DNA of 64,000 nucleotides, taken from assembly GCA_964510105.1 (NCBI GenBank), contig CAZEAI010000001.1, positions 74,693 through 138,692 on the forward strand. Reading direction: 5' to 3'. This DNA comes from an uncultured bacterium (GTDB lineage: Bacteria > Latescibacterota > MWCZ01). The translations under genes were made by a program, and so were the position numbers. Position 1 is the first letter of the stretch. Each line of letters opens with the position of its first letter. Shown in pieces: positions 1 to 64,000 of the stretch. A model generated the notes under the pieces. That model saw only the letters and a list, made by a program, of their open reading frames with translations. It did not search any database and was not told where the DNA came from.

Positions 1-1000
1 GGTTCTGAAGACGCTCGTGTACGGCTCTCTCTCGCGTCAGGCGCACATAGTTCAGACTGACGGCGCTCAGTTCCGGATGCTCGCGCTCGTACTCGTCGAG
101 TGCGGTTCGGAAGCTTTCCTCCTGAAATTCCTTTATCCGAAGCTCGGTTCGGGCTCGGCGGATGCGTTCAAGCACATCGGCATACTCTTTCGCCGGATGG
201 GCTCGACCGATTCGATCGATGGAAAGACTGTCGAGGGCCTGCTCGATGAGGTCTCCGGTCCGTACTGTCGCCTCCAGAGTCGCCTTGGCGGTCTGTCGCT
301 CCCTTCGAGCGTCGTAGTAACCAGCGACCAGCCGCGTATATTCTATGGGCAGGCCGTCGTCGGAGGCTTGCTCGCCGCTGAGCGCGAACAGGCTGTGATC
401 GCGCCGAAACTGCTGCAGATAGTCCTCGGTCCTCGTGAGGTTCTTTCGGGCTGAGTCGAGCTGCGAACCCGTAAACATGACCATCGCATCGGTTTCCTGC
501 TGCGCCACCTGGCGACACCGCTCGATGAACAGGTAGGTCGCTATGCTGTCCGCCGCGAATGCTATGTCCGGCGATGAAGCCTGAACGGAGATCGAGAAGT
601 ATCCGGCGTGGCTACCGGGAGATATGTCCAGCGACCCGGTGGCATCGCGTGCGAGATTCCGCGCTTGGACATCCGTCATGCCAAGCCTGCTCACGTATTC
701 GACGAGATCCACGCCGACCTGCTCCTGGAAGCTCCGGCTCTCGAATATGCCAAGATAAAACTGGAGCGGCCGAGGCGCGTTGGGTCGAGCCGCCCCGCTT
801 CCGAGCGAGACAACGGCCGGCCCCACGGTGTTCTGCGAGGACTCCAGGTAGATCGACGCCCATGAGAAGTAGCGCTGCGGCTGGCGTTGCACGACATACA
901 GCGTCGTGAGGAACACCGACACAAATACCACAACAATCAGCCACTTCTTGCGATAGACGATGTCTATGTAGTCGTGTAGACTCGCAGACTCATCATTCAT
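1..1000 (-). CDS. Polysaccharide chain-length determinant (Wzz/GumC-family) protein, N-terminal part; gene runs off the window start (C-terminus missing)
   Basis: Reverse-strand ORF open from the ATG at 1000-998 to position 1 with no stop; absent from the ORF track, presumably because it is open-ended. N-terminus MNDESASLHDYIDIVYRKKWLIVVVFVSVFLTTLYV matches the classic Wzz/GumC start (short cytoplasmic tail then TM helix), followed by a long coiled-coil-like periplasmic region. Sits in an EPS gene context. Confidence 0.6.
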   Translation of the reverse strand, partial: MNDESASLHDYIDIVYRKKWLIVVVFVSVFLTTLYVVQRQPQRYFSWASIYLESSQNTVGPAVVSLGSGAARPNAPRPLQFYLGIFESRSFQEQVGVDLVEYVSRLGMTDVQARNLARDATGSLDISPGSHAGYFSISVQASSPDIAFAADSIATYLFIERCRQVAQQETDAMVMFTGSQLDSARKNLTRTEDYLQQFRRDHSLFALSGEQASDDGLPIEYTRLVAGYYDARRERQTAKATLEATVRTGDLIEQALDSLSIDRIGRAHPAKEYADVLERIRRARTELRIKEFQEESFRTALDEYEREHPELSAVSLNYVRLTRERAVHERLQN

Positions 1001-1048
1001 CGGGCAAGGCCTCTCGTCACTTCAGACACAGGTTTCATCCAGCACTTC

Positions 1049-1972
1049 CTAACTCGCGGAGACCAGTCGCGCCAGCCCTTCATCGAACGGCACAAGCACC
1101 CTGTAGCCCAGCATCTCCTTCGCCTTGCCGATATCCGCGAGCGAGTGCTTCACATCGCCGGGGCGATCCTCCGCGTGCTCCGCCACGACATCTGTTCCGA
1201 GGGCTTCGTTCAGCACCGCGACTAGGTCATTCAGGGAGACCCGATCACCGCACGCGCAGTTGAAGACCTCACCGGCGGCACCCTCCGCGGTGCAGGCGAG
1301 GAGATTCGCGGACACGACGTTGTCCACGTACGTAAAATCCCGGGAATGCTCCCCATCGCCGTATATCGTCGGAGTCTCGCCGCGCTTCATCATCGCGAGG
1401 AACTTCGGGATGACGGCCGCGTAATCCGACTTCGGGTCCTGACGCGGCCCGAACACGTTGAAGTAGCGTAGCGCTACGGTCTCAAGCCCGAATGAATGCC
1501 AGAACGCCACGGCGTACTGTTCCGTCGCCAGCTTGGATACGGCGTAGGGAGATCGAGGAGCCGTCGGCATCGTTTCGACTTTCGGCAGCGTTGGTGAGTC
1601 GCCATACACCGAAGATGACGACGCAACAACAACGCGTTTCGCGCCGGCCCTCAGCGCCGCCCACAGCAGATTCAGCGTCCCATCCGTATTGCACGCGTTG
1701 CTCCGAACCGGGTCGCTGAGCGATCTCGGCACTGAAGGCAACGCCCCTTGATGAACCACATAGTCCACACCGGAGACTGCGCGCGCAACATCCGCGTCCG
1801 ACCGAAGATCGCCCTGGACCATGTCGATGTCGTCGAGCACGTGGGAGAGGTTTTCCATATTGCCGGTGGACAGATCGTCGAGCACCCGAACACCGTCGCC
1901 TCGCTCCACGAGGGCCGTAACGATGTGGGATCCGATGAATCCGGCGCCGCCGGTGACCAGGTACTCTGCCAT
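1049..1972 (-). CDS. NAD-dependent epimerase/dehydratase (UDP-sugar 4-epimerase-like, WbpP/Cap8N type)
   Basis: N-terminal Rossmann motif [11 protein letters not shown] and catalytic YAVSK (YxxxK) motif; the start was trimmed to MAEYLVTGG at 1972, because the track ORF (1049..2167) has a 65-aa junk extension. Confidence 0.8.
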   Translation of the reverse strand: MAEYLVTGGAGFIGSHIVTALVERGDGVRVLDDLSTGNMENLSHVLDDIDMVQGDLRSDADVARAVSGVDYVVHQGALPSVPRSLSDPVRSNACNTDGTLNLLWAALRAGAKRVVVASSSSVYGDSPTLPKVETMPTAPRSPYAVSKLATEQYAVAFWHSFGLETVALRYFNVFGPRQDPKSDYAAVIPKFLAMMKRGETPTIYGDGEHSRDFTYVDNVVSANLLACTAEGAAGEVFNCACGDRVSLNDLVAVLNEALGTDVVAEHAEDRPGDVKHSLADIGKAKEMLGYRVLVPFDEGLARLVSAS

Positions 1973-2061
1973 GGGGTCTCCATTTCGCGTTTTGTGATCG
2001 GTACAAATATACGGTGTGACGGTCCATTCGGCGAGTTCGACGCGATGCCGGCCGCGGGCTC

Positions 2062-2877
2062 TCAGATTATGCCGTTGAAAACAAGATGAGCGCCGAACCC
2101 CTTGATGCGTCCAGCCGCCATCTCGTCGAGGCCCCAACGTACGGCGGCGACATCGAGCGTCACCCACGTCGTCGGGTGGATCCGGGCTCCCAGGTTCACT
2201 GATCGCGAGTCATATTCGACGATGGTCGAGAGCCAACGCCGAACGGGGTATTCCAGACCAGCCAGCGGGCCGTCGATGACGTGGTTCGGCTCCCATTCGA
2301 CATCCTGAGTGCCGACATTCCGATCGTACCAGTCCACAGCCCACCCGACGGTAAAAGACAGCTCCCCCGCGCCATCGAGAGGGACCTTCCAGGTACACAC
2401 GGCGTAGGCCGCGTTGAAGATCATGAATCCGTATATGTCCTGCAGACCGACGGCGACAGACGGTATCCGACCACCGCCCCGCCATGCCACGAGTTGCGCG
2501 CTGATCATCCCGTCGGTGTAGTAGGGCCCGACATCCTCACTAGGTCCGGCCGTGCCCGGCATGCCGTTTCCCCGGACAGTTATCTCCAAGCGCGGCACGT
2601 ATCCAATCGTCAGATATCCAGAGAAGAACGACGACGGAAGATTGTTGTCGGCGAACCATGAAAATCCACGCGCGGGGAACGCATGGGCGTCGGTTATGAC
2701 GCCCCCGAACGCAAAGTGATCCGACGGGACCACCTCCGCCTCAGGGACGAAGAGCAGCCCTGTCGATCCCGTCAGAGACGTGGAAGCGCCGGCAGCGCCG
2801 CCAGCGGCCACCACCGCAAGCGCGGCGAGGAGAATCGGTCCACGACCGAGGCGCCACTGGCTCCCACCGCACGTCAC
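2062..2877 (-). CDS. Hypothetical secreted protein (signal-peptide-like N-terminus), in the EPS operon
   Basis: 271-aa ORF with a hydrophobic N-terminus (ILLAALAVVAAGGAAGA); 4-nt overlap with the upstream export gene suggests co-translation; no recognisable catalytic motif. Confidence 0.4.
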   Translation of the reverse strand: MTCGGSQWRLGRGPILLAALAVVAAGGAAGASTSLTGSTGLLFVPEAEVVPSDHFAFGGVITDAHAFPARGFSWFADNNLPSSFFSGYLTIGYVPRLEITVRGNGMPGTAGPSEDVGPYYTDGMISAQLVAWRGGGRIPSVAVGLQDIYGFMIFNAAYAVCTWKVPLDGAGELSFTVGWAVDWYDRNVGTQDVEWEPNHVIDGPLAGLEYPVRRWLSTIVEYDSRSVNLGARIHPTTWVTLDVAAVRWGLDEMAAGRIKGFGAHLVFNGII

Positions 2878-3788
2878 CTCCGCACCAGCTCCCGCACGGT
2901 AAGGAACTGGAGAACCAGCGTCAGTACCGTGGTAATGAGCTGGAGCGTGAGAACGCGGCGCTGTACGATGATGACGTCGCCCCGCCCGACGAGGGGAATC
3001 TCGTCCGTGCGCCCGGCACGCAGGAGGCCCGATATATCGAGCTTCTCCTCCACGACGCGGCCTTCGACCCGGCGCAGCCAGCGTACATCGGAGAGCGTGC
3101 CTTCCTCCGTCGTGCCCCCCGCCAGATAGATCATGTCCAGCACGGTCGCACCGTACGGCTGCACATACGATCCGCTACTGTTTACCTCTCCGAAGACCTT
3201 CACCTTCTCCGCATCCGGCGCGCCCTTGACGATCACGAGATCGCCCTCCTGCATCGTCACGAGGTCGGCGACGCGACCCTCATACAGGAACTTCTCGACG
3301 TTAAACGACAGATGTACGGGCGCTCCGACACCGACACGCTGAATCTGCACGCTCGTGAGGTCGGCGTTCTCTGTCGGCCCACCGGCGAGCCACAGCGCGC
3401 CCTGCAGGTCGATGCCATGCGGCACTTCGAGGAAGCCCGGACGGTTGATTTGCCCGAGGATACTGATGCGGATTGCGTAGTACTGCGCATCGTCGACGAT
3501 CACGTAGGGAGCGGTAGCTATCACACTCGCGAGCTGACGAGTGATCCTATCTTCAAGCTGCGAAAAGCGCCACCCGATGATGTACTGGTCGGATAGAAAA
3601 TCGTAGTGGATTCGGCCTTCCGGCGACACCACCACCACTCGACTGAATTCGTCATGGTTCACGACCGTGATCTGCAGCGCATCGCCGGCCTGGATGATGC
3701 GCTCAGCGGGCTGCGCGACGGTAACGGCCGCGAACACCAGTTGTGCCACGAGCGCCGCGATGCCGAACACATGGAAAGACCTATTCAT
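2874..3788 (-). CDS. Polysaccharide export protein, Wza-like (periplasmic, SLBB-type domains)
   Basis: Signal peptide MNRSFHVFGIAALVAQLVFAAVTVA, then repeated soluble-ligand-binding beta-grasp-like segments (GDxLxI, VxVxGEV) typical of Wza/KpsD exporters; ATG at 3788 chosen over the longer track ORF. Confidence 0.6.
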   Translation of the reverse strand: MNRSFHVFGIAALVAQLVFAAVTVAQPAERIIQAGDALQITVVNHDEFSRVVVVSPEGRIHYDFLSDQYIIGWRFSQLEDRITRQLASVIATAPYVIVDDAQYYAIRISILGQINRPGFLEVPHGIDLQGALWLAGGPTENADLTSVQIQRVGVGAPVHLSFNVEKFLYEGRVADLVTMQEGDLVIVKGAPDAEKVKVFGEVNSSGSYVQPYGATVLDMIYLAGGTTEEGTLSDVRWLRRVEGRVVEEKLDISGLLRAGRTDEIPLVGRGDVIIVQRRVLTLQLITTVLTLVLQFLTVRELVRR

Positions 3789-3810
3789 CCCGTCCCTCTG
3801 GCTGGGCATG

Positions 3811-4749
3811 TCATTTCGTCGCACCGCTACCCCTGAACCAGTCGATCGTCTTCTCAAGGCCCTCATCGAGTCCCACTTCCGGCTTCCAACCCAGCCGCGA
3901 CATGGCCTTGGAAATATCCGGCTGACGGACCTTCGGATCATCCGGCGGCAGAGGCCCGAAGGAGAGTTCTCCGCTGCTGCCGATGGCGGATGTGATAGCC
4001 TCGGCGAGCTGCCTGATGGTGTACTCCACCGGATTCCCGATGTTCACCGGCAGATGCTCGTCCGACTCCATGAGCGCCTGTATGCCACGGATCAGGTCAT
4101 CGACGTATTGGAAGCTTCGAGTCTGTGAGCCGTCGCCGAAAACCGTGATCGGCTCGTTCTTCAGCGCCTGCGAGATGAACGCGGGAATCGCCCTGCCATC
4201 GTCCGGACGCATGCGCGGACCGTACGTGTTGAAGATGCGCACGATTCGGGTGTCCACCCCGTGGTGGCGGTGATAGGCCATCGTCATCGCTTCGGCGAAT
4301 CGCTTCGCCTCGTCATAGACTCCGCGGATACCCACGGGATTGACATTTCCCCAGTAGGTCTCGGGCTGTGGATGGACAAGCGGGTCTCCGTAGGATTCGG
4401 AGGTCGACGCGAGCAGGAACCTGGCGCCGGTCGCCCTTGCGAGGCCCAAGGCTTTGTGCGTTCCGAGCGCGCCAACTTTCAGTATCTGGATCGGGATACG
4501 CTCAAAGTCTATCGGACTCGCCGGGCTCGCAAAGTGCAGGATGAAATCCACCGGCGGCGGAACGTGTATGTAGTCCGTCACATCGTGCTGGATGAATCGG
4601 AACCGATCATTGCCGAAATGGTGCTCGATGTTGGCAAGATTACCCGTGATCAGGTTGTCGAGGCACACAACATCGTCGCCACGCGCCAACAGTGCGTCGC
4701 AAAGATGAGAGCCTATGAATCCGGCCCCACCGGTGATCACAACACGCAT
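3811..4749 (-). CDS. uxs: UDP-glucuronate decarboxylase (UDP-xylose synthase) / ArnA-like SDR
   Basis: [15 protein letters not shown] Rossmann start, YDEAKR (YxxxK) motif, and high overall similarity by eye to the UXS family ([30 protein letters not shown]). Confidence 0.8.
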
Positions 4750-4835
4750 CGCGCACCTCGGTGCTTGGGTGTGGCTACAGCCGCGAACTCTTCAAGGTAG
4801 GCCCTGTGGTCTGAGCCGTCAAGAACGCCCGTGGA

Positions 4836-5621
4836 TTGGCAACGTCAGTTGAGTGTGCACCGAGCATGGCGTATCTTCAGCGAGTGCCATTCTCGACCAC
4901 CCCGGGACATCCCAACGTGAAGCGTTATCCGACCACGCCGAGCATATTGCTGCTACTGGTCGTCGTCACGACGGCGAACGCGTCGGATGGCGCCAAATAC
5001 GGCGTCGGGCTCAACGCGATGTCCCGTTACGTAGACCGTGATACTAAACGTGCCGGAGCGTCGGTGCAACCGTCTGCGTGGGTTGAGCTTCCGGCTGCTG
5101 GGACCCTTGCGAGCGCGTGGACCTCGTGGAGTGTCGAAAACCTGCGCTTCGACGAGGCGGCGGTTGACCTGAGAATCGGACGCCGGTTCGCCGATGTCAC
5201 GTGGTTCGGCGTCGCAAGCCGCGGCAGGTTGCTCAGGCTGACGCGTCAGGATTCCGCGATTGTGGAGTTCGGCTTCCACTTCACCTGGTTCAACCCTCCA
5301 TACAGACCAACCGCTGTGTTGGCGTATGACCTCGCCGGCGGACGCGGATGGCAGGCGCTCATCAGCATCCCCTACACGGTGCGGCTGGCATTCTTCCCGC
5401 CGACGACGTTCATACCCGAGGTCGGGTTTCGAGTGCAGATACTCGAAGACAATCGCTTCCGAGCCCCCTACCTGTCCTTCACCGCGCTCATCGAGAAACG
5501 ATGGGGGAACCTCGCCATCGTGCCACTGATCTCGGTGATCCCCGTCGCCATCGATGACGAGAACTCCAGGTACGGCGGCTGGCTGGTCTGGGGTGGGCTG
5601 CATCTGGGGTTCGCCCCGTGA
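4836..5621 (+). CDS. Hypothetical exported or outer-membrane protein (start uncertain; alternative GTG at 4917 precedes a signal-like ILLLLVVVTTANA)
   Basis: Aromatic-rich, alternating-hydrophobicity C-terminal half (WLVWGGLHLGF) suggests a beta-barrel or OM protein; 4-nt overlap with the next gene. Confidence 0.4.
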   Translation: MATSVECAPSMAYLQRVPFSTTPGHPNVKRYPTTPSILLLLVVVTTANASDGAKYGVGLNAMSRYVDRDTKRAGASVQPSAWVELPAAGTLASAWTSWSVENLRFDEAAVDLRIGRRFADVTWFGVASRGRLLRLTRQDSAIVEFGFHFTWFNPPYRPTAVLAYDLAGGRGWQALISIPYTVRLAFFPPTTFIPEVGFRVQILEDNRFRAPYLSFTALIEKRWGNLAIVPLISVIPVAIDDENSRYGGWLVWGGLHLGFAP

Positions 5622-6400
5622 CGTTCGTGCGATACTATCCGCGCTGGGCGGCGATCCTGGCGGCGACAGCTCTCTCCGGCTGCGCACCACTCGGGCCGCT
5701 TCCTGTCGTTGCCCCGCCGGAGCTTGTCGCGGGCGTCATGTCGACGCCCAGCGCGGAAACCGTGCAAGCGAGCGGCAGCATCCAGATCATGTCGCCGGAG
5801 GGTTTCTACAATGCGGGCCTGGTCATGTCCTACCGCGCACCCGATTCGCTGCGGGCCCTCGTGCAGGTCGGATTCGGGACGACTGTCGCCGAACTCGCGC
5901 TGACCGGGCCAACCGGCGTCGCCTACCTGCCCCAAACCCGTGAGGCATACCTGCTCGACGCCGAGAGCGCGCTGATGATCGGCACATCCGTCGTCTATCC
6001 GGCGCTGCTCCTGCGCCTCATGGAGCCGGTCTCGGCGGACGACCTCACCGGCGATACGCTGAGGGTCATGTCGAGCGGGGGCAGCTACTACCTTCGAGAC
6101 GAAGCGCCGGACGGAGTCCGCACGTGGAAGATCAGCGGTCGCGGCCGTGACCTCGAGGGAGAGGATTTCACCGCCACCGGGTCAACCATCGAGTGGCACC
6201 GTTCCTTTACGACTCAGCGCGCCCGCCGTGTGCCGAGCCTCCTTACCGTGACGTTCGGCGAATCCACAATGACCGTGCATCTGAACCGAATCAACATCGC
6301 CCCCCACTGGAACACCACTCCGTTCGTCGTGCGACTACCGGACGGACTCGTACCGATAGACCTGAGTACCCGTTCCCGGAAAGCGGACGAGCACAACTGA
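5618..6400 (+). CDS. Hypothetical lipoprotein
   Basis: Lipobox-like signal MTFVRYYPRWAAILAATALSGC; ATGA overlap with the upstream gene. Confidence 0.5.
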   Translation: MTFVRYYPRWAAILAATALSGCAPLGPLPVVAPPELVAGVMSTPSAETVQASGSIQIMSPEGFYNAGLVMSYRAPDSLRALVQVGFGTTVAELALTGPTGVAYLPQTREAYLLDAESALMIGTSVVYPALLLRLMEPVSADDLTGDTLRVMSSGGSYYLRDEAPDGVRTWKISGRGRDLEGEDFTATGSTIEWHRSFTTQRARRVPSLLTVTFGESTMTVHLNRINIAPHWNTTPFVVRLPDGLVPIDLSTRSRKADEHN

Positions 6401-6430
6401 CTCGCGCACCCGAATCGCGGAGATAGCGGC

Positions 6431-8429
6431 ATGCCCCAGCGTACGAAGCGATACATCACCGCGGACGATCTGTACAGATTCGAAGTCGTCACAGACTGCC
6501 GAGTATCCCCCGGTGGTGAGCATGTTGCGTACGCTGTGAAGCGGACGGACCGCGAGACGGAGAAGCGATTCTCCAACATCTGGGTCGCTCCGACGCGCGG
6601 CGGACGCTCGCGTCAGTTCACACGCGGCGACAACTCCGACGATTCGCCGCGATGGTCTCCCGACGGCACTCAGATCGCCTTCACCTCCACGCGCAACCAG
6701 GACAAGGCGCAGCTATTCGTCATCCCATTCGACGGCGGCGAGGCACGGCAGGTCACGGACATGCGCGGCGAATTCGGCGAGATCACCTGGACGCCGGAGG
6801 GCGCATCGGTCATCTGCCTGTTCCGCAAACAGGACGAAAGCGAACGCGAAGCTCGGCATCGTCGACCGGCACTACACTCGGACCTTCTTCAAGATGGACG
6901 GCGAAGGCTACCGCCCGGACGAGCGCATGCACGTGTGGAAGATCGACGTCGGTTCCGGGCGGGCGAAGCAGATCACCGACGGCGATTTCGACACGGAAAG
7001 CTTCGCGGTCTCTCCCGACGGGCACATGATCGCGTTCATCTCGAATCGCACGCCGGAGCCGGATCTGCATTTAGAGCAGGTCGATCTCTGGACCGTATCC
7101 GTCACCGGCGGGGAGCCCCGTCTCATCCCGACACCAGTTGGGGAGATCGGCTATCCGTCCTTCTCGCCGGACGGAGCGTTCATCGCCTATACCGGCGTCG
7201 AGGGAATCGGCGCGTGGGGCCGGAACGAACGCCTGTATATCGTTCCTACGGAAGGCGATACGCCGCGTGTCGACCTCACCGGCGAGTACGATGTCAACGT
7301 CTCGGCGTGGACGCTGGACGACGTGGTGGGAGCCCGACAGATGCCCCCGACGTGGTCTCCGAACGGCAAGCGTATCTACTTCCAGACGGCCCACCACGGC
7401 AACACCGAACTCCGGTCCGTCAAGTCAGACGGCTCGGACATGCGAATCGAACTGGCTGGACCCGGCGCCGTCGGGCCGTACTCGTTCGATGCTCGTCACG
7501 CGCAGGTTGCCCACCGCCTGTCGGATCGCTCCGGTCCCGGACAGGTCTGGACCAGAAACCTGCGCACGGGTGCGTCGCGCAAACTAACGCGCCTGAACGA
7601 GCAGTGGATGGCCCGTATCCAACTCGGATCGGTCGAAGACGTGTGGTTCACCAGCGCCGACGGCGAGGCGGAGGTACAGGGCTGGATACTGCATCCACCG
7701 GGATTCGATCCGTCGAAGCGATACCCGTCTGTGTTGGAGATACACGGCGGTCCCCATCTGCAGTACGGAAACACGTTCGTACACGAATTCGAGGTGTTCG
7801 CCGCGAACGGCTACGTTGTCTTCTACTGCAATCCGCGCGGTAGCCAAGGCTACGGGCAACGCCACGCCCGGGCGATCGAAAACGACTGGGGAGGCTGCGA
7901 CTACGACGACGTGATGCAGTGGGCGGAGATCGTCGCGGAACGGCCGTATATCGACCCGAAGCGCATGGGAGTTACCGGCGGCAGCTACGGCGGGTTCATG
8001 ACGAACTGGATCATCGGCCACACGAACCGGTTCGCCGCCGCCGTGACTCAGCGTAGCGTGAGCAATCTCATCAGCATGTATGGTTCCAGCGACTTGAACT
8101 GGGCCTTCCAGCGCGAATTCGGCGACAAGCCGCCTTGGGAGGACGTCGACAACTACTGGCGACAGTCGCCGATGGCATACATCGGCAACGCGACGACGCC
8201 CACGCTCGTCATCCACAGCGAGCGCGATTTCCGCTGTGATATCGAGCAGGGCGAACAGGTCTACGTCGCGCTGAAGCGACTCGGCGTCGATACGGAATTC
8301 GTGCGCTTCCCGGAGGAATCGCACGGACTCTCCCGCGGCGGGCGAACGGACCGGCGCATCGCGCGACTCGGTCACATGCTGCGCTGGTTCGACCGGTACC
8401 TGTTGCCCACGGATGAATCCGCTTCGTAG
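6431..8429 (+). CDS. S9 family serine peptidase (acylaminoacyl-peptidase / prolyl-oligopeptidase-like) with an apparent +1 frameshift near 6845-6850
   Basis: ORF 6431.. encodes a genuine N-terminal beta-propeller (PRWSPDGTQIAF, FVIPFDGGEARQVT) for about 140 aa and then degenerates into Arg-rich junk. ORF 6894..8429 in the next frame carries the rest (KLGIVDRHYTRTFFKMDGEGY just upstream of its first Met; catalytic GGSYGG nucleophile elbow; C-terminal Asp/His region). Joined length of about 660 aa fits S9C. Confidence 0.75.
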
Positions 8430-8471
8430 TACCATTGTGCGGAGGCGTCCGTTTGCCGATGTTAGCTTTCA

Positions 8472-8801
8472 GTGCAACACGTCTCGGAGGGATTCATGGA
8501 AGGCGCGATGGCAGTCGTGACGCGATACGTCGACGAATTCAGCGCGGCGCTGCGGGAGGATCCGCTCAAGGCGGCGGGGCTGGCCGCACTTGGGCTGATC
8601 GCGCTCGTACTGCTCGCGAAGACGCTGCGTCTCGCATGGAGACTGCGCTGGCTGCTGGCTGTGCTCGGAGCAGTGGGCGGTGTCGGTTACCTCGTCTACG
8701 CAAAACGCGCTCGTAACGCGGAGCAGGAGATGCTTGCCGCGTTCGACGACCCGGAACCGACGAGCGTGGCGTCAGGCGACGTCGCGGACCCTCAAGACTA
8801 G
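8472..8801 (+). CDS. Small hypothetical membrane protein (paralog A)
   Basis: 109 aa with one or two TM segments (LAALGLIALVLLAKTLRLAWRLRWLLAVLGAVGGVGYLVY); shares an LxWRLRW-TM motif with the next ORF. Confidence 0.4.
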   Translation: MQHVSEGFMEGAMAVVTRYVDEFSAALREDPLKAAGLAALGLIALVLLAKTLRLAWRLRWLLAVLGAVGGVGYLVYAKRARNAEQEMLAAFDDPEPTSVASGDVADPQD

Positions 8802-8833
8802 GCGCGAGCAGAGCGTGTATCCGGAGAAGTGAG

Positions 8834-9061
8834 ATGGCGCGAGAGGTAAACCTGGCATTCGACGCAGACAGCGCGGCGCGGCTTGTGAAGAAGGCGGCAG
8901 ACGACCCGAAGTCGGTCCTGACAGTGACCGCCGGAGTTGGCGCGGTCTACGTGGCGTATCGGATTCTCCGCGCCGTCGTGCCGCTGCTCTGGCGGCTCCG
9001 ATGGGCTCTGGTCGCTGCCGGTGTCGCTGCTGGAGCGATAGGCCTGTCCAACCGCAAGTAG
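8834..9061 (+). CDS. Small hypothetical membrane protein (paralog B)
   Basis: 75 aa; VPLLWRLRWALVAAGVAAGAIGL mirrors the previous ORF; tandem duplication. Confidence 0.4.
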   Translation: MAREVNLAFDADSAARLVKKAADDPKSVLTVTAGVGAVYVAYRILRAVVPLLWRLRWALVAAGVAAGAIGLSNRK

Positions 9062-9071
9062 GTATCCTCAA

Positions 9072-10184
9072 TCAGGTCGCGTCGCCGTCGGTGTACATCC
9101 GGCGGACACGCGGAAGCAACCGTGTCGTCACCTCGTAGCTGATGGTCCCGGTCCACGCAGCCCATTCCTCAGCGGTGATGCAGTCACCGCCTTGCGCCCC
9201 GATGAGTGCCACCGAATCCCCGACTTCGACGCCATCTACGGACGTGACATCCACGGTCGTCTGATCCATGCTGATCCGTCCGACGATGGGCACTCGTCGC
9301 CCGCGAATGAGCACGCATCCGCGGCCTCCCGCGGCGCGTGGCAGGCCGTCGCCATACCCGATGGGCAGCGTCGCGACGCGCGTCGGCGCTGACGCGACAA
9401 ACGTCCGGCCGTAGCCGACGGAATCTCCGGCGGCATGGTCGTGCAGAGCGGCGACCTCCGTCGATAGCGTCAGCACGGGGCGCAGCTCCACCGGATCGTC
9501 TGGAGCGGGCTGCATGCCGTACAGGGCGAGCCCCGGTCGCACCATGTCGGCATGCGACTCCGGCAGGCGGAAGATCGCCGCGCTGTTGGCGGCGTGCCGC
9601 GGCGGTACCGGTATGCCGTCTCCGCGCCATCCCACCGTGAGACGGTCGAATCGCTCCCATTGGCCGCGCGTGTAGTCGAGGTCGGAATCGGCGACCGGGA
9701 AGTGCGTCATGACGCCCGTCCAGTGCACGTCCGAGGCGGCGACTGTCGCTTGCGCGAGTTCCCGCGCGTGCTGCGGGTTCGCGCCGAACCGGCCCATGCC
9801 CGTATCCACCGCGAGATGCACCGAGGGCTGCGTTCCGAGATCAGCCCCGGCATCCACGACGGAGCGGAGCCGTTCTTCGGAATCGACGAGTATCTCCACT
9901 CCGAGGCGGACCAGATATCCTGTATTGCCCAGCAGCTCCGGCGCGAGCATCACGAGCCGGGAGCGGATGCCGGCGTCGCGCAGGGCCACCGCCTCATCGA
10001 GCCGGGCGATTCCCAGCGCATCGACTCCCGCGTCCGCAAGTGTCCGGGCGCACTCGACGAGTCCATGTCCGTACGCGTTCGCTTTCACGCACGCGATGAC
10101 CTGCGTGCCGGCCACAATGGCGCCCCTGACCGCATCCAGATTCCATCGCAGGGCGCCGAGGTCGATGCGGGCCGCCGCACCCAT
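9072..10184 (-). CDS. alr: Alanine racemase
   Basis: PLP-binding VKANAYGHG motif near the N-terminus and full-length similarity by eye to Alr. Confidence 0.9.
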   Translation of the reverse strand: MGAAARIDLGALRWNLDAVRGAIVAGTQVIACVKANAYGHGLVECARTLADAGVDALGIARLDEAVALRDAGIRSRLVMLAPELLGNTGYLVRLGVEILVDSEERLRSVVDAGADLGTQPSVHLAVDTGMGRFGANPQHARELAQATVAASDVHWTGVMTHFPVADSDLDYTRGQWERFDRLTVGWRGDGIPVPPRHAANSAAIFRLPESHADMVRPGLALYGMQPAPDDPVELRPVLTLSTEVAALHDHAAGDSVGYGRTFVASAPTRVATLPIGYGDGLPRAAGGRGCVLIRGRRVPIVGRISMDQTTVDVTSVDGVEVGDSVALIGAQGGDCITAEEWAAWTGTISYEVTTRLLPRVRRMYTDGDAT

Positions 10185-11200
10185 CAGGGAGTCGTCCGGC
10201 CTGGGAGCGGCAGGCGCGGATTCGGATTCAGATCCAGCTCGGCGCGGAGTCCGCGTTCAAACCAGAACGCCCCCGCGCACGCTACCATGGCGGCGTTATC
10301 CGTACACAGCACCGGCGACGGCTGGTAGGCGGTAGCCCCAATGCGTCCGCACGCATCTCGGACGCGCAGTCGAAGCTCGCTGTTCGAGGCGACTCCACCC
10401 GCCAGAACGAGACGGCGCGCTCGCCTCTTTCGCATCGCACGAAGCGTCGTGTCGACCAGAGCGCCGACGGCGGCGTCCTGAAAGCTCGCGGCGATATCCG
10501 CGCGGTGACGTTCGACGTCGCCGGGGTCCATCTTCTCAACGTGATTCAGGACCGCCGTCTTGAGGCCGCTGAAGCTGAACGCAAATGGATCGTCGCGGAT
10601 CACGGCGCGAGGGAACCTCACGAACTCCGCGTCGCCTTCGCGAGCCAGCCGGTCGATGTTCGGACCGCCGGGATATCCGACCCCGAGCAGCTTCGCCACC
10701 TTATCGTAGGCTTCGCCCGCGGCATCGTCACGAGTCGCCCCGAGAATCGAGTAGGTTCCCCAATCCGGAACCCACATCAGCTGCGTATGCCCGCCCGAAA
10801 CGACCAGCGCCACGAACGGCGGTTCGAGGTCGTCGTTCTCGATGCGATTCGCGAAGATGTGCGCCTCGATGTGGTGCACCGGCACGAGCGGCAGCCCCGC
10901 TCCATATGCGAGGCCTTTCGCCGCGCTGACTCCCACAAGAAGCGATCCAACCAGCCCGGGTCCGGCGGTTATGGCAACGGCGTCGACCTCCGTCAGAGCC
11001 GTACCGGCTTCCTCCAGCGCGGCTCTGACAACCGGGATCACGCGCTCGGTGTGGGCTCGCGAAGCCAACTCCGGGACTACTCCACCGAACGGAATGTGCT
11101 CCGCCTGCGAGGCGATCACGTTTGAAAGGAGTCCGTCGGCCGGGCTGTACACAGCGGCGGCGGTCTCGTCGCACGAGGTCTCGATACCGAGTACTCGCAC
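10184..11200 (-). CDS. tsaD: tRNA N6-adenosine threonylcarbamoyltransferase TsaD (Kae1/Gcp family)
   Basis: MRVLGIETSCDETAAAV start, metal-binding HxxxH region (HIEAHI) and the GGVASN motif; stop overlaps the alr start (TGATG). Confidence 0.9.
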   Translation of the reverse strand: MRVLGIETSCDETAAAVYSPADGLLSNVIASQAEHIPFGGVVPELASRAHTERVIPVVRAALEEAGTALTEVDAVAITAGPGLVGSLLVGVSAAKGLAYGAGLPLVPVHHIEAHIFANRIENDDLEPPFVALVVSGGHTQLMWVPDWGTYSILGATRDDAAGEAYDKVAKLLGVGYPGGPNIDRLAREGDAEFVRFPRAVIRDDPFAFSFSGLKTAVLNHVEKMDPGDVERHRADIAASFQDAAVGALVDTTLRAMRKRRARRLVLAGGVASNSELRLRVRDACGRIGATAYQPSPVLCTDNAAMVACAGAFWFERGLRAELDLNPNPRLPLPGRTTP

Positions 11201-11202
11201 GA

Positions 11203-12144
11203 TCAGCGCCTCCCCCGAACGATGACGAGATTCGCTGTCTTGGGCACGATACGCACAAGACGCACGTCGTCCGGGAGGCGAACCAGCAGAGGCAAGTCAT
11301 CCAGTCCGTGGTCGAAGCGCTGCCGGTAGTCGAGTTCCACCTTGACATCCGACGGGCCGAGCGCGCCGACGACGTCCGCGCCGCCGATCACGTCAAGCGT
11401 AGCCGTCTCCGGCATGGCGCGCGCGACGACACCGCGTCGAGTGCGTGTCACGGCAATCGGCAAATCGCGCAACCGCCGCTCCAGCAGCACCTGAACGTTG
11501 GCCGAGACGGTCACTTCGGCGGGTGTCGCCGTGAGATTCAGGTCGGGATCCAGGTGAACCGGCACACTCACTTCCACGTTCTCGCCGGCGCCGGCCAGAG
11601 TGAGGCTGTCGGTTGATACGGAAGTGAGCTGTCGAACGAATCGTCTCGGTCCACCGACGCGGACGGTCGGCGGATCCACGCGGATGTCCCCTACGATCGT
11701 GTACCCCGGTTCGAGTCCGAAATGCACACGATGGGAAACATCCAGCTCGCGGGTTTCGAGGTAGTCGAACTCCAGAACCACCGAGCGCGGCGACTCGATG
11801 TCCACCAGCTCAATGCCTGCATCCTGATCGAGCCCTTCCACGCTCTGGAGGCCGATGTCCACGGTAACGGCCTCACGGCGGGAGATTCGCGGACGAAGGA
11901 CCACTCGCCCTCGGTGGGATCCGAAGATGAGTTCCTTGCCGGTGCCGGTGACCGTCACTCCAACGTGGTCGGGTATCTTGTTGGCGACGACGAACCGCCC
12001 ACTCGCGTCGGATACGGCGAGAGGGAACGGCACGACTTGCTCGTAGCGCTGATCGGTCTTAACGTGTGCCCAGAGCACGACTCCGATCAACAACGCCGCG
12101 AGTTTCACCGACCAGTTGCTGCGCAGCGCTTTCCAGTCCACCAT
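11203..12144 (-). CDS. YbbR-domain protein (CdaR-like)
   Basis: N-terminal TM anchor (WSVKLAALLIGVVLWA) followed by repeated beta-rich YbbR-like segments; typical size and architecture. Confidence 0.7.
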   Translation of the reverse strand: MVDWKALRSNWSVKLAALLIGVVLWAHVKTDQRYEQVVPFPLAVSDASGRFVVANKIPDHVGVTVTGTGKELIFGSHRGRVVLRPRISRREAVTVDIGLQSVEGLDQDAGIELVDIESPRSVVLEFDYLETRELDVSHRVHFGLEPGYTIVGDIRVDPPTVRVGGPRRFVRQLTSVSTDSLTLAGAGENVEVSVPVHLDPDLNLTATPAEVTVSANVQVLLERRLRDLPIAVTRTRRGVVARAMPETATLDVIGGADVVGALGPSDVKVELDYRQRFDHGLDDLPLLVRLPDDVRLVRIVPKTANLVIVRGRR

Positions 12145-12270
12145 CGAGCGACTCGCGATCCGAGCGTAGGGTTCAGCATCGTTGACTTGTAGCAGATAGT
12201 ATACGCGCTCGCCATCGTACTCGAAAACGGGCGCTGGCGGAGCCCGCTGCCGCGCGGTGCATCGATGCCA

Positions 12271-13071
12271 TCACCCGATGAGGCGCCGGAACTCCTCCAC
12301 GGCTCCCTCGACACCCGCGCTGAACAGGCCGTAGTCGGCGCCAACCATGACCAGTTCAGCGCCCTCATCGATCCAGTATCTGGCGTTCTCGGCGCTCGAC
12401 GAAGCGCAGGCAAACGGCAGACCGTGTCGACGACTCGCGTCGAACACTTTCCGCTTCGCCGCGACGACGTCCGGGTGCTCATACTCGCCACCCAACCCCA
12501 TGGAGAGCGACAGATCAGACGGTCCGAGGAACAACCCGCCGATGCCCTCGACAGAACAAATCTCGTCGAGGTTGCCCACCGCATCGATGTGCTCGATCTG
12601 CGGCACGAGAACAACGATGTCGTCGTTCGCAACGCGCTGATACTCCCAGGCCCCCCCGACAAGGTGCTGAGCCCGACGAGGCGCGATGCCTCGAATGCCG
12701 CGAGGCGGATACATGCCGTAGCTCGCCAGCTCCCGCGCGTCCTCACCAGTATTCACGAACGGTACGACCATGCCCTCGATGCCGAGGTCGAGCACCTGCT
12801 TGATGAGGGCCTGATCGATGCCCGGCATGCGCACCATGACATTCGCCGGGCTGCTCCGCGCGATCATCGCGACGCGTTCGATGTCGGTCAGCGTCAGCGA
12901 CGAGTGCTCCGCTTCGACGAGGAGGACGTCGAACCCGCTGTGGGCGGCCAGCTCGAGGAAGAACGGATCGCGGCAGATCGTCCACAGGCCGAGCTGCGTC
13001 TTCCCGCTCGCGAGAAGCTTCTTCAGGCGTGGTTCTCCGAGATACTGACCGGGCATGGCGTGTCCTTTCAT
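12271..13071 (-). CDS. HpcH/HpaI-family aldolase (2-keto-3-deoxy-sugar acid / 2,4-dihydroxyhept-2-enedioate aldolase-like)
   Basis: TIM-barrel class II aldolase features (LWTICRDPFFLELAAHSGFDVLLVEAEHS, VRMPG, metal-binding E/D region); start trimmed to MKGHAMPGQY at 13071, as the track ORF has a junk extension. Confidence 0.7.
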   Translation of the reverse strand: MKGHAMPGQYLGEPRLKKLLASGKTQLGLWTICRDPFFLELAAHSGFDVLLVEAEHSSLTLTDIERVAMIARSSPANVMVRMPGIDQALIKQVLDLGIEGMVVPFVNTGEDARELASYGMYPPRGIRGIAPRRAQHLVGGAWEYQRVANDDIVVLVPQIEHIDAVGNLDEICSVEGIGGLFLGPSDLSLSMGLGGEYEHPDVVAAKRKVFDASRRHGLPFACASSSAENARYWIDEGAELVMVGADYGLFSAGVEGAVEEFRRLIG

Positions 13072-13439
13072 CGAAAGCAGGTGCAGATGAAGGGTAGATC
13101 GCGCCCGCCAACCGGCCAACGGTATGGGACACAATACAAGAAGGGCCAAGCGGCACAAGTGCCGCTCGGCCCCTGAGAAGAGCGTCGGGAGGGCTGCTGG
13201 AAACCGAGAAAACGCTTCGCAAACAAGGAAACGTTGAAGGACGTTTAAGCCGCGCCGATAGGTATCGTAGCACGATCCGACGAGCACGAGGCTCGTAGCC
13301 GAGCATCCTCACTCCGGCAGGGCGACCTTCCGCTGATCAAGTGTTAAAGGTTTTTACAATTTCGCAGCGGCCCTCCCTACGCCCCGAATATGGGGCCGCC
13401 TCGCCACCGCGTCAATCGGGGGGACCTCTCGCGCGGCGC

Positions 13440-14294
13440 CTAGCGTTGCACGGCCCGACGCATAGCGTCCACCGGCGCGGCCTGCCCGGTCCACAACTCG
13501 AACGATCTCGCGCCCTGGTATACGAGCATGTCGAGGCCGTTATACGCCCGCCCACCGGCGCGTTCTACCTGCTGCATGAGCGGCGTGACCGGGGGGCTGT
13601 AGTTCGAATCGACACACACCAGATCGCCGTGTGCGCAGCGCCACTCGTCCGGCAGAGGCGAGAGGCCGGCAAGCTCGCCACGCCCCAAGCTCGTCGCATT
13701 CACGAGCAGTCCGGCCGTAGCGACGGCATCCGCCGCACACTGCCGCTCAAGCGGGGCGCCGACCACTTCGACTGCTCCGGTGAATTCCTCGGCAAGCACG
13801 CGGGCTTTGTCCTGCGTCCGGTTCAGGATCGTCACCCGTCGCACGCCGTCCATCGTGGTAAGCGCGTAGACGATGCCCCGAGCGGCACCCCCCGCGCCCA
13901 GCACCACGACGTGCTCCGGCGCCCGGGATACACCCGCGCCATCCGTGATCGCCCGGATGATCCCGACCACGTCCGTATTGTCGCCAAATAGCGTCCCGTC
14001 GCGGTTCACCACCGTGTTGACCGCGCCGACGGCGCGAGCGGCATCGCTCAGCTTGTCCACCGCCGCCATCACGGCCTGCTTGTGCGGCACCGTGACGTTC
14101 ATGCCGCGCCAGTTCAGCGCGCGCACGGACTCAACCGCCGCGGGAACAGCGTCGGGCTGGACGTGACAGGCAACGTACACCCAGTTGAGCCCCAGCTCCG
14201 AGAATGCCGCGTTGTGCATCGGCGGCGAGAGCGAGTGCTCCACCGGATCGCCGATCACGGCGACGATCTGCGTGCGTCCGTCGATATCGTGCAT
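13440..14294 (-). CDS. aroE: Shikimate dehydrogenase
   Basis: VIGDPVEHSLSPPMHNAAF N-terminal shikimate-binding motif and the GAGGAARG Rossmann motif. Confidence 0.85.
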   Translation of the reverse strand: MHDIDGRTQIVAVIGDPVEHSLSPPMHNAAFSELGLNWVYVACHVQPDAVPAAVESVRALNWRGMNVTVPHKQAVMAAVDKLSDAARAVGAVNTVVNRDGTLFGDNTDVVGIIRAITDGAGVSRAPEHVVVLGAGGAARGIVYALTTMDGVRRVTILNRTQDKARVLAEEFTGAVEVVGAPLERQCAADAVATAGLLVNATSLGRGELAGLSPLPDEWRCAHGDLVCVDSNYSPPVTPLMQQVERAGGRAYNGLDMLVYQGARSFELWTGQAAPVDAMRRAVQR

Positions 14295-14347
14295 GGAAAC
14301 CCCCTCGGTGGCGCGGCTGATCGTCCTGAGCGAATCAGCAGATCACT

Positions 14348-15076
14348 TCATATCATGAGCAGAACGCCGAGAATCAGCACAAGAGCCGACACGAGGCGCC
14401 CGAAAAGCTTCTGGTCGACCCGGTTGAAAACGGCGATTCCGATGCTCGATCCGACGAGTATCGCCGGCAAGAGCGCGCCGGCGGACTTCAGGAGTGGTCC
14501 GTTAAGCGACCCCTCCGCGACGAGCGCGATTGTTTTGATCGCCGTTGCCGCGAAAAAGCACGTCAGGAGCGTCGCTTTGAACACCTGTGGCGACCATGGC
14601 TGACGCGCGGCGAACGCGATGAGCGGCGGTCCGCCGATGTTCGTCGCGCCACCGACAATGCCGCCGAGCAAGCCTGCCGCGTATCCCCACGCCGTACTGA
14701 GAGCCTTACGCTCCCACCGTTCGCCAAGCAGCCGCGTGATGCCCACATAGAGCAGAAGCATGCCGACCAGCAATCGTATCAGCGCCGTCGACCCTCCGAG
14801 CAGCAGAGCCAGCCCCAACGGCAGGCCCGCCACCATGCCGACGACCATCGGCCCGACGTTCCGGAGGCGTACCGAGTGGCGGACGCTCCAGAGGACGATC
14901 ACGATGTTCGACGTAGACAGCGGCGCCATCATGATGGAGGCCACCTTCGCATCGATGAGAAGCACACTCAGCCCCATCGAGACCATGCCGAAGGCGAACC
15001 CGACCGCTCCCTGCACAAACGCGGCGAGCAGGATTATCAGTTCGAGCATGAGTAACGTCTGGAGGTCGAACGCCAC
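14348..15076 (-). CDS. TauE/SafE (TSUP) family membrane exporter
   Basis: About 240 aa, highly hydrophobic, with the two-repeat architecture and glycine-rich helices typical of TSUP. Confidence 0.7.
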   Translation of the reverse strand: MAFDLQTLLMLELIILLAAFVQGAVGFAFGMVSMGLSVLLIDAKVASIMMAPLSTSNIVIVLWSVRHSVRLRNVGPMVVGMVAGLPLGLALLLGGSTALIRLLVGMLLLYVGITRLLGERWERKALSTAWGYAAGLLGGIVGGATNIGGPPLIAFAARQPWSPQVFKATLLTCFFAATAIKTIALVAEGSLNGPLLKSAGALLPAILVGSSIGIAVFNRVDQKLFGRLVSALVLILGVLLMI

Positions 15077-15077
15077 G

Positions 15078-15488
15078 TCAGCGGCCCGCGCCGAGTGTCA
15101 GAATCACCGCCGGATCGACGTCGTCCGCACGCACGGAGTACGCTTCTCCCTCGCCCAGCACGATCACGTCGAACGCGCTGACCGGGTGCTCTATGTCATC
15201 GATGGTGATGCGCGCTCGCCCCTGCGCGATCACGAGCACCAGCTCGCCTCGTTCGACGGTCTCCCGTTCGCAGGCGTCGTCGCGACCGTAGTATCGCACG
15301 TCGGCGCGATCCATGCATCGCAGCCCTTCCGCCGCTGGGAGGCCGGGCGAGAGAAACGTCCGACGGTCCTCGCCGGGGCGTTGATCGTGAAGAGAGAACA
15401 GAAGCATCGGATTTCGCTCCGGTGGGCTGATCGGTTCAACATCGCAGGGACGGTTCGCGGACCGCGCGGAGGTGTAAGGTATCGCCAA
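15078..15488 (-). CDS. Cupin-domain protein (start uncertain)
   Basis: Small beta-barrel-type sequence (GELVLVIAQGRARITIDD, VIVLGEGEAYSV); 2-nt gap to the TauE gene. Confidence 0.45.
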   Translation of the reverse strand: MAIPYTSARSANRPCDVEPISPPERNPMLLFSLHDQRPGEDRRTFLSPGLPAAEGLRCMDRADVRYYGRDDACERETVERGELVLVIAQGRARITIDDIEHPVSAFDVIVLGEGEAYSVRADDVDPAVILTLGAGR

Positions 15489-15634
15489 CGAGCAGTCCGA
15501 TCCCAGCCTCGCACGAGATCACAACGTGATGTCCGCACCGGGTTTGGTCCGACATCCGGACCGCTGCAGACTCCCGAGTGATCGCCCAGTCGTTTGTCGG
15601 CAATGTAGAAGCACGCAAGTGCAGAGGAGTATGG

Positions 15635-16327
15635 ATGTATCACAGCCGGATCTTGCGCCTGACAGTGGTGGCGTCGCTCGCCGTTTCGTGTGCCGGGATG
15701 CTCGCCTGTAGTGAAGACAGCAACCCGCTCGCAGCCGCCGAGGAAATGGTCGGAATTCACGCCGGTCCCAACACGGCGATCACCACCGCCAACGCGGCAG
15801 CTGCTATCGACTCAATCATGAGTCCGCTCGGAGACGGCATCTTTGAGGTGCTGGTGATGGCCAACCCAGACTTCCAGGAGCCATCCCGCGACGCCGCGGC
15901 GGTTACGGCGGACATCACGCCGGTCGTCTTGCAGGGCGCTGACATTTTCTACGACGACGACGGTAACAGCACCGGTAGCGGCACGATGTCGGTAACCAGC
16001 GGGAGCCTCGTAACCGACGTGAACGCCACAACCGGCGCCGGCACTGTGAAGCTCACCATCGAGGTCGATCTCAACGACTTCTCTGCCGACGGCTTGCTGT
16101 TCCTCGGTGGCTCGCACGAATCAACAATGACCATCACACTCGGCGCCGGCGGGGAGATCGCCGGACTAATCGCCGTCATCGATGCCGACATCGCCGTCGC
16201 TGGAACGCTCAGCGGCGCTCTCTCGATCGACCTCACCATCACGATGACCGGGGAAGAGGATACCGTTGCCGTCGGAACCGCCATCGTGGACGGCACCCCG
16301 GTAGCGATCAACATCACGGATTTCTGA
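15635..16327 (+). CDS. Hypothetical lipoprotein (Thr/Gly/Ala/Asp-rich, repetitive)
   Basis: ATG at 15635 preceded by AGGAG; lipobox LAVSCAG; low-complexity beta-rich body. Confidence 0.5.
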   Translation: MYHSRILRLTVVASLAVSCAGMLACSEDSNPLAAAEEMVGIHAGPNTAITTANAAAAIDSIMSPLGDGIFEVLVMANPDFQEPSRDAAAVTADITPVVLQGADIFYDDDGNSTGSGTMSVTSGSLVTDVNATTGAGTVKLTIEVDLNDFSADGLLFLGGSHESTMTITLGAGGEIAGLIAVIDADIAVAGTLSGALSIDLTITMTGEEDTVAVGTAIVDGTPVAINITDF

Positions 16328-16387
16328 CATCATATGGCGATGCGGTATCCACCGCCGCGACGCCATGGGAGTCCGGCTATCACGAAG

Positions 16388-16417
16388 AAGGGCGGTCCGA
16401 ATGGGCCGCCTTTCTCC
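16388..16417 (+). terminator. Rho-independent-type terminator (possibly bidirectional) between the lipoprotein gene and GRE-1
   Basis: GC stem GGGCGGTCC..GGGCCGCC followed by TTTCTCC on the + strand; lies between convergent genes. Confidence 0.5.
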
Positions 16418-16444
16418 GTGTACAACGCTGTTGGTAACGCCGGA

Positions 16445-18646
16445 CTACGATAGCGCATGCTCCGTCCGCTGGATGATCTCGTCCTGCAGCGGACGCGAGA
16501 GGCGCGTGAAGTAGTCCGAGTACCCCGCGACCCGGACGATGAGATTCGCGTGCTCCTCCGGGTGGTCCTGCGCCTCCCGCAGGAGATCGGACGACACGAC
16601 GTTCACCTGCACCTCGAAGCCGCCGAGGTGCAGATATGTCTCCAGCAGGTCGATCGACTTCTCGCGATCGTCCGAAGACTCGAACATCGACGGCGTGAAT
16701 TTCACATTCGTCACGATCCCGCCGACGAATTTCGTGTGATCTATCTTCGCCGACGAACGCAGCATCGCAGTGACGCCCGAGGTATCATGCCCCTGCACCG
16801 GTCCCACGGAGTCCGCCAGCGCCTCGCCGGCATGACGCCCATCGGGAGTCGCACCGGTCCGCTCACCGAACGCGGAGTGCACAATCCAGCACAGATATCC
16901 GGGCTGATAGGGTCCACCGCGCGGATTTCTATACTGCCGGGTCTCGCCATACCAGAATTCCGAGAACTCGTTCCAGAGGTTATCGGGTTCCTCGTCGTCG
17001 TTGCCGTACCGCGGCGGCTTTGAGCCCATGAGGTGCCGCAGAGCTTCCTCGCCCTCCCAGTCGCGCCGCATGATATCGGCAAGATCGGGCAGCGACACTG
17101 CCTTCTCCTCGTACACCGCCCAGCGGATCGCGAGTAGTCCGTCCACCACGTTTGACAGCCCCACCAGTTCCGGCATCGTGGGGTTGTGGCGCGCGCCGCC
17201 GCACGTGAAGTCCGTGGCGCGCTCGATGCAGTCGCTCACGAATGTGGAGAGCAGTGGATACCGGACCGTCTCCATCCAGCCGCGGTCCCACGCCGCAGTG
17301 ATCTCGTGGTTGTACTTCATGGCCTGGGCGAGGTCGGTGCGGAACTCGTCGACGATCTCCTCCCACGCGGGCTGAGCGCCGCTCTCCTTCGCGCGCTGCC
17401 CGACTCGTTGGACGACTCGTTCAAGGGCCTTGCCCGCGTTCACATAGCCCGACGCCACCCACGGGTTGGAGCAGCCGATCGCGCTGATCTCCACGCACGA
17501 TCCGGCCATGTAGTTGACCGCCTCCTCGCGAGTCACGCCGTCGCGCATGAGCCCGGGAACGATCGCCTCGTCGTTGAATACCGCCGGGAACCCGATTCCC
17601 GTACCCATGAGCCTGACGGATTCGCGCATCACGTCGCGGTCGAGCTTCGGATGCCAGCTCACACACAGCGCCGGATGAAGCATCTGCAAGTCGTGCGATA
17701 CCTCAAGGCAGAGCAGCGACACCTCGTTCGACGCGTCCTCACCCTCGGGCGTCTGGCCACCGACGAACAGCGTCTGCGGGACGGTGTACGGGTCGAACTC
17801 GCTGTATTTCAGGAAGAGGCACGCGAGTGTCTCGTAGGCGCTCTCTTCGTTCATGCGCCCCTGCTCGATATCGCGACGGTAGTACGGCCCGAGGTACTGA
17901 TCGACGCGCCCTGGACAGAAACACCCGTGACCGTGACCGTTCAGCTCGATAACGACCCAGATATGCACGAACCAGAGCAGCTGCGCGGCCTCGCGATATG
18001 TCCGCGGCGGCTCCGACGCAACGTGGCCACACACTTCGTGGATGCGGATCAGCTCGGCCTGCCGCGGGCCGTCGGTCTCCATGGCCATGAGCCACGCGGC
18101 CTCGGAATACCGACGGGCGTACCGCATCGCTCCCGTCAGCGCGTAGGCCATGCCGCGCAACGCGTCACGCTCATCACCGGTTGTGTCCTTGAGCCGTGCC
18201 GCGACATCGTCGCGCAAGCCCGCGAGCCCTTTCTTCAGTATCGTCGGGTAGTCGGGCGTGAGGTGGCCGGTCATCGCCCCTCCCGCACCGTGTCGACACT
18301 CCGCCACCGACTCATGGGCGTCCGGCGAAATGAGCGGCTCGACAACCGCGCTGCGCGCTTCGCCGAGCGTATCCGGGTCCAGGGAGTCAAACTCCGCCTG
18401 TTCCTGTTCGCTCGGCTCCCGCCGCAGCCACCGCCCGACGATGAGTTCGTCCGGGCCGATCTCAACGGGCAGCCGCTCCAACGTGTCGTGAAGCGTCTTG
18501 CCGTAGCGAGCACCTATTCCTTCATCGGCATGGGCGCGGATGCCGCGAGCCCACAACAACTCGCGGTCGACGAAGTATCCAGACTGCTCGAACAGCCACG
18601 CTCGTATGCGTCCGATGCGGTCCGTGCGAAGAATCGGCTGAATCAT
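16445..18646 (-). CDS. Glycyl radical enzyme 1 (PFL-like fold; eliminase/dehydratase type, substrate unknown)
   Basis: C-terminal glycine-radical motif RVAGYSDYF; Cys loop AGSCVEIS (Cys-x-Glu as in glycerol dehydratase/CutC/HypD-type GREs, not the Cys-Cys of PFL); about 730 aa. Start trimmed to MIQPILRTDRIGRIRAW at 18646, because the track ORF (to 18766) has a 40-aa junk extension. Confidence 0.85.
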   Translation of the reverse strand: MIQPILRTDRIGRIRAWLFEQSGYFVDRELLWARGIRAHADEGIGARYGKTLHDTLERLPVEIGPDELIVGRWLRREPSEQEQAEFDSLDPDTLGEARSAVVEPLISPDAHESVAECRHGAGGAMTGHLTPDYPTILKKGLAGLRDDVAARLKDTTGDERDALRGMAYALTGAMRYARRYSEAAWLMAMETDGPRQAELIRIHEVCGHVASEPPRTYREAAQLLWFVHIWVVIELNGHGHGCFCPGRVDQYLGPYYRRDIEQGRMNEESAYETLACLFLKYSEFDPYTVPQTLFVGGQTPEGEDASNEVSLLCLEVSHDLQMLHPALCVSWHPKLDRDVMRESVRLMGTGIGFPAVFNDEAIVPGLMRDGVTREEAVNYMAGSCVEISAIGCSNPWVASGYVNAGKALERVVQRVGQRAKESGAQPAWEEIVDEFRTDLAQAMKYNHEITAAWDRGWMETVRYPLLSTFVSDCIERATDFTCGGARHNPTMPELVGLSNVVDGLLAIRWAVYEEKAVSLPDLADIMRRDWEGEEALRHLMGSKPPRYGNDDEEPDNLWNEFSEFWYGETRQYRNPRGGPYQPGYLCWIVHSAFGERTGATPDGRHAGEALADSVGPVQGHDTSGVTAMLRSSAKIDHTKFVGGIVTNVKFTPSMFESSDDREKSIDLLETYLHLGGFEVQVNVVSSDLLREAQDHPEEHANLIVRVAGYSDYFTRLSRPLQDEIIQRTEHALS

Positions 18647-18732
18647 GTTATGTTGCCTTTCGTGCGATTTGGATGGCGTGTGTATGCTGAACAACCTCGC
18701 CCACGGCTCAAGCCGCGGGCTACATGCTGCGA

Positions 18733-18841
18733 AGTCGGCTGAAGCCGACTGCGTGCCGCCAACCATACCCGTGCCCAGCCACCTTCAGGTGGCTTGTCGT
18801 TCGTAGCCCGACACCAAACGTAGCCCCCGGCTTCAGCCGGA
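18733..18841. promoter_or_regulatory. Array of three GC-rich hairpins with an identical TTCA/TGAA tetraloop in the GRE-2/GRE-1 spacer
   Basis: agtcggcTGAAgccgact (18733-18750), agccaccTTCAggtggct (18777-18794), ccggcTTCAgccgg (18827-18840). Each has a 5-7 bp GC-rich stem and a 4-nt loop; they fill the 85-bp gap between the GRE-2 stop and the GRE-1 start region. Confidence 0.4.
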
Positions 18842-18851
18842 GGGCGACGAA

Positions 18852-21233
18852 CTACAGTTCCGCGTGCTTCGTCCGAGCGATGATGTGATCCTGCATGGTC
18901 TTGTCCAGCAGACAGAAACGCATGCTGAAGCCTGATACGCGCACGGCTATATGCCCGAACCGCTCGGGATCGGCCTGCGCCTCGCGGAGCGTCTCCGAAT
19001 CGATCACGTTGAACTGCATCTGCCCGACGCCCTCATCCACCGCGGCCTGCATGGCGTCGAGCACCTTGTCGAGACCGCTGCCCGCGAGCAGCTTCGGCGA
19101 CAGCTCGATGATCGCGCTCGACGACCCCGCCGCGTGCTCGTGCGGAAGTTCCATGAGCGAGCGGAGCATCGCCGTCAGCCCCTCCTGATCCATGCCCTGC
19201 GTCGCCGACACGCTGTACGCCAGCGGATCGTGCGCGAACCGGCCGTCGGGAGTCGCATTCGTCGCTCGACCGTGATCGAGGTGCCAGACGAAGCTGAAAA
19301 GGTGCGCGTGAAACGACCCACCGTGCGGGGTCGTGTACGTGGCCATATGGTCGCAGTAGTGTTGCGCGGCGCGAGCGACCCAGCGATCGACTTCCGCCAC
19401 GCCGTTGCCGTACTTCGGTATTCGGTTGACGATGAACTGCCGCTCGGCCTCGCCGCCTTCCCAGTTCGTGCGCAGAAGGTCGAGCAGCGTGTCGGCCGAC
19501 ATTGTCCCGTCGCCGAATACGAGCTGCTCTACGGCGTGAATCGAGTCGCCCACGTTCGGCAGCCCGATAGCGCACGTCGAGTGGTAGTGGTATCGCGCGC
19601 CGCCAGCGGTCATGTCCGTGCCGCGACCGATGCAGTCTTCGGTTAGAATCGACGTGTACGGCAATGGGTTCCGCAGGTAATCCTCGGCGTCTCCGCGGTT
19701 CGAAAGCTCCACGGCATGCCGGGCGAAATGTTCGACCTGCGCGGCGTACGCAGCCCATAGCTCCTCGACGTCGCTCATGTTGCACAGTTCGCCGGTTCGC
19801 GGGCCGACCTGCTCGTTGGTCTTGAGATCGCGACCGTCGTTGAGGGCGAGTTCGAGACACTTCGCCGTATTCATCATGTGGCTGACGGCGTGCGGATTCG
19901 TCCTGCCGGGAATCGTCACTTCGACGCAGCCGATGATGGCGTAGTCACGGGCTTCCTCTACGGGAATGCCCTTTTCGACAAGCGCCGGTACGATGGCCTC
20001 GTCGTTGAAGAAGAACGGCACACCACCTCCGCGCCGGATGATCCGGAACGCGGCCTCCAGCAGCCTCTTCGGCGTCCCCCGATGCACGCGTACCGACATG
20101 CAGCGGATCAGGTTCACCCGCCACACAGCCTCGAGGAAGAGATACGTCACGTCGTTCGTTGCGTCCGATCCATCGGACAGCACGCCGCCGATCGTCGCCT
20201 GCTGGACGTCGTAGCTCTTGTACAGCGCGAGGTGGAGCGCCTCGAGGATCTCCAGCGCATCGTCCGGGGTGGTGCGTCCGGACGCGATGTCCGCCTCGTA
20301 GCAGGGATTGAGATACTGGTCGTACCGCCCGAACGAGTTCGCGTTGATCCCGTCTTCCCACCCCATCACGAGATGTCCGAACCAGAGCGCCTGCGCCGCT
20401 TCGTGGAACGTTCGCGCCGGCTTCGCGGGCACTCGCTCACATATCTCCGCGAGCCGTCGGTACTCTGTCGCCTGCGCGGCGTCGGGCTCCGCATCGGCCA
20501 TCCCGTTCAGATGCGCGGCGAAACGCCTTCCGAGCCCGCACGCCGCATCGGCGATCGCACGGGCGGATTCCAGCCAGGGGCGCTTCCGCTGATCCTCGGG
20601 CCGCCATGGCTCCAGCGCGGCGAGTTCGGCGTCGACGCGGTCGCGGATGCCTTCGAATCCTTCGCGTATGATCGTCTCGTACGACGGTACGGTATGCCCG
20701 CCGCTTCCGCCCCAGCCGAAGAACATGCCTGCGTCGATGTCCTTCTGGATGTAGTCGGGGAGCGGAGTCGCGAGCGGCTCCATGCGGCGCGGATGCTCCG
20801 CCCACCAGTCGATTGCATCGTGTACGCGTCGTTTCCAGTCGTCGGGGATGCTCAGGCCGTCCACGCGTTCGTGGGTTTGCGCGGCATGGTCGGGATTACT
20901 GAGCGGCTCACACTCGAGCCAGCCGATGCCGCGGAAGGACTCGTGCTGCTGGTAGCCGACGATGATCTCGCCGGGGCGAATCCGAATCGGATAGCCGCGG
21001 ATGACGTTCGCGAGCGCCAGGGCCTGCCGGACAATCCATGGCCGGTCTTCCGTCTCGCGCATGCTCTCGGCTACGAGCCAGGCCCGCGGGGCGTAGTGGT
21101 CTCCGTAGTCGGCGTCATCCGTCGCGTACTCGCGGAGGCGCTCCACGCGAGGCGAGAGATCGACGCCGTGCGCGCCCTGCACGACTTCGGAGTCGTCTGT
21201 TCGTGAGGTATCGGCGGCTAACACGTCGGACAT
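18852..21233 (-). CDS. Glycyl radical enzyme 2 (PFL-like fold; eliminase/dehydratase type, substrate unknown)
   Basis: C-terminal glycine-radical motif RVSGFSMRF; Cys loop IGCVEVTIPG; 793 aa; clearly paralogous to, but divergent from, GRE-1. Confidence 0.85.
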   Translation of the reverse strand: MSDVLAADTSRTDDSEVVQGAHGVDLSPRVERLREYATDDADYGDHYAPRAWLVAESMRETEDRPWIVRQALALANVIRGYPIRIRPGEIIVGYQQHESFRGIGWLECEPLSNPDHAAQTHERVDGLSIPDDWKRRVHDAIDWWAEHPRRMEPLATPLPDYIQKDIDAGMFFGWGGSGGHTVPSYETIIREGFEGIRDRVDAELAALEPWRPEDQRKRPWLESARAIADAACGLGRRFAAHLNGMADAEPDAAQATEYRRLAEICERVPAKPARTFHEAAQALWFGHLVMGWEDGINANSFGRYDQYLNPCYEADIASGRTTPDDALEILEALHLALYKSYDVQQATIGGVLSDGSDATNDVTYLFLEAVWRVNLIRCMSVRVHRGTPKRLLEAAFRIIRRGGGVPFFFNDEAIVPALVEKGIPVEEARDYAIIGCVEVTIPGRTNPHAVSHMMNTAKCLELALNDGRDLKTNEQVGPRTGELCNMSDVEELWAAYAAQVEHFARHAVELSNRGDAEDYLRNPLPYTSILTEDCIGRGTDMTAGGARYHYHSTCAIGLPNVGDSIHAVEQLVFGDGTMSADTLLDLLRTNWEGGEAERQFIVNRIPKYGNGVAEVDRWVARAAQHYCDHMATYTTPHGGSFHAHLFSFVWHLDHGRATNATPDGRFAHDPLAYSVSATQGMDQEGLTAMLRSLMELPHEHAAGSSSAIIELSPKLLAGSGLDKVLDAMQAAVDEGVGQMQFNVIDSETLREAQADPERFGHIAVRVSGFSMRFCLLDKTMQDHIIARTKHAEL

Positions 21234-21328
21234 GGGGTCTCCCCGCGAGCGGTTTCGGACCGGCGGTCTGCATGAATGTACCGATCAGCGGTGGAAATGT
21301 ACGGCGACGCGCCTGGTACCGAAAGGAT

Positions 21329-21366
21329 GTAGGGGCCGGCGGGGCGAACACGGGGCTCGCCCCTAC
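21329..21366 (-). terminator. Putative terminator hairpin downstream of the PhyH-family gene
   Basis: GTAGGGGC...GCCCCTAC 8-bp stem enclosing a GC-rich inner hairpin; followed, in minus-strand sense, by AUCCUUUCGG. Confidence 0.35.
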
Positions 21367-21385
21367 GACATCGACCATCGCCGAT

Positions 21386-22165
21386 TCAGTACGCCTCTAT
21401 CGTCTGCCAGTCGAGCTTCGGCCGGACACCCTTTACCATGTAGCCGGGGCGCGTCAGGCCTTGCCCGCCTTCCTGCCGGTTGCGCGGGTCGCGGAACCCG
21501 AGCCGCACGATGCGTCTCCAACGGCCACTGTGATTCACCGCTGATCCGTGAATCGTCCAGATGCTGAACAGCACCACGTCGCCCGCCTTGGCCGGTACGC
21601 TCACCGCGTCCTCCAGCCGGTACTGGTCCGTCGGCAGGTGCGGCGCGGTGTCCTCTCCCGTGATGTGCTCCAGCTTGCCGAGCTTGTGGCTTCCCGCGAG
21701 GAACTTGATGCAGCCCGCCAGCTCATCCGCGTCGTCGAGGTGCACCAGCGCGTCGACGTAGCGCCCGTCCCTGTGCGGGTAGAACGGCAGGTCCTGGTGC
21801 ATCGGAAACGGCGCGCCCGCGTCGGGCGACTTCGCGTGGAGCGTCGAGTGGTGCAGCTCGACCTCGTCCGAGCTAAGCACCGCCCCGACGGCGTCCGCGA
21901 GCCCCGGCGTGCTGATGGCGCGATTCCACGCGGCGGAGTAGTGCTGGAGTTCGTGGATCGCCACAAGCTGCGCCTTCTCCTCCTCGTCGGCGTCGAGGTA
22001 TTCCTCGCGCCACGGCCCGCGCCATGCGGCGTTCCAGTCGGCGAACGTCTCCATGACGTAGGTCAATTCGTCGCTCATGCGAGCGAGTTCGTCGGGCGCG
22101 TAGACCTGCTTGAGATGGAGGTAGCCGTTCTCGGCGTAGAAATCGACCTGTTCCTGCGAGATCAT
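21386..22165 (-). CDS. PhyH-family Fe(II)/2-oxoglutarate-dependent dioxygenase
   Basis: HxD...H facial triad candidates (HQDLPFYPH ... TIHGS) and a phytanoyl-CoA-dioxygenase-like N-terminus (ENGYLHLKQV); about 260 aa. Confidence 0.7.
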   Translation of the reverse strand: MISQEQVDFYAENGYLHLKQVYAPDELARMSDELTYVMETFADWNAAWRGPWREEYLDADEEEKAQLVAIHELQHYSAAWNRAISTPGLADAVGAVLSSDEVELHHSTLHAKSPDAGAPFPMHQDLPFYPHRDGRYVDALVHLDDADELAGCIKFLAGSHKLGKLEHITGEDTAPHLPTDQYRLEDAVSVPAKAGDVVLFSIWTIHGSAVNHSGRWRRIVRLGFRDPRNRQEGGQGLTRPGYMVKGVRPKLDWQTIEAY

Positions 22166-22336
22166 CGTGTATCCCTTGAGCGCATGGGGTAGGAGCGTAG
22201 CGTATCGGGATACAAAGATGGAAAGAATGAGCGAGCAGTCAATAAACGAGTGGCGATGCGGCGTTCGTGCTGTCTCGGGAGCGAGGTCGGGGATGTGGTG
22301 GCACTGTCACCGTGTTTGCGCCCTCTCTGGCCGAAT

Positions 22337-23017
22337 TCAGTCGTTCAGCAGCCGCACGGCGTCAAACAGCCCTCGCTCGGATGATAGAATGGACCGGCCT
22401 GCGCCTGCAAAGTCACCGGTGGCATCAGTGAATTGCGCTCTCTCAAGCGCCACACCGGGCTTGCCGATGAGGCTCGTTATCGCACCGGACGCGTCGGTGA
22501 ATGCGATCTGCGCGCCATAGGAGGCTTGGCACAACACCGACATTCTCACTCGCTGAAGCTCGTCGAGGAATTGTAGGGAACTTGCGGAAGTTGTGGGCGG
22601 GTCTCCCGCAGAAAGACCCATACGAGGTCCAGCCTCGTCAGCTAGAATCAGTGTATGCGGAAGGAGGATTGCGCGATATCCGGCGTTGCCAGCTCGCAAC
22701 GTAAGAGACCCCTCGCTGATCCTAGTGTGCCACGAGGTGGGCTGTCCTACGGTGATGCCGCTCCCGGCAATGCTAACAAGCGTCCGGCCATCGCCGCCTA
22801 CAACAACGAGGCTATCACCAAGCCTGATCGTCCTCGCAGTCAGACTGACCACTTCAAGATCGTCTGGAAGGCCCGATGTGCTGTTCATCAGACCGCACGA
22901 CACGATGGCCGCGAGCGCCAACGCGAGACCCATCGTACCCGCGACCAATCGCCTGTTGGCGCTCTCTAGGCGCCGCAGACGTGAATCCATCTCTTCACCG
23001 TGCGGTGAGTGTGACAT
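22337..23017 (-). CDS. Hypothetical membrane-anchored protein (short coiled-coil N-terminus, one TM, about 170-aa extracytoplasmic domain)
   Basis: ATG at 23017 preceded by GGGGGA (RBS-like, minus sense); TM segment LVAGTMGLALALAAIVSCGL; no recognisable motifs. Confidence 0.4.
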   Translation of the reverse strand: MSHSPHGEEMDSRLRRLESANRRLVAGTMGLALALAAIVSCGLMNSTSGLPDDLEVVSLTARTIRLGDSLVVVGGDGRTLVSIAGSGITVGQPTSWHTRISEGSLTLRAGNAGYRAILLPHTLILADEAGPRMGLSAGDPPTTSASSLQFLDELQRVRMSVLCQASYGAQIAFTDASGAITSLIGKPGVALERAQFTDATGDFAGAGRSILSSERGLFDAVRLLND

Positions 23018-23114
23018 GGAGTTATCCCCCTTGTTCTGATCGGCAGCTAGGAAGTATCCGTATGTCTCCGACGGAACAGTAGTAGGCCGCTTCACTGAGC
23101 GCAACAGCCCGCCC

Positions 23115-24074
23115 CTACTCCCGCGTCACTTCCACGCCGTGGTGGGCGAACACGTCGGCGACCGCGGATATGTCCTCCTCCGACGGCGCGTCCGTGCCGG
23201 TGAGGGTGTAGTCCCTGCCGAACTGCTCGTACTTGCTTTCGGCGAGGCGGTGGTAGGGCATGATGTTGAGCTGCTCAAGGCGCGGATTGCCCCACAGCTC
23301 GCCGACGAACGTCGCCATGCGCTCGACGTCTTCCGGGTCGTCCGTGCAACCGGGGATGAGTGGGAAGCGCAGCCACACCGGCGGACCGTCGTCACCGGAG
23401 AGGATTTCCCGCAGATTCGCGATGACCAGCTCGTTGGAGACGCCGGTCAGGCGTCGGTGCAAGTCGTCGTCCAGGGCCTTCAGGTCGAAGAGCACGAGGT
23501 CCGCCATCGGGACGATGCTTTGCACGGTCTCCGCTGGAGCGTATCCGCACGTATCGACGGCGCAGTGGAATCCGCCGTCGCGCGAAAGCTGCAACACCGC
23601 TCGCGTGAATTCGGGCTGGAGCATCGGCTCGCCGCCGGAGAGCGTGATGCCACCGCCGGAACGCTCGTAGAACATCTTGTCCCGCCCGGCAAGCTCGACG
23701 GCCTCCCCGGCCGTTGTCTCGCGCCCGGCGATCTCAAGCGCTCCTGTGGGACATCCCTCGATACAGACGCCGCACCGCACGCACGCGTCGCGGTCGTACT
23801 CGTGCGTATCCCCTTCGATCCGGTGCCCGTCGTGTTCGCACGCCTCGACACACTGCGAGCAGAACAGGCACTTCGCCGGGAGATACCGGATGTCGCGCCG
23901 GGCCTCCATCGACTCCGGATTGTGACACCAGAGACACCGCAGCGGACAGCCCTTGAGGAAGATCGTCGTACGGATGCCGGGTCCGTCGTGTATCGAGAAG
24001 CTCTGGATATCGAAGATGCGCCCCGTCACGGATTCCAGGTCGGCGACGGTGCTCGCGTGGGCGGGTGTGGTCAT
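23115..24074 (-). CDS. Glycyl-radical-enzyme activating enzyme (radical SAM, with two auxiliary ferredoxin-like [4Fe-4S] motifs)
   Basis: Radical-SAM CPLRCLWCHNPES (CxxxCxxC) plus CLFCSQCVEAC and CVRCGVCIEGC clusters, and the glycine-rich SAM motif GGEPML. This three-cluster architecture is typical of activases for non-PFL GREs. Start trimmed to MTTPAHA at 24074. Confidence 0.85.
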   Translation of the reverse strand: MTTPAHASTVADLESVTGRIFDIQSFSIHDGPGIRTTIFLKGCPLRCLWCHNPESMEARRDIRYLPAKCLFCSQCVEACEHDGHRIEGDTHEYDRDACVRCGVCIEGCPTGALEIAGRETTAGEAVELAGRDKMFYERSGGGITLSGGEPMLQPEFTRAVLQLSRDGGFHCAVDTCGYAPAETVQSIVPMADLVLFDLKALDDDLHRRLTGVSNELVIANLREILSGDDGPPVWLRFPLIPGCTDDPEDVERMATFVGELWGNPRLEQLNIMPYHRLAESKYEQFGRDYTLTGTDAPSEEDISAVADVFAHHGVEVTRE

Positions 24075-24307
24075 CGGGGTGCCTGCGCTCCGGCGTAACG
24101 GGTATCGAGGGCTACCGACCGACGAAGATACGATGGGCCTGCCGGTCGGAGGAACCCTTGGTACGTTCACAGGCCGAAGCTAGTGTACCGGAGCCGGCAT
24201 CACGCGTCGCGACCGCCGTCCCTCCGAACGAGGTGGCGAGTCGCATGCGCAGCACCACCAGCCACGCAGCGATCGTCGTTCTGAGTGAAGCGAAGAATCT
24301 CTCGCGC

Positions 24308-24319
24308 CGCGATATCGCG
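24308..24319. promoter_or_regulatory. Perfect 12-bp palindrome CGCGATATCGCG about 45 bp upstream of the URO-D-like operon, in the divergent promoter region shared with the activase gene
   Basis: Read directly from the sequence; candidate operator for a dimeric regulator. Confidence 0.3.
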
Positions 24320-24361
24320 ATTCCGAACGCAGCGTAGAATCTCCCACCGTCTGGAGACTAG

Positions 24362-25453
24362 ATGACCGACCGCGAACGCATGACCGCCATCATGCGCCAC
24401 GAGCCCGTCGACCGCGCGATCTGGCAGCCGAGGCTTGAGCACTGGTACAACACGAACAAGCGCCAAGACACGCTGCCCGAGTCGTACCGAGAACTGTCGC
24501 TGCTCGACGTGTACGACGATCTTGGCTGCTCAATCCGCGCGTACGATTTCTACAACCAGGCCATCGAGCGCCTGCCCATGGAGGGTGTGTCGCTGGATGT
24601 CGTCGAGGAGTCGGCGCGGCACAGCGTCGGGCGGCTGAGCACGCCCGTCGGCACGCTGGAATGCGTGGCGGGCAAGACGGCGGAATCGTCGCTCCTGCGA
24701 GAGTTCTTCATCAAGAGTATCGACGACATACGCGTCTACGAATACCTCCTTGAGAAGCAGGAATTCCACTTCAATCTCGATACATTCCGCGAGATGGACG
24801 AGCTCGTCGGCGACCGTGGCGCACCGGTGATGTTCAACCTGCGCACGCCGCTCATGCGGATGTTCATCGAGACGATGGGATTCGAGAACACCATTGTGGC
24901 CATGCACGAGCACCCGGTGGAGATGGAGCGCTACGTCCGGCTCATGGAGGAGACGGACCAGCGCTACTACGACATGGCGAAAGGGTGCCCGATCGACGCG
25001 CTCAACTTCGGCGACAACGTCGACTCGAACATGCTACCGCCCAGTCTGATGCGAGAGTGGACCCTCCCGTACTACCAGCGCCGCACGGCGGAAATCAGAG
25101 ACGCCGGCATGGTCTCGTATCCGCATTGGGATGGCGCGCTCGCCGGCCTGCTGCCGTTCATCTCGGAGGCGGGGTTCGACGGCTACGAGGCGCTCACACC
25201 CGAGCCCATGGGCGACGTGACAGTCGAGGCCATCGCCGACGCCATGGGCCACGACTACTTCATGATGGACGGCATCCCGGCGTCGGTATTTTGCGAGCCG
25301 TTCACAATGCAGGAGGTCGAGGATTTCGCCATACGCGTGCTCGACCTCTTCGCGCCAGGCCTGATTCTGGGCGTGTCGGACGAGCTTCCGCCCGACGCGG
25401 ACATCGAGCGAGTACGTCTCGTTGCGGAAATCGTGCGAGACTACAGACCGTAA
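24362..25453 (+). CDS. Uroporphyrinogen-decarboxylase (URO-D)-like family protein 1
   Basis: N-terminal ERMTAIMRHEPVDRA and the central GFENTIVAMHEHPVEMERYV region resemble the URO-D-like/MtaA-like TIM-barrel family; about 360 aa. Confidence 0.55.
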   Translation: MTDRERMTAIMRHEPVDRAIWQPRLEHWYNTNKRQDTLPESYRELSLLDVYDDLGCSIRAYDFYNQAIERLPMEGVSLDVVEESARHSVGRLSTPVGTLECVAGKTAESSLLREFFIKSIDDIRVYEYLLEKQEFHFNLDTFREMDELVGDRGAPVMFNLRTPLMRMFIETMGFENTIVAMHEHPVEMERYVRLMEETDQRYYDMAKGCPIDALNFGDNVDSNMLPPSLMREWTLPYYQRRTAEIRDAGMVSYPHWDGALAGLLPFISEAGFDGYEALTPEPMGDVTVEAIADAMGHDYFMMDGIPASVFCEPFTMQEVEDFAIRVLDLFAPGLILGVSDELPPDADIERVRLVAEIVRDYRP

Positions 25454-25520
25454 CCACCCGACACTCGGGCAGCCTCGCAGCACGCGGTGTCCAAACGCAA
25501 CGACACAGGGGAACGATACA

Positions 25521-26810
25521 ATGGCATCATCAGCCGACTCACCGGTGATCACCGAACGCGACCGCACAATCCTGCGCGACGTGGCGTCGCGGTACATGGA
25601 GATCGCCCACAGCGCGAAAAATGAGGAACGGCGACGCCTCTGGACCGATCACAACGATCTGCGCGAGTCGCGTCCGCTGGTGCTCATCGAGTCGTTTCCG
25701 GCGACCGATACGATGATCACGCCCGATGTACTGGAATGCGAGCAGGAGTCGTCGCGCGGACTCGAACGGTCGCTACGCGTGAAGATCGCGCACTTCGAGC
25801 ACGTCGACGACGACGACGTTGTCGAGCCATACATCACCGCCAACTGGAGCGTGAGTGGCACGGGATACGGCGTCGCCTCGAAGCGCGAGTTCGCACCTGA
25901 CCGAGAGACCACCGACCACATCAGAGGCAGCTACGTGTGGGAAGCGCCGATCCAGAACATAGAACGCGACTTCCACAAGCTCACGCCTCGTACCTTCACC
26001 GTCGACCGCGATGCCACGCATGACCGGGTATCCCACCTGGAGGACGTATTCGGCGATGCGCTTCCGGTGCGGATTCGTGGTGGATTCTGGTGGACAACGG
26101 GCATGACCATCGTCGCCATCGATCTCATCGGCCTCGAGAACCTCATGCTCTACATGTATGACGATCCCGACGGACTCCACCGCATCATGGGATTCCTGCG
26201 CGACGATCAGGTCGCCTACTCGAAGTGGCTTGAGAGCGAGGGTCTGCTCACGCTGAACAACGAGGGCGACTACATCGGCTCCGGCAGCCGCGGCTACACG
26301 ACCGATCTCCCGCAGTCGGACTATACGCCGGACTCACCGCCGCGCCTGCGTGACCTGTGGGTCCTCTCCGAGTCGCAGGAGACCGTCGGTGTCGGACCGG
26401 AGCAGTTCCGCGAGTTCGTCCTGCCGTATCAGAAGGATGTCGTCGGTCTGTACGGGCTGACCTACTACGGCTGCTGCGAGCCCGTCCACAGCCGGTGGAA
26501 GGAACTCACCGAGTTCTCGAATCTGCGCAGCGTATCTATCTCCCCGTGGGCGGACGAATCGTTCATGGGCGAGGCCCTCGGGCGAGACTACGTCTACAGC
26601 CGGAAGCCGAATCCGACGCTCATCAGCACGACCGAATGGGACGAAGAGGCCATCCGGGCCGACATCCGCGCGACGCTCAACGCCACGAAAGGCTGCAACG
26701 TCGAGATCGTTATGAAGGACGTTCACACGCTCTCCGGCGAGCCATGGCGCGCCGCGCGCTGGGTCGAGATCTCGCGCGAGATCATCCGCGAGTTCGGCTT
26801 CGACGCGTAG
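25521..26810 (+). CDS. URO-D-like family protein 2 (divergent paralog of the upstream gene)
   Basis: ATG at 25521 with a GGGGA RBS; shares GLENLMLYMYDDPDGLHRIM with the GFENTIVAMHEHPVEMERYV region of the upstream gene; C-terminal ISPWAD motif; 429 aa. Confidence 0.45.
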   Translation: MASSADSPVITERDRTILRDVASRYMEIAHSAKNEERRRLWTDHNDLRESRPLVLIESFPATDTMITPDVLECEQESSRGLERSLRVKIAHFEHVDDDDVVEPYITANWSVSGTGYGVASKREFAPDRETTDHIRGSYVWEAPIQNIERDFHKLTPRTFTVDRDATHDRVSHLEDVFGDALPVRIRGGFWWTTGMTIVAIDLIGLENLMLYMYDDPDGLHRIMGFLRDDQVAYSKWLESEGLLTLNNEGDYIGSGSRGYTTDLPQSDYTPDSPPRLRDLWVLSESQETVGVGPEQFREFVLPYQKDVVGLYGLTYYGCCEPVHSRWKELTEFSNLRSVSISPWADESFMGEALGRDYVYSRKPNPTLISTTEWDEEAIRADIRATLNATKGCNVEIVMKDVHTLSGEPWRAARWVEISREIIREFGFDA

Positions 26811-26823
26811 CCGGGAGGCTCCC

Positions 26824-29205
26824 GTGGCGAATCGAGTAGAGATCAACGAGGGAGACACCGGCGGCAGCACGATTGCCGTCGCCGGACTTGCCACCGCGCT
26901 GGGCCCGCTCCATCGGCGGGTCACCATCGACGGCGGCGAGCACTGCCTCTCGACGATTACCCGGGATGCCGAAGACACTCCGCGCGGCGAGCGGATCGAA
27001 TACCGCGGTCCGGGCTCTCCCGTGCGACTCGTGGAGTTTCGCTCGCCGCTGGACGACGGCCTCCGCAGCGAATTCCTGCTGGTGAACGATTCACCGAAAC
27101 GCCTCGTGCTGAACTCCGTCGAGCTGCTCGGATTGGACGCGGTCGGCTGCGTCGGATTCGACTCGGGGGCATCCCGCCTTCGCGCGCTCGAACAGGGGGC
27201 GTACTGGGGCCACGTCGTCGACTTCGCACCCGAATCCGGCGAGCGCGACGGCGCATCCGACCTCGTATGGGTCCTCGCCGACGAAGCAAGCGGCGCATCG
27301 ATGCTTGTAGGATTCGAGACGGCGCACCGCTGGAAGGGCACGATCCAGACGCGCGTCGTTGGTGAGGAACTCGCGGCGTTATCCGTTGGCTTCGACGGCG
27401 GCGACACAGCCATCGAGCCGCGAGCGACGGTGCAACTCGAGGACTTGCTGATACTCGCCGGCGACGACCCGCTGGACCTGCTGGATCGGTACGGCGAGAC
27501 CACCCGCGCGCGCCACCAGCCTGATATCCTCGCCGAGTCGCCCGTCACGTGGTGCTCATGGTACCCGCACCGCCTCGGCGTCACTCACGAACGGGTGATG
27601 CGAAACGCGCGCGTCGCCGCCGAACGCCTCAAGCCGCTCGGACTCTCGACGATGCTGGTCGACCTGGGCTGGCAGGAGGGGTGGCTGCCGAGCATCTTCG
27701 ACGAGAAGGACGAGTTCCCCGGCGGCCTGCGGGCACTTGCGGACGACCTCGCCGAACTCGGACTCGACCTGGGAGTCTGGTCCGCGCCGACCTCCATCAG
27801 CGCGCACGACCCGGTCGCACAGGAGCGCCCCGAATGGCTCGTCCCCGGCGAGGACGGGTCGCCACGAGAGGCGGGGACATGGTTCTGGGCGCCGCACGGC
27901 CCCATTCACATCCTCGACCTGACGCATCCCGGCGCACGCGGGTGGCTACGCGAGCGCATCGCACTGCTGGCGGAGCGAGGCTGCCGGTATTTCAAAGGCG
28001 ACTTCGTCGGGAACATCCAATCGGGCGACGCGAAGCGACGGCACGACGACTCCATCGTCGGAGGCGGCGGGCTGGAAACGGGGCACATCGCCGCGCGAAT
28101 CTTCATGGACGCCCTCCGCGAACACCGGCCGGACGCGCTCGTGCTGTCGTGCGGCGGCCCGGAGCTGCCCGGCCCCAGCGCCTCGAACCTGCTCTACTCG
28201 TGCGACGACACCGGCAACACCGGCTACGTCGGCTGGGAGCTTCTGAGGCGAACGCAGCTCTCCATCGCGACGCACCTGTTCAAGCACCGTCGCTGGGGCG
28301 TCATTCAGCCGTCATGCATGAGCACCGGCCTGCCCGGCACGATCGACGAAGCGCGCGTCAGAGCCACGACGGCGTTCATGTCGGGCGGCCAGATCGACAT
28401 CGGCGACGATCTGACGAAACTGCCCGAGGACCGCTGGCGTATCCTCACCGCGACGTTGCCTCCGTACGGCAAAGCAGCCCGACCCATCGATCTGTTCACG
28501 CCGATCCAGCGCGCGCGCGGCGGCTACAGCACGGCCACGGTCGGGACGGGGATCGATCTGGCGGGTGTGCCTCCGGCGCCGCCGGCATCGGTGTGGGCGC
28601 TGCCCATCGACGCGGGGTGGGATTCCTGGACACTCGTCGCCGTGTTCAGCTATGATCTTCCGGACATCGCGGGCGACCGTGGTGAGGCCCAACTCGATAC
28701 GTTCTTCCTGCCCGTCGAGCGCCTGGGACTTCCGCCGCGAGACGATCTCTGGGCATACGAGTTCTGGTCCGGCCAGTTCTCCGGAAATCTTCCCGCCGAT
28801 CCACCACCGATGCCGGACTACCAGCATCCCGGCGACATGCAGTCGCTTGTTGCGCGACCGGACTCCGGCACGCTCGCGGTGAGCTTCTTCGGACCGGGCG
28901 TGAAGCTGCTCGCCGTGCGACGCGCTCCGGATCATCCCTGGGTCGCCGGAACGGACTTCCACCAGTCGTGCGGCTTCGAACTCGCGGATGTGCGATGGGA
29001 GCCGGGTACAGGCACACTCTCCGGCAGTATCGACCGTCCCGCCGGCACATGTGGAGCTATCGCGCTGGCGGGGTTCGGAGCATCGAACCCGCACGCCACT
29101 GTCAACGGCAGCCCGGCGTCTGCCCGGACGGGATCGGGCGGTTCACTGGTCGTACCGGTCTCCGTCGAATCCGAAGGAACGCTCTGGGAGGTCCGGTTCG
29201 ACTGA
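26824..29205 (+). CDS. Glycoside hydrolase, clan GH-D (GH36-like alpha-galactosidase family candidate)
   Basis: TIM-barrel entry motif TWCSWY, MLVDLGWQ (DDGW-like), and KxD nucleophile-like RYFKGDF; N-terminal beta-sandwich of about 230 aa; 793 aa. Confidence 0.5.
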   Translation: MANRVEINEGDTGGSTIAVAGLATALGPLHRRVTIDGGEHCLSTITRDAEDTPRGERIEYRGPGSPVRLVEFRSPLDDGLRSEFLLVNDSPKRLVLNSVELLGLDAVGCVGFDSGASRLRALEQGAYWGHVVDFAPESGERDGASDLVWVLADEASGASMLVGFETAHRWKGTIQTRVVGEELAALSVGFDGGDTAIEPRATVQLEDLLILAGDDPLDLLDRYGETTRARHQPDILAESPVTWCSWYPHRLGVTHERVMRNARVAAERLKPLGLSTMLVDLGWQEGWLPSIFDEKDEFPGGLRALADDLAELGLDLGVWSAPTSISAHDPVAQERPEWLVPGEDGSPREAGTWFWAPHGPIHILDLTHPGARGWLRERIALLAERGCRYFKGDFVGNIQSGDAKRRHDDSIVGGGGLETGHIAARIFMDALREHRPDALVLSCGGPELPGPSASNLLYSCDDTGNTGYVGWELLRRTQLSIATHLFKHRRWGVIQPSCMSTGLPGTIDEARVRATTAFMSGGQIDIGDDLTKLPEDRWRILTATLPPYGKAARPIDLFTPIQRARGGYSTATVGTGIDLAGVPPAPPASVWALPIDAGWDSWTLVAVFSYDLPDIAGDRGEAQLDTFFLPVERLGLPPRDDLWAYEFWSGQFSGNLPADPPPMPDYQHPGDMQSLVARPDSGTLAVSFFGPGVKLLAVRRAPDHPWVAGTDFHQSCGFELADVRWEPGTGTLSGSIDRPAGTCGAIALAGFGASNPHATVNGSPASARTGSGGSLVVPVSVESEGTLWEVRFD

Positions 29206-29213
29206 ATCGGGTC

Positions 29214-30287
29214 TTACAGTCCGATAGCGCGGGCCGGTCCCATCTCCAGCGCGTGCCGGAAGACCGCGTCCACCACGGTGAGCGTAGCGAGGGCCTCGTC
29301 AGGCGTCGGGCTCTCCGGTATGCCTTCGGCGACGCTGCGCAGGTAATGCGTGATCTCGCGCCTGAACGCCCACTCGGGCGGCGATTCGACCACCTCTCGA
29401 CGTCCTTCCCGCCCACGGTAGATCTCAATCGTTCCCGGAACGTTTCTGTGAAGTGCGGGGGGCGACGAGAACCGCAGCCATCCGCCCTCGTAGTGCAGTT
29501 CGATCCATTCCTCCCATACGCCCGGCTGCGCGGGCCCGTCCACCAGCACCGCCCGGGCCCCGGCCCAATCGAGCATGACCACCGAGGCCGGATCGGGCTC
29601 CGGATGCGACGTGATTACGCCGGTTGGCGGACCGATCCAGAATGAGATGAGATCGAGCGCGTGGGACGTGTAGTTGTTGAACCATGCCCATGGCCCGTGC
29701 AGATGACCCGGTAGCCACTCCGGCCACTTGTAGGCTGACGCTTCCTCCGGCTGGCTGTCGCCTGCGGACATGATCCCGTCCGGACGGCATTGCCAATCGC
29801 CACCGAGCGACTGGTAGCGAATCAGCCGGAGCCGCCCCATCTCGCCGCTTTCCGACCATCCCCGCACGATGTCGCGCACCTGCTCGGCCGCCGGGTCGTG
29901 ACGCCGCTGGAACGCGAGCTGCAACCGGACACCGGAACGTTTCGCCGTGTCGATGATCGCTCGCCCGTCCTCAAGGGTCGTCGCCAGAGGCTTCTCCATG
30001 AAGACGTGCTTGCCGGCGGTCATCGCGGCGATCGACAGCTCGCGATGGACCGGATCGGGCACGCTGAGCACCAGCGCATCGACGGATTCGCCGGAGAGCA
30101 TGTCCTCAAGCGATGAGTACACGGCGGGGATGTGGTAGCGACTCGCCACGAGCCCGGCTGTCTCAACGCGAGCGTCCGCCAGGGCAACGACTCGGCAGCG
30201 CTCATCCTCCGCAAGCAGGTTTGGGATGTGCGCACGCTGGGACATAAGCCCCGCTCCCACGACGCCAATTCTCACGAGATCTTCCAT
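29214..30287 (-). CDS. Gfo/Idh/MocA-family NAD(P)-dependent oxidoreductase
   Basis: IGVVGAGLMSQRAHIPNL Rossmann start and EKPLA motif. Confidence 0.8.
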   Translation of the reverse strand: MEDLVRIGVVGAGLMSQRAHIPNLLAEDERCRVVALADARVETAGLVASRYHIPAVYSSLEDMLSGESVDALVLSVPDPVHRELSIAAMTAGKHVFMEKPLATTLEDGRAIIDTAKRSGVRLQLAFQRRHDPAAEQVRDIVRGWSESGEMGRLRLIRYQSLGGDWQCRPDGIMSAGDSQPEEASAYKWPEWLPGHLHGPWAWFNNYTSHALDLISFWIGPPTGVITSHPEPDPASVVMLDWAGARAVLVDGPAQPGVWEEWIELHYEGGWLRFSSPPALHRNVPGTIEIYRGREGRREVVESPPEWAFRREITHYLRSVAEGIPESPTPDEALATLTVVDAVFRHALEMGPARAIGL

Positions 30288-30473
30288 GGTCTTCCTTGCC
30301 GGTTCGCGTGTATCGATGACATCGCCTTAGGCCGGGCGAGCGGCGGCGAGCCCCTGGGGCGCTCGTCGGTTGCAACATACGGCGCACGTTGCGAGTCTCT
30401 AAAACACTGAGCGCACGTCGGCAACCTCTACTGGCAACACCCGGGATTCCGCCGAATTCGATCAAGGAAGCAT

Positions 30474-33400
30474 ATGCCCGTTCACCGTCTGCGCGAAAGC
30501 CTCCTGCCTCGATTATCTCTACTTCGCCCCGTCACGGTCGTGATGGCGTTCATCGCGCTCCTCGTCATCGGCTACATCGCCTCCTCGCGCATTCCTCTCG
30601 CCATGCTGCCCGGAGGGTTCGAGCAGCGGTGGCTGGGGATGTGGGTCTCATACCGCAATGCCAGTCCGACTGAGGTCGAGCACATGATCGCTCGTCCACT
30701 GGAGGGCATGCTTCGCACGCTTGGCGGCGTCGAGCGGATCTACACCTCGAGCAGCCACGGCGGGTGCTGGGCATACGTGCGCTTCCGGCAGTCGGTGGAT
30801 CTGGACGAGGCATACAACCGCTTCCGCGACAGAATAGACCGAATCAAGGTCGAACTCCCCGAAGACGTCGACTACATCCGCGTCATAAAGCGCGGCACCG
30901 ACGACATCCCCATTCTGTGGATCAGCTTCGCCGTCAGCGAAGACCGGTCCGACCTGTACGATATCGTCGAGCAGCAGATCATGCAGCCGATCGAGCGGAT
31001 CGACGGCGTCGCTCGCGTGGTAGCCGACGACGTGGATCCGTCGCGGGCTGAGATCGAGATCGTGCAGGACCGAGCGAACGCGCATGGCGTCGGTGTGTAT
31101 GAACTCGTGCAGCAACTCAGGCGCGACAACTTCTCTCTAACGAGCGGGTTCATCCGTCAGGGCGCGCAGAAGCTCTACGTCCGATCGGACTCGCGGTTCG
31201 GATCGCTTGCCGAAATCGAGAACTTGCCCATCGAAGGGCATCCCGGGCTGAGGGTGCGCGACATTGCGCTGGTCACGTACGGGCCGCGCGAGCAGAGATT
31301 CTACGAACGAATGGATGGCGAGCGCTCGTTCTCCATCGCCGTCTTCAAGGAGTCGATGGCGAACTCCGTTCAGACGTCCCGCGAAGTGGTCGAACTCCTG
31401 CAAGACGATCTGATGACTCGTGACGTGATGCAGGATTTCGAGATGCGCGTCCTGTTCGACCAGGGGCTGAACATCACACGCTCGCTCGACCAGCTCCGAA
31501 GCGCCGGGCTGTGGGGCGGGTTCTTCGCGCTGTTCGTGCTCTACTTCTTCCTCCGACGCGTTCGCATGACGCTGGTGATTACCGGCGCGATACCGCTCTC
31601 CGTGCTGGTTTCGCTTGGCACGATGTATCTCGTGGGCTGGTCGCTCAACGTCATCACGATGATGGGGCTCATCATCGGAGTCGGGATGGTGGTGGACAAT
31701 TCCATCGTCGTCGTGGAGGCCATCTACGCTCGCAGGCTCAGCGGAGAGAGTCCGTTCAAGTCGGCGCTTCACGGCGCCAGCGAGGTCGGGCTTGCCATTA
31801 CCATGAGTACCCTCACCACCGTCGTGGTCTTCCTGCCACTGATATTCATGTCGGGCGAGGCCGAGATGTCGTTCTACATGGCGCGCATCGGCATGCCGGT
31901 GATCTTCGCGCTGCTTGGCTCGCTGCTTGTTGCGCTGCTGTTCATCCCACTGGTCACGAGCCGTCTCATGAGCGGCAAGCCCCCGGCCGAACCGCGCTCG
32001 ATTACGGCCGCGAGCGGGCTTTACACCCGCGCCCTGAACTGGGTTATGACGCATCGCGTGGAGTCGGTCGTGCTGGTCCTCGCTGCGTTCTGGTCGATCA
32101 GCATACCCGCGGGAGGGCTCGCGAAGTCGACCCGCGGCGGCGGCCGTTTCTCGCCGAGGATCTACGTCCGATTCGACATGCCCGATCACTACGACCTCGC
32201 CGCAACCGACAGCGTCCTCGCCCACTACGAGCGCTTCATGGGCGCAAACCGCGAACTCTACGGCGTGAAGACGATCGACGCCGGATTCCGGCCTGGACGG
32301 GCGCGGATCAGAGGCTTCATCGAACTTGACGACCGGCAGTGGTACACCATCGTGTACCACGATATCATGGACAAGATCGGGCTCCCGGTCTACGCGCGCC
32401 TGTCGAGCAAAGACGCAATCGCGCACTTCCGCGACAACGCGCCTCGATTCCCCGGTGTGGAGATGAACATCGACCGCTCCGACGAGGGCGAGGCCAGATC
32501 GTCGGTAACGCTTTTCGGCGACGATACGCCGACACTCGTTCGTCTGGCCGGAGAGGTCGAGCGCCGTCTGCGTGGGCTGCCCAGCGTCAAGGAAGTCGAC
32601 TCCGACATGGAGGACGGCGATCAGGAGCTGCGTCTGTCCATAGACCGCGACAGGGCACGGCACTACGGGCTCGACGGCCGGACGGTCGCTTCGTCGCTCG
32701 GATATGCTCTCCGCGGGATGCCCCTGCGTGCGTACAGAACCGACGACCGGGAAGTGGACCTGCGTATCCGCCTGCGCGAGGAAGACCGCATGACCCTCGA
32801 CCAGGTACTGAACATGCCGGTAGTCGGCCGGGACGGAGCCACGGCGCGAATCGGGAACCTCGTCAGCGTCGAGGTCGGTCGCGGGCTCGATCGGATCAGC
32901 CGCGAGAACGGCAAGACGCGCGTCAGGGTGACAGCGGTCAGCACCGAACGCGATACGCGGAATCTGGCCCGGCAGATACGGGGCGCGCTTGAGGGCTTCG
33001 AACTCCCGCGCGGGTACCAGTGGACGCTGAGCGGGCGGTTCGAACAAATGAAGGAGGAGGAGGGTGACATGACGTTCGCTATCATCATGTCGACGCTCTT
33101 CGTACTGCTCCTCATGGGGATTCTGTTCGAGTCCTTCGTGCTGCCGTTCTCGGTCATCGTCTCGATTCCGTTCAGCTTCCTCGGAGTGTACTGGCTGCTC
33201 TGGCTCACCGGCACGACGCTGGACATGATGGCCAGGATCGGCACCATCGTGCTCATCGGAGTCGTCGTGAACAACGCGATCGTCCTGGTCGACCTCGTGA
33301 ACCGGCTTCGGGCCGAAGGGTGGAGCCGACACGACGCGATCATCGAGGCGGGCCGCAACCGAATCCGCCCCATCGTAATGACCAGCGCCACGACCATCTT

Positions 33401-33650
33401 CGGCCTGCTGCCGATGGCCCTGGGCAACAGCGACATGGCCGGCATCTCGTACGTCAGCATGGGGCGAGCGATGATTGGCGGGCTGGTGACATCGACCGGG
33501 CTGACGCTGTTCGTCGTGCCGTTGTTCTACAGCTTCCTCGACGACCTGCGGCAAACATCGGCGCGACTGGCCCGGCTCACCTTCGCGCGGAAGGCATCGC
33601 CGACTCCTGAGCCCGTTCCCGTGCCCGCGCCGGATGCCGCTGGGCGGTGA
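30474..33650 (+). CDS. RND efflux transporter permease (AcrB/HAE-type), no adjacent MFP/OMF partners
   Basis: 1058 aa, 12-TM/two large periplasmic loops architecture, with conserved RND motifs throughout. Confidence 0.9.
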   Translation: MPVHRLRESLLPRLSLLRPVTVVMAFIALLVIGYIASSRIPLAMLPGGFEQRWLGMWVSYRNASPTEVEHMIARPLEGMLRTLGGVERIYTSSSHGGCWAYVRFRQSVDLDEAYNRFRDRIDRIKVELPEDVDYIRVIKRGTDDIPILWISFAVSEDRSDLYDIVEQQIMQPIERIDGVARVVADDVDPSRAEIEIVQDRANAHGVGVYELVQQLRRDNFSLTSGFIRQGAQKLYVRSDSRFGSLAEIENLPIEGHPGLRVRDIALVTYGPREQRFYERMDGERSFSIAVFKESMANSVQTSREVVELLQDDLMTRDVMQDFEMRVLFDQGLNITRSLDQLRSAGLWGGFFALFVLYFFLRRVRMTLVITGAIPLSVLVSLGTMYLVGWSLNVITMMGLIIGVGMVVDNSIVVVEAIYARRLSGESPFKSALHGASEVGLAITMSTLTTVVVFLPLIFMSGEAEMSFYMARIGMPVIFALLGSLLVALLFIPLVTSRLMSGKPPAEPRSITAASGLYTRALNWVMTHRVESVVLVLAAFWSISIPAGGLAKSTRGGGRFSPRIYVRFDMPDHYDLAATDSVLAHYERFMGANRELYGVKTIDAGFRPGRARIRGFIELDDRQWYTIVYHDIMDKIGLPVYARLSSKDAIAHFRDNAPRFPGVEMNIDRSDEGEARSSVTLFGDDTPTLVRLAGEVERRLRGLPSVKEVDSDMEDGDQELRLSIDRDRARHYGLDGRTVASSLGYALRGMPLRAYRTDDREVDLRIRLREEDRMTLDQVLNMPVVGRDGATARIGNLVSVEVGRGLDRISRENGKTRVRVTAVSTERDTRNLARQIRGALEGFELPRGYQWTLSGRFEQMKEEEGDMTFAIIMSTLFVLLLMGILFESFVLPFSVIVSIPFSFLGVYWLLWLTGTTLDMMARIGTIVLIGVVVNNAIVLVDLVNRLRAEGWSRHDAIIEAGRNRIRPIVMTSATTIFGLLPMALGNSDMAGISYVSMGRAMIGGLVTSTGLTLFVVPLFYSFLDDLRQTSARLARLTFARKASPTPEPVPVPAPDAAGR

Positions 33651-33713
33651 CGATTGCGCTGCACGTAGCCGCTCAGCCGGCTGCGTGGCTGCTCGCAGGG
33701 AAGACACCGTCAT

Positions 33714-33751
33714 CAGAATGGCCCCGCGGTGAGCCCCCGACGCCATTCTGA
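33714..33751. terminator. Stem-loop in the convergent spacer between RND and uvrD (10-bp stem TCAGAATGGC/GCCATTCTGA, 18-nt loop)
   Basis: Inverted repeat read from the sequence; no clear U-tract, so the terminator role is tentative. Confidence 0.3.
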
Positions 33752-33887
33752 GCACAGCGAAGAGCCGCTCCTGCTCCCACGGCGTTGGAGATTCCCCAAT
33801 TCGTGCGGAACGACGGCGGCATCACGTGGTATGTGGAGCGTTGGCATGCCCGGTACCGGAGCACTCGAACCACCCACGAGATAGGCG

Positions 33888-36173
33888 CTACGGGCAGGGC
33901 TCCAGTTGTGCCATCCGCGCGATGAGTTTCTTCGTGATACGGCGTTCGAACTGGATCGTGAGCTTCACATCCGGACCGGGATTTTCGCTCTTCACGATCT
34001 TGCCGCGACCGAACGTCGGGTGGACAACAAACCGCCCCACCTCGAAGAAATCCTCCACGACCTGCGAGATGTCGTCGTAGTTCGGCATCTCCTGAGCCGC
34101 ATCGTCATGGTTCGGAGCTTCCACGCGTCTGGCCGGTGCACTACGACTTCCGCCACCGAGCGGCCTGGGGATCGGACTGGCACCTCCGACAAGGCCGGGT
34201 ACACCCGTGGGCGCTCCAGTCCCGCGGCGTGGCGAGCGCTCCCACTCGATGGTGATCTCCGGGATCTCGTCAAGGAAACGTGACGGCATGGTGGAGAGAT
34301 ACTCGTTGTACCGTCGGCGACGCTGAGCCTGGGAGAGGAACACGAACTCCTCCGCTCGTGTCAGCCCCACGTAGAACAGGCGGCGCTCCTCCTCGATCTC
34401 CTCGTCGCCACGCATCGACACGCCGAGCGGAAACAGATCCTCCTCCATCCCGGCGATGAACACGGCAGGGAACTCCAGGCCCTTCGCGCTGTGGAGCGTC
34501 ATAAGCGTGACGGCGTCGGCCTCGTCCTCCCACGTGTCGATGTCGGTGATGAGCGAGACCTCCTGCAAGAAGCCGCTCACCGACGTATCGCGCCCCTCGG
34601 CCTGTGCCGCTTCGGCGAAGCTCGTGGCGCCACCAAGGAGTTCGTCGAGATGCTGCTCGCGTGTCTCCGCCTCGACAGTCGCCTCCGCGCGCAACGACGC
34701 GAGATACCCCGACTCCTGCACGACGCGGTTGATCATCTCGTGCGCGGGTAGCGATTCCCGCTCGGCAACGAATCCGTCAATCAGCTCGACGAGATGTCGA
34801 ATCGCCGTGCCCTGCTTCGATGTTGCCGAGACCGGCACCAGATTCGGGTCGCGCATCACGTCGAGCAGTGAGACGTCGTGTTCTTCGGCAGTCTCGGCGA
34901 GCATCTGCACCGTCCTGTCGCCGACACCCCGCTTCGGAACGTTGATGATCCTGCGCAGGCTCAGCATGTCGCTGGGGTTGTCAACGACGCGCAGATAGCA
35001 CAGGATGTCCTTCACTTCCTTGCGCTCGTAGAATCGCAAGCCGCCGACAACGGCGTACGGAATCGCCATACTGGCCCGAACGAACGATTCCTCGATGGCT
35101 CGCGACTGGGCGTTCGTGCGGTACAGTATCGCGATGTCGCCGTATCGCTTCCCGTCAGCGCGGAGGGCACGAATCTTGTCGCCGATCCAGGATGCTTCCG
35201 CCCGCTCGTCATCCAGCGACGCGGCGACGATGGGTCCGCCTTCGTCGCCCTCGGTCCACAGTTCCTTGCCCTTGCGCTCGGAGTTGTTCTCCACGACCGC
35301 GCCCGCAGCCTTCAGTATCGTGGCGGTCGATCGGTAGTTCTGCTCCAGCCGGATGACTTCGGCATCGGAATAGTCCTTCTCGAAGTCGAGGATGTTCTGG
35401 ATGTCCGCGCCCCGCCATCCGTAGATCGACTGATCGTCGTCGCCCACCGCGCAGACGTTGTGGTGCCCGGCGGCGAGGTTCTTGACGAGCAGGTACTGCG
35501 CATGGTTGGTATCCTGGTACTCGTCGATGAGCAGGTGGTCGAACCGGCTCTGCCACGCCGCCAACACGTCGGGATGCTCGGCGAAAAGCCTCACCGGCAG
35601 GAGGAGCAGGTCGTCGAAATCGACGGCGTTGTTCGCGCCCATCTCGGTCTGATATTCGGCGTAGAGTTCCGCGATCAGGGCGGTGTGCTGCTCGTTGTGC
35701 TCACGAGCGTAGTCCTCGGGGCTCTGGAGATCGTTCTTCGCCTTCGATATCGCCTCGCGGACGCGACTGGTCTTGATGACCTTCTCGTCCAGCCCGCGGC
35801 GCCGGTATATCCGGCGCATGAGGGTCTTCGAGTCGTCGGTATCGTAGATCGTGAAGCTGCTGTCGAGGCCGATCGATCCGGCTTCCTGGCGAAGGATTCG
35901 TCCACAGACGGAGTGGAACGTGCCCATCCAGATCTGCGACGCGGACGGCCCGACAAGCGCGCGGACCCGCTCCTTCATCTCCTGTGCGGCCTTGTTCGTG
36001 AAGGTTACCGCCAGGATTCGCCACGGTGGGACGCCCTGATCGATGAGATGCGCGAGGCGGTGAGTGAGGGTGCGGGTCTTGCCGCTCCCCGCTCCCGCAA
36101 GGATGAGTACCGGACCGGCGGTGACTGATGCGGCTTTGCGCTGCGCGGGGTTCAGGCCGTCGAGGATCGACAT
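33888..36173 (-). CDS. uvrD: ATP-dependent DNA helicase UvrD/PcrA
   Basis: LNPAQRKAA, Walker A AGAGSGKT, and the UvrD helicase motifs throughout; start trimmed to MSILDGLNPAQ at 36173, as the track ORF has an 89-aa junk extension. Confidence 0.9.
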   Translation of the reverse strand: MSILDGLNPAQRKAASVTAGPVLILAGAGSGKTRTLTHRLAHLIDQGVPPWRILAVTFTNKAAQEMKERVRALVGPSASQIWMGTFHSVCGRILRQEAGSIGLDSSFTIYDTDDSKTLMRRIYRRRGLDEKVIKTSRVREAISKAKNDLQSPEDYAREHNEQHTALIAELYAEYQTEMGANNAVDFDDLLLLPVRLFAEHPDVLAAWQSRFDHLLIDEYQDTNHAQYLLVKNLAAGHHNVCAVGDDDQSIYGWRGADIQNILDFEKDYSDAEVIRLEQNYRSTATILKAAGAVVENNSERKGKELWTEGDEGGPIVAASLDDERAEASWIGDKIRALRADGKRYGDIAILYRTNAQSRAIEESFVRASMAIPYAVVGGLRFYERKEVKDILCYLRVVDNPSDMLSLRRIINVPKRGVGDRTVQMLAETAEEHDVSLLDVMRDPNLVPVSATSKQGTAIRHLVELIDGFVAERESLPAHEMINRVVQESGYLASLRAEATVEAETREQHLDELLGGATSFAEAAQAEGRDTSVSGFLQEVSLITDIDTWEDEADAVTLMTLHSAKGLEFPAVFIAGMEEDLFPLGVSMRGDEEIEEERRLFYVGLTRAEEFVFLSQAQRRRRYNEYLSTMPSRFLDEIPEITIEWERSPRRGTGAPTGVPGLVGGASPIPRPLGGGSRSAPARRVEAPNHDDAAQEMPNYDDISQVVEDFFEVGRFVVHPTFGRGKIVKSENPGPDVKLTIQFERRITKKLIARMAQLEPCP

Positions 36174-36506
36174 CGAGGCGGCGTTCCTTCGCTGATTTGT
36201 GTGGAACTCGGCGTACCGGCGTGCGGTGGGAACGGGAATGAAACTACTCGGCGCCCACGGGTGCCAACAAGGGTTCGTCGGCGGCGGGGCCGCGTTCGCG
36301 CGTCGGGTTGCGCCGTGTGGCCTCAGGCAGGATATTCCCGGCGGGCAGAGTCCGCGCCCGGAGCGCAAAGCATACCGATTTCGGAACGCGTTCAAACGCA
36401 CATCGCTCCGCGATCCTCCGCCACAGCTCCGAGGGGTCACGTGCCGGTGAAATCATATCGCCTAATCCAGCGTCTTCGGTCGACGACAGGCGCAGGGGGG
36501 TCTTTC

Positions 36507-37766
36507 ATGATCAGAAGCTTCTGCAGATCGCTCATCGTCGCGCCGCTGTTCCTGGTGGGGATGGCAGGTGCCGCCGGGTATTCGATTTACGAGCAGGGGG
36601 GGGCCGCCACGGGCGAGGCGAGCGCGTTCGTCGCGCGAGCAAGCGATCCGTCAGCGATATTCTTCAATCCGGCCGGTATCGCGAGTCAGGACGCGGGCCT
36701 CGCCATCGGCACGACGTTCATCACCATGGCGTCCGAATTCGACGGCGACAACCCGTTCCCCGGCATCGGCACGCACGAGGAGATGGAGAGTCAGGTGTTC
36801 TACCCGACGCACGTCTACCTTGTGTATCCCGTAGGCCCGGTCACAGCGGGATTCGGCTTCTTCACGCCGTTCGGACTGGGCACGAAATGGGGCGACGATT
36901 TCTCCGGCAGGGCGATCTCGAAGCAGGCCGATATCCAGTCGTTCTACCTCAATCCCACCGTCGCCTGGAAGAGCGGCAAGTTCGCTGTCGGCGCCGGCGT
37001 GCAGGGGGTTCACTCGAAGGTCACGCTCATTCGCACCGCGCGCCTGCCGATCGCTTCGGCATCGTCTGTAACCGTGATGGACGTTGCGACGCTCGACCTC
37101 GAAGGCGACAACGGCGGTTTCGAATGGGGATTCAACGTCGGCGCGCAGTACTTCGTGAACGACATGATAACCGTCGGCGCGAGCTTCCGCAGCAAGGTCG
37201 AGACGTCGCTGACCGGCACGGCGAAGTTTGTCGACCGTAGCCCGCTCGTCGAAGGGCAGCTACCGACAGAAGCAGATGTCGCCGCGGATATCCCGTTCCC
37301 GTCCATCGCAGCCGTCGGCATCGCGGTTCAGGCGACCCCGAAGCTGACCATTGAGGCCAACGTCGTGCAGATGAGCTGGTCGGTGTTCGACTCCCTCGGC
37401 ATCGAGTTCACCGAAGCGACGTGGGCGCCGCTGAGCGAGACGATCCCGGAGCTTTACGAGGATTCGCGTAGCTACCGCATAGGCGCCGAGTATCAGTACG
37501 ACGAGCAGCTCGCCCTGCGCTGCGGCTACATCCTCGACGAGTCGCCACTTCCGGCGGAGTCGGTCAGCACGTTGCTGCCCGGTGCCGACAGGTACTCGCT
37601 GCAGGCAGGCGTCGGCTACACCATGGGCGACATCACGATCGACGCGTCGTACATGTATCTGAAATTCAACGACCGCTCGACGCAGCGTTCAAGCTCGTCC
37701 GGCTTCGACGGCCTTTACAAGACGACGGCGCATCTCTACGGCATCACACTCGGTTACTCGTTCTGA
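36507..37766 (+). CDS. FadL/TodX-family outer-membrane hydrophobic-compound transport protein
   Basis: ATG at 36507 with a G-rich RBS; signal peptide, then YEQGGAATGEASAFVARASDPSAIFFNPAGI (FadL N-terminal hatch consensus) and a C-terminal aromatic terminus (LGYSF). Confidence 0.75.
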   Translation: MIRSFCRSLIVAPLFLVGMAGAAGYSIYEQGGAATGEASAFVARASDPSAIFFNPAGIASQDAGLAIGTTFITMASEFDGDNPFPGIGTHEEMESQVFYPTHVYLVYPVGPVTAGFGFFTPFGLGTKWGDDFSGRAISKQADIQSFYLNPTVAWKSGKFAVGAGVQGVHSKVTLIRTARLPIASASSVTVMDVATLDLEGDNGGFEWGFNVGAQYFVNDMITVGASFRSKVETSLTGTAKFVDRSPLVEGQLPTEADVAADIPFPSIAAVGIAVQATPKLTIEANVVQMSWSVFDSLGIEFTEATWAPLSETIPELYEDSRSYRIGAEYQYDEQLALRCGYILDESPLPAESVSTLLPGADRYSLQAGVGYTMGDITIDASYMYLKFNDRSTQRSSSSGFDGLYKTTAHLYGITLGYSF

Positions 37767-37779
37767 GCCGCGAAAGGAA

Positions 37780-39093
37780 ATGACCATGCAACACGTTTCA
37801 ACATTGTGGAGACGGGCGCTGGTCGTCGGCGCTACGTTCGCGCTGCTCGCTCTCGTGGCGGGGTGCGGCTCTGACGATAAGCTGCTCTCGAAATTGCCAG
37901 GCGAGGGCTCCACCGGCGATGCGGACTTCACCAGCTACGTCGCAATCGGCAACAGCCTGACGGCGGGATATCAGTCCGCCGCGCTGACATCGACGACGAA
38001 CGACTTCAGCTATCCGAACCTCATCGCGCAGCAGGTCGGAACGGCATTCGTGCAGCCGGAGATCGACTATCCGGGCATCGGCGCGTATTTCCCCGGCGCC
38101 GGGATCTTCGAACTCAGGCAGCTCTCGGTTCCGCCGGTGATTTCGCCGGAACCTCTCACTGCGGCGCAGCAGGCGAATCCGCTGTCGATGCTCTCCAACG
38201 CAACGCATCCCGCGCCGTACAACAACCTGGGCATCCCCGGAGCGCTCGCGGTGGAGATGCCGACGGCCACCAGCTCGGCCACGTCGCTTTCGAGCAATAC
38301 GATGTTTGACCTCATCCTCCGGAATCCAACGATGGGGAACACGACGGTCGTTGATCAGGCGCTGCTGCTGAGCGCAACGTTCGCGACGGTCTGGCTTGGC
38401 AATAACGACGTGCTCGGCTACGCCACAAGCGGCGGCACGAATCCGCCCGCGCCGATGCCCGCGGCTAACGTCGAAGCCGCTATTGGAGCCGTCGTCGCCC
38501 AGCTTGACGCAGCCGGGGTAAAGATGGCCATCGCGAACATCCCGGATGTCTCGGTGATCCCATACTTCACCACCGTCAAGCCGTACCTCACGGTCACCGG
38601 GACGAGCGTTCCCGTGCTCGACGGCCAGGGCAACAAGCAGTTCTTCCTCGGTCCGGACGGCTTCCTCACAGACGCGGACATGATCGTCTTGACGGCGCAG
38701 ACAGTCATGGCGCCGCCGCCGGAAGGCCCGGGACAGGGCTCGGTCATTGCGCTCGAGGATCAGTACGTGCTGAGCGCGGCGGAGCAGGCCATCGCTCAGG
38801 CGGCTGTCGACGCGTATAACGTCGCCATCGCCGGAATCGCGGCAAACTATGGCCTCGCACTCGTCGACATCAACAGCCTGTTCGACAGCATCGTGGCCGA
38901 GGGTATCGACTATGGCGGTCTCGATCTGAACGCCGGATTCCTATCGGGCGGAATCTTCAGCCTCGACGGCGTCCATCCGACGAACGTCGGTCAGGCCATC
39001 GTCGCGAACGAATTCATCGCGGCGATCAACTCGACATACAACGCGGACATACCGCTTGTGAGCGTCTACGGCGCGATAGCACAGACGCCGTGA
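37780..39093 (+). CDS. SGNH/GDSL-family hydrolase lipoprotein
   Basis: Lipobox LALVAGCGS; GDSL block VAIGNSLTAGYQS; C-terminal DGVHPT (catalytic Asp/His region). Confidence 0.65.
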   Translation: MTMQHVSTLWRRALVVGATFALLALVAGCGSDDKLLSKLPGEGSTGDADFTSYVAIGNSLTAGYQSAALTSTTNDFSYPNLIAQQVGTAFVQPEIDYPGIGAYFPGAGIFELRQLSVPPVISPEPLTAAQQANPLSMLSNATHPAPYNNLGIPGALAVEMPTATSSATSLSSNTMFDLILRNPTMGNTTVVDQALLLSATFATVWLGNNDVLGYATSGGTNPPAPMPAANVEAAIGAVVAQLDAAGVKMAIANIPDVSVIPYFTTVKPYLTVTGTSVPVLDGQGNKQFFLGPDGFLTDADMIVLTAQTVMAPPPEGPGQGSVIALEDQYVLSAAEQAIAQAAVDAYNVAIAGIAANYGLALVDINSLFDSIVAEGIDYGGLDLNAGFLSGGIFSLDGVHPTNVGQAIVANEFIAAINSTYNADIPLVSVYGAIAQTP

Positions 39094-39116
39094 CTACGCT
39101 ACAACGCCGAACGCAG

Positions 39117-39156
39117 AAATGCCCCGAGCCGGTCCAACCGGTTCGGGGCATTTGCA
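39117..39156. terminator. Strong bidirectional rho-independent terminator
   Basis: AAATGCCCCGA-gccggtccaaccggt-TCGGGGCATTT: 11-bp perfect outer stem with an inner 5-bp stem, flanked by A-run and T-run; sits between convergent genes. Confidence 0.6.
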
Positions 39157-39185
39157 TGGACGCGAGCCTGGTCCAGGTCAGACCG

Positions 39186-39737
39186 TCACTGGAGCCACGT
39201 CGTGAATTCGGACGCGGGTGTCCTGCGCCCGGACTTCTCAGGCGCATCGGAGTATCCCATGTAGACCGCGGCGATTACCTTCTCGCCGTCGTCGAATCCG
39301 AGGTAGTCGGCAACGTCGCGCGAGTACATGGTCGCCCCGGTCTTCCAGAACGTCGCCATCCCGGCGTCCTGCGCGCACAAGAGCAGATTCTGCACTGCCG
39401 CCGCCGTAGCCCACTGATTCTCCCAGGCCAGAACTTCGTCCTCGTCGGTCTTCGCTGAGACCACCACTACTACGGGTGTGCGCGAAGGTTTCGCCCGTTC
39501 CGCCGCCAGCTCCGCCGTATGGGTGACTCCGGACGCCTTCAACGCCGATTCCATCGCGGCGCCAAGCTTCTCCCGCGCATCGCCGGAGATTAGGTGGAAA
39601 CCCCACGGCTCGGTCATCCTGTGGTTCGGCGCCCAGACCGCCAACTCCAGCACTCGCTCTATCTCGGCGCGTGAGGCCATATCGGGCTTCATCGCGCCGA
39701 CATTCCGTCTCGCCCGTATCGCTTCCCGGACTTCCAT
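39186..39737 (-). CDS. Nitroreductase-family protein
   Basis: About 180 aa with the nitroreductase fold signature (EAIRARRNV start; PWGFHLI; AAAVQNLLLCAQDAGMA). Confidence 0.75.
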   Translation of the reverse strand: MEVREAIRARRNVGAMKPDMASRAEIERVLELAVWAPNHRMTEPWGFHLISGDAREKLGAAMESALKASGVTHTAELAAERAKPSRTPVVVVVSAKTDEDEVLAWENQWATAAAVQNLLLCAQDAGMATFWKTGATMYSRDVADYLGFDDGEKVIAAVYMGYSDAPEKSGRRTPASEFTTWLQ

Positions 39738-39848
39738 CCGTGGCCTCCATCGTGTCAGGTGTATGCTCTGTTGAAGACGGCACGGAAACTACGAGGCCCG
39801 CCCGGCATCAACAATATTCGCGACGCACCGCGAGAGCAGCTCCAGCCC

Positions 39849-40961
39849 CTACTGCCGGTCGTCGATACCATGTATCGCGGCGCCGGGATTGAACGCGGCC
39901 CAAGCGAACCAGTACGCCATGTACGAATCCGGCATGACAAGACGCTCGCCGACCCGTGCTCCACTCAGCGCGGTGCCGAATATGTCGTAGCCGACTCCGG
40001 AGCTGTCCCGCATCACGACGCCTGCTGAATCTCCGGTGACCGCCTCGAAGACGGGGATGTCGCCGGAATCCGTCCGACGCCTCTCGTACGCCACGATGAG
40101 TCCGTCCTGCTCGCTGCCGTACACGACGATCGCGACGCCGCCGACGAAATCGTTGATCGCGACCGCGTCGGGAAAGCTACCGAAGCGGTATACGCGAGAC
40201 TCGCCGCCGATCCTCACTCCGAGCACCCGCTCCTTCCTCGGGAGCCGCCGGTCGTCGGGGGAGACGCCGAATATCAGGTAGTTGTGGTTCGTCCGGTAAT
40301 CGCGATAGGGATAGTTGGTGTAGAAGCCGGCCCGGTAAACGCCGGTCTCGTACGAGAGCGCCCGGACGTCCGGGTAGCGGGCCCTCAGCGTGCCCCACGT
40401 CATCTCCACCGCCGGGTGAGTGACGGCGCGGGTTCCCTTGTTCGCGCCCCCGACGCACATTCCCGTCATCTGCGACCAATAGCTGTCGGTGGCCCGATCG
40501 TACGGGATGAGATTGGTGTTGTAGAGCAATCCGGAGACGCCGAACTCCGTCGTCTGCCCGCTGACGTGCCGGTCCCAGACGATGCCGCTCCCCGTGAGCG
40601 GACAGTAGGTGACGGAGTATGTCAGGCCGGCGAACTCATCGTTGACGATCTCGTGCCAGTCGAGCACCTCATGCGGATAGGCGCGAATGTCGTCTCCGAC
40701 CTTGACAGCTATCACCAGATCGTGGTCTTCGAGGTACTCATGCTCGCTTGCGCTGATGAAACGCGTCACGTCGAGCGAGGGTATCCCGTCCTTCCCCGGT
40801 CCACCGTCGTGGACCTCGCCCAACGGGATGAGCCAGTCTCCGGAAGAAGACGACCCACCCGTGGTCGGTCCGGTCGGCACATTGGACGTGCTCGTATTCT
40901 GCGTGCAGCCGGCAGCGATGGCGCCTGCGCTCAGGATGGCTATGATGGCATGTAGTCTCAT
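39849..40961 (-). CDS. DUF3179-like lipoprotein
   Basis: Lipobox AIAAGCTQ; RAYPHEVLDWHEIVNDEFAG...VTYCPLTGSG resembles the DUF3179 signature as I recall it. Confidence 0.45.
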   Translation of the reverse strand: MRLHAIIAILSAGAIAAGCTQNTSTSNVPTGPTTGGSSSSGDWLIPLGEVHDGGPGKDGIPSLDVTRFISASEHEYLEDHDLVIAVKVGDDIRAYPHEVLDWHEIVNDEFAGLTYSVTYCPLTGSGIVWDRHVSGQTTEFGVSGLLYNTNLIPYDRATDSYWSQMTGMCVGGANKGTRAVTHPAVEMTWGTLRARYPDVRALSYETGVYRAGFYTNYPYRDYRTNHNYLIFGVSPDDRRLPRKERVLGVRIGGESRVYRFGSFPDAVAINDFVGGVAIVVYGSEQDGLIVAYERRRTDSGDIPVFEAVTGDSAGVVMRDSSGVGYDIFGTALSGARVGERLVMPDSYMAYWFAWAAFNPGAAIHGIDDRQ

Positions 40962-40977
40962 ACTGCCTCTCCGCGAG

Positions 40978-41892
40978 TCAGAGTGTGTAGAACACGGCGA
41001 CCGACGCGGCGTAGCTGGTGGTGAATTGCGTTCCGGCGACCTGTCTGACGACGGGTGCCTCGACGTTCGCTCGCAGCAACACGCTCGGGCTGAACGTCAG
41101 GCTCACGGTGGGCGCGACGGACAGCCAGGATCCGCCGGTGTTCGGCATGTCCGATCCGGCCCGGCGATCGGGACCGGTCCACCGGTACCGTCCGGCGACG
41201 GAGTAGCCGATGAGCGGGGTGACCTGGTGAGTGAATCCGGCGACCGAGAGCAACTCCGAGCCGAAGCGATATTCGCGACCGTTTGTCCCCGTACGTCGGT
41301 AGGACAGCGAGCTGTAGATACGCGACGACCCGGAGCGGCGAATCGCGCGGGCGACGTATCCCCACAGCACTCCGTCCCACGCTCCCGTGCCCGGCTGCAT
41401 GTCTTCCGAGAGGAGGATGCCCTGAGATCGAAGCGTGCTCGCGCCAATCGGGAGTTTGACGCCGATGCCAACCGCGGACTCGTATGGGTTGAACGCGGAG
41501 ACACGCATCGGCGAGTACTTCGCCAGAAGGAGCAGGTCGCCCTGCCCGAGCGATGTCAACTGATCGCTGCCGAGATCGGTATCCACGCGCCGGCGGTGGG
41601 TTACAACCGGCAGCAACGCTGTCGCCGATAGCGATCCGGTGATGCCGATGCGTGCCTCCAGCAGGAAGGAGTCCGTCGTCCGGGTGCGGTCCACACCGTT
41701 GATCGATTCGCTTTCGGAGACCAGATCGTTGATGGCGTGACGCTGATACGTGATGCCGAACTGGAACGACCCTTTCGGCGTCGCGGCCGCCTCAAGCGAT
41801 CCTGGTAGCGGCGCTCCGGCGCAGCTGCACGTCTGAGCCCTCCCGGAGATTGGGAGGAGAACCGCCAACACTACCGCTGACACGATGCGCAT
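40978..41892 (-). CDS. Putative outer-membrane beta-barrel protein
   Basis: Signal peptide; alternating beta-strand pattern; C-terminal aromatic terminus (VAVFYTL); 17-bp gap to the upstream lipoprotein gene. Confidence 0.45.
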   Translation of the reverse strand: MRIVSAVVLAVLLPISGRAQTCSCAGAPLPGSLEAAATPKGSFQFGITYQRHAINDLVSESESINGVDRTRTTDSFLLEARIGITGSLSATALLPVVTHRRRVDTDLGSDQLTSLGQGDLLLLAKYSPMRVSAFNPYESAVGIGVKLPIGASTLRSQGILLSEDMQPGTGAWDGVLWGYVARAIRRSGSSRIYSSLSYRRTGTNGREYRFGSELLSVAGFTHQVTPLIGYSVAGRYRWTGPDRRAGSDMPNTGGSWLSVAPTVSLTFSPSVLLRANVEAPVVRQVAGTQFTTSYAASVAVFYTL

Positions 41893-42096
41893 TCAGGCTG
41901 CCTCCATGAATTCTTGACCGGCGACTCATGTTCCGCTGCCCCTGAAACAGGTCTCGTGCGGCGCGAGGTTCCATCGCGCGTTCGGCGTGCTTCGGGTTGA
42001 CCCGCGAATCGGAGGTCGGAATACTTCTACGCGAACCTCGACGGCGCTCGCCCGAGCCCCGTCGGCGTCGCACCCGAACACCTGGAGGAACTCCCC

Positions 42097-43152
42097 ATGA
42101 GCGACAGACTGCGTGTGGCCGTCACCGGCGCAGGCGGCGAGGCCCGTTGGTATATGGACCGGTACGCGAACTCCGAAATCGCCGACCTCGTGCTCGTGCA
42201 GGATATCGACGAGGAGAAGGCGCGGGAGCAGGGCGAACGTTTCGGCGTCCCGTGGACGACTGAATTCGACGACCTGCTGGCTGACGGCATCGACGTCGTG
42301 GATGTCAGCACGCCGAACCATCTGCACGCCGATCAGACATCCGCCGCATTCGACGCGGGCAAGCACGTCATCTGCCAGAAGCCGATGGCGCCGACGGTCG
42401 CCGAGTGCGACCGCATGATCGCGGCCTCGGAGACGACCGGCCTGACGCTCGGCATCTATATGGGATCGCTCAGCTCGCCGCTCTTCCACGAACTGCGCGA
42501 GATGGCGCGGGCGGGGATATTTGGTATCGTATCATCGACGAGCAGTCGTTCCGCGCACCGAGGCGGCTACGAGGCGCCGGACCGGTCTGCGTGGCGGGGC
42601 TCACTGGAGAAGACCGGCGGTGGCGCGTTCATCCAGCTTGCGATACACCCGGTGAACCTGCTCCAATGGGTGCTGGACGACGAGATCGTGGAAGTCACCG
42701 CTCGATCGACGAATCGGCTTTGCCAACACTCCATCGGCGGCGACGACCTGACGCACGCGGTGGCCGAGTATGCCAGCGGAGCATACGGAACGTTCGAAGC
42801 AGGCTACGCCGCGGAGGGCGGCCTGCTGTCGTTCCACGGAACGAAGGGATCGTTCGTGCAGACCGCCGGTATGACGCTGCTCTGGTCGGAGCTTCCGTGG
42901 GAGGGCGAAATCATCTCCTACACGCCGAAGCCCGGCAAAGAGATGACGGTCCTGGACTCGGCGGAGCTCGGTAAGCGCCAGGGCCCGCTGGGAGATCGGT
43001 ACGACCAACATGAAGCGTTCCTCCGCGCGGTGTTGAAGGGAGAGCAGGCGCCCGTGCCCGGCTCCGTTGGCCGGCGCGACGTCGCCATCAGCAAGGCCGT
43101 GTACCATAGCGCCGAGACGGACTCCAGCGTGCGAGTCGAGGACATGACGTGA
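42097..43152 (+). CDS. Gfo/Idh/MocA-family oxidoreductase
   Basis: LRVAVTGAGG Rossmann start and CQKPMA (EKP-like) motif. Confidence 0.8.
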   Translation: MSDRLRVAVTGAGGEARWYMDRYANSEIADLVLVQDIDEEKAREQGERFGVPWTTEFDDLLADGIDVVDVSTPNHLHADQTSAAFDAGKHVICQKPMAPTVAECDRMIAASETTGLTLGIYMGSLSSPLFHELREMARAGIFGIVSSTSSRSAHRGGYEAPDRSAWRGSLEKTGGGAFIQLAIHPVNLLQWVLDDEIVEVTARSTNRLCQHSIGGDDLTHAVAEYASGAYGTFEAGYAAEGGLLSFHGTKGSFVQTAGMTLLWSELPWEGEIISYTPKPGKEMTVLDSAELGKRQGPLGDRYDQHEAFLRAVLKGEQAPVPGSVGRRDVAISKAVYHSAETDSSVRVEDMT

Positions 43153-43188
43153 CACGCCTCCGCCTTTGCGCGGCGGGAAGGAATATCC

Positions 43189-45444
43189 ATGCAGAGCTCC
43201 ATGGTCAAGGACGCGCTGGAATACCACAGCAGGGCGCCACAAGGCAAGATCGCCGTACGCGCAACGAAGCCCTGCATCACCCAGCGCGATCTGAGCCTCG
43301 CCTACACCCCGGGTGTCGCGGAACCATGCCGCCTGATCGAGCAGGACCCCGAGGAGGCATACCGGTACACCGCGAAGAGCAATCTCGTCGCCGTGGTCTC
43401 AAACGGCACGGCGGTTCTCGGCCTCGGCAACATCGGCGCGCTCGCGGGGAAGCCCGTCATGGAGGGCAAGGGCGTCCTGTTCAAGCGATTCGCCGACATC
43501 GACGTGTTCGACCTAGAACTCGATACGACCGATCCCGACCTGTTCGTCCAGACGGTGAAGGTGCTCGAACCCACATTCGGCGGCATAAACCTTGAGGACA
43601 TCCGCGCTCCGGAATGCTTCTACATCGAGGAGAAACTCAAGGAGATCATGGACATCCCCGTGTTCCATGACGATCAGCATGGCACGGCGATCATCTCCGG
43701 GGCGGCGCTCATCAACGCCGTCGAACTCGCAGGCAAGGACATCGCCGACGTGCGGGTCGTCTATAACGGCGCCGGCGCGGCGGGCATCGCCTGCGCGGAC
43801 CTGCACGTTCTGCTGGGCGTGCGACGCGAAAACATCGTCATCTGCGATTCCAAAGGCGTGATCCACCAGGGACGCGCCGAGGGGATGAATCCGTACAAGG
43901 CCCGCTACGCCGCCGACACCGATCTGCGAACGCTTGAGCAGGCCATGCGTGACGCAGACGTATTCGTCGGCGTGTCGGTGAAGGACGCGGTCACGCAGGA
44001 CATGGTGCGCGGGATGTCGGCCAATCCCATCATCTTCGCCATGGCCAATCCCGATCCCGAGATCACCTATGAGGCCGCGCTCGAAGCGCGGTCGGACGCC
44101 ATCATGGCAACGGGGCGCTCCGACTATCCGAATCAGGTCAACAACGTCCTGGGATTTCCGTTCGTGTTCCGCGGCGCGCTCGACGTTCGTGCTCGCGCGA
44201 TCACCGACTCCATGCAGATCGCCGCCTCGAACGCGCTTGCCGAGCTGGCCCGGGAGACCGTCCCGGATGCCGTCAGCCGCGCGTACGGAGACGAGGAGTT
44301 CCACTTCGGCCGCGAGTACATCATCCCGAAGCCGTTCGACACACGAGTGCTGACGCGCGTCGCGCCGGCGGTCGCGCGGGCCGCCATGGACGAGGGTGTC
44401 GCTCGGACTGAGATCGACATCGGCGAGTACGTCGAGGAGCTGGAATCGCGGCTCGGCCACTCGCCGGAGATCATGCGACGCGTCACGCACAAAGCCGCTC
44501 GCGACCCAAAGCGAATCGTCCTGCCGGAGGGGTCCGACCACCGCGTCGTACGAGCCGCCCGGATCATCGCCGACCACGGCATCGGTATACCCGTGCTACT
44601 CGGAGAACGCACCGCCGTGGACGATATTGCGCGCGTTCACGAGATGGACCTGGACGACATAGAGGTGGTCAGCCCTTCGGACAGCCCGAAACTCGAGGCC
44701 TACTCGGACGCTCTGTACCGACTCCGCCAGCGGAAGGGCGTCACCCGGGAGGTCGCGCGGGAACTCACTCGTCAGCCGATGTACTTCGGCTCGATGATGG
44801 TGCGGATGAACGACGCGGACTGCCTCCTCGCGGGCGTCACGCAGACCTATCCCGATACAATCCGGCCAGCGATGCAGATTGTCGGGGTGGCCGAGGAACA
44901 CACCAAGGTCGCGGGCCTGTACATAATCATCGTGAATGGCAGCACGCTCTTCTTCGCCGACACGACAGTGAATATCGATCCAACGGCGGACGACTTGGCG
45001 GAGATCGCGCTTCTCGCGGCGGAGACGACGCGGCGATTCGATGTCGAACCGCGGATCGCCATGCTCTCGTGCTCCAATTTCGGGAGTATCCGCCACCCGG
45101 CGGCGGACCGAGTCCGGCGCGCGACGGAGATCGTGAAGGAACGTGCGCCGCACATCGAGATCGACGGGGAGATGCAGGTCGAAACGGCATTGACGCCCTA
45201 CATCCTTGAGCGCTATCCCTTCAGCACGCTCAGGCGTCCGGCGAACACGCTCGTCTTCCCGAATCTCGACGCCGGAAACATCGCGTACAAGCTCCTGGAG
45301 CAGATCGGCGGCGCCCAGGTGATCGGACCAGTCCTCATGGGAGCCGGCCGACCCGTGCATGTGCTCGCGCGCGGATCGAACGTCGATCACATCGTGAACA
45401 TGGCGGCCATCGCCGTCCTCGACGCGCAGGAACGGGAGCGCTGA
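43189..45444 (+). CDS. maeB: NADP-dependent malic enzyme (malic enzyme domain fused to a phosphotransacetylase-like domain)
   Basis: [21 protein letters not shown] and GAGAAG motifs in the N-terminal half; PTA-like C-terminal half; 751 aa. Confidence 0.9.
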
Positions 45445-45480
45445 GTCGTGGGTCGGACCGGCAACGAAACGCTATACGCC

Positions 45481-48400
45481 ATGCGCCGGACCGTCATCCT
45501 GGCCTGCGCAGCCATCGTCGCTGCGGCAGCGCCCGTAGCGGGCGCACCCGTCGGCAAGGTCGCAGGGAGAGTGGCGACCGTCGGCGGGGAGGTGCTCCCG
45601 GGAGCCGCCGTATCCATAGGAGGGGTCCGCCTCGGCGCAGTCACCGACAGCGACGGGCGATACTTCATCCTGTGCGTTCCCCCCGGCTCATACTCGATCA
45701 CCGCGTACGTCGCGGGCCGACGCCCCATTCGAATGAGCGACGTTCGCGTTGACGCAGCTCGCACGACACGTCTCGACTTCAGTCTCCCGCTGGCCGGCAT
45801 AGAGATCGAGGCGCAGACGATCGCGGTTCCCCCGCCACTCGTAACCCCCGAAGCCGCCGACACGCGCATTTCCGTGAACCGGGACGACCTCGCCGACCAA
45901 CCCGCGGAGCGTTACATCGACGTGCTCGACGCGCGTGCCGGACTGTCGGTGGCGTCGGAACGGGTGCTGGTCATACGGGGTCCGCGCGAGCAGGCGACGA
46001 ACTTCCGCGTCGACGATCAGCGGCTGTGGAACCCTCTGGACGAAAGGTCGTACACCGCTGTCAACGAGGGCTTGGTGGAGCAAATACAGGTCCTGACCGG
46101 CGCATTCGAGGCGAGCTATCAGGGAAGCGGCGGCACAATCGGCGCGGTGACTCGCGACCCGGCCCGAATGTCCGCGCTGGGCGGGAACATCCGATATACC
46201 CCGCCCCGCAGGCAGCACTTCGGACCGAACGCGTACGGCAACGACCAGTACGACCGTCTTCTCTACGCAAACGACGGCATGAGCACCAACGGGCGCCTTT
46301 TCAACGCCATGGAGGGAACACCCGGCAGGTGGACCGACCGGGTGAACTCCAACCTGCCGGTGTACGCCGTACAACTCGGCGCTCACGCCCCGGACGGAGA
46401 GCCCGTCTTTGTTGGATGGGATAGCGTGACGACACTGGTAAACGACGGCGCATGGGCACTCGGCGATTCGCTCATCGACAAACACCGCGGGAACTGGACA
46501 TCCGACGCGCTCCAGAGGGTCTGGGAGCACCGCCATCGGGAGTGGGACTACGAGGACGCGGGCGACCTGGAATTCGACATCACAGTCTCCGCGCCCGTGT
46601 ACATTGTGCCCGAGACACGCTTCGCCCTCGCATACCACCAGGAGCGTTCCGCGCTGCCGGTTCCCACCGTTGAGCAGCTCTTCACGGACCGGCTCGCCGA
46701 GGCACGCATCCACTCCACGGTCGTACCGCGGGTGGCGATCGATGCATATGGCCGGTTCGAATACATCGTGACGACGGCGAACGGCGTTTCCGGCAGAGCA
46801 GGCCCCGGCGAAGTGCCGAACGGCGTCGAATGGTATGCGGGCGGCCCCGTCGCGCTCGGCGGCATGGGTGGAATCGTATCCAGCCTCAACAAGTACAACC
46901 TCTGGTCGAACGAACGCTACGTGGAACAGGTCTGGGGTGGCGGAGCGAGAGTGCTCCACGCCGTGGGAGACGCAGTCTACTACCAGCTTGCCGGAGAGTT
47001 CCTTCGCGGAGAGACCGAAGCCCGGCCCGGCGCGAAACGCGGGACGAACAACAACGCACATCACACGGACGCGAACTTCGACCTGCTGCAGCTCCCGAAC
47101 GGCGACACGGTATTCCTCGACGAGAGCCCGTGGGGGTTCGACCCGGGCTCGTACGCCGGACTCGACGTGGCGGGTGCGTACTACCTGAGCGGCGGCGGGC
47201 TCGTATCGGACTTCTCCGATTGGCAGACCACGGGGCTCCACGCCGAAGTGTACGCGCAGCTTGCACCGTCGCACGGCGTCGCGCTGGGAGCGAGCTACGA
47301 ATTCGGCCGCCTCCACCGCGACAGCCGGTCGGCGGATCGCGCAACCGGAGCCAACGCCCGATACACCGAGTATGAAGCAGAGCCCCGCGAACTCGCATTG
47401 TATGCGCAGGACCGCGTGGAACTCGACGACCTCGTCGCAAACGTCGGCGTGCGGGTGGAAAGTTTCGATCCGGGGAGTCAGCGCTACTTCCCGGGACAGG
47501 CGTTCCCGGATGCGTACGCTCCCGGCGGATTGGCGGGATTCGGCGAAGACGCCGGAGTGACCCACGTCGACCCGGCGCCGGGCGATGGGCGCGATGCACT
47601 TGCGTACATCAACGGGCCGCTCGACGATGATCCCGCGTGGCAGTATGCGCAGGCGCTCCTCGGCGAGCTTCCACAGACGGAGGCCCCCAACGCGTGGCGC
47701 ATCTCCCCACGGATTGCTGTGAGCCACGCGCTGGGAGTCCGAGGCCGAGTCTACATCGGGGCCGGGAAATACCGTCGCGCGGCGAGCACGGGAGCACGAT
47801 ACGGGTTCGTGGAAGCCGACGGACGCCTCGGCAGCGAACATGGCTGGATCGCGAGTGCCGGCAATCCCGAACTCCCGCCATCGACGACGACCATCTACGA
47901 AGCCGGTGCCGAGCGATCGCTGACCAACCGGTCCGCAATACGGGTCCGAGCGTACAGCGCATGGGAAAGCGGCCTGCCGTCGCGTGTGGATCGGGTCAGC
48001 CAGGCGCCGTCCCCGGCATCCGGAGGACCAGGGTACGCCGACGTGGGCTTCTCCACATCCGAACCCATCGGCTATCGGGAGCACCGCGGCGTGGAGACGG
48101 AGTTCGAGCACCTCGGCGCGAACTGGCTGCGCGGCTTCGCGACGCTGGATATCCGCGACGAGCGCGTCGGACGGACGGACGGACTCGTCTCGTACGGAGG
48201 GTTCGACTCGGAGCCGGCCGCGGGCGGGATAGCCTACGAGGAGTCGGATGTCTCAGTCGACGCCGCGGTGAATCTCATCCTGGCAACGCCGAGGGCGTGG
48301 GGGCCGGTCATCGGCGGCTGGGAACTCGCGGTTCAGCAGTGGTACGAGCGCGGAAGGGAGGTCGCCTATCGTTTCGACGATGGCCTCTCCGACCCCGTGC

Positions 48401-48729
48401 GGCTGCGCTGGGCGGACTACTGGCGCACCGACGCTCGCGCAAGCAAGACGTTCGCGCTGGAAGACATTACGATCACGGTCTACGCCGACGTGTGGAACGT
48501 GCTGGATCGCAAGACATTCAACATCGGCGCGGTCGATGCGGACGAATACGTACGGACCATCGTCATGGAGGGCGGCGATAGCCCCCGGCACCGCATCGGC
48601 GATCTCGACTTCAACGTGGAGGGCGTAGGCGCCAGGACGATCGTCGACCGTCGCCTCGTCCGCGAGAACGATTGGCTGCTCTATCTCTACCCACGCGAAT
48701 TCCGATTCGGCGTGCGACTGAACCTCTGA
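45481..48729 (+). CDS. TonB-dependent-receptor-like outer-membrane protein with an N-terminal CarboxypepD_reg domain
   Basis: Signal peptide at MRRTVILACAAIVAAAAPVAGA; carboxypeptidase-regulatory-like beta-sandwich (SDGRYFILCVPPGSYSI); plug-like segment; long barrel with a C-terminal aromatic-rich end. Confidence 0.6.
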   Translation: MRRTVILACAAIVAAAAPVAGAPVGKVAGRVATVGGEVLPGAAVSIGGVRLGAVTDSDGRYFILCVPPGSYSITAYVAGRRPIRMSDVRVDAARTTRLDFSLPLAGIEIEAQTIAVPPPLVTPEAADTRISVNRDDLADQPAERYIDVLDARAGLSVASERVLVIRGPREQATNFRVDDQRLWNPLDERSYTAVNEGLVEQIQVLTGAFEASYQGSGGTIGAVTRDPARMSALGGNIRYTPPRRQHFGPNAYGNDQYDRLLYANDGMSTNGRLFNAMEGTPGRWTDRVNSNLPVYAVQLGAHAPDGEPVFVGWDSVTTLVNDGAWALGDSLIDKHRGNWTSDALQRVWEHRHREWDYEDAGDLEFDITVSAPVYIVPETRFALAYHQERSALPVPTVEQLFTDRLAEARIHSTVVPRVAIDAYGRFEYIVTTANGVSGRAGPGEVPNGVEWYAGGPVALGGMGGIVSSLNKYNLWSNERYVEQVWGGGARVLHAVGDAVYYQLAGEFLRGETEARPGAKRGTNNNAHHTDANFDLLQLPNGDTVFLDESPWGFDPGSYAGLDVAGAYYLSGGGLVSDFSDWQTTGLHAEVYAQLAPSHGVALGASYEFGRLHRDSRSADRATGANARYTEYEAEPRELALYAQDRVELDDLVANVGVRVESFDPGSQRYFPGQAFPDAYAPGGLAGFGEDAGVTHVDPAPGDGRDALAYINGPLDDDPAWQYAQALLGELPQTEAPNAWRISPRIAVSHALGVRGRVYIGAGKYRRAASTGARYGFVEADGRLGSEHGWIASAGNPELPPSTTTIYEAGAERSLTNRSAIRVRAYSAWESGLPSRVDRVSQAPSPASGGPGYADVGFSTSEPIGYREHRGVETEFEHLGANWLRGFATLDIRDERVGRTDGLVSYGGFDSEPAAGGIAYEESDVSVDAAVNLILATPRAWGPVIGGWELAVQQWYERGREVAYRFDDGLSDPVRLRWADYWRTDARASKTFALEDITITVYADVWNVLDRKTFNIGAVDADEYVRTIVMEGGDSPRHRIGDLDFNVEGVGARTIVDRRLVRENDWLLYLYPREFRFGVRLNL

Positions 48730-48740
48730 GGCCCGTACTC

Positions 48741-51101
48741 GTGAGCCCTAATCGAATACGCACATCCTCGCTAGTGTGGACGATCTTCGCGCTGGCAGGC
48801 GTACCCTGGCAGGCTGCGTCGGCGCGGGGACACGCTCCCGCATTCCCGGAGTGGCGCCCGGAGGCGACAGGCTGGACGACCGCCTCCGGCGCCGCCCTCG
48901 TGAGAACAGACGGCACCGCGGAACCGGTCCGTGCGTTCGACGCGGCGACCTTCCTTCGTATCGGCAGGCTGTGGCACACGCTGACACCATCGGGCGCATC
49001 ACGCACGGACGTATCGTGGACGTGGCCCGGAGGCGCGGCGCGACCGCAGTTCGCCGGTAACCCGTCGGAACGCTACGGCTCGACGGCGCTACGGCAGGGC
49101 TGGGTCCTCGGCGCGCGGAACTGGCAGGCGAGTTCTCCCGCCGGACAACTGGCGTTCAGCTACATCACGGCGGAGTCCTTCGCATTTGTCGCCGAGGGAG
49201 GCACCCGTGAATTCGAAGGTGACCCAACCGAGATCAGCGAGTACGCCGGTCTGGAGAACGCGCAGGTGCAGCGCTGGCTCCCCCCGCAAGTCATCGTGAA
49301 CGGCGTGCGACTGAACGGCGACACCGATACGTATGGCGACGCGCCTGAATCCCCCGCCATGGGGGATGGGAACGCGAATTTCGGTCGCGTGCGCGGAGTC
49401 ATCGACCCCGGGCTGGTGAGCGAGCGCATGGTGTTCACGGCGTGGCGCTCCGTGCTGGGTGTGGACGTGTTCCAGCAAGCACACGCCTACTCCGCCGGAA
49501 ACGATCGCGACTACCTGCTGTACGACATCCACCTCGCCAACACCGGAAATGTGGACCTCGACGCGTCCGGGGAGCGAACCGGCATCCTGGACGATTTCCG
49601 CTACGCGTTCGCGTTCACCGCGGACGTCAGCCGCATGGGCGACGCCTTCGATGGCGGCGGGGACGATGTCGTGGAGTTCACGGACCCGTGGCCCGGATAC
49701 ACGAACGGCGACGGCGCGAGCAAGACATTCGCCCTGGCGTATGACGGAGACAATCCCGGTCACGCGGGGCCCGACTGGGGAGCTCCCGGCCCGGCGGCTC
49801 CCGACGGAGTAGATGCGGGCGTCGCGCCTCGACTCTGGGCGCCGGCAGCGGTCATGACGGGGTGGCTATTTGCCGAATCCGCACCGGGTAGCGGACAGGA
49901 CGATCCCGCTCAGCCGAGATCGACTATGTGGGCGTCGGACGACAACTACAGCATCGTCGGACTGTCCGGCGACGTGCGCGACCAGTATGGCCGCATATTC
50001 GCCGGTGCGGACTACGATCCGGCATTCACCACTGCGGCGGACACTGCGACGTACCGCCTTCCGATATCCGTCGATCAGGCGTCGATGGGTCTGCCGCGAT
50101 TCCGCACATCCGTCTACCAGACGCTCGCGTACGATGAGGTCCCACACGGTGGCACGCTCCATGGCGTCCTCGCCGTGGCGGTTGGAGGCGTGAGCGATTC
50201 GCTGAGTCGCGCAATAGCGACCAACGTCCGTCAAAGGACCGCCGACCCCGGCGTAGCAGCGCCGGGCCGCATGACAGTCGATGAGATTGCGCTCGTGCGG
50301 TCGAATCGCGACTCGGCTCTGAAGTCGGCCGATCGAGCCTATTGGGCGGTGTACGGTGTCGATCCGGAAGGGCGTTGGGGCTGGCCGGACCGGCCGTCTG
50401 AACGAGACATCGCGTTCAATGTGCCCGACGCGCCGAAACCGCCCGCGTGCGTCTGGATCACCAGCGTCCGCGACGGAATCGAGGTCGCGTGGACGAGCGA
50501 CTCAGAGGCGCTGCCCGATCACGACACCGGGACGTTCGACTTCGCCGGATATCGCATCTACCGTACAGCCAACGCCGCCGACGGCACACGCACGCTGGTC
50601 GCGGAGATCGGCCCGGGCACTTACTCGTGGACCGACGAAGACGTGATCGCCGGCGCGGAGTACTACTACGCCGTGACGACGTTCGACGACGGGAGCGCGA
50701 ACTGGGAGACTCCGGGCGACCCGCTTGAGTGCGGGCCGTATTGGGCGTGGTCGGGCTGGCGCGACATGGGAGTTCGCTCACAGGGCCGGGCGGCCACGTC
50801 AGCGGCGGAGCTGGACGCTATTCGCGTTGTGCCCAATCCGTATCACGTCCATGCAGTGCAGCCCGCGGATGCGCCGGACGACGAGATCATGTTCATCCGG
50901 CTTCCGGCCACCTGCACCGTGAGGGTGTACACCGCCGCCGGGAGACCCGTCCACGAGCTGCATCACGCATCGGAGAGCAACGGCACGCTGTCATGGGACC
51001 TGCGCACAGCGGCCAACAGACGCATCGCCACAGGCGTCTACGTCTACACCGTCGAGAGCGCCATCGGCACTCGCGTCGGGAAGTTCATCGTCGTGCAGTA
51101 G
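48741..51101 (+). CDS. Large secreted protein with an FN3-like domain and a T9SS-type C-terminal sorting domain
   Basis: GTG start at 48741 with a signal-like LVWTIFALAGVPWQAASA; FN3-like block (YRIYRTANAADGTRTLVAEIGPGTYSWTDEDVIAGAEYYYAV); C-terminus VVPNPY...VRVYTAAGRPV...ATGVYVYTVE...GKFIVVQ matches the T9SS CTD consensus. Confidence 0.5.
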   Translation: MSPNRIRTSSLVWTIFALAGVPWQAASARGHAPAFPEWRPEATGWTTASGAALVRTDGTAEPVRAFDAATFLRIGRLWHTLTPSGASRTDVSWTWPGGAARPQFAGNPSERYGSTALRQGWVLGARNWQASSPAGQLAFSYITAESFAFVAEGGTREFEGDPTEISEYAGLENAQVQRWLPPQVIVNGVRLNGDTDTYGDAPESPAMGDGNANFGRVRGVIDPGLVSERMVFTAWRSVLGVDVFQQAHAYSAGNDRDYLLYDIHLANTGNVDLDASGERTGILDDFRYAFAFTADVSRMGDAFDGGGDDVVEFTDPWPGYTNGDGASKTFALAYDGDNPGHAGPDWGAPGPAAPDGVDAGVAPRLWAPAAVMTGWLFAESAPGSGQDDPAQPRSTMWASDDNYSIVGLSGDVRDQYGRIFAGADYDPAFTTAADTATYRLPISVDQASMGLPRFRTSVYQTLAYDEVPHGGTLHGVLAVAVGGVSDSLSRAIATNVRQRTADPGVAAPGRMTVDEIALVRSNRDSALKSADRAYWAVYGVDPEGRWGWPDRPSERDIAFNVPDAPKPPACVWITSVRDGIEVAWTSDSEALPDHDTGTFDFAGYRIYRTANAADGTRTLVAEIGPGTYSWTDEDVIAGAEYYYAVTTFDDGSANWETPGDPLECGPYWAWSGWRDMGVRSQGRAATSAAELDAIRVVPNPYHVHAVQPADAPDDEIMFIRLPATCTVRVYTAAGRPVHELHHASESNGTLSWDLRTAANRRIATGVYVYTVESAIGTRVGKFIVVQ

Positions 51102-51104
51102 CCG

Positions 51105-52085
51105 CTAGTCGCGGCCGTCCGATTCAAGATTGAGCCACGCGCACTCGGCGTCGCTGAGCTTGATCGACAACGCGGCATCGTTCGCGACAAGCTCGTCGCG
51201 GTTCGCCGCACCGACGATTGGATACGTGTTCATCGAACCCGCCAGCACGTATGCCATCGCCATCTGCGGGACGGTACAACCACGTTCGCCCGCAAGCTCC
51301 TCCACACGGTCGAGTCGTTCGACGTTGGACTCGTGGAGGTACGCGCGCGTCGCCGCGCCGTCGAGCAGATCCGCCTTCGACTCCAGGTCCGCCCGCCCGA
51401 AGCGTCCCGAGAAAAACCCGCGTCCGAGGCTGGACCAAGCAAGCACCGGGAGGCCGTCATCCGCATACCACGCACGCGCTTCGGCGTTCTCCGGGCCGCT
51501 GAGCGTTACGCTGCCGCTGTTGGCTCCCCACGGGTCCTCCACCTGTTCGGCGAGGCCGTAGTTCGGGCTACTGGCGGCGAATGGCGCTCGGCCATTGGCG
51601 AGTGCGTAGTCGTTGGCCGCCTGAACCCGAACATGCGTCCAGTTCGACCCGCCGTACGACGCGATTCGCCCTGCCTGCAAGTGCTCCCACAGCGCATCCA
51701 CGATCTCGCCGACCGGCACGTCGGGATCGTCGCGATGCAGCAGGTAGATGTCTATACTATCGGTCTGCAGCCGCGCGAGGGAATCCAGCAGGTCCGCGCC
51801 GATGTCGTAAGGCGTCACGCGCTTACGGTCGCCGTTGGGATGCGCGCCTTTCGACTCAACGACGACACTGTCGCGGACGCCGCGATCGCGCATCCAGTCG
51901 CCGATGCACCGCTCCGAATCGCCTCCCGCGTACACATGCGCCGTATCCAGCGCGGTGAATCCCAGCTCCAGCGCGTCGTCCAGGAGGCGATAGCTGCGCT
52001 CGCGCTCCTCAGTGGTGACGATCATCGTGCCGAGCATCAGACGCGCGACAGGGATGCGAACCCCTTCGATGGTACCGTAGATCAT
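51105..52085 (-). CDS. Aldo/keto reductase
   Basis: LDTAHVYAGG, SIDIYLLHRDD and the C-terminal AKR signature. Confidence 0.8.
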   Translation of the reverse strand: MIYGTIEGVRIPVARLMLGTMIVTTEERERSYRLLDDALELGFTALDTAHVYAGGDSERCIGDWMRDRGVRDSVVVESKGAHPNGDRKRVTPYDIGADLLDSLARLQTDSIDIYLLHRDDPDVPVGEIVDALWEHLQAGRIASYGGSNWTHVRVQAANDYALANGRAPFAASSPNYGLAEQVEDPWGANSGSVTLSGPENAEARAWYADDGLPVLAWSSLGRGFFSGRFGRADLESKADLLDGAATRAYLHESNVERLDRVEELAGERGCTVPQMAMAYVLAGSMNTYPIVGAANRDELVANDAALSIKLSDAECAWLNLESDGRD

Positions 52086-52095
52086 GCTCCTGCCC

Positions 52096-53079
52096 CTATT
52101 CGAACGGGTATTCGAGGTTCCACTGGGCGCGGACCCAGTCGAGTGTCTTCATAATCGACAGCGTCTCGTCGAGCGGCAGGACATCGCTTTCCGGCTTTCC
52201 CGCGCGGAGGCATGTGCCTACTTCTTCCGCCTCGTGCGTGTAGCCGTTGCCCTTGAACGGAATGTCGAGCGTCTCTTCCTTGTCGCCGCGAACGACGGTG
52301 AGCTTCTCCGAGTGCCAGAACGCGTGATGGACGGTGATATATCCTTCGGTGCCGAAAATCTGCGCGACGTGGGGCGTCGTCGTCCTGGTGGCGCACGTGA
52401 GCAGCGCCATGCGATCGCCGCCGTAGCTCATGACCATCCCGGCCTGTTCGTCGACACCGGTCTGCCCGAAATCGGCCAGAGAGACGACGTTCAGAGGAGC
52501 GTTCTTCATGATCATCCGGGCGAACGAGATGACGTAGATGCCGATGTCGAGCAGGCCGCCACCACCGAGTTCCGGCTTGAACAGGCGACTCTCAGAGTCG
52601 AAACCGGCGCGGAAGCAGAAGTCCGCCTTCACCATCTTGACGTCGCCGATCTCGCCCGCGTCGATGATCTCGCGCACCTTCACGATTGCGGGGATGAATC
52701 GCGTCCACATCGCCTCGAGGAGGAACAGCTTCTTCATCCGCGCGAACTCGATGACCTCGCGCGCTTCGTTGGCGTTCACAGTGAACGGCTTCTCACAGAG
52801 CACGGCCTTGCCGCCCTCCAGACACGTGATCGCGTCGCGCTTGTGCATGGGATGCGGCGTCGCAACGTAGATGGCGTCCACCTCCGGATCGCCCGCCAGC
52901 GCTTCGTACGACGCGTGGCAGTTCGGCACGTCGAACTCGTTGCCGAATGCGTCGGCCGCTTCCTGCGTCCGCGATCCGACGGATACCAGCTTCGCGTCGT
53001 CGGCATCGACGAGTCCGCGCGCAAACTGCTTCGCGATATTCCCCGTGCTCAGGATTCCCCACCGTATCGTATCGGGCAT
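52096..53079 (-). CDS. Gfo/Idh/MocA-family oxidoreductase
   Basis: IRWGILSTGNIA Rossmann start and CEKPF motif; 10-bp gap to the AKR gene (operon). Confidence 0.8.
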   Translation of the reverse strand: MPDTIRWGILSTGNIAKQFARGLVDADDAKLVSVGSRTQEAADAFGNEFDVPNCHASYEALAGDPEVDAIYVATPHPMHKRDAITCLEGGKAVLCEKPFTVNANEAREVIEFARMKKLFLLEAMWTRFIPAIVKVREIIDAGEIGDVKMVKADFCFRAGFDSESRLFKPELGGGGLLDIGIYVISFARMIMKNAPLNVVSLADFGQTGVDEQAGMVMSYGGDRMALLTCATRTTTPHVAQIFGTEGYITVHHAFWHSEKLTVVRGDKEETLDIPFKGNGYTHEAEEVGTCLRAGKPESDVLPLDETLSIMKTLDWVRAQWNLEYPFE

Positions 53080-53267
53080 AACGGTTCTCCTCGATATTCA
53101 GTTGTCACCGGGTTCCCAAAATGGAACTGTGAAGTTCGCCGGAGCCGAGTACCGGGGCAATGGTGTGCGCTGCACAGCAGGGCAACGGTGTGTTGACCCG
53201 CACGTCGGCGCTCGGCATCATCACAGCATCCTGAGACGCTCGACATGCCTCGATTGGAGTCCGCCCG

Positions 53268-56000
53268 ATGCGCTCGTTCGCCAACATCCCGACTCTCGTC
53301 GTCCTGTGCAATCTCTTCTCGTGCGCCACCGTGCTGGAGGCACCCGCCGTGAACGCCCCCATTCAGACCACCCACCCGCTCATGCCGGGCATTCGTTCGG
53401 CGGAGATCGCGAAGGCCGACTGGCCGCGAACGCTCCACGACAAGCAACTCACCGGGTTCTCGCCGCTCACGCTCGGGATGGACGAAACGCCGGAAATCTG
53501 GCAGACGATCGACGTGGGCGGAACGTTCGGGTGGGCGGAAACCGTCGCGCGCGCCGACGGAAGCTCCGCGCTACTCGTCGACGACGGACGGCTGACGCTC
53601 TACGACTTCGGAGACGGGCACATCGTATGGCGGGCGGAGGCATCGGGCAGTCTCGTCCATTTCGGCGACATACGCGGAGCAGGACGCTTCGAGGGACTCT
53701 TCACCAGCGGCAACGAGATGTTCCTCGTCGACGGCGCGACGGGCGAGGTGACATGGCGCCACGCATACGATCCGCCGCACGTCCACCTGCGCGCGCGGGT
53801 CGCGGACGTGCTGCCCGACGAACCGGGCCTGGAGGTCGCGGTATTCGAGCAATATGGCGACTCCGGCCGGCTGCTGGCATTCCCGGCAGAAGGCGCGCCG
53901 CGGGAGGTGTGGCGCCGCGTCGTCATCACGAACGACGAGTGGCCCGTCCGCGCCGACCACGGATGCGACGTCGAGTTCGACTTCTCGAACCCCGATCGGC
54001 CGCTGATCTGGTATGTGCGCCACCACCGCTGCCAGTCGTTCGACGCCCGCACCGGAGAGGAGACGGGGCGGCTGCTGTATGAGCTTGGCGGCGGAATCCG
54101 TCGCAACTACGGGCCGTGGCGCATCGCGACCGGCGCGGACGGCCTGCGGTACATCGTCGTCGTGAGCGAGATGGTGCAAACGCACGTGCACGCGATCCGC
54201 ATGCACCCGGACGGCACGCCGGAACTCGCGTGGGAGCGATACTACGGCGAGGTGTACGTCGTGCCGGGCGTCGCGACGAAACTCATCGCCGTCGCGGACG
54301 TAGATGGCGACGGCGCCGACGAAGTCGTATACAACGCCCGCGACCCCGAGAACGACTTCCGCGCGTTCGTCCGCGTGCGCGACGTGGCCACGGGCGAGGT
54401 GAAGCACGTACTGGCCGACCACTGGTGCTCCGGCCACGCGCCGGACGTCGGCCCGGCCAGACGGCACGTGTTCTACGTGCATCCCGCCCCCAACGGCGCG
54501 ACTCCGGAACAGGGGCCGCTTGCGCTTGTGGCGTTCACGCCGGACGGCGTCGATACGTTGCGCTCGTTCGCGTTTGCCCGACCGTGGGGGGTCACGACGA
54601 CCCCCGGCGCGAGTGGGAACGACCTGCTCGTCCGGACTATCGACGGGAGTGAGCCGGGCCTGCTCCGGTTGGCGGGCGACGATCTGCGCACACTCGAACG
54701 GCGGAGCGACGGCTCGCTGCTCAACTCACCAATCGCGGCGCTGGCCTCGAGCGACGACGAACCGCGCGCGGCGACTAGCACGAAGCTCTGCACCTGGTCG
54801 GGCGACGCCATTCGCGACCTGGATCTCGCGGGAGGACCGGCTCCGACTCTGAGCGCGGCGGACCTCGACGGCGACGGCTCAGCCGAACTCGTCGCGCATG
54901 TGCCAAGCGACGAGTTCCGCGTCTGGAGCCTCGGTGACAGCGAAGCGCGCGAGGCATTGTCCGGGCAGTTCCTCGGCGAGACCTCCCGCTACAGCCCGCT
55001 GCTCTACGACGTTGATGGCGACGGGCAGCTTGAGATCATCGTGCCGGGCAGCACCAAGCGCGGCGAGCTGGCGGTCCGGGCAACTCGCGCTGACGGTGAG
55101 TTGCTTTGGGAGTCCATCCTGCCGCACTCCACCACGGACGATGGCGGGAAGGCTGTCGCGTGGAATGCGGGCGAGTTCCTGCGAGCGCCTGACGGCGCTC
55201 GGGCGGGAGTCGCGATCACTGTGTACAGCACGCGCAGGACGATGGAAGGCACGTTCATGCTCGACGGCGCGACGGGCGAAGTGCTCTGGTACCGCGACCT
55301 CTACCGCGACGGCGGGAACATTCGCGGCTACCGGCCGGTGGGAATCCCCGGCGCATTCGACTGGGACGGCGACGGCGCCGAGGAGATCGCGTGGGACATG
55401 TACAGCTACATGGCGTTCCTGCGCGGCGACGGCGAGTTCTCGGCGATCTTCGGCGGCCCGAACGTGAACTCCGACGACCCCGTGCCCGCGATCCTGCTCT
55501 ACGACGGCTTCACGCCCATCTACCGTGACGCCGACGCCGAACGTCCGCACTGGTTCGTGCACCACGGACACGGACGCTTCGGTCTCGTCGGACCGGACCC
55601 GCGCGAGGGCATATGGTGGGAAGACCACGGCTACGACACACCTGACCGCATCGGCTTCATCGACGTTGACGGAGACGGCGTGATGGAGGTCGGCTACGCG
55701 ATCCGCAACAGCACCACGTTCCTGTGCCGCGACCTCTGGACGGGCGACGTGAAGTGGGAGATCGAACTGCCCTCCGCGCCATCCGGGCCCGTCATCACCG
55801 CCGACGTGGACGGAGACGGGCGTGGCGAGTTCCTCGTCGACAGGTGGTGCATCGGCACGAACGCCGACGGTGTCGGCGAGGTGCGGTGGGGGTCGCCGGT
55901 GGCGTTTGGCTGGGCCGTCATCGCGGACTTCGACGGCGACGGCGTCGGGGAGATCGCGTGTCCCGGTCAGGGCCGGATCACCGTGCTGAAGGGGCGGTAG
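53268..56000 (+). CDS. FG-GAP/VCBS-repeat beta-propeller secreted protein
   Basis: Signal peptide; many DxDGDGxxE Ca-binding-like repeats (DVDGDGADEVV, DLDGDGSAELV, DVDGDGQLEII, DWDGDGAEEIA, DVDGDGVMEV, DVDGDGRGEF, DFDGDGVGEI). Confidence 0.6.
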   Translation: MRSFANIPTLVVLCNLFSCATVLEAPAVNAPIQTTHPLMPGIRSAEIAKADWPRTLHDKQLTGFSPLTLGMDETPEIWQTIDVGGTFGWAETVARADGSSALLVDDGRLTLYDFGDGHIVWRAEASGSLVHFGDIRGAGRFEGLFTSGNEMFLVDGATGEVTWRHAYDPPHVHLRARVADVLPDEPGLEVAVFEQYGDSGRLLAFPAEGAPREVWRRVVITNDEWPVRADHGCDVEFDFSNPDRPLIWYVRHHRCQSFDARTGEETGRLLYELGGGIRRNYGPWRIATGADGLRYIVVVSEMVQTHVHAIRMHPDGTPELAWERYYGEVYVVPGVATKLIAVADVDGDGADEVVYNARDPENDFRAFVRVRDVATGEVKHVLADHWCSGHAPDVGPARRHVFYVHPAPNGATPEQGPLALVAFTPDGVDTLRSFAFARPWGVTTTPGASGNDLLVRTIDGSEPGLLRLAGDDLRTLERRSDGSLLNSPIAALASSDDEPRAATSTKLCTWSGDAIRDLDLAGGPAPTLSAADLDGDGSAELVAHVPSDEFRVWSLGDSEAREALSGQFLGETSRYSPLLYDVDGDGQLEIIVPGSTKRGELAVRATRADGELLWESILPHSTTDDGGKAVAWNAGEFLRAPDGARAGVAITVYSTRRTMEGTFMLDGATGEVLWYRDLYRDGGNIRGYRPVGIPGAFDWDGDGAEEIAWDMYSYMAFLRGDGEFSAIFGGPNVNSDDPVPAILLYDGFTPIYRDADAERPHWFVHHGHGRFGLVGPDPREGIWWEDHGYDTPDRIGFIDVDGDGVMEVGYAIRNSTTFLCRDLWTGDVKWEIELPSAPSGPVITADVDGDGRGEFLVDRWCIGTNADGVGEVRWGSPVAFGWAVIADFDGDGVGEIACPGQGRITVLKGR

Positions 56001-56131
56001 CGGCGGACGTCGAGGTCACCCGTACGCGATCTTCCCGTGATTTGCGGGGAGCCGCGGCAGACGTGATCGGTACGTGACGAGGAAGTGGCGAAGCTCGCCG
56101 AGGACCTACCACCAAACACCTCCTAAGCGAG

Positions 56132-56920
56132 GTGCGAGAGGGAGGTGTGACCATGTCGGATCGAACGGGTCGACCCGCGAGCCCACCTGAGTGGCGTCCA
56201 CGCATTGGAACGGACGGGGGTGTACGAAGTAGTTCCGCGACGGCGTTCTACCTGATGAGTCTATGTGCCGGCGTCGCGTTGTCAGCGGCATGCGCGCAGG
56301 GCGAGATCGCATCGGAGCGACAGCATGAAACCATCACACTGCCCCAACCGCGGTACGACAGCGACACTTCGGTCGAACAGGCGTTCGTCGGGCGGCGGTC
56401 AGTCAGAGGCTACACGGACGAACCGCTCACGCTCGCGGAAGTCTCTCAACTTCTCTGGTCTGCACAGGGAATCACCGACGAGCGCGGATACAGGGCGGCC
56501 CCCTCAGCCGGAGCGTTGTACCCGCTGGAGCTCTACGTCGTCGCGGGAGACGTTGCCGATCTGGCAGCAGGCATCTACAAGTACCGCCCTTCCGAACATG
56601 ATCTGATATGGGTTGCGGAGGGCGATCGCCGGGGCGAGCTATCCGCTGCGGCTCTTAACCAGGCTTGCGTGCGAAACGCGGCAGCGGTGATCGCATTCGC
56701 CGCGGTGTACGAACGAACCGCCAGGAAGTACGGAGATCGCGGTTCGCGGTACGTCCATATAGAAGTCGGTCACGCGGCGCAGAACGTGTTCCTGCAGGCA
56801 GTGGCGCTGGGCCTTGGCGCCGTGGTCGTCGGTGCGTTCGACGACGACGGTGTGGAACGGGTCGTGGATATGCAGGCGGGCGAACGCGCCGTATACCTCA
56901 TGCCCGTCGGCAGGAAGTAA
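56132..56920 (+). CDS. SagB-type dehydrogenase-domain (nitroreductase-fold) lipoprotein
   Basis: Lipobox LMSLCAG; SQLLWSAQGIT...RAAPSAGALYPLELYVV matches the SagB/ThcOx-type domain consensus. Confidence 0.6.
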   Translation: MREGGVTMSDRTGRPASPPEWRPRIGTDGGVRSSSATAFYLMSLCAGVALSAACAQGEIASERQHETITLPQPRYDSDTSVEQAFVGRRSVRGYTDEPLTLAEVSQLLWSAQGITDERGYRAAPSAGALYPLELYVVAGDVADLAAGIYKYRPSEHDLIWVAEGDRRGELSAAALNQACVRNAAAVIAFAAVYERTARKYGDRGSRYVHIEVGHAAQNVFLQAVALGLGAVVVGAFDDDGVERVVDMQAGERAVYLMPVGRK

Positions 56921-56956
56921 CGCCGCCGCAGGCCGTTCATTCTGTCGGAGGTACCG

Positions 56957-57850
56957 TCAGCGCGCCCCACCCTTCCGCTGAGCAAAGAGCCATGGCAGCA
57001 CATCCGGATCGTCGAAGACGAGCGGCATGCACGCGTGCCCAATGCCCGCGAACTCCGTGTAGCGCGGTGAGCCACCGGCTGCCCGCATCGCGGTGACCAT
57101 ATCCCGGCTGTACCGCGCCGGAACGCCTTCGTCCAGTTCGCCGTGGAATGCCCATACCGGGATGTGCGCGAGCAACTCGGCAAAGCTCGGGCTTGCGAAG
57201 CCGCAGACCGGCATCACCGCGGCGAACAGGTCCGGGTGCGCACTCGCGAGGTACCACGAGCCGGCCCCACCCATGGACTGTCCGGTGAGGTAGATGCGAT
57301 CCTCGTCGACCGACCACCGCCGCACCACGTCTTGGATGAGCGCGATGACCGGCTTGTCGATGGGAACGCCCATGGACCGGCCCCCTCGGGCACGACGATG
57401 CCACTCAGCCATCGTGCTGTCGTCGAGTGCATACCCCCAGCTTCGATCAGGCGGCGTCTGCGGCGCGAGCAGGAAACTCGGGTAGCGCGTTCTCAACACC
57501 GGTTCGGAGAGCACCTGCGCCGCCCGATTGGCGCCGATATTCCTCACGTTGTTGATTCCGCGCCCGGAGCGGCCATGCAGACACACAACGAGGGGGTACC
57601 AGCGGTCGGGGTCGTAGTCCTCGGGCGGAAGGAACCGGTAGAGGATGCTGTCTCCCGACTCCGCGACATAGGTGCCCGCATCGAACCGTTCGGCGATCTC
57701 CGCCGCGTTGTCTTTGCCTTCCCGGATGCGGCGGATCGTCTCCGCCTGCAGGTCCGATGCCTCTTCGCCCGACGTGTCGTCGCCCGACGCATCGACGACC
57801 ATCGCGCAGACCACCATCGCGATTCCCAGCCCCACTAGCGTTCCGATCAT
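56957..57850 (-). CDS. Alpha/beta-hydrolase (esterase) with N-terminal TM/signal anchor
   Basis: GQSMGG nucleophile elbow; C-terminal Asp/His (FHGELDEGVP ... GIGHA); start trimmed to MIGTLVGLGIAMVV at 57850. Confidence 0.65.
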   Translation of the reverse strand: MIGTLVGLGIAMVVCAMVVDASGDDTSGEEASDLQAETIRRIREGKDNAAEIAERFDAGTYVAESGDSILYRFLPPEDYDPDRWYPLVVCLHGRSGRGINNVRNIGANRAAQVLSEPVLRTRYPSFLLAPQTPPDRSWGYALDDSTMAEWHRRARGGRSMGVPIDKPVIALIQDVVRRWSVDEDRIYLTGQSMGGAGSWYLASAHPDLFAAVMPVCGFASPSFAELLAHIPVWAFHGELDEGVPARYSRDMVTAMRAAGGSPRYTEFAGIGHACMPLVFDDPDVLPWLFAQRKGGAR

Positions 57851-58036
57851 GGTCCGCTCTCCTATCCGCCTGAACACTTCGGCGTCACTGCCGACGCAAC
57901 TTCCGTCCGTATGACATGGAATCACGGCCTGGTCGGCATCGGCGTGCGTCCCGCCCGATTCGCGGCTTGTGTCCTGCTCTACATTCACTAGGTTCCTGCT
58001 TTCGGCGAGGAATCACAACGGGCGGATGAAACCGGT

Positions 58037-58909
58037 ATGAAACCATCGTGGGACGATCTTCAGCTCAGCCACGTCGATCTGCACTACCATGCGGGAAGCG
58101 AGAGATCTGCATCGTACTCGCTCGACGATGTCGTCGGCTATGCCGGAGCGACGGGCCGTCGCGTGCTGGGCGTAACCGACCACTGGGGACGATACGTTCG
58201 ACCGTCGAAGAAGGAGCTTCGCCACTACACAGGCGATATATCCGGATTCGCGAAGCTCGCGGCGGACGTCGCCGATACACGCGCGATTCATACGGACATG
58301 ATCGTCGCGTTCGGGCCGGAGATACCGCTCTACGACATCGTCGAAGGCAACTGCGACGACGCATTCGCGCCACCCGAAGTCGACTACTTCATGGGCGAAC
58401 AGGGCGGCCGCGGTCCGAGCGATACGGTCGGCGAGGAATACATCGTCGGGATGGCACATATGGCTCGACTTCGCGACCGAGTCGGCAGGCCGTGCTTCCT
58501 GGCGCACCCGCTACGCAGCCGAGTGAACTACTACGTGGGAAGACCGGGCCCCGGTCCGATGCACCCCGCACAGCCGGCGCGCCAGCCACTTGCCAGGTAT
58601 GCCGACCCAATGGCTCACATCGAGGAGCTTTTCGGCATAAGCCTTCGAGGCCTGGCACGAGCGTCCGTCGAGTACGACGTCCCGCTGGAAATCAACGAGA
58701 TGAGCTGGAGGCGCATTCTCGCGCACAATCAGGAGTGGTTCGCTGAGCGGTACCTGTTCTTCTACCGCACACTGCTGGATATGGGTGCCGAGGTCGTGCT
58801 CGGAAGCGATCAACACAGCGCTGAGGGCGGCGGCTGCACTCCCTTCGCCGTGGCAGGAATGCTTGGCGTCACACCTCACGACATACGATTCCTGCGCCAC
58901 TGGCTGTAG
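58037..58909 (+). CDS. PHP-domain metal-dependent phosphoesterase
   Basis: HVDLHYHAGSERS N-terminal PHP motif, GVTDHW, and later His/Asp clusters. Confidence 0.6.
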   Translation: MKPSWDDLQLSHVDLHYHAGSERSASYSLDDVVGYAGATGRRVLGVTDHWGRYVRPSKKELRHYTGDISGFAKLAADVADTRAIHTDMIVAFGPEIPLYDIVEGNCDDAFAPPEVDYFMGEQGGRGPSDTVGEEYIVGMAHMARLRDRVGRPCFLAHPLRSRVNYYVGRPGPGPMHPAQPARQPLARYADPMAHIEELFGISLRGLARASVEYDVPLEINEMSWRRILAHNQEWFAERYLFFYRTLLDMGAEVVLGSDQHSAEGGGCTPFAVAGMLGVTPHDIRFLRHWL

Positions 58910-58931
58910 ATACGATCGCGTTCGCCGACCC

Positions 58932-61394
58932 TCACCCCAGCGGCACGCGCACCTCCGGCGCGTTGGCCGCCTGAACGATCAGGTCGCCGGAATCGCGCGT
59001 GACGATGTCCATCGACCGTGGCTCGCCCGGCAGCAGGTCGACGAAATTGTCCGAGTAACGCGCCACCGGGTCCGCCACCCGTACGGACACGAAGTGCGCG
59101 TACGCGTCGCTTTCCAGCGTGACTCGCACCGCGCCCTCACCGCTGCGCTCGACCTCGACGGCGATGCGCGCGTGCGGCAGCGACCAGTCCCGTCGCATCG
59201 CGGCATGGTGGACACGCTCGCTGACGATATCTCCGCACCGCAATTCGGAGCACAGGAACTCCCGCTCCGGCGATACGATCCGTAGTTCTTCAGCCATCTC
59301 CGGGAGTAGTTGCGTGGACGCATTCGCGCGTAGCGCGACGGGCACGGACATTTCACCGAGAAGCGCGCCATCGTGGCTGATCCGGCGCACGCGCAGCAGA
59401 CCCTCCACGTCTTCCAATCGGTCGCTGATGCCCCAGAACGACGGATTCCGCCCGTCGCCGTAGAACATGCCCAGCACAGGAGCATGGGCTCGCGCAACCC
59501 AGAAATGCGCCGCCTTCGGACGGCCGTAGAAGTCCACAAGGCTGAACGTCACCGCGGGCCACGGCTCGTTGTACTGCCAGATGAGCGATCCGCTCGTGCC
59601 GAACATCTTCCGCCGATACGACTCGACCGCGTACCGCATGAGCGTCGCCTGCATCTCCTGGGTCAGCGCGATGAACTCGTCGACCGTGTCGGGCTCGCCG
59701 AACTCCGGCAGCACCGCCTTCATCCAGTCGCACGTGCCGTGATGGAAGTCCCACACGCTGTGCAGGAACCCGTTACGGTCCCACTGGAATCCAGGCGATA
59801 TCATCTCGTCGACGGTCTCGCGAGCCGGCACGGAGCGGAAGCCGTACTCGCTGCTGAACCGTGGCGCGCTGGAGTCGTACTTACGCCAGTCCGGCAGATC
59901 GTACCAGTCGTGGAAATCGCCTTCCGTCAACGACATCGTCGCCGCGCCGCCGAACGGGCTGCCCGGCCACCACGGTATGTCCGGCGAGAGCCTCCCGACG
60001 ACGTCCGGCAGCAGGTCCTCATAGATCCGCGCGCCGAAGTGCCGTTCGGCCTTCTTGTACCACTCGTAGCCGCCCGCCCACGTATCCTGACACTCGTTCT
60101 CGCCGCACCACAGCACAATCGAGGGATGGGAGCGCAGGCGCAGCACCGCCTCCTCGGCTTCGCGCCGGGCGTTCTCCATGAACACCGGGTCGTCGTCCGG
60201 ATACATCGCGCAGGCATACATGAAGTCCTGCCACACCATGATCCCAAGCTCGTCGCACCGCTCGTAGAACTCGTCCGATTCGTACGTGCCGCCTCCCCAG
60301 ACGCGCAGCATGTTGAAATGGGCGTCGTGCGCGAGGTCGAGCAAGTGGCGGTAGTGATCCGGCGCAGCATCGAGAGTGAGCGAGTTGGAGGGCACCCAGT
60401 TCGCACCACGGGCGAACACATCGACGCCGTTGATGCAGAAGGTGAAGCGGTCGTTCTGCTTCAGCTCGATGGTGCGCACACCGAATCGCAGCGAGCGGCG
60501 GTCGGTCTCCACGCCGTCGCGCGAGACGCTTGCACTGAGCGTGTAGAGATGCGGCTCGCCCATCGGACGCGGATACCAGAGTCGAGCATCCGGGATATCC
60601 ACCTCCACGGTCAGCGGCAGATCCGTGGCGACATCGCGATCGGACTGCCACACGGCCGGTCCGTCGGGCGTCTCGTGGATGGAGAGGCTCAGCCGCGCGG
60701 GTTCCGACGATGCACTCGCCGCCTGCGGCGTGACGCTCAACAGCAGCTTCGCCGTGCCGCCATCGACCGCCTGCGTACGAACGGCCAGGTCGCGAATGGT
60801 CGTGCCGCGATGGCACAGCAGCGAGACAGGTCGCCACAGCCCGATGGGAAGCAGCCTCGGCGCGAAGTCCCAACCGAACGACATCTGGCAGAGGCGGACA
60901 AACGAGCGGACAGCATCGCCGGTAGCGCCGATGTCGCTCCGAAGACGCTTCTGCATCTCCTCGATCCGCAAGCTGCACTCAACGACGACAACGTTCATCC
61001 CGCGTCGATTGATACGAGACGTAACATCCACGTGGTGAGCGTGTTGGGCATTGTCCGTGTAGCCGACGGGGAAGCCGTTGAGCCACACCGTCGCGAACAG
61101 GCTCACGCCCTCCAGCAGCAGCTCGTATCGATCGGCGTCCGCCTCGTCTGGTGGCAACTCGAATTCGTTGCGGTAGAGCCACGTCTTGTTCTCGTACTTA
61201 CGGAACGCATCGGCCTGCTGATCTCGCCAAGGCGAAGGCGCCTTCCCGTGAGCGACCAGCGCCGCCTGCACGGTGGAGGGGGCTTCCAGCGACATCCAGT
61301 TGGGGCAGCCGCACCCGATATCGTGCATGTCCACGGGCCGGGCATCGTCCGCGGAGATGAGCCGCCAGCCGTCGAGCATGGGAATGCGAGTCAC
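58932..61394 (-). CDS. Glycoside hydrolase family 2 (beta-mannosidase-like)
   Basis: Acid/base motif LWCGENE and nucleophile motif FSSEYGFRS in the expected spacing; 820 aa, sugar-binding plus Ig-like plus TIM-barrel layout. Confidence 0.75.
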   Translation of the reverse strand: MTRIPMLDGWRLISADDARPVDMHDIGCGCPNWMSLEAPSTVQAALVAHGKAPSPWRDQQADAFRKYENKTWLYRNEFELPPDEADADRYELLLEGVSLFATVWLNGFPVGYTDNAQHAHHVDVTSRINRRGMNVVVVECSLRIEEMQKRLRSDIGATGDAVRSFVRLCQMSFGWDFAPRLLPIGLWRPVSLLCHRGTTIRDLAVRTQAVDGGTAKLLLSVTPQAASASSEPARLSLSIHETPDGPAVWQSDRDVATDLPLTVEVDIPDARLWYPRPMGEPHLYTLSASVSRDGVETDRRSLRFGVRTIELKQNDRFTFCINGVDVFARGANWVPSNSLTLDAAPDHYRHLLDLAHDAHFNMLRVWGGGTYESDEFYERCDELGIMVWQDFMYACAMYPDDDPVFMENARREAEEAVLRLRSHPSIVLWCGENECQDTWAGGYEWYKKAERHFGARIYEDLLPDVVGRLSPDIPWWPGSPFGGAATMSLTEGDFHDWYDLPDWRKYDSSAPRFSSEYGFRSVPARETVDEMISPGFQWDRNGFLHSVWDFHHGTCDWMKAVLPEFGEPDTVDEFIALTQEMQATLMRYAVESYRRKMFGTSGSLIWQYNEPWPAVTFSLVDFYGRPKAAHFWVARAHAPVLGMFYGDGRNPSFWGISDRLEDVEGLLRVRRISHDGALLGEMSVPVALRANASTQLLPEMAEELRIVSPEREFLCSELRCGDIVSERVHHAAMRRDWSLPHARIAVEVERSGEGAVRVTLESDAYAHFVSVRVADPVARYSDNFVDLLPGEPRSMDIVTRDSGDLIVQAANAPEVRVPLG

Positions 61395-61505
61395 GCGTTT
61401 GGTCTCCTCTGGCCGAACGCCGCCGTGGAACGGCGTGCATCGCGCCGTTTCGAATTCGCGTCATCACGTGCTACGCGCAGCGTGCTTCCCTCGGCGACGT
61501 GCCGC

Positions 61506-62399
61506 CTACGGCAGGTTGGCGGGGCTCAGCGCCGGGTTCCGCTGGAGCCGGTCCCACACCTCGCGAACGTAGCCGATCGATCGCCGGGCAGTCACGTACG
61601 GGTCGCCGCCAATGTCATACGCCTGCGTCACGATCGGGCCGTCGTAGCCACGCTTCCAGGCGTGGGCGAGCAGCGCGGCGATATCGATCACACCGGCGTC
61701 AATCGGCACCATGCGAAACGGCTCTGGCACGGGCACGGCATTGAGCAACGCAAGGTATCCGAGCCGGTCCATACCCGGCAGGTCGAACAGATCGTGCGTG
61801 TCCGGCGCGCCCTCGTGGAAGTGTGTGTGGAAGGACGCGAGACCGGGCCGGATGGTCGCGGCGCCGGCGTCCTCGATGATCCGCAGTTCGGCCTGCGGGG
61901 TGTCGACCATGAACCAGACATGGTTGTACAGATTGCCCTGCATTCCCCGGTCCGCGAGCATGCGGTCGACTTCGCGGACGATTGAGGCGGCCCGCTCCCA
62001 GTGCCGCGGCTCAGCGTTCACCGACCCGGACTCGTGAAACTCCGACGACGAGCCCGGCGGACAGCTTGAGATCGTGTAGTTCAGGAACGATCCCGGCGCG
62101 ATCGCCGTGAGCCGGTCAATCATTCCTGCCACACGGGTGAGTTCCTGAGCTACGATGCCCGTCTCGTCGTCGGTGATACCCTTGGACACGACGTACATGC
62201 CGAAGTGCGTCAGGTTGGTGGCTGCGACGGCCGCGCCTGCCTCCTCCCACGCCGCGTCCTCATCGGGCTCCATCTGGCGGAACTCAAACCCGTCGTACCC
62301 AAGGTCCTCCGCCATGGCGAATTTCGTCGCGAACGAGTAGTGACGACGGTGCATGTCGAAATGGTTGTTGAACAAAACGAGCGGGTTCGGAATGCTCAT
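61506..62399 (-). CDS. Xylose-isomerase-like TIM-barrel protein (sugar phosphate isomerase/epimerase family)
   Basis: About 300 aa AP-endonuclease-2/xylose-isomerase-like fold pattern (LGYDGFEF, metal-binding E/D/H candidates); start trimmed to MSIPNPL at 62399, overlapping the stop of the upstream Gfo/Idh/MocA gene. Confidence 0.65.
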   Translation of the reverse strand: MSIPNPLVLFNNHFDMHRRHYSFATKFAMAEDLGYDGFEFRQMEPDEDAAWEEAGAAVAATNLTHFGMYVVSKGITDDETGIVAQELTRVAGMIDRLTAIAPGSFLNYTISSCPPGSSSEFHESGSVNAEPRHWERAASIVREVDRMLADRGMQGNLYNHVWFMVDTPQAELRIIEDAGAATIRPGLASFHTHFHEGAPDTHDLFDLPGMDRLGYLALLNAVPVPEPFRMVPIDAGVIDIAALLAHAWKRGYDGPIVTQAYDIGGDPYVTARRSIGYVREVWDRLQRNPALSPANLP

Positions 62400-63523
62400 C
62401 AGAAGGTCCCCTGTGTGTGCGGCGATATGTCCTGGGCGGTGGCTGTTTCCGCGGAAGCTACCATTGCATCCATGACGGAATGAAGAAGAAGCTGCTGCTC
62501 GGGCGGAGCCGCGGGCAAGCGATCGTCCAGCACCGCACGGGCGAGATCGCGTATCGGGAAGTCGAGTGTGGCGCCCCAATCGAAGTCGTGTTCGAGCAAC
62601 TCGATTTCATCGAGGTCGGCCGTGCCGCGATACGCCGCGTGCCGTAGCCGGGCGGCCGACCCCCCCGGCAGCATGCCCGTGTCCACCCCGCCGGACGTGC
62701 CGCGAATCTCGACGCTGTGTCGCTCACTACTGTGCTCATCGGCCCGCCGCTCCCAGTGGATGGACAGGCCGTCGTCGCACAGTATCTCCGCGCTGAATCG
62801 CCCGTCGACATCGGGGGACGAGCAACCGCGTTCCGGAGTGAGCGGGAAGTAGGGTCCAAGCGTGGCGAAGACGCGTCGCGGAGTGAACAGTTCGCCCAGA
62901 ACGAAGCTGATCCAGTCGATGTCGTACGGCCCCCAGTCGTAGAGGATGCCGCCGCCGTTTGACTTCGCATCGCCACGCCACGCGGGGACGGTCGATCCAA
63001 CCGGTGGCGGTGCGGACACCGTCTGGAATCCGACGCGATAGACCGATCCGAGCGATCCGCCGCTGACGATTTCGCGGGCACGTCCGGCGGTATCAGCCTG
63101 CCGAAATCGCGAGGAGCAGCTTCCTACCTTGAGTTCGGGCCGCGCATTGGCGGCTGCGAGTACGTCCGCGGCCTCGGCGACGTTGAGCATGAACGGCTTC
63201 TCGCAGATGACGTGCTTGCCGGCGTCCAGTGCCTCCATGACCATCGGACGGTGCAGATACGGGGGCGTCGCGACGTAGACCGCATCGACGCTGGGATCTT
63301 CGAGGACACGTCGGTAGTCGCCGTGAGCCGCCTGCGCGCCGATCTGCGAGGCGAGTGTCTGCGCCGCTTTCTCGTCCACGTCGGCAACCGCGACGCCGGG
63401 AGTCGTTCCCGTTGAGGCGAACGTGCCCGCCACAATCCGGGCGATGCGACCTGCCCCTATGATGCCGAAACGCACTGCCTCCAAGCCCTGCTCCCCTGCC
63501 GCATGGCGGCGTGGACGTGTCAC
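62399..63523 (-). CDS. Gfo/Idh/MocA-family oxidoreductase (start uncertain; possible GTG at VRFGIIGAG)
   Basis: FGIIGAGRIA Rossmann motif and CEKPF motif. Confidence 0.75.
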   Translation of the reverse strand: MTRPRRHAAGEQGLEAVRFGIIGAGRIARIVAGTFASTGTTPGVAVADVDEKAAQTLASQIGAQAAHGDYRRVLEDPSVDAVYVATPPYLHRPMVMEALDAGKHVICEKPFMLNVAEAADVLAAANARPELKVGSCSSRFRQADTAGRAREIVSGGSLGSVYRVGFQTVSAPPPVGSTVPAWRGDAKSNGGGILYDWGPYDIDWISFVLGELFTPRRVFATLGPYFPLTPERGCSSPDVDGRFSAEILCDDGLSIHWERRADEHSSERHSVEIRGTSGGVDTGMLPGGSAARLRHAAYRGTADLDEIELLEHDFDWGATLDFPIRDLARAVLDDRLPAAPPEQQLLLHSVMDAMVASAETATAQDISPHTQGTF

Positions 63524-63578
63524 GCGTCGGCACGCATCGTGGCGCGTCTACGGTCGGCTGCCTGCTCCGCGACGCTCG

Positions 63579-64000
63579 CTACTCGCCCGCCTCCTCGACG
63601 AGAATCGTCCGAAGCTCAGCACGAACCTCCGCCACCACGCCTTCATCGACGCCGCTCTCCAACACCCGCTCGATGAGCTGCTCTCGACGCCGCGCGAGGC
63701 GATCCGCCAGCTCGTCGTTGCCACGGTCGCGAGCCCGGTCGGCGGCGTTCAACACCATCCGCAGACGCGCGTCGTCCTCGATGCCCAGACGCAGCCCCTG
63801 CCACCGACGGCTTGGCACGGGTCCGGACGCGCCGGTGTAGACGAGCTCATAGTCGGTGTCGTTGGGATTTGGTCCCTGCCAGAAATCGGTCTGACGACCC
63901 GCGTAGGACCAGAATCCCAGACCCGTGAGTCTGAAACGTGGACCTTGCCAGATGGGCTCCCAGTAGTACGTCATGCGCCGTAGATCCTTGACGCCGCCGT
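63579..64000 (-). CDS. Hypothetical protein, C-terminal part only (gene enters from beyond the window end)
   Basis: Open minus-strand frame from the window edge down to the stop at 63579; no motif recognised. Confidence 0.3.
   Translation of the reverse strand, partial: GGVKDLRRMTYYWEPIWQGPRFRLTGLGFWSYAGRQTDFWQGPNPNDTDYELVYTGASGPVPSRRWQGLRLGIEDDARLRMVLNAADRARDRGNDELADRLARRREQLIERVLESGVDEGVVAEVRAELRTILVEEAGE

Follow-up and report, generated by a model that had tools for sequence, protein, structure and literature searches.

Two intact glycyl radical enzymes (GREs) of the CXE type, here termed GRE1 and GRE2, lie on one strand with a single GRE activase in the 64-kb window (the whole stretch of DNA analysed), which comes from an uncultured sediment bacterium, probably one of the Latescibacterota. 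Judged by sequence, both are members of uncharacterised families, and together they most likely form an oxygen-sensitive pair for the anaerobic breakdown of sugar-derived compounds. Beyond the intact CXE-type GREs and the activase shared beside them, the functional account given below is inferred.

Organization of the locus

Both GRE reading frames are found where the initial annotation had placed them, and both carry the expected Pfam domains (PFL-like, E 1e-123, and Gly_radical, E 2e-28, in GRE1; E 2e-144 and 2e-18 in GRE2). The genes discussed are the following.

14348-15076, minus strand: TauE/SafE (TSUP) anion exporter, 242 aa; Pfam TauE, E 3.6e-26
16445-18646, minus strand: GRE1, CXE-type GRE of a small uncharacterised family, 733 aa
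18852-21233, minus strand: GRE2, CXE-type GRE of a large uncharacterised family, 793 aa
21386-22165, minus strand: PhyH, Fe(II)/2-oxoglutarate dioxygenase, 259 aa; Pfam PhyH, E 2e-34
22337-23104, minus strand: doubtful ORF between activase and PhyH, 255 aa, one predicted membrane helix
23115-24074, minus strand: activase, GRE-activating radical-SAM enzyme, 319 aa, heading the gene string; the ORF reaches 24170
24362-25453, plus strand: URO-D/MtaA-like protein, 363 aa, a conserved partner
25521-26810, plus strand: conserved hypothetical protein, 429 aa, predicted remote member of the URO-D superfamily
26824-29205, plus strand: GH36-like (melibiase-like) protein, 793 aa; Pfam Melibiase, 28.7 bits (cut-off 27)
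29214-30287, minus strand: GFO/IDH/MocA sugar oxidoreductase, 357 aa; weakly supported by context

The mechanical ORF of GRE1 extends to 773 aa, but the 733-aa start chosen originally is correct because homologues start there and the JGI call agrees; GRE1 residue numbers accordingly count from the Met at 18646. The activase, which JGI also calls at 319 aa, had been described as downstream of the GREs but is the first minus-strand gene, upstream of both; it does not adjoin GRE2, as the doubtful ORF and PhyH intervene (gaps of 949 bp from activase to PhyH and 152 bp from PhyH to GRE2). No further GRE or activase occurs within the 64-kb window; a second activase, if there is one, would lie elsewhere in the genome. 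The remarked absence of BMC, aldehyde dehydrogenase and dedicated transporter genes holds, for BMC shell families in the precomputed Pfam matches up to 10 kb on either side of GRE2.

Catalytic residues and family placement

The radical glycine, thiyl cysteine and CXE loop are intact in both proteins, as claimed, with motifs and codons verified. GRE1 has the glycine loop RVAG708YS (Gly708 codon 16523-16525), the cysteine loop GSC384VE386 (Cys384 at 17495-17497, Glu386 at 17489-17491) and His128 (18263-18265), together with an extra conserved Cys242 and Cys244 (F-C-P-G). The corresponding elements of GRE2 are RVSG768FS (Gly768 codon 18930-18932), IGC436VE438 (Cys436 at 19926-19928, Glu438 at 19920-19922) and His180 (20694-20696). 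This His does not vary in the alignment of either family. It aligns with His164 of glycerol dehydratase (GDH) and His166 of propanediol dehydratase (PD), which serves as general acid to the departing hydroxyl, and with the His of the PflD QGH motif. How CXE enzymes work, and what Glu and His contribute, has been described for GREs (PMC13450708); CXE is not, however, the exclusive hallmark of 1,2-eliminases that it had been taken for, since the newer GRE isomerases HplG, YbiW and PflD also possess it (PMC13450708). Pocket residues were assigned by sequence alignment to solved structures. Those invariant on the pocket strands of the GRE2 family (E293, D294, N297, D342, Q344, Q345, T440, H448, S451, H644, Y673, S674, S706) are polar and uncharged, or acidic, and in the window's GRE2 subclade no Arg or Lys specific to the family occurs on these strands.

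Every curated GRE family model scores both GREs below its cut-off, in agreement with the proposal that both fall outside the characterised clades. All NCBIfam equivalog scores fall short of cut-off by a factor of 2.4 to 5; the best are HypD for GRE1 (425 against 1100) and HpsG for GRE2 (407 against 1000), while the PflD model gives 388 and 375 against 1109 and the PFL2-3 subfamily model 494 and 508 against 678. The two GREs are 32% identical and score 316 bits against each other (phmmer), less than either scores against HypD, PD, GDH or PflD (371 bits for GRE1 with HypD, 423 bits for GRE2 with GDH). Since each is thus closer to characterised eliminases than to the other, the pair represents, on these scores, two separate old GRE lineages and not recent duplicates, contrary to its description as a diverged paralogous tandem.

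The activase and its sharing

The activase scores 337.9 bits with the NCBIfam GRE-activase model TIGR02494, whose cut-off is 174, and has three Fe-S cluster motifs, CPLRCLWC at residue 43 and two of the form CxxCxxCxxxC (CLFCSQCVEAC at 69 and CVRCGVCIEGC at 98), which confirms the reading of CxxxCxxC plus two ferredoxin-like clusters. GRE activases are usually specific to one Gly loop, and cross-reactivity is rare and mostly among highly similar GREs (PMC13450708). The difference between the loops RVAGYSD (GRE1) and RVSGFSM (GRE2) therefore counts against shared activation. In E. coli one radical-SAM activase, PflA, is likewise presumed to serve more than one glycyl-radical protein (PflB, TdcE and GrcA), but the proteins it serves are closely homologous and have almost the same Gly loop, unlike the two presumed targets in the window. 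Again unlike the PflA system, relatives of the locus have one activase gene adjoining three or five divergent GREs: locus L170 combines it with GRE2 and two GRE1 paralogues, and L134 with five GREs.

Conservation of the GRE genes

The order activase-GRE2-GRE1 is kept in all eight close-relative contigs with enough sequence (L001, L002, L007, L087, L088, L089, L090 and the P0003 contig; 70-77% identity); copy number among relatives is one, two or three. Multi-GRE loci are found around GRE2-family genes in 11 of 81 cases as against 1 of 73 around other GREs (Fisher p = 0.005), with arrays reaching five GREs per single activase. The wider GRE2-family neighbourhoods are highly variable: the genes are mostly solitary, an activase is present in 15 of 84 loci, and no other gene family exceeds 7 of 84. 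GRE1-like genes are solitary in L004, L006 and L171; that of L004 has no GRE partner in 3.5 kb of upstream contig, and in the distant locus L003 the partner of the GRE1-like genes is 36% identical to GRE2 and no clear orthologue, so that close GRE1-GRE2 pairing is confined to one lineage. In L003 the stop codon of one GRE overlaps the start of the other, and two GREs are translationally coupled also in L134.

The URO-D-like partners

The initial annotation listed two URO-D-like proteins but saw no substrate-defining partners, and thereby overlooked that this pair of genes is conserved, recurring in relatives and also, in other phyla, beside GREs related to those of the window. The 363-aa gene is divergent from the activase across a gap of 287 bp; its product matches Pfam URO-D (34.6 bits, cut-off 23.9) and, by profile against the PDB, MtaA (4ay7, E 2.6e-17) over its C-terminal half. 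The 429-aa protein has no Pfam match but more than 3600 homologues, and its assignment as URO-D-like is supported by hhalign against the URO-D-like profile (probability 93%, E 3.6e-7) and by an AlphaFold2 model (pLDDT 89) whose top Foldseek matches are URO-D and MtaA (probability 1.0). The closest known relative of both is MtaA, a methylcobalamin:coenzyme M methyltransferase of the URO-D superfamily (PDB 4AY7), which belongs to the same TIM-barrel family as the 363-aa partner and has the fold predicted for the 429-aa one. The MtaA LHICG stretch, which we take to hold the zinc-binding His-x-Cys, corresponds to H255-W-D257 in the 363-aa protein; the 429-aa protein, unlike MtaA, has an invariant GCCEP motif and, two residues on, a nearly invariant His. 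No corrinoid protein gene lies near the partners.

The 363-aa gene is found in L002, L007 and L089/L090 at 58-64% identity and the 429-aa gene in L007 and L089/L090, while the P0003 contig has a URO-D gene and a Pfam-less 425-aa gene in the equivalent positions. On unrelated contigs URO-D-like genes immediately adjoin GRE2-family genes on the same strand (L093, L103, L118) or lie beside GRE1-related genes (L003, L012, L166), a 429-aa homologue being directly 3' of the GRE in the Chloroflexi locus L012, as compared with only 1 of 73 control loci. Of the neighbourhood that had been proposed for survey, the URO-D-like genes thus recur, whereas PhyH is lineage-specific.

Variable neighbours

Three genes that had been listed as context of the GREs, namely PhyH, the membrane ORF and the GH36-like gene, are missing from relatives at ~70% identity. 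Outside the window PhyH is present in the P0003 contig alone, being absent from L002, L007 and L087-L090, and the GH36-like gene has the same restricted occurrence. The membrane ORF is doubtful as a gene: it has no Pfam or NCBIfam match, its GC3 is 0.63 against 0.81-0.88 in neighbouring genes, JGI calls just a 68-aa piece of it, and it is missing in a 76%-identity relative, where the activase-PhyH gap is ~130 bp. TauE is kept in three of the eight related contigs, including L002 and the P0003 contig, and always adjoins an aroE that meets the housekeeping equivalog cut-off. PhyH and the membrane ORF are thus not core parts, and the GH36-like gene and TauE/aroE are probably not either.

Among carbohydrate-type genes, the GFO/IDH/MocA gene of the window has IolG as top NCBIfam match (105 bits, under cut-off). 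L169 has KDG-kinase-like, GRE and GFO/IDH/MocA genes in order, the GRE being a solo member of the GRE2 subclade to which the GFO/IDH/MocA gene is translationally coupled; L012 has AP_endonuc_2, GH3 and GH51, L005 three AP_endonuc_2 genes and GFO/IDH/MocA, and L170 GH172. The recurrence of URO-D/MtaA-like, GFO/IDH/MocA, PfkB and KDG-type kinase, xylose-isomerase-like barrel and glycoside hydrolase genes points to neutral carbohydrate-derived substrates, although such carbohydrate-type families abound in these phyla and might accompany GREs by chance.

Proposed function and alternatives

We regard as close to, if short of, evenly balanced the prospect that the locus is a glycyl-radical catabolic cassette with two radical dehydratases or ring-opening isomerases for related carbohydrate-derived substrates. 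The activase would place a glycyl radical on both GREs; in each the thiyl radical would take hydrogen off a carbinol carbon, Glu would deprotonate its hydroxyl to give a ketyl radical, and an adjacent C-O bond (hydroxyl, or ring or ether oxygen) would depart with assistance from His. The product would be a deoxy-keto compound, which is what would make each GRE a radical dehydratase or ring-opening isomerase. Candidate substrates are anhydro-sugars, cyclitols, sugar alcohols and deoxy-sugars, and the URO-D-like proteins may process substrate or product. The separate old lineages, the different pocket motifs and the one, two or three copies in relatives suggest that GRE1 and GRE2 work in parallel on different, related hydroxylated substrates, like YbiW and PflD of E. 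coli. These are CXE GRE isomerases acting on sugars, two paralogues in one organism that open two epimers of one substrate class, 1,5-anhydroglucitol-6-P and 1,5-anhydromannitol-6-P (PMC13450708). Among PDB matches of GRE1, PflD ranks fourth (348 bits), and its Cys loop VGCVELSIPGRT is similar to IGCVEVTIPGRT of GRE2; the window GREs differ in having no coupled phosphotransferase system or aldolase. The E. coli YbiW and PflD genes are not adjacent and have their own activase each.

Sequential action, in which GRE2 strips one hydroxyl from a polyhydroxylated substrate and GRE1, after processing by the URO-D-like proteins or oxidoreductase, removes or rearranges a second, would suit the co-linear order in the eight contigs, the stop/start overlap in L003 and arrays of three to five GREs, which could be multi-step cassettes. 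It is nevertheless unlikely, since the solitary GRE1-like and GRE2-family genes imply that neither step depends on the other, and the duplication of GRE1, not GRE2, in L170 better fits diversified specificity than fixed steps. We do not think that the two form an obligate heterocomplex, and a dimer of one GRE1 and one GRE2 chain is the least probable reading considered: it would account for the single activase and the fixed order, the adjacency is fixed within one lineage, coupling occurs in L003 and L134, and GRE dimers do form via a conserved interface (PMC13450708), but both chains have a complete catalytic residue set, copy number varies (1+2 in L170), both families are also solitary, and the 2026 review (PMC13450708) mentions no heterodimeric GRE.

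Two further readings would assign known chemistry. The TauE/SafE gene 1.4 kb downstream of GRE1, the TauE-family exporters that accompany GRE sulfonate clusters (PMC11489063) and HpsG as top equivalog of GRE2 would suit an organosulfonate module, one GRE being a C-S lyase or sulfonate dehydratase (HpsG, HpfG or IslA type) and TauE exporting sulfite or a sulfonate product. This is very unlikely: the HpsG score is far under cut-off, TauE keeps company with the housekeeping aroE in the three contigs that have it, and neither sulfite reductase nor sulfoquinovose genes turned up. Moreover, C-S lyases hold the sulfonate by an Arg/Gln/Arg triad (PMC13450708), whereas by indirect mapping (the Arg189-to-Gln193 spacing counted back from the His, assumed to be the Gln position) GRE2 has Gly and GRE1 Ala at IslA Arg189, and Arg is absent on the HLFSF/YLCW strand in both. 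Very unlikely indeed is that GRE2 is a divergent glycerol/1,2-propanediol dehydratase and GRE1 a hydroxyproline dehydratase, although the closest solved structures are B12-independent GDH of C. butyricum (1R8W; E 2e-125) for GRE2 and the trans-4-hydroxy-L-proline dehydratase HypD (6VXC; E 1e-109) for GRE1, and JGI labels the homologue P0123 a trans-4-hydroxy-L-proline dehydratase. GDH and PD (5I2A) share with the window the ten-stranded GRE barrel domains, an RVxG Gly loop, a GCVE Cys loop and a ferredoxin-insert activase, and HypD shares with GRE1 the CXE, the His and the motif RVAGYSD. The equivalog and PFL2-3 scores argue against this assignment, however, and mapping of the pocket onto GDH, as had been proposed, finds its contacts H281, S282 and D447 replaced by N297, A298 and V450 in GRE2. 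GRE1 has Ala in place of D447, and an insertion of three residues, with two Cys (NGHGHGCFC), reshapes its H281-S282 strand, a His still aligning with H281. The HypD stretch NIWDAF, presumably holding Asp278, is GHGCFC in GRE1, whose N-terminus is ~50 residues shorter and whose alignment starts only at residue 133. The precomputed Pfam matches show no BMC shell, aldehyde dehydrogenase, 1,3-propanediol dehydrogenase or P5C reductase near the GREs, and no proline-metabolism genes lie near GRE1.

The best reading of the locus remains the one first proposed for it, a putative anaerobic catabolic module, not described before, that would act on a molecule derived from sugar.

Organization of the locus

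The two glycyl-radical enzymes GRE1 (733 aa) and GRE2 (793 aa) are encoded with a radical-SAM activase in a minus-strand gene string, flanked by plus-strand genes divergent from the activase (G+C of the window 61-69%):

23115-24074, minus: activase, first in transcription order
22337-23104, minus: doubtful 255-aa ORF, second
21386-22165, minus: PhyH dioxygenase, third
18852-21233, minus: GRE2, fourth
16445-18646, minus: GRE1, fifth
beyond GRE1, further down: TauE, aroE, HpcH-family aldolase, ybbR, tsaD, alr
24362-25453, plus: URO-D-like gene (363 aa), divergent from the activase
25521-26810, plus: conserved hypothetical gene (429 aa), divergent from the activase
26824-29205, plus: GH36-like gene, divergent from the activase
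after the GH36-like gene, minus: GFO/IDH/MocA oxidoreductase

The activase, placed downstream by the initial annotation, in fact lies upstream of both GREs and is separated from GRE2 by two ORFs; no second activase or third GRE occurs within the 64-kb window. The start proposed there for the 733-aa GRE1 is correct, the mechanical ORF being 773 aa. The window matches in sequence the JGI metagenome contig Ga0118720_1001688 (3300009374); identical copies of its proteins are on record at NCBI too, the longest contig measuring 202.7 kb. Neither the BMC shell family (PF00936) nor the EutN/CcmL family (PF03319) is represented among the genes up to 10 kb from GRE2 on each side, whether in the contig of the window or in the homologous contig L002.

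The activase is separated from PhyH by a 949-bp stretch (22166-23114) whose sole long ORF (22337-23104) has a GC3 of 0.63 vs 0.81-0.88 in the neighbouring genes and is found in the window only, with no homologue in related loci, the 76%-identity relative included; the stretch may be a recent insertion or non-coding. The PhyH gene (21386-22165, minus strand) is seemingly intact with its HQD motif, an Fe(II)/2-oxoglutarate, O2-dependent enzyme amid genes for O2-sensitive radical enzymes. Promoter and terminator scans performed no better than on shuffled sequence, and a search of 14000-31000 against Rfam (E <= 1) found no riboswitch or other RNA hinting at a substrate, excepting one sub-threshold match to the Acido-Lenti-1 sRNA (18700-18728, plus strand; 24.8 bits vs a gathering score of 37, E 0.049). 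This match lies in the GRE2-GRE1 spacer on the strand opposite to the genes and is probably due to chance.

Catalytic features and class membership

No class of anaerobic radical enzymes is growing faster than the GRE eliminases and isomerases. GRE1 and GRE2 both contain the PFL-like barrel (PF02901) and the glycine-radical domain (PF01228), far over the Pfam cut-offs, and the motifs quoted for them in the initial annotation are present, every catalytic codon having been checked by translation. The radical loop and catalytic cysteine are RVAG708YS and C384 in GRE1, and RVSG768FS and C436 in GRE2; glycine and cysteine are invariant across family alignments of 18 (GRE1) and 34 (GRE2) sequences, as is the glutamate two residues beyond the cysteine in each family (the CXE motif, C384-V-E386 and C436-V-E438). 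CXE had been read as the hallmark of the eliminases, and it is indeed common to the 1,2-eliminases of C-O, C-N and C-S bonds, but as an exclusive mark this is slightly too narrow since the newer isomerases HplG, YbiW and PflD carry it too (PMC13450708). For both, a hydroxylated substrate is predicted to undergo 1,2-elimination or ring opening. The activase has the three clusters ascribed to it, i.e. CxxxCxxC plus two CxxCxxCxxxC motifs, scores 337.9 bits against the curated GRE-activase model TIGR02494 (cut-off 174), and by its place in the same gene string is the putative cognate activase of the GREs.

No curated GRE family threshold is reached by either GRE1 or GRE2. Both fall under the cut-off of 678 bits of the PFL2/glycerol dehydratase subfamily TIGR01774 (494.4 bits for GRE1, 508.4 for GRE2). 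Among the NCBIfam equivalogs tried (HypD, CutC, HpsG, HpfG, PflD, and the indoleacetate and 4-HPA decarboxylases, with cut-offs of 1000-1150 bits), the best are trans-4-hydroxy-L-proline dehydratase HypD for GRE1 (425 vs 1100) and HpsG for GRE2 (407 vs 1000), all others scoring 213-394.

The nearest solved structure to GRE2 is glycerol dehydratase (GDH, 423 bits), and those nearest to GRE1 are HypD (371), propanediol dehydratase (365), glycerol dehydratase (360) and PflD (348 bits). GRE1 and GRE2 share 32% identity and 316 bits, so that each is at least as close to characterized enzymes as to its neighbour; judged from these scores they are two old lineages brought together, and a recent tandem duplication or diverged duplicate is ruled out by a mutual score lower than those to the solved enzymes. 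The glycerol/propanediol dehydratase contact set (His164, His281, Ser282 and Asp447, GDH numbering) is complete in neither. Both keep a histidine aligned with His164, which in GDH serves as general acid towards the departing hydroxyl. In GRE2, however, H281, S282 and D447 are replaced by N297, A298 and V450, whereas in GRE1 a histidine still aligns with H281, D447 is Ala, and an insertion of three residues (NGHGHGCFC), ending H-G-C-F-C-P-G, displaces S282 together with its strand.

The GRE1 and GRE2 families

The GRE2 family is uncharacterized and large: MAGs of Planctomycetota, Armatimonadota, Latescibacterota and Anaerolineae contribute hundreds of clusters that are 41-51% identical to GRE2. 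It conserves, to a striking degree, the active-site strands EDxINAN, YDVQQ, IGC(V/I)E(V/I)TIPG, HLF(S/T)F, PLAYS and AA(G/A)SSSAI. Around the catalytic-acid histidine (GRE2 residues 178-183, window 20685-20702) the subclade that includes the window's GRE2 (>=55% identity) has (E/G)GHTVP where the large family has NHS(V/I)R. The Arg lost in this subclade may be a sign of substrate change, and substrate specificity may therefore vary even inside the GRE2 family. GHTVP-type genes are mostly paired with GRE1 where context is known; those of NHS(V/I)R type are mostly solo.

The GRE1 family, likewise uncharacterized, is small: 5.8 billion sequences yield ~24 clusters above 40% identity, and a scan of GTDB species representatives gives just two true loci, its remaining 78 loci being other GRE families that served as controls. 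Invariant signatures of the GRE1 family are GH(L/M)T, F-C-P-G, GSCVE(I/V)S and (Y/F)LC(W/Y); a sister group of similar length (704-745 aa) has GGDAGH(F/L)HPD, STCVEI and FFCW. The family has extra cysteines: C244 of F-C-P-G is invariant and C242 occurs in 16 of 18 sequences (window 17915-17923), while C586 of an L-C motif is invariant with Trp next to it in 17 of 18; all three are on strands that form the active-site lining of glycerol dehydratase. Among named relatives, those closest to both GREs are Candidatus Latescibacterota MAGs (contig L007, 71% and 61% identity; homologue P0136), which makes this phylum the likely origin of the window.

Conservation of the gene arrangement

The order activase, GRE2, GRE1 is kept in every close relative with enough flanking sequence, i.e. 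in L001 (the window's own contig), L002, L007, L087, L088, L089, L090 and the P0003 contig (the 76%-identity relative). L002, L007, L089/L090 and the P0003 contig retain the URO-D-like gene, and all of these but L002 retain the 429-aa gene as well. Outside the window, PhyH and the GH36-like gene are confined to the 76%-identity relative; missing from relatives at ~70% identity, they are rejected as core pathway partners. Three contigs retain TauE and aroE, and because aroE passes its housekeeping equivalog (261.8, cut-off 252) the pair is treated as neighbours by synteny.

Gene content varies further among relatives. Locus L170 (232-12811; Logan SRR29054613_27163) combines a single activase with a GRE2 orthologue (72% identity) and a Band_7 gene, after which come two GRE1 paralogues (of 737 and 739 aa) and a GH172 gene; here GRE1 has been duplicated but GRE2 has not. 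L089 (17018-19204, minus strand) and also L090 encode a third, very divergent GRE of 728 aa (RVTGFS), whose Cys loop CGCHWC lacks the Glu; its gene adjoins a GH123 gene, with the GRE2-GRE1 pair 2.5 kb away.

Across 84 GRE2-family loci no neighbour family besides GRE and activase occurs in more than seven, the activase itself being found in 15. Two or more GREs are present in 11 of 81 GRE2-family loci vs 1 of 73 control loci from other GRE families, retrieved in the same manner (Fisher p = 0.005; 0.018 once near-duplicate contigs are removed); e.g. L118 has a GRE2-like gene, an activase and a GRE1-sister gene. Another of these multi-GRE loci is L134 (1279-14042; Ga0315274_10006528), where five consecutive GRE genes, all full-length and divergent from one another, are followed by one activase, with Gly loops RVGGYS, RVWGFS, RVAGYS, RVAGFS and RVWGFC and, in one member, CQD in place of CXE.

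URO-D-like genes recur in these neighbourhoods. One lies directly beside a GRE2-family gene on the same strand in L093 (with overlapping stop and start), L103 and L118. Such genes are also near GRE1-related genes, in L003 (order URO-D, membrane protein, Zn-ADH, GRE, GRE1-like), in L012 (order URO-D, AP_endonuc_2, GRE, 429-aa homologue, AP_endonuc_2, GH3, GH51) and in L166. Only 1 of the 73 control loci has one. Other repeated neighbours are GFO/IDH/MocA oxidoreductases, PfkB or KDG-type kinases, xylose-isomerase-like barrels and glycoside hydrolases. The unrelated contigs L003 (4498-6705) and L004 (1334-3508) encode homologous ~730-aa membrane proteins upstream of GRE1-like genes, with many predicted helices in the C-terminal half and no recorded Pfam match.

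The URO-D-like partner proteins

The locus was described at the outset as encoding two URO-D-like proteins, a description that is borne out for the 363-aa protein by Pfam (URO-D, 34.6 bits vs a gathering score of 23.9) and for the 429-aa protein by profile-profile comparison and an AlphaFold2 fold search. MtaA is the closest solved relative of the 363-aa protein (E 2.6e-17). It has the motif LHICG, presumably its zinc-binding His-x-Cys; this motif is absent from the 363-aa protein, which has H255-W-D257 instead (lHsDG in the profile), with His and Asp invariant in six sequences. Such His-x-Asp MtaA-like proteins are encoded in the window (24362-25453, plus strand) and at L093:12292-13290, L103:12303-13274 and L118:8890-10011, with translational coupling of some of these genes to GRE2-family genes. 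None has a gene for a corrinoid protein nearby.

The 429-aa protein has no Pfam match and belongs to a highly conserved family of more than 3600 homologues with 52-72% identity across phyla (Poribacteria, Phycisphaerae, Hydrogenedentes). A sequence-profile search of the PDB with this family gave no match, relatives being found by fold search alone: the high-probability matches of its AlphaFold2 model (pLDDT 89) are URO-D and MtaA structures only. Its C-terminal half resembles a URO-D-like profile (93%, E 3.6e-7). The protein qualifies as a probable URO-D/MtaA relative at the fold and profile-profile level only. The family has an invariant GCCEP, then a nearly invariant His two residues on, and its neighbourhoods elsewhere are variable (GH20, GH43, GH30, AP_endonuc_2, aldo-keto reductase with Fer4, DUF1638).

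Proposed chemistry and alternative interpretations

Gly, Cys, Glu and His are intact in both GREs, and one activase gene lies in the string. The activase would charge GRE1 and GRE2, each of which would take hydrogen from a carbinol carbon; Glu would deprotonate the substrate hydroxyl, and the vicinal C-O bond would depart with acid assistance from His, giving a deoxy-keto product through either dehydration or the opening of a ring. Conserved pocket residues that are polar and non-cationic, together with the neighbourhood families, point to neutral carbohydrate-derived substrates, the weakest step of this proposal. Because the pockets differ, copy number varies among relatives and both families occur alone, parallel action of GRE1 and GRE2 on related substrates is favoured from sequence and by analogy, with sequential action of the two enzymes as the main alternative. 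YbiW and PflD, which act on two epimers, offer a precedent for parallel action (PMC13450708). Variable copy number likewise argues against a GRE1-GRE2 heterodimer, as does the complete catalytic residue set of each chain.

That the two are plain glycerol, propanediol or hydroxyproline dehydratases is opposed by both the contact residues and the HMM cut-offs. Sulfonate cleavage is suggested by the nearby TauE and by HpsG as the top equivalog of GRE2, but TauE is not conserved with the GRE pair and adjoins a housekeeping aroE, and the Arg/Gln/Arg triad by which the C-S cleaving GREs IslA, IseG and HpsG anchor the sulfonate was not found by an indirect mapping: in register from the conserved His, assumed to occupy the Gln position, no Arg falls at the positions so inferred, and the HLFSF/YLCW strand has none. 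Sulfonate cleavage is accordingly rejected as the main model. A shikimate or quinate substrate, proposed from the "SDH" gene, is discarded since that gene passes AroE equivalog cut-offs.

In a further reading, which as a whole we consider improbable, the GRE1 and GRE2 families and their URO-D/MtaA-like partners would form an unrecognized anaerobic carbohydrate-polyol route in the uncultured sediment phyla Latescibacterota, Planctomycetota, Armatimonadota and Chloroflexota. One naturally promiscuous activase would charge cassettes of 2 to 5 divergent GREs, and C242, C244 and C586 of GRE1 could supply reducing equivalents for an RNR-like reductive dehydroxylation instead of a simple elimination.

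Implications

GRE1 and GRE2 add new members to an established enzyme class; what is new as a variant is that a conserved hetero-pair, or a multi-GRE cassette, is combined with a single activase and with URO-D-like partners. Neither these clades nor tandem GRE pairs are described in the literature searched, and a 2026 review does not mention them; according to the same review whole GRE clades still lack a tested member and activase cross-reactivity is rare (PMC13450708). The locus offers two such clades side by side with an activase, ready for co-expression, and a natural test case of one activase serving GREs with differing Gly loops, which touches the field's main practical bottleneck. Established concepts are unchanged until a substrate is found, and uncharacterized GRE clades are numerous, but these GREs are good discovery targets with a testable question of activase promiscuity. 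The recurrent partnership of GREs with URO-D/MtaA-like proteins may open up new chemistry of sugars or cyclitols in polysaccharide degraders that are abundant and uncultured.

Follow-up and report, generated by a model that had tools for sequence, protein, structure and literature searches.

A probable GTAG-type REP doublet in the spacer between two glycyl radical enzyme genes, with an IS200-like transposase gene at the same site in a sister strain

The closest known systems to the element described here are REP dimers, REPINs and REPtrons (Di Nocera 2013, PMC3733652; Bertels & Rainey 2011, PMC3116915; Corneloup 2021, PMC8266576). GTAG-tagged REPs are defined as palindromes with a stem of 6-13 bp, often imperfect, and an unpaired GTAG at one end. 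The loops of many REPs fit TY; dimers with structured spacers are described, in which the units lie 20-100 bp apart, as are REPtrons, in which the 3' end of the transposase gene may run into the repeat (PMC3733652). For REP transposases, GTAG acts as a guide like the guide tetranucleotide of IS200/IS605, a bulge in the stem can be indispensable, and cleavage in one REP/transposase pair depends on three loop positions of T-T-N-A (PMC8266576). PMC3733652 also reports effects of REPs in other bacteria on mRNA stability and termination. Group-4 RAYTs have been reported as common in Cyanobacteria and Caldilineae. For Acido-Lenti-1, the published description goes no further than a candidate small RNA found in two phyla (Weinberg et al. 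2010, PMC2864571).

The DNA analysed here is a stretch of 64 kb (hereafter the window; G+C content 64.6%), in which two glycyl radical enzyme (GRE) genes follow one another on the minus strand. The upstream gene (18852..21233) encodes 793 aa and ends with a TAG stop at 18854-18852; its homologues bear PF02901 and PF01228. The nearest named GRE homologues, at less than 50% identity, belong to MAGs of Planctomycetota, Armatimonadota and Latescibacterota. The downstream gene (16445..18646) encodes 733 aa from an ATG at 18646-18644, with GAAAGG (18661-18656) located 9 nt upstream. Its longest open reading frame has 773 aa and starts at 18766, 40 codons into the repeat (18647-18766). The N-terminus of the orthologue in contig L002, MQQPNLKTERIGRIREWLF, aligns with MIQPILRTDRIGRIRAWLF from the ATG at 18646, and the gene calls on contigs L003 and L249 also give 733 aa. 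We therefore moved the start of the downstream gene by 120 nt, so that the spacer, given as 85 bp in the first-pass annotation, spans about 205 bp (18647-18851). The JGI contig L003 encodes exactly the same upstream GRE protein and has an identical spacer.

The first-pass annotation listed three hairpins with a TTCA tetraloop (TGAA on the other strand) in this spacer, and all three were recovered where it had placed them. The inner hairpins are AGTCGGC-TGAA-GCCGACT at 18733-18750 (TTCA on the minus strand; RNA folding energy −11.3 kcal/mol) and AGCCACC-TTCA-GGTGGCT at 18777-18794 (TGAA on the minus strand; −12.4 kcal/mol), and the third has the core CCGGC-TTCA-GCCGG at 18827-18840. No other perfect hairpin of the 64-kb window combines a TTCA or TGAA tetraloop with a stem of 5 bp or more. 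Dinucleotide-shuffled windows contain 0.42 such hairpins on average, and a group of three within 120 nt arose in 0 of 300 shuffles. The inventory needed extension on two points. The third hairpin is longer than described, reaching 9 bp with one bulged A (CCCCCGGC-TTCA-GCCGGAGGG), and a fourth one with a TTGA loop, CCCGCGGC-TTGA-GCCGTGGG at 18700-18719, had been overlooked. Compared with its own shuffles, each hairpin is stable (−11 to −20 kcal/mol as RNA, z-scores from −3.7 to −4.8). The stems, earlier considered unrelated, are not all so: each outer hairpin is an inverted copy of the other (20 nt with 90% complementarity, at a distance of 96 nt), and a CGGCTnnAGCCG core is common to three of the four.

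Clusters of three perfect tetraloop hairpins within 120 nt (stems of at least 5 bp, differing loops) also occur at 10347-10467 and 55372-55454. Two other identities for the spacer hairpins were discarded: their resemblance to a tRNA GAA anticodon loop is confined to the loop letters, and the GTTRRRY core of integron attC sites is absent from the hairpins read.

The four hairpins form a single 152-bp unit at 18695..18846, which reads on the minus strand as CGCCCTCCGGCTGAAGCCGGGGGCTAC ... GTAGCCCGCGGCTTGAGCCGTGGGCGAGG. Its boundaries, CGCCCTCC and GGGCGAGG, were fixed from three aligned copies and correspond to 18846 down to 18695 in the window. The left-arm REP (18820..18846, plus strand) consists of GTAG (18820-18823), CCCCCGGC (18824-18831), TTCA (18832-18835), GCCGGAGGG with the bulged A (18836-18844) and a final CG; it contains the third hairpin of the first-pass annotation. 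The right-arm REP (18695..18723, minus strand) consists of GTAG (18723-18720), CCCGCGGC (18719-18712), TTGA (18711-18708), GCCGTGGG with one G-T pair (18707-18700) and CGAGG. In both arms GTAG thus directly precedes a stem of 8-9 bp with a bulge or a G-T pair, as in GTAG-tagged REPs. The GTAGs that head the two outer hairpins point inward, with the two inner hairpins between them, which makes the unit a 'TT' dimer in the naming of PMC3733652. The distance of 96 nt between the arms lies within the range for inverted REP pairs that can form one large hairpin.

Along the minus strand, the first part of the unit reads CGCCCTCCGGC-TGAA-GCCGGGGGCTAC, a 25-nt linker, AGCCACC-TGAA-GGTGGCT and 26 nt; the second part reads AGTCGGC-TTCA-GCCGACT, a 9-nt linker and GTAG-CCCGCGGC-TTGA-GCCGTGGG-CGAGG, so that the 3' end of the 18733-18750 hairpin lies 9 nt ahead of the right-arm GTAG. 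The left half holds an additional partial head, GTAGCCC (18803..18809, plus strand), which stretches the linker of this half to 25 nt, as against the usual 8-9 nt, and reads GGAGCCC in the sister-strain contig L001.

Folding of the minus-strand transcript, a check proposed with the original annotation, gave a stable structure. The arms have folding energies of −18.7 (left) and −19.8 kcal/mol (right) as RNA, and in the minimum-energy fold of the whole unit they pair with each other and enclose both inner hairpins (−86 kcal/mol as RNA, z-score −4.8; −48 kcal/mol as DNA, z-score −5.3), the two strands behaving alike. A search of the spacer against Rfam returned no family at threshold; gyrA RNA scored 16.4 bits, and Acido-Lenti-1 (RF01687), alone among the families in touching both outer arms (18700-18728 and 18816-18843), scored 24.8 bits for the right arm and 17.5 bits, where the gathering score is 37.

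Such a structure between two paralogous genes could be read as an RNA element selected in the GRE operon, namely an attenuator, a barrier to 3'-5' exonucleases or an RNase site that sets GRE mRNA levels. This reading draws on the position of the unit inside a likely co-transcribed gene pair, 5 nt after the stop codon of the upstream gene and 48 nt before the start of the downstream one, on the very stable RNA fold, on the G-T pair of one stem, which would be tolerated in RNA, and on the effects reported for REPs elsewhere. However, the fold is equally good on both strands, and no T-run follows any hairpin. No terminator-like site was found on either strand between 18400 and 19100, so that intrinsic (Rho-independent) terminators, in which a G+C-rich hairpin is followed by a U run, are not represented here; the attenuator or terminator array suggested earlier finds no counterpart in the sequence. 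The promoter scan gave a single promoter-like site, located inside the upstream GRE gene.

A comparison of orthologous loci also speaks against an operon-specific role. The unit is absent from more distant GRE-GRE operons with 74-77% identity: the spacer of L002 (77%) has 40 bp (8377-8416), contig P0003 has an 88-bp gap between the GRE genes, and L250 (74%) carries in place of the unit an unrelated ORF of 248 aa (5417-6163) with no Pfam match. The region between the GRE paralogues differs from one relative to another, being occupied by 40 bp, 88 bp, the 248-aa ORF or, in L001 and L249, a 98-aa zinc-ribbon membrane ORF; the GRE-GRE gap seems to accept insertions.

The most informative relative is the ENA contig L001, whose upstream GRE protein is 97% identical and whose DNA is about 93% identical to that of the window. 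Its spacer contains, in this order, the 98-aa zinc-ribbon ORF, the 152-bp unit, an ORF of 143 aa and the unit again, this time with an N run. The first copy (L001 4271-4422) is 92.8% identical to the unit of the window over 152 bp, and the left part of the unit recurs at L001 4851-4902. The 143-aa ORF encodes a Y1/HUH transposase, with 79 bits against the Pfam family Y1_Tnp and 64 bits against the NCBIfam IS200 equivalog (cut-off 55). Its HUH motif DHVHVL and catalytic tyrosine (AAYVMNQ) align with those of IS608 TnpA, and its best solved relatives are the TnpA proteins of IS608 and ISDra2. It does not match the E. coli TnpAREP at E≤1 and does not group with the studied RAYTs (groups 2 and 3), being IS200-like by sequence; it may belong to the RAYT group reported as common in Cyanobacteria and Caldilineae. 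A Y1/HUH gene flanked by the repeats, as in a REPtron, is thus found at the L001 locus and not within the window, where blastn-short with the unit and tblastn with the sister-strain proteins detected no second copy of the unit, no transposase gene and no small ORF in the 64 kb. The presence of the transposase in L001 and its absence from the window at one and the same site argue for recent gain or loss.

In a third strain (L249) the small ORF is followed by the unit with a gap, and the flanks of the gap overlap in unit coordinates; the gap may hide an arrangement of unit, tnpA and unit like that of L001. The second copy in L001 and the copy in L249 hold N runs, which makes the assemblies uncertain at these points. 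N runs inside repeat copies were seen in three assemblies (L001 4908-5006, L249 3966-4084, and L123 downstream of tnpA), consistent with a repeat that breaks or confuses assembly.

The differences between the units of the window and L001 are unevenly placed. All 64 stem positions are identical, while two of the 11 differences fall in loops and nine in spacers. Both loop changes, from TTCA to TTGA in the 18733-18750 hairpin and from TTGA to TTTA, affect only the third position, which is therefore free, as in TTNA. The 18777-18794 hairpin is kept in L001, L128 and L223 as AGCCACC-TGAA-GGYGGCT.

The zinc-ribbon ORF and the transposase ORF end inside the left arm of a REP (L001 4262-4284 and 4846-4867; L128 at about 2412-2432). 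They share the tail PPSG-stop, in which the hairpin loop supplies the stop codon (TGA, or TAA in L128); read on the opposite strand, every TTYA loop opens with TGA or TAA.

We scanned genomes, one per species, with the pattern GTAGCCCnnGGCTnnAGCCn(2-3)GGGC, and found the outer palindrome GTAGCCC..GGCT-TY-AGCC..GGGC in at least 119 genome stretches. The matches listed come from Chloroflexota, Cyanobacteria, Myxococcota, Acidobacteriota, Bacteroidota and other phyla, and among them assemblies of Oscillochloris, Caldilineales and Polyangiales have many matches per genome. Among the matches listed, TC occupies the free loop positions in 98 cases and TT in 26, which leaves 13 with other letters; at the free stem positions, 76 of 90 cases are complementary, and the compensatory pairs are of many types. 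A longer form of the palindrome has a one-base bulge, like the left arm in the window. The earlier proposal that structure plus loop is under selection, as opposed to simple duplication, is borne out by this covariation of stems together with a loop that is TC or TT in 124 of the 137 listed matches.

A second perfect hairpin is located just upstream of GTAG in 94 of 132 instances, compared with 38 of 660 for random controls; the distance from its 3' end to GTAG is 8-9 nt in 77 of the 94, and 27 different stems occur (all among the matches listed). The full inverted doublet of four hairpins is visible in several genomes. The search for further arrays of TTCA hairpins, which yielded nothing more in the 64-kb window, turned up dispersed arms in other genomes and in a metagenome.

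In the metagenome scan, the exact left arm of the window (27-mer family) occurs in at least 120 contigs, with 136 instances in the 120 loci listed. In 88 of these instances no more than 200 nt separate the repeat from the end of the fetched locus, which in many cases coincides with the contig end, as expected if the repeat breaks assembly. The copies belong to a related but different organism and show about 70% identity over the whole unit. Among the matches listed, five metagenome loci carry a homologue of the L001 transposase, four with 59-64% and one with 38% identity; in L157 the transposase gene is bracketed by two REP arms. Homologues with about 50% identity were found in Chloroploca, Leptolyngbya, Phormidium, Armatimonadota and Longimicrobium. 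The gene tables of the fetched transposase loci (L123-L128 and L157) contain no tnpB-like neighbour. The transposase genes of these loci have flanking hairpins on both sides with TTCA, TTGA or TTTA loops, also at loci with differing stems (for example, GCGAT-TTCA-ATCGC). A GTAG tag is present at most of these loci; L123 has CTAG.

The metagenome loci L129-L248 (e.g. L133 at about 4480, L202, L205 and L157 at 1351-1946) also contain a longer element with inverted GGTCAT(C/G)AAC ends. Its subterminal part is the module of a hairpin plus a GTAG REP, and T-N-A-T nearly always precedes the element. The junction falls inside the loop of a family hairpin in 29 of 143 cases, and other junctions apparently lie in a second REP type (GTAGGGGCGGG...). 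Hairpin loops may thus be insertion targets of the longer element in the related metagenome.

These observations weigh heavily on the idea of an RNA element for the GRE operon. In the sister strains the unit flanks a transposase gene and adjoins an unrelated small ORF, and the arms occur in more than 200 unrelated places (at least 119 genome stretches and at least 120 metagenome stretches) dispersed across phyla, which leaves little room for the suggested RNase site or for an RNA element that would decouple the two GRE mRNAs. We consider a selected element of this kind improbable, and a dedicated RNA regulator of the GRE pair unlikely.

The identity of the transposase raises another alternative, according to which the L001 state is ancestral and the unit in the window is the scar of an IS200/IS605 element, recombination between direct copies having deleted tnpA, so that the single unit was never mobile on its own. 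L001 does have the right substrate for such a deletion, with two direct copies around tnpA, and its transposase resembles IS200 in sequence; a longer, tnpA-carrying element of the related metagenome (L157) has the hairpin module in a subterminal position. However, the unit is whole on both sides of tnpA, and its arms are inverted with the GTAGs inside, whereas IS200/IS605 insertion sequences have tnpA between distinct ends of the same orientation, an organization not found here. Four-hairpin doublets also exist elsewhere with no tnpA in the inspected flank. Moreover, a single deletion is insufficient to account for the difference between the window and L001, because the small ORF of L001 and L249 is missing from the window as well. 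A pure deletion scar is possible in principle, yet it fits less well than a REP doublet and we regard it as very improbable.

We therefore favour the interpretation that the spacer holds one 152-bp non-autonomous mobile REP doublet with substrates of an IS200-clade transposase, and we consider this likely. Two inverted GTAG-tagged REPs, with the GTAGs inward and two smaller hairpins between them, would constitute the mobile repeat, and an IS200-clade tyrosine transposase of the Y1/HUH type would act on the hairpins as single-stranded DNA. The arrangement in L001, where the transposase gene lies at this very site between two units, resembles a REPtron. By analogy with the characterized enzymes, a transposase of the L001 type is predicted to bind and cleave these hairpins. 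It would read the TTNA loop, the GTAG tag and the bulged stem, which could explain why the loop is constant while the stems differ; the published requirement for a TTNA loop (PMC8266576) accounts for one loop on different stems. In the lineage of the window, the unit would have been inserted into, or left behind in, the GRE2-GRE1 spacer. When transcribed, it would fold in the mRNA and may incidentally stabilize or stall the upstream message without being built for it. Such a side effect, as reported for other REPs, is possible, since the unit begins 5 nt past the upstream stop codon, although it would not be what the unit was selected for here.

As a REP or REPIN with a REPtron-like transposase, the unit is ordinary small mobile DNA and not an operon regulator. 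The structured GRE spacer is accordingly mobile DNA instead of a conserved switch between the GRE paralogues, which removes a false lead. The gain is incremental, as REPs, REPINs and REPtrons are already well described. Still, the recurrence in distant phyla of a single REP body that keeps its TTYA loop and its coupled second hairpin, next to IS200-type transposase genes, offers a natural test set for the questions of how transposases read hairpin loops and how they become tied to REP populations. We tentatively raise the idea, though we think it doubtful, that the GTAG hairpin with a TTYA loop, the second hairpin at 8-9 nt and an IS200-clade transposase gene with no tnpB-like neighbour in the inspected loci represent one ancient REPIN-like system, uncatalogued as such and common to Chloroflexota, Cyanobacteria, Myxococcota, Acidobacteriota, Bacteroidota and the lineage of the window. 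If so, the transposase gene of an ancient system would still be gained or lost between strains with 93% identity, and in a related organism the hairpin loops of the repeat type would also be insertion points for a longer element of the family.

Among known systems, Acido-Lenti-1 (RF01687) resembles the arms in that its hairpin, G+C-rich with a stem of 8 bp and a loop of 4 nt, precedes GGCUA, which is the TAGCC head in reverse complement; its stem sequence differs, and both scores are under the gathering threshold. The Acido-Lenti-1 'small RNA' may itself be a GTAG-type REP. With IS200/IS605 elements (IS608, ISDra2), which are considered here together with their transposase-less derivatives, the L001 locus shares a Y1/HUH transposase about 140 aa long that keeps the HUH and Tyr motifs and would be expected to read imperfect single-stranded DNA hairpins, with the tetranucleotide 5' of the hairpin foot as the guide. 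In contrast to these elements, the window has neither tnpA nor tnpB, the unit is whole on both sides of tnpA in L001, and the arms are mutually inverted instead of forming a left and a right end that are distinct and point the same way.

The likeness to REPs is the closest, and it rests on one copy in the 64-kb window, the multi-copy arm being seen in other genomes and in the related metagenomic organism. As in GTAG REPs, a short, bulged, G+C-rich palindrome is accompanied by an unpaired GTAG, and the loop fits TY if the closing T-A pair is assigned to the stem; the T-T-N-A loop positions are those that matter for cleavage in one studied REP (PMC8266576). As in REP dimers, two inverted units enclose a structured spacer and can form one long hairpin, and as for REPs in general the location is extragenic, just downstream of a gene in a same-direction pair. 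The Y1/HUH gene of L001 is flanked by repeats, one of them overlapping its 3' end, as in a REPtron. Unlike the studied RAYT systems, the transposase groups with TnpA of the IS200/IS608 type; unlike known REPtrons, its gene is present or absent between strains at one site. A further difference from known REPs is the second hairpin that accompanies each REP at a fixed distance of 8-9 nt, giving a four-hairpin doublet, and in contrast to species-specific REPs, one REP body is common to several phyla.

Follow-up and report, generated by a model that had tools for sequence, protein, structure and literature searches.

What do two URO-D-like proteins do in a carbohydrate locus, side by side with a GH36-like glycosidase? 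The question comes from a 64-kb stretch of DNA (the window) of an uncultured Latescibacterota-like bacterium, in which g1, g2 and g3 lie on one strand (Table 1). The genes are separated by 67 bp (68 bp in the earlier sequence-only reading) and by 13 bp, as that reading had it, and no terminator-like site above chance falls within the unit. A ribosome-binding site precedes every gene of the three: GGAG at 24353-24356 for g1, AGGGGA 8 nt upstream of the ATG of g2, and GGGAGG 5 nt upstream of the GTG start of g3. The longest g2 open reading frame begins at TTG 25422; the 429-residue product from the ATG at 25521 matches one database protein exactly. All three genes look coding, because their third-codon-position GC is 0.81-0.85. 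The order g1-g2(-g3) is kept in at least eight related contigs (L001/L002, L004, L005, L006, L086, L088, L105 and the P0122 contig), and the co-location of g1 with g2 reaches the Armatimonadota loci L010 and L020. Reading frames, ribosome-binding sites and kept order bear out the claim of three co-directional, closely spaced genes, which form a real, conserved operon in this bacterium.

Table 1. Features at and around the g1-g2-g3 operon (positions in the window)
Feature	Position	Strand	Description
GRE context module	16445..24170	-	Divergent from g1; Pfam and NCBIfam matches
Glycyl radical enzyme GRE2	16445-18766	-	Pfam/NCBIfam match
Glycyl radical enzyme GRE1	18852-21233	-	Pfam/NCBIfam match
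PhyH-family dioxygenase	21386-22165	-	Pfam/NCBIfam match
Radical-SAM activase	23115-24170	-	Pfam/NCBIfam match
Divergent intergenic region	24171..24361		191 bp, from the glycyl-radical activase operon (minus strand) to g1
g1	24362..25453	+	363 aa, ATG start; cytoplasmic UroD-superfamily TIM barrel of the H-x-D type
g2	25521..26810	+	429 aa, cytoplasmic; large family without a Pfam model; predicted UroD/MtaA-like fold
g3	26824..29205	+	793 aa, cytoplasmic; GH36-like (clan GH-D) retaining alpha-glycosidase
GFO/IDH/MocA oxidoreductase	29214..30287	-	Convergent, 8 bp past the end of g3; Pfam and NCBIfam matches

The assignment of both proteins to URO-D stood for g1 and failed for g2. g1 is a weak but above-threshold member of Pfam URO-D (PF01208; 34.6 bits over residues 120-361, gathering threshold 23.9), whereas g2 scores 14.1 bits, below the same threshold. 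AlphaFold2 models of the two (pLDDT 95.5 for g1, 90 for g2) are both matched by URODs in Foldseek (E 1e-7 to 1e-11, TM 0.5-0.65), and both models, of high confidence, have the UroD (beta/alpha)8 fold. The best match of the g1 model is the methyltransferase MtaA (4ay7; E 1.6e-12, TM 0.61), followed by URODs; the best PDB matches of the g2 model are human UROD and MtaA (TM 0.5-0.6, 12% identity), and g2 is URO-D-like by predicted fold only. MetE is also among the fold matches, and no characterised methyltransferase I is found among the PDB matches of either model. The sequence-only reading had called g1 and g2 paralogs. This is too strong a word, above all for recent paralogs, because the two profiles align weakly (hhalign probability 14%, E 0.002), and g2 has no Pfam family; they are two separate, very divergent families of one fold superfamily.

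As the sequence-only reading had supposed, g1 and g2 both fall outside bona fide HemE (uroporphyrinogen decarboxylase, EC 4.1.1.37). No HemE model in NCBIfam matches g1 or g2 at E<=1, and in hhalign comparisons with E. coli HemE neither reaches a probability of 4% (E 0.27 for g1, 0.013 for g2). That either serves the heme pathway of the host has a negligible chance: the Pfam family name alone speaks for it, against the marginal (g1) and sub-threshold (g2) Pfam scores, the lack of heme genes among the scanned window genes, and a carbohydrate and glycyl radical enzyme (GRE) context kept across relatives. It is also highly improbable that g1 or g2 or both are cofactor-free, UROD-like decarboxylases of carboxylated sugars or aromatic acetates. 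UROD fold matches are as good as those of MtaA, and hhalign picks out short local matches to UROD motifs (GxPWT and MYxDP in g2, the C-terminal LGHG region in g1), but the similarity to HemE is not significant, no uronate-pathway genes adjoin g1-g3 among the scanned window genes, and UROD is metal-free whereas g1 and g2 conserve metal-ligand-like residues at MtaA/MetE positions. Such matches aside, nothing was found in support of the decarboxylase activity suggested earlier. Nor are g1 and g2 pseudo-enzymes; conserved polar residues stand after the predicted barrel strands in both.

The UroD superfamily beyond HemE consists mostly of methyl and alkyl transferases (PMC10418091), and MtaA and its relatives MtbA and MtsA (TIGR01463) share the (beta/alpha)8 UroD-type fold. 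g1 and g2 are not canonical members of this group, with 12-13% identity and TIGR01463 (MtaA/CmuA) scores of 31.6 and 18.1 bits against a cut-off of 235. In an HMM alignment (profile E 0.25) the HWDG of g1 falls in register on the HICG motif of Methanosarcina mazei MtaA (4ay7), so that the zinc motif H-x-C becomes H255-W-D257 in g1. The family of g1 counts 523 homologs, with at least 591 loci in species-representative genomes; residues that it keeps invariant include H255-W-D257-G, E276, D303 and D340-E341, and no Cys is conserved above 73%. The spacing of H255, D257, E276 and D340 (+2, +21, +85) is near that of H641, C643, E665 and C726 in E. coli MetE (+2, +24, +85), the zinc ligands of that enzyme. 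The ligand chemistry is changed in g1, and hhalign gives no significant match to the C-terminal barrel of MetE.

g2 has a different set. Its more than 3600 homologs (50-72% identity, across phyla) are all annotated as hypothetical and have no Pfam family; grouped at 50% identity, the family has 3136 clusters with a cut-off of E<=1e-3 and 1879 with E<=1e-10. Residues invariant throughout the deep family are E82, D98, G317-C318-C319, K362 and D400; E320 and E395 are nearly invariant. The H-x-C zinc motif is absent from g2, where G-C318-C319-E320 stands instead. The vicinal G-C-C recalls the GGCC zinc motif of MetH and BHMT, also seen in a MetH-like protein encoded at locus L014. It lies on a different strand than the zinc motif in the MetH and BHMT folds. 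The His-Cys-Cys zinc site to which the sequence-only reading had pointed is thus found in neither protein: g1 has H-x-D and no conserved Cys, and g2 the non-canonical G-C-C-E. Immediate neighbors of g1-type genes most often encode another URO-D protein (19 of 128), frequently of the H-x-C type and directly upstream, and g1-type proteins usually pair with such a second, Cys-type URO-D protein. For g2-type genes the commonest neighbor is likewise a URO-D protein (8/149), often of the H-x-D type.

The third gene was rightly taken as GH36-like. g3 scores 28.7 bits with Pfam Melibiase, just above the threshold of 27, and its best solved relative is the GH36 GalA of Thermotoga maritima (TmGalA, 1zy9; E 2e-21, 352 residues aligned), than which it is about 240 residues longer. 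D393 and D462 align to D339 and D399 of the 1zy9 chain (native D327 and D387, given a 12-residue tag), so that K391-x-D393 is the predicted nucleophile motif and D462 the predicted acid/base. All 37 homologs compared have D280, K391, D393 and D462, and at least 90% keep L281. In GH27 and GH36 structures a DD pair binds the sugar and underlies alpha-galactoside specificity; this pair, D220-D221 in TmGalA, aligns to D280-L281 of g3. Because the second Asp is Leu, the specificity of g3 is probably not for plain alpha-galactosides. In several metagenome-assembled genomes the annotation reads alpha-galactosidase. g3 belongs to a separate clade whose members are 42-58% identical across phyla. The co-occurrence of g1 and g2 with GH36 genes that had been looked for did not extend beyond the Latescibacterota-like clade: outside it, none of about 72 g1 loci and none of 79 g2 loci carries a g3 relative, and the link is lineage-specific.

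Our leading reading, tentative and held at somewhat less than an even chance, is that g1 and g2 together carry out a methyl or alkyl transfer on a substrate derived from a glycoside, and that the gene of the corrinoid carrier lies outside the locus. No corrinoid protein was found in the window by gene scan, B12-motif regular expression or tblastn, which confirms the sequence-only reading on this point for the scanned genes; tblastn with corrinoid protein, corrinoid activase (RACo) and MetH-like domain queries found none of the three in the window or in any Latescibacterota-like locus. In three other lineages, RACo directly adjoins g1 homologs that are 39-42% identical to g1 and have the same invariant residues (L014/L018 from WOR-3/Stahlbacteria; L035/L044 and, separately, L038 from Hydrogenedentota). 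L035, L038 and L044 have RACo, and L014 both RACo and a corrinoid protein, in the order URO-D (HMDG), g1 ortholog (42%), MetH-like homocysteine domain (E 1.5e-59), corrinoid protein (E 4e-62), MtaA-like protein (HICG), ROK kinase, RACo, with a sugar O-acetylesterase gene in the upstream flank. The g1 homolog of L014 is thus inside a complete corrinoid methyl-transfer cluster, and a true MtaA-like gene accompanies some g1 homologs in such clusters. For g1, this lends indirect support to the earlier methyltransferase or O-demethylase idea. Points against methyl transfer are the missing corrinoid protein, RACo and MetH-like genes of the window and of the Latescibacterota-like loci, the marginal similarity to MtaA, the lineage-specific GH36 link, and the lack of any methylated-sugar signal other than the general carbohydrate context.

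A rather unlikely alternative is that g1 and g2 are corrinoid-independent, metal-dependent TIM barrels with a sugar-converting activity (isomerase, epimerase, dehydratase or lyase). Their substrate would come from g3, as the monosaccharide that it sets free, or from the adjacent GFO/IDH/MocA enzyme, as an oxidised intermediate, and the RACo-linked relatives would make up a separate branch with another function. A corrinoid protein was seen in 1 of about 72 independent g1 loci and is thus missing from some 98% of family loci as well as from the window; neither RACo nor corrinoid protein occurs in any of 82 g2 loci. These counts also weigh against methyl transfer. The candidate His/Asp/Glu/Asp set of g1 resembles the hard-metal sites of sugar isomerases and lyases, and carbohydrate genes overwhelmingly dominate the neighborhoods of both families (GFO/IDH/MocA, aldo-keto reductase, FGGY kinase and ABC sugar transporters, further ROK, GH29, GH38 and sulfatases). 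However, the RACo-linked homologs have all the g1 invariants and are scattered over the g1 family tree, the half with the g1 of the window included; sugar isomerases do not typically have an invariant vicinal Cys pair like that of g2; and we know of no UroD-superfamily member with such sugar chemistry. Nor does the association with GFO/IDH/MocA clearly exceed background. The oxidoreductase gene downstream of g3 recurs at this position in the P0122 contig and L105 and may belong to the module, but the link is weak because the family is very abundant, with five copies in the window.

On the other side, the divergent intergenic region presumably holds the promoters of both units; no sigma-70 consensus site, Rfam family or riboswitch was found in it. 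The arrangement is kept in L004, L005, L006, L086, L088, L003, L170 and the P0122 contig. The best solved relatives of GRE1 and GRE2 are B12-independent glycerol and diol dehydratases and HypD, with isethionate sulfite-lyase weaker. It is quite unlikely that g1, with or without g2, serves this GRE pathway and not the glycosidase, for example by an alkyl or thiol transfer that prepares or consumes the GRE substrate (compare MtaA and epoxyalkane:CoM transferase, which act on sulfonated thiols). The module adjoins g1 in seven related contigs, two of which (L003 and L170) lack g2 and g3. A TauE-family exporter, which with a cupin flanks the module in all relatives, would fit such a role. In L116, an unrelated metagenomic contig, genes for URO-D (HSCG), GRE, activase, three URO-D proteins and g2 follow one another on one strand, and in L084 and L147 a GRE lies within 6 kb of g2. 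Against this, L105 keeps g1-g2-g3 with neither this module nor any GRE, none of the roughly 72 other g1 loci has a GRE, the three GREs in some 0.85 Mb of g2 loci are not clearly above expectation, the GREs resemble diol dehydratases and not sulfolyases, and related genomes can keep synteny without a functional link. The link of g1 and g2 to neighboring GREs recurs but is statistically not established. The clusters with GREs (the window, L116 and L084) have no RACo or corrinoid protein, a further point against methyl transfer.

Gene structure, the kept operon, fold, conserved residues, the catalytic residues of g3 and the genomic associations in other lineages are shown by these data. Under the methyl-transfer reading, metal binding, corrinoid dependence, methyl transfer, the g1/g2 division of labor and the nature of the substrate are what we infer, and the operon would be a cytoplasmic catabolic unit that works as follows. 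g3 would be an active retaining GH36-type alpha-glycosidase with a -1 subsite unlike that of classical alpha-galactosidases, and the substrate a methylated sugar or glycoside that it releases or trims. g1 and g2 would be different, catalytically intact members of the UroD/MtaA/MetE superfamily, paired in alkyl, most likely methyl, transfer. g1 would be the substrate-side component, like methyltransferase I of O-demethylase systems, and its metal site, as read from the sequence, His/Asp/Glu/Asp in place of His/Cys/Cys, would suit polarising an ether or hydroxyl oxygen. g2, by its invariant vicinal Cys-Cys, would fill the Cys-type partner slot. Corrinoid carrier and ATP-dependent activase would act in trans from outside the operon. 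A methylated or uronic sugar as substrate, with a product that feeds the GREs, as suggested from the sequence, may be the wider setting.

This scheme has parallels and limits in known systems. Methyltransferase I enzymes have a substrate-side role and are homodimeric TIM barrels with extensions, those of the UroD superfamily have zinc present or absent, and their corrinoid-protein, methyltransferase II and activase genes have been scored by synteny or by mere presence elsewhere in the genome (PMC13222342); the mto operon has tandem methyltransferase I paralogs (PMC8630106). Compared by description, OdmB, VdmB, MtvB, MtoB and CdmB, which belong to O-demethylase and dehalogenase systems, share the superfamily with g1-g2, and their variable zinc and the tandem mto paralogs are further parallels. 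The known enzymes, however, belong to acetogens and methanogens and have methoxylated aromatics or halomethanes as substrates; their operons normally carry corrinoid protein, methyltransferase II and activase, where here there are carbohydrate and GRE genes. g1-g2 differ from MtaA likewise in having no corrinoid protein nearby and a host that is not a methanogen.

A broader proposal is unlikely as it stands. Proteins of the g1 (H-x-D) and g2 (G-C-C) types together may be an unrecognised, widespread anaerobic system for removing O-methyl or alkyl groups from sugars and glycosides, using a corrinoid in trans or bound directly, with no dedicated corrinoid protein. g2 would then be the founding member of a new family of enzymes within the UroD superfamily, and some lineages may pass the demethylated product on to GREs of the diol-dehydratase type.

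The genes g1 and g2, which encode two UroD-superfamily proteins, and g3, which encodes a GH36-like alpha-glycosidase, form a real and conserved operon. They are co-directional, as the sequence-only reading had stated, and of the two gaps that it gave, the 13 bp between the g2 stop and the g3 start is exact while the g1-g2 gap is 67 bp rather than 68 bp. The longest g2 ORF starts at a TTG (25422); the 429-aa product of the downstream ATG is found verbatim as an entry in the protein collection. GC at the third codon position is 0.81–0.85 in the three genes. A promoter and terminator scan gave no site exceeding chance, with none among the terminator-like sites inside the g1-g3 unit, and neither a riboswitch or other RNA element 5′ of g1 nor an Rfam element in the unit is present. 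Since none has a signal-peptide-like N-terminus, as judged by eye, all three products were treated as cytoplasmic. The g1-g2(-g3) order recurs at homolog loci L001/L002, L004, L005, L006, L086, L088 and L105 and in the P0122 contig (those that carry a name are Candidatus Latescibacterota MAGs), where g1 and g2 are 60–72% identical to the window proteins and g3, where present, 52–58%. In one relative a split DDE_5 transposase lies directly 3′ of the g3 ortholog (L001, 5524-6318), a hint that the operon end may be mobile or rearranged.

Coordinates of the operon genes and of carbohydrate-related genes elsewhere in the window
Feature	Position	Strand	Start codon	Length	Upstream motif
g1	24362-25453	+	ATG	363 aa	GGAG, 5 nt upstream
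g2	25521-26810	+	ATG	429 aa	AGGGGA, 8 nt upstream
g3	26824-29205	+	GTG	793 aa	GGGAGG, 5 nt upstream
Sugar oxidoreductase-type gene	29214-30287				
Sugar oxidoreductase-type gene	42097-43152				
Sugar oxidoreductase-type gene	51105-52085				
Sugar oxidoreductase-type gene	52096-53079				
Sugar oxidoreductase-type gene	61506-62579				
Sugar oxidoreductase-type gene	62399-63523				
GH2	58932-61394				

The profile alignment of g1 with g2 is weak (probability only 14%, E 0.002) though sensible in register, and the two are separate families of one superfamily; the earlier description as divergent URO-D-like paralogs holds for superfamily kinship, not for recent paralogy. Both share their scaffold with MtaA (methylcobamide:CoM methyltransferase), methyltransferase I and MetE, yet score outside the HemE and MtaA/CmuA families, and g2 falls outside Pfam URO-D too. 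Placement of both outside heme synthesis stands: HemE (uroporphyrinogen decarboxylase) was rejected for both on weak or failed Pfam URO-D scores and the lack of a significant match to E. coli HemE, and neither profile significantly matches the MetE C-terminal barrel. Canonical MtaA was rejected on score, ligands and gene context. We class g1 and g2 as two uncharacterised UroD-superfamily subfamilies, that of g2 without a family model. With conserved residues after or at predicted strand ends, neither is a pseudo-enzyme, and by sequence both resemble functional enzymes. Despite the resemblance of both models to UROD structures, that either is HemE itself is hardly credible given the failed matches, and a UROD-like decarboxylation, which that resemblance would also accommodate, is very improbable.

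The g1 protein passes Pfam URO-D modestly (34.6 bits, residues 120-361) and scores 31.6 bits against the MtaA/CmuA model, for which the cut-off is 235; no related solved structure was detectable by sequence search. A word-indexed search gave 523 homolog matches, and at least 591 g1-type loci occur in species-representative genomes, all of them MAGs, from many phyla including archaea. The AlphaFold2 model is of very high confidence (pLDDT 95.5) and, at 12–16% identity, its closest PDB entries are MtaA of M. mazei (E 1.6e-12, TM 0.61) and URODs. Residues invariant among 44 homologs of 40–90% identity lie just C-terminal of predicted beta-strands and include H255-W-D257-G258, E276, D303 and D340-E341; no Cys is conserved above 73% in the family. 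In profile-to-sequence alignment HWDG of g1 falls exactly on HICG of MtaA, the His/Cys portion of the zinc site there. The spacing of H255/D257/E276/D340 (+2, +21, +85) parallels that of E. coli MetE H641/C643/E665/C726 (+2, +24, +85; residues checked), the zinc ligands of MetE. From these alignments we infer that g1 keeps a metal site in which carboxylates replace the thiolate ligands; the canonical His-Cys-Cys zinc site, suggested earlier as the mark to look for, is present in neither protein.

The g2 protein fails Pfam URO-D (14.1 bits), belongs to no Pfam family and has no PDB relative by sequence. Its family is strongly conserved, and the homologs, all annotated "hypothetical," are numerous (more than 3600 matches at 50–72% identity, from Poribacteria, Phycisphaerae, Hydrogenedentes and others), and an exhaustive HMM search gave 3136 clusters at 50% identity for E<=1e-3 and 1879 for E<=1e-10. 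The model (pLDDT 90) matches UROD and MtaA with TM 0.5–0.6 at 12% identity. In a deep alignment (28–54% identity) only E82, D98, G317-C318-C319, K362 and D400 are invariant, with D97, W280, Q286, E298, E320, S339, S341, W343 and E395 nearly so; most of the conserved barrel residues in the C-terminal half are at or just past predicted strand ends. Judged by spacing, as for g1, C318 and E320 would occupy the positions of the MtaA His and Cys, and D400 with H402 probably that of its distal Cys.

Description of g3 as a GH36-like glycosidase is borne out by its Pfam Melibiase score (28.7 bits; threshold 27), its match to T. maritima GalA (E 2e-21, 352 residues aligned) and its catalytic Asp residues. 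K391-x-D393 aligns with GalA D327 and D462 with GalA D387 (numbered after subtracting the 12-residue tag of chain 1zy9_A), which Comfort et al. in 2007 are said to have assigned as nucleophile and acid/base; K391, D393 and D462 are invariant among 37 homologs. Although g3 has these GH36 catalytic residues, it lacks the galactose-recognition motif: the GalA pair D220-D221 is D280-L281 in g3, with the Leu conserved at 90% or more, so its -1 subsite differs from that of classical alpha-galactosidases. The g3 family also occurs alone, as in Paenibacillus cymbidii, where its gene adjoins an ABC sugar transporter. Among examined g1 and g2 loci g3 relatives occur only in the Latescibacterota-like clade, with none at the roughly 72 other g1 loci or the 79 other g2 loci; the association of these proteins with GH36 genes therefore holds within their own clade but not elsewhere, and we class the operon, with its divergent GH36 enzyme, as lineage-specific.

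Outside the clade, the gene that most often directly adjoins a g1-type gene encodes a further URO-D protein (19/128 neighbours, 76 loci). This is also so for g2-type genes (8/149), where GFO/IDH/MocA (6/149) and aldo-keto reductase (4/149) follow. Although GFO/IDH/MocA thus leads the non-URO-D neighbours there, it was discounted as a specific partner, since these genomes carry very many members of that family. The URO-D partners split by their motif at the MtaA zinc site into H-x-C and H-x-D classes. An HSCG-type gene recurs immediately 5′ of a g1-type HxDG gene (L035, L044, L056, L062, L066, L072), in Armatimonadota, Fervidibacter and Anaerolineae; the corrinoid activase RACo comes next in L035 and L044, and no corrinoid protein was seen with this tandem. 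Genes of g2 type lie near H-x-D types at L010, L020, L084, L116, L161 and L165.

RACo activates corrinoid proteins by ATP-dependent reduction, and g1 homologs directly adjoin its gene at L014/L018, L035/L044 and L038. RACo genes are rare in genomes, so chance would hardly account for adjacency in three lineages, as a judgement rather than a formal statistic. The RACo-linked homologs are dispersed over a neighbour-joining tree, including the half with the window g1. L014 presents a complete system of sugar O-acetylesterase, URO-D (HMDG), g1 ortholog (42% identical, every invariant kept), stand-alone MetH-type homocysteine domain (E 1.5e-59), corrinoid protein (DxHxxG motif, E 4e-62), MtaA-like protein (HICG), ROK and RACo. 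This compact cluster, with two H-x-D URO-D proteins, spans 3592-14364 of JAYENM010000141.1, a MAG of candidate division WOR-3 (non-acetogen, non-methanogen), and suggests that a methyl group borne by a carbohydrate is salvaged into methionine. L038 has the order MetH-like gene, g1 homolog, RACo. A corrinoid protein was detectable at only one locus among the g1 loci, and no corrinoid protein (as noted before for this operon), RACo or MetH-like gene was found in the 64-kb window or at any g2 locus. Corrinoid-independent sugar chemistry by g1 and g2, with which these absences agree and the RACo adjacencies do not, is a credible rival reading, though less likely than not.

Divergent from g1 is a GRE module (16445-24170, minus strand) of radical-SAM activase, PhyH dioxygenase and two glycyl radical enzymes, whose best matches are B12-independent glycerol and diol dehydratases and HypD. 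GRE1 and GRE2 are in tandem, about 30–33% identical, with one common activase; both are diol-dehydratase-like and neither reaches any equivalog cut-off. The PhyH-family Fe/2OG dioxygenase, O2-dependent within an otherwise anaerobic operon, is encoded in the window and the P0122 contig and is absent from L003, L170, L004 and L006. Between PhyH and the activase, about 950 bp (22166-23114) show no coding signature (GC3 about 0.63 for each long ORF versus at least 0.8 in real genes), and the syntenic P0122 contig has only about 130 bp there; this may be a decayed gene or insertion remnant.

The module adjoins g1 in seven contigs. L003 and L170 keep it with g1 while g2 and g3 are missing; in L105 the GRE is absent and cupin-TauE abuts g1-g2-g3-GFO, so that g1 is the constant element. 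At L116 (135-11275 of metagenome contig Ga0233431_1000233), an independent case of GRE clustering with UroD-superfamily genes, a co-directional run holds a URO-D fragment, URO-D (HSCG), GRE, activase, three URO-D proteins (two of them H-x-D) and a g2-type gene; at L084 and L147 a GRE lies within 6 kb of g2. A simple count is not clearly above background, so the GRE-g2 link outside the clade is suggestive only. That g1 and g2 serve the GRE pathway instead of the glycosidase would suit the contigs in which g1 stays with the module, but not L105, and we consider it unlikely.

Past the module (12271-15488, minus) lie a HpcH-type aldolase, shikimate dehydrogenase, TauE-family exporter and small cupin-like ORF, a set that L003, L105, L170 and the P0122 contig also keep beside the cluster, with or without the GRE module; the dehydrogenase passes AroE equivalog cut-offs and is thus probably housekeeping. 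A sulfoquinovose or sulfonate pathway, brought to mind by TauE, GREs, HpcH aldolase and a clan GH-D alpha-glycosidase, was set aside: isethionate sulfite-lyase is a poorer match to the GREs than are glycerol/diol dehydratases and HypD, and the AroE-type dehydrogenase and GRE-less L105 also disfavour it. A GFO/IDH/MocA oxidoreductase gene is convergent on g3; the window is unusually rich in sugar oxidoreductase-type genes (4–5 GFO/IDH/MocA, a xylose-isomerase-like TIM barrel, an aldo-keto reductase), and this adjacency carries little information because GFO/IDH/MocA genes are so numerous. An anhydrofructose/anhydroglucitol route is an idea that would draw together the clan GH-D enzyme, the GFO reductase and PflD/YbiW-like GREs, though no score discriminates it.

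The most likely reading, which we hold tentatively, is that g1 and g2 are a UroD-superfamily methyl/alkyl-transfer pair, a chemistry that we infer. The g1 protein would act on the substrate side in the manner of methyltransferase I, its oxygen-friendly metal site polarising a C-O bond, with g2 as its Cys-type partner. An alpha-glycoside carrying or yielding the substrate would be cleaved or trimmed by g3, and the corrinoid protein and its activase would be supplied in trans. Apart from HemE, the UroD superfamily consists mainly of methyl and alkyl transferases (PMC10418091). Zinc content varies among methyltransferase I enzymes, and genes for corrinoid proteins, MTII and activases have been scored either as syntenic or as present at other places in the genome (PMC13222342); tandem methyltransferase I paralogs are possible in O-demethylase operons (PMC8630106). 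This literature is compatible with methyl/alkyl transfer. Of the functions proposed from the sequence, O-demethylation or methyl transfer is plausible for g1 from its homolog context; a decarboxylase role and a methylated or uronic sugar substrate are not supported.

Plant, algal and microbial polysaccharides commonly contain methylated sugars, and we know of no way for anaerobes to remove such methyl groups. The sole route of carbohydrate demethylation met in our literature search is by O2-dependent cytochrome P450 (PMC6292453), and the search gave no report of URO-D proteins in carbohydrate loci. The g1-type and g2-type families are found chiefly among carbohydrate degraders that are uncultured (Latescibacterota, Armatimonadota, Hydrogenedentota, Poribacteria, Planctomycetota, Anaerolineae). 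If they are carbohydrate methyl/alkyl transferases, a testable anaerobic sugar-demethylation route would open, thousands of genes called "hypothetical" or misnamed "uroporphyrinogen decarboxylase family" would gain a function, and the recurrent tandem URO-D pairs would be explained; if their chemistry differs, the UroD fold would be catalytically more versatile than known so far. Either way these families are large and unnamed, and with their putative chemistry they offer a concrete lead on anaerobic sugar demethylation.

Follow-up and report, generated by a model that had tools for sequence, protein, structure and literature searches.

In the 64-kb stretch of DNA that was analysed (the window), the minus strand encodes a Gfo/Idh/MocA oxidoreductase (Gfo) and, directly downstream, a divergent xylose-isomerase-like TIM-barrel protein (TIM). 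The features at this locus are:

58932..61394, minus strand: GH2 beta-mannosidase-like gene (Pfam GH2 and mannosidase Ig domains; PDB 5n6u)
61506..62399, minus strand: divergent xylose-isomerase-like TIM-barrel gene (PF01261; 297 aa)
62397..62401, minus strand: TGATG stop/start overlap between the Gfo and TIM genes (read from the sequence)
62399..63523, minus strand: Gfo/Idh/MocA NAD(P)-dependent oxidoreductase gene (Pfam, orthologue alignment, profile search against the PDB, AF2/Foldseek)
63579..64000, minus strand: 3' end of a gene that lies upstream on the same strand and leaves the window (in-frame translation)

Gene organization and conservation of the pair

The TGA stop codon of the Gfo gene (62401-62399) and the ATG of the TIM gene (62399-62397) have one base in common (junction: TTCTGATGAGC), and a GGGGA motif lies approximately 10 nt 5' of this ATG; in the closest relatives of the pair, the two genes overlap by 4 nt. 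The TGATG overlap is consistent with translational coupling of Gfo and TIM. The initial annotation of the locus had described this overlap at 62399, as well as a GH2 gene on the same strand after a 111-bp gap, and both are borne out, with the GH2 gene opening at a GTG (61394). It had also claimed five Gfo/Idh/MocA genes in the window; a Pfam scan of the open reading frames finds four, because the gene at 52096 and the one paired with an aldo/keto reductase are the same gene, counted twice. In addition to the gene at 62399..63523, these are:

29214-30326, minus strand: Gfo/Idh/MocA gene
42001-43152, plus strand: Gfo/Idh/MocA gene
52096-53097, minus strand: Gfo/Idh/MocA gene, adjoining an aldo/keto reductase gene

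Gfo is encoded directly upstream of TIM in 30 of the 34 related genome loci whose sequence reaches far enough upstream; this adjacency is seen in the window's own lineage as well as in Opitutaceae and Planctomycetota, and the stop codon of the first gene often overlaps the start codon of the second. Conservation of the pair across genomes, initially proposed as a check, is beyond chance, and Gfo and TIM constitute a genuine functional unit. TIM relatives that are only ~23% identical to the protein in the window (L085, L087) are likewise preceded by a gene of the same Gfo subfamily (CSSRF...DWGPYD). Most relatives belong to Opitutaceae, with the gene order Gfo, TIM, MLE-type enolase-superfamily gene, and with GH38 alpha-mannosidase and heparinase II/III-like genes near the pair. 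In this lineage TIM is most tightly associated with the MLE-type gene (40/42), an indication that the substrate bears a carboxylate; no MLE-type gene was found in the window at E 1e-15. Four Opitutaceae-type loci retain TIM without a Gfo gene, so TIM is more than an accessory to Gfo. The related loci are rich in genes for carbohydrate-active enzymes, and two contigs (P0215 and P0003) each carry a second AP_endonuc_2 gene. The operon in the window contains no second TIM, DUF1080, hydratase, or DgpB-type small-subunit gene.

The GH2-type gene encodes a protein of 820 aa with no signal peptide evident by inspection. Its domain set (PF22666, PF00703, PF17753, PF17786, and PF02836) and its full-length similarity to characterised beta-mannosidases place it among these enzymes (best PDB match 5n6u, E 6.5e-123 over residues 32-791; BtMan2A 2je8, E 1.8e-106). 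The gap between the TIM and GH2 genes shows no terminator or promoter pattern (the RNA fold z of 0.66 is uninformative), and GH2 may be co-transcribed with Gfo-TIM. As a conserved partner of the pair, GH2 was rejected, given that it is a neighbour in none of 44 related loci. The gene at 63579..64000 has only four homologues among 5.8 billion proteins, and one of these four continues the protein on its N-terminal side; a heparinase II/III-like identity was considered and rejected, based on these few homologues, the lack of a Pfam match, and the lack of similarity to the Opitutaceae 785-aa protein.

The Gfo/Idh/MocA oxidoreductase

The Gfo reading frame (62399-63523) matches PF01408 at 89.3 bits (cut-off 24), PF22725 at 54 bits, and PF02894 at 31 bits, and has the hallmarks of the Gfo/Idh/MocA family: an N-terminal Rossmann domain, a C-terminal alpha/beta domain, and an EKP motif (E108-K109-P110) with the catalytic Lys. 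This motif is invariant in the orthologue alignment, as is a DWGxYD motif; in D196-x3-Y200, the fourth catalytic position is occupied by Tyr, where the usual residue is His. By inspection, Gfo has no evident signal peptide. The frame opens at GTG 63523; the true start is probably TTG 63484, giving 361 aa, because a database protein of this length (P0213, 361 aa) is 100% identical to Gfo from this codon, the start agrees with the N-termini of 22 Gfo orthologues, and GGGGAG lies 6 nt 5' of the TTG.

Judged from sequence and predicted structure, Gfo looks like a pyranose-ring dehydrogenase. The best match of a Gfo profile in the PDB is DgpA1 (9m3d), over the full length (E 3e-30). The AF2 model (pLDDT 90; structure prediction was run on database homologues) has levoglucosan dehydrogenase as its top Foldseek match (TM 0.86), with scyllo-inositol/L-glucose dehydrogenase, DgpA1, and GenD2/KanD2 as other structural neighbours. 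With the exception of the inositol/L-glucose enzyme, these neighbours oxidise C3 of a pyranose ring, and the original description of Gfo as a glycoside-type dehydrogenase is supported by them. The regiochemistry of Gfo is not fixed by its fold, because similarity across Gfo enzymes is too even (TM 0.75-0.86). No equivalog cut-off in NCBIfam is reached by Gfo, including those for TIGR04380 (IolG; 100 bits vs. 355), NF058561 (BT_2158; 41.6 vs. 750), NF058563 (BT_2159; 29.8 vs. 650), and NF052479 (LgdA, levoglucosan dehydrogenase; 80.2 vs. 650).

The TIM-barrel protein and its replaced metal site

TIM (297 aa) matches PF01261 ('xylose isomerase-like TIM barrel') and is predicted, in a confident model, to be a (beta/alpha)8 barrel. 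At the level of sequence it stands apart: phmmer against the PDB gives no matches at E<=1, the family profile gives only marginal PDB matches (QuiC1 and epimerases, E >= 0.012), and there is no NCBIfam match at E<=0.01, IolE (TIGR04379, cut-off 290 bits) included. The family is compact (14 clusters at 50% identity, at E<=1e-30 among 1.84 billion representatives), clearly set off from neighbouring families, and co-inherited with one Gfo subfamily. A wider clade (LYPH...HWY...Q...GGD) also lacks the metal tetrad, and occurs in contexts that include luciferase-like flavin oxidoreductases and LysR regulators; a metagenome scan of this clade gave mostly unrelated contexts, with one member (P0085) on a contig of 988 nt.

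Approximately 40 positions are invariant in the TIM alignment, in which sequences are 33-85% identical. The invariant polar residues include N12, E39, D77, E135, R136, Y158, H160, D166, H191, N220, D239, Q259, and D266, and in the model 11 of 21 map to the C-terminal ends of barrel strands (seven of the eight) or to positions just past them, i.e., the catalytic face of the TIM-barrel fold.

To our knowledge, all characterised relatives in the superfamily have a Glu(His)-Asp-His-Glu metal site, which is used for carbonyl polarisation. In TIM, four concordant alignments place Tyr158, Ala188, Ala217, and Gln259 at the canonical ligand positions: these align with E146, D179, H205, and E240 of YcjR (numbering checked), and the same replacement of the tetrad is found against 3vyl and 5zfs. 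The ligands were mapped via YcjR, ketose epimerases, and canonical intermediates; equivalence to the lyases is by topology. In 3-keto-glycoside eliminases the ligands are His (beta5), Asp (beta6), His (beta7), and Glu (beta8), and the Mn2+/Co2+ site binds the 3-keto group (PMC10628242; bioRxiv 10.1101/2024.03.25.586180). Only His160 is retained; this invariant residue of TIM aligns two residues past the first ligand position, and appears to correspond to the catalytic His of eliminases, which is found at this +2 position in AtOGE (His134) and PuCGE (His143) (PMC10628242), as is His180 of AL1 (bioRxiv 10.1101/2024.03.25.586180). The nearest canonical relatives (weakly IolE-like) likewise have His at +2; YcjR and ketose epimerases do not. 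The catalytic base of AL1 is a Glu on beta8 (E272), the position of which is occupied in TIM by Gln259.

Because the metal-binding residues of every characterised relative are missing, TIM is, on sequence grounds, an uncharacterised variant and not a recognisable glycoside-cleaving lyase. The comparison with 3-keto-glycoside lyases proposed in the initial annotation upholds the xylose-isomerase-like barrel fold; it does not bring TIM closer to the lyases, since the predicted fold lies at much the same distance from lyases as from epimerases and IolE, and the H/D/H/E or E/D/H/E positions are not retained. A role for TIM as a 3-keto-glycoside lyase is possible, but its metal site does not place it among these enzymes.

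Proposed role and relationship to known systems

We tentatively propose, with somewhat less than even confidence, a cytoplasmic two-enzyme module, by which a sugar or sugar derivative would be oxidised to a keto intermediate and then undergo beta-elimination by TIM. Based on family and fold, Gfo would use NAD+ to convert a secondary alcohol on the ring of a pyranoside-like substrate into a ketone, most plausibly at C3, with Lys109, Asp196, and Tyr200 as the catalytic set. TIM would deprotonate the acidified alpha position, probably through His160 (judged from alignments and strand positions), and Tyr158, His191, Asn220, and Gln259 would polarise the carbonyl instead of Mn2+/Co2+; the beta-substituent expelled would be an aglycone or neighbouring sugar, or a hydroxyl. 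The logic would be that of IolG/IolE, LgdA/LgdB1, and DgpA/DgpBC, with TIM as a variant that lacks the canonical metal site. More speculatively, the same Gfo, holding NADH, could reduce the hydrated product, thereby giving a redox-neutral cycle. Mannosidases recur beside the pair (GH2 in the window, GH38 in Opitutaceae), as do heparinase II/III-like proteins, and these neighbours suggest a mannose-containing or uronate-containing oligosaccharide fragment as the substrate.

Several observations run counter to elimination: the three or four metal ligands that bind the 3-keto group in known eliminases are all missing in TIM; TIM has Gln259 in place of the AL1 Glu base; the operon offers no hydratase gene; Gfo carries a Tyr at the position of the His in DgpA, YcjS, AL3, and AFR; and in Opitutaceae-type loci Gfo is absent four times, with the MLE-type gene the closer partner.

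Redox epimerisation or isomerisation of the YcjS/YcjR type, without bond cleavage, appears rather doubtful. Gfo would oxidise a ring hydroxyl, TIM would invert an adjacent centre (e.g., C2, manno <-> gluco, or C4) or shift the carbonyl, and Gfo would reduce the product, to leave an epimer of the sugar or glycoside. YcjR is ranked second by Foldseek for the TIM model; identity between the two proteins is 17%, with an hhalign probability of only 81%. In ketose 3-epimerases and YcjR, the roles of acid and base fall to the two Glu of the E-D-H-E metal site, and both are replaced in TIM, by Tyr158 and Gln259; further, a His at the position of His160 is typical of eliminases and dehydratases, not of ketose epimerases or YcjR.

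Breakdown of a cyclitol or polyol, as by IolG/IolE or MocA/MocC, in which an inositol- or opine-like dehydrogenase would be paired with an analogue of inosose dehydratase/isomerase that acts on a non-glycosidic substrate, is decidedly improbable: Gfo falls far below the IolG cut-off, TIGR04379 does not match TIM (which lacks the IolE metal ligands), no iolB/C/D/A-type (iolA/mmsA) genes occur among the window ORFs scanned with Pfam or in related loci, and the neighbours are glycoside hydrolases and lyase-like proteins. An inositol pathway had been named at the outset as the finding that would overturn the glycoside interpretation, and no such pathway is found. Very improbably, TIM does not enolise at all, and is a non-catalytic partner of Gfo (scaffold, chaperone, or regulator) or performs other chemistry, a reading with which the loss of all four canonical ligands and the quite different contexts of the wider LYPH clade agree, and against which stand the ~40 invariant positions, many polar and at the catalytic face as is typical of a working active site, and, for an accessory role, the four loci that keep TIM without Gfo.

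The preferred reading of oxidation followed by elimination can be carried further, although the extension is improbable: TIM would found a class of metal-independent keto-sugar eliminases, in which a Tyr/His/Gln/Asn network would polarise the 3-keto group instead of Mn2+/Co2+, and with a Tyr-type Gfo would make up a minimal two-protein, redox-neutral, non-hydrolytic glycosidase, used by PVC-group bacteria on mannose or uronate oligosaccharide fragments spared by ordinary glycoside hydrolases. The locus is a real, conserved, uncharacterised keto-sugar module. With respect to the 3-keto cleavage module originally suggested, the conserved pair and the pyranose-dehydrogenase-like Gfo are supported; the metal site and a conserved GH2 link are not, and the operon has no hydratase partner.

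Verrucomicrobiota, Planctomycetota, and Bacteroidota carry very many pairs of Gfo/Idh/MocA and xylose-isomerase-like genes, which are increasingly seen as routes of non-hydrolytic glycan breakdown; few have been assigned. The locus warns against annotating every such pair as a 3-keto-glycoside lyase system. If TIM is catalytic, it would represent a new way of performing enolisation chemistry on the xylose-isomerase-like scaffold, or a new reaction; because Horticoccus luteus, which is in culture, has a member of the family, this can be tested directly.

Among known systems, E. coli YcjS/YcjR (D-glucoside 3-dehydrogenase and 3-keto-glycoside 4-epimerase) likewise has a Gfo adjoining a xylose-isomerase-like TIM in a sugar-utilisation cluster, and YcjS is 32% identical to Gfo over the first 200 residues; YcjS differs by its D-x3-H motif, and the gene order and accompanying genes are unlike those in the window. 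IolG/IolE/IolI differ in that their curated models are not reached, other iol genes are absent, and the metal ligands are missing. To the eliminase systems of A. tumefaciens (AtOGE) and of Alistipes and Bacteroides thetaiotaomicron (AL1/BT1 with AL3/BT3), and to the C-glycoside deglycosidases (DgpA with DgpB/C; CarB/C), TIM has no sequence-level relationship, having Tyr/Ala/Ala/Gln in place of the H/D/H(/E) Mn2+/Co2+ site. In contrast to the eliminase systems, the operon in the window lacks a hydratase (AtHYD, AL2, LgdB2) or DgpB-like small subunit, and Gfo has Tyr rather than the His of their dehydrogenases as catalytic residue; the proteins of the pair are probably cytoplasmic, whereas the AL/BT system is periplasmic. 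The levoglucosan pathway (LgdA/LgdB1/LgdB2/LgdC) proceeds by oxidation and then elimination by a xylose-isomerase-like protein (PMC7676230), the same logic as proposed here, and the Gfo model resembles levoglucosan dehydrogenase more closely than any other structure; the unit in the window differs in being composed of a single TIM gene and a single Gfo gene.

Organisation of the locus

The oxidoreductase and TIM-barrel genes overlap on the minus strand, with a GH2 gene on the same strand.

Features of the locus (window coordinates)
63579-64000 (-), gene upstream of the oxidoreductase, continuing beyond the window edge
62399-63523 (-), Gfo/Idh/MocA oxidoreductase (Gfo)
61506-62399 (-), xylose-isomerase-like TIM-barrel protein (TIM), 297 aa
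58932-61394 (-), GH2 protein, 820 aa
58037-58909 (+), 290-aa ORF convergent with the GH2 gene across a 22-bp gap

As initially annotated, the last base of the Gfo TGA stop (62401-62399) is the first base of the TIM ATG (62399-62397), and the GH2 gene follows 111 bp after the end of the TIM ORF at 61506. The Gfo ORF encodes Rossmann and C-terminal domains (PF01408, 89 bits; PF22725; PF02894). Its true start is probably TTG 63484, giving a 361-aa product, because a 100% identical database protein has this length, the N-termini of 22 orthologues fall at this codon, and the motif GGGGAG precedes it by 6 nt. The TIM protein matches PF01261 ("xylose isomerase-like TIM barrel"; 58.7 bits). The GH2 protein has mannosidase-type Ig domains, and its top PDB matches are beta-mannosidases (5n6u, E 6.5e-123; BtMan2A, E 1.8e-106). 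Scanning the 111-bp gap gave neither a terminator nor a promoter pattern, which makes co-transcription of GH2 with the Gfo–TIM pair possible. By inspection, no obvious signal peptide is present in the Gfo, TIM or GH2 protein. The 290-aa ORF has faint PHP/histidinol-phosphatase-like similarity and no Pfam match. The C-terminal 139 aa of the gene at the window edge have no Pfam domain and only four homologues in 5.8 billion proteins; the homologue in L117 belongs to an assembly rich in frameshifted fragments.

Four Gfo/Idh/MocA genes are present in the window (at 29214, 42001, 52096, and 62399), rather than the five initially counted, the gene at 52096 being the one that adjoins the aldo/keto reductase.

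Other features of the window
16445-18784 (-), PFL-like glycyl-radical enzyme 1
18852-21284 (-), PFL-like glycyl-radical enzyme 2, in tandem with the first
21386-22306 (-), PhyH-family dioxygenase, after the glycyl-radical enzyme pair
23115-24179 (-), radical-SAM/ferredoxin-type activase
26716-29205, 829-aa product weakly matching melibiase (GH27/36-like)
29214-30326, Gfo/Idh/MocA gene, convergent with the ORF at 26716-29205
51105-52148 (-), aldo/keto reductase, ORF overlapping the Gfo gene at 52096-53097
52096-53097 (-), Gfo/Idh/MocA gene directly upstream of the aldo/keto reductase
53268-56000 (+), 910-aa FG-GAP/PQQ-like beta-propeller protein

The doubled glycyl-radical enzyme cluster (16445-24179, minus strand) is unusual. 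The propeller protein has an N-terminal hydrophobic leader (by inspection) and a weak lambda-carrageenase propeller match. Because a 1120-aa protein of homologous type adjoins the Gfo–TIM pair in two related JGI contigs, it may be part of the same glycan-utilisation system as the pair.

Conservation of the Gfo–TIM pair

The TIM protein family is small and tight: 62 homologues were matched in 5.8 billion proteins, mostly 53–64% identical and from Opitutaceae and Planctomycetota. Horticoccus luteus has orthologues of the pair. In a profile search of all 1.84 billion cluster representatives only 14 reached E<=1e-30, after which the score falls from 246 to 92 bits.

Among the 44 close genome loci, a window-type Gfo gene lies directly upstream of the TIM gene on the same strand in 30 of the 34 with enough upstream sequence, the TIM gene occurs without a Gfo gene in four, and a muconate-lactonizing-enzyme (MLE)-subgroup enolase-superfamily gene lies directly downstream in 40 of 42. 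Nearby genes encode a GH38 alpha-mannosidase (23 loci), a 785-aa heparinase II/III-like protein (20), and an SBP_bac_5 ABC importer (20); a GH2 relative was found near TIM in none of the 44. In the window's own lineage, where the TIM proteins are 81–85% identical and the Gfo–TIM overlap is 4 nt, no MLE gene was found beside the pair. On a related JGI contig encoding the database protein P0215 (Gfo, 69% identical), the operon runs AP_endonuc_2 – Hepar_II_III_C – Gfo – TIM, close to a GH98-type gene, a second AP_endonuc_2, and an FG-GAP/lambda-carrageenase-like propeller. From these counts and lineage loci, the Gfo–TIM pair is the conserved core, beside which GH2 occurs in a lineage-specific manner, and the general setting is glycan degradation.

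The closest PDB relatives of the MLE-type gene are muconate cycloisomerases, dipeptide epimerases, and N-acylamino-acid racemases. In Opitutaceae and Planctomycetota (loci L002-L042 and L074-L076; for example, L075:6865-10042 and L074:8001-10027) it often overlaps the TIM gene by 22 nt. This three-gene Gfo–TIM–MLE core is uncharacterised; its surroundings include a fused SBP_bac_5/permease ABC importer, GH38, the 785-aa heparinase II/III-like protein, PhyH, and AraC. The MLE-type partner and the peptide/opine-type importer, both missing from the window's lineage, hint at a carboxylate-bearing substrate, at least in Opitutaceae.

A remote TIM clade (33–35% identical among protein matches, 30–36% among genome loci) has a sole named member, from Rhodothermales, and its matching genome loci are from Bacteroidota. 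Its proteins bear twin-arginine-type leaders (RRxFxK by inspection). At L080:5351-10200 and L081:5417-8963, two loci of this clade, the TIM gene comes after a gene for an 840–870-aa DUF7133/HEAT/cytochrome-c protein; at L080 it is also followed by a Gfo gene whose product weakly matches a GH109 C-terminal domain. These features point to a periplasmic redox counterpart of the Gfo–TIM module.

Metal-site positions in the TIM protein

By sequence, the TIM protein matches nothing in the PDB at E<=1 and nothing in NCBIfam, and its family profile gives only marginal matches in the PDB. Its confident AlphaFold model (pLDDT 93.5, pTM 0.91) matches ketose 3-epimerases, YcjR, and IolE in Foldseek, at TM about 0.7 and 11–18% identity; these fold matches do not single out any one function.

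By topology, published 3-keto-glycoside eliminases carry metal ligands at the same positions as YcjR. In AtOGE the ligands are H132, D163, H189, and E233 and the base is H134 (PMC10628242), and AL1/BT1 coordinate Co2+ through H178, D211, and H237 and have H180 along with a Glu base (bioRxiv 10.1101/2024.03.25.586180). Four analyses place Tyr158, Ala188, Ala217, and Gln259 of the TIM protein at the YcjR ligands E146, D179, H205, and E240, whose numbering was verified: hhalign against YcjR (probability 81%, with E146 in a gap beside Tyr158); the family HMM against L-ribulose 3-epimerase 3vyl, covering the first three ligand positions; a MAFFT alignment in which canonical E-x-H...D...H...E relatives (database proteins P0091, P0101, and P0102) serve as the bridge; and a profile of the LYPH clade, a wider xylose-isomerase-like clade neighbouring the family (motifs LYPH...HWY...Q...GGD), against allulose epimerase 5zfs, which gave the same substitutions at equivalent positions of that sister clade. 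In the model, strands beta5 to beta8 have their C-terminal ends at these four positions.

Only His160, two positions past the first ligand, is retained; this column is His in >90% of aligned sequences, weakly IolE-like canonical relatives included and YcjR excepted. About 40 positions are invariant among family members 33–85% identical. By alignment and model, 11 of the 21 invariant polar residues (N12, E39, D77, Y158, H160, D166, T167, H191, N220, Q259, and D266) lie at the C-terminal end of one of seven barrel strands or just past it, which speaks for a functional but remodelled active site, whose geometry we infer, rather than a decayed one. E135, R136, and D239 also belong to the invariant residues. 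The initial reading as an oxidative (3-keto) glycoside cleavage module is partly supported: the Gfo–TIM pair is borne out, whereas the metal site that was proposed as a check is absent and the related loci do not share the association with GH2.

The xylose-isomerase-like barrels of the LYPH clade (P0080-P0097; L085-L116), which has no PDB or NCBIfam member, also lack the E-D-H-E tetrad. Most of their genes adjoin luciferase-like flavin oxidoreductases and LysR regulators; in 15 metagenome loci such an oxidoreductase lies beside the gene, often also with a LysR regulator. A Gfo of the same subfamily as in the window (CSSRF...DWGPYD) is again directly upstream in L085 and L087, where TIM is only ~23% identical to that of the window.

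The oxidoreductase and the proposed chemistry of the pair

An EKP motif and D196-W-G-x-Y200 are invariant in the Gfo orthologue alignment. Where DgpA, YcjS, and AFR carry His, the Gfo protein has Tyr200; Tyr at this catalytic position is also found in GFOR, KijD10, and dihydrodiol dehydrogenase. The best PDB match of the Gfo family profile is DgpA1 (9m3d; top-ranked full-length, E 3e-30), followed by AFR and DgpA 7xr9. Structures nearest the AlphaFold model (pLDDT 90.4) are levoglucosan dehydrogenase (TM 0.86), scyllo-inositol/L-glucose dehydrogenase, DgpA1, GenD2/KanD2, GFOR, and AFR, several of which catalyse oxidation at C3 of a pyranose ring; with so narrow a spread among them (TM 0.75–0.86, 19–24% identity), fold similarity does not fix the regiochemistry.

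Proton abstraction beside a carbonyl is the unifying chemistry of xylose-isomerase-like barrels, and the usual source of that carbonyl is the partner Gfo dehydrogenase. On this basis, the pair would act on a pyranoside-like substrate by oxidation followed by enolisation, the latter performed by the TIM protein without the canonical metal. As the outcome we tentatively favour elimination of a group (aglycone, sugar or hydroxyl) that is beta to the newly formed ketone, because His160 is a hallmark of eliminase/dehydratase branches (AtOGE, CGE, AL1, and IolE-like relatives) and both epimerase acid/base Glu residues are absent from the TIM protein. Redox epimerisation, as in YcjS/YcjR, is less likely; the fold ranking speaks for it, as does mannose as the product common to the GH38 and GH2 neighbours, and the loss of those Glu residues speaks against it. 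That the TIM protein is a metal-independent keto-sugar eliminase, and the pair a minimal two-protein non-hydrolytic glycosidase, is a further, improbable reading. The Gfo protein approaches none of the curated NCBIfam equivalogs (scores against cut-offs, in bits: IolG 100/355, LgdA 80/650, BT_2158 42/750, BT_2159 30/650). A cyclitol or opine route is very improbable, and the assignment to inositol catabolism, named in the initial annotation as what would refute its reading, is not borne out: the TIM protein has no match to the IolE model, and no iol genes occur among the Pfam-scanned ORFs of the window or in related loci. Least probable is a non-enolising or non-catalytic TIM protein, given the invariant polar residues at its strand ends.

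Judged by sequence membership and by the defining metal site, neither of which it shares, the Gfo–TIM pair belongs to none of DgpA/DgpBC, AL3/AL1, LgdA/LgdB1, YcjS/YcjR, and IolG/IolE, the systems of a Gfo protein and a xylose-isomerase-like TIM barrel that it would resemble in how it works.
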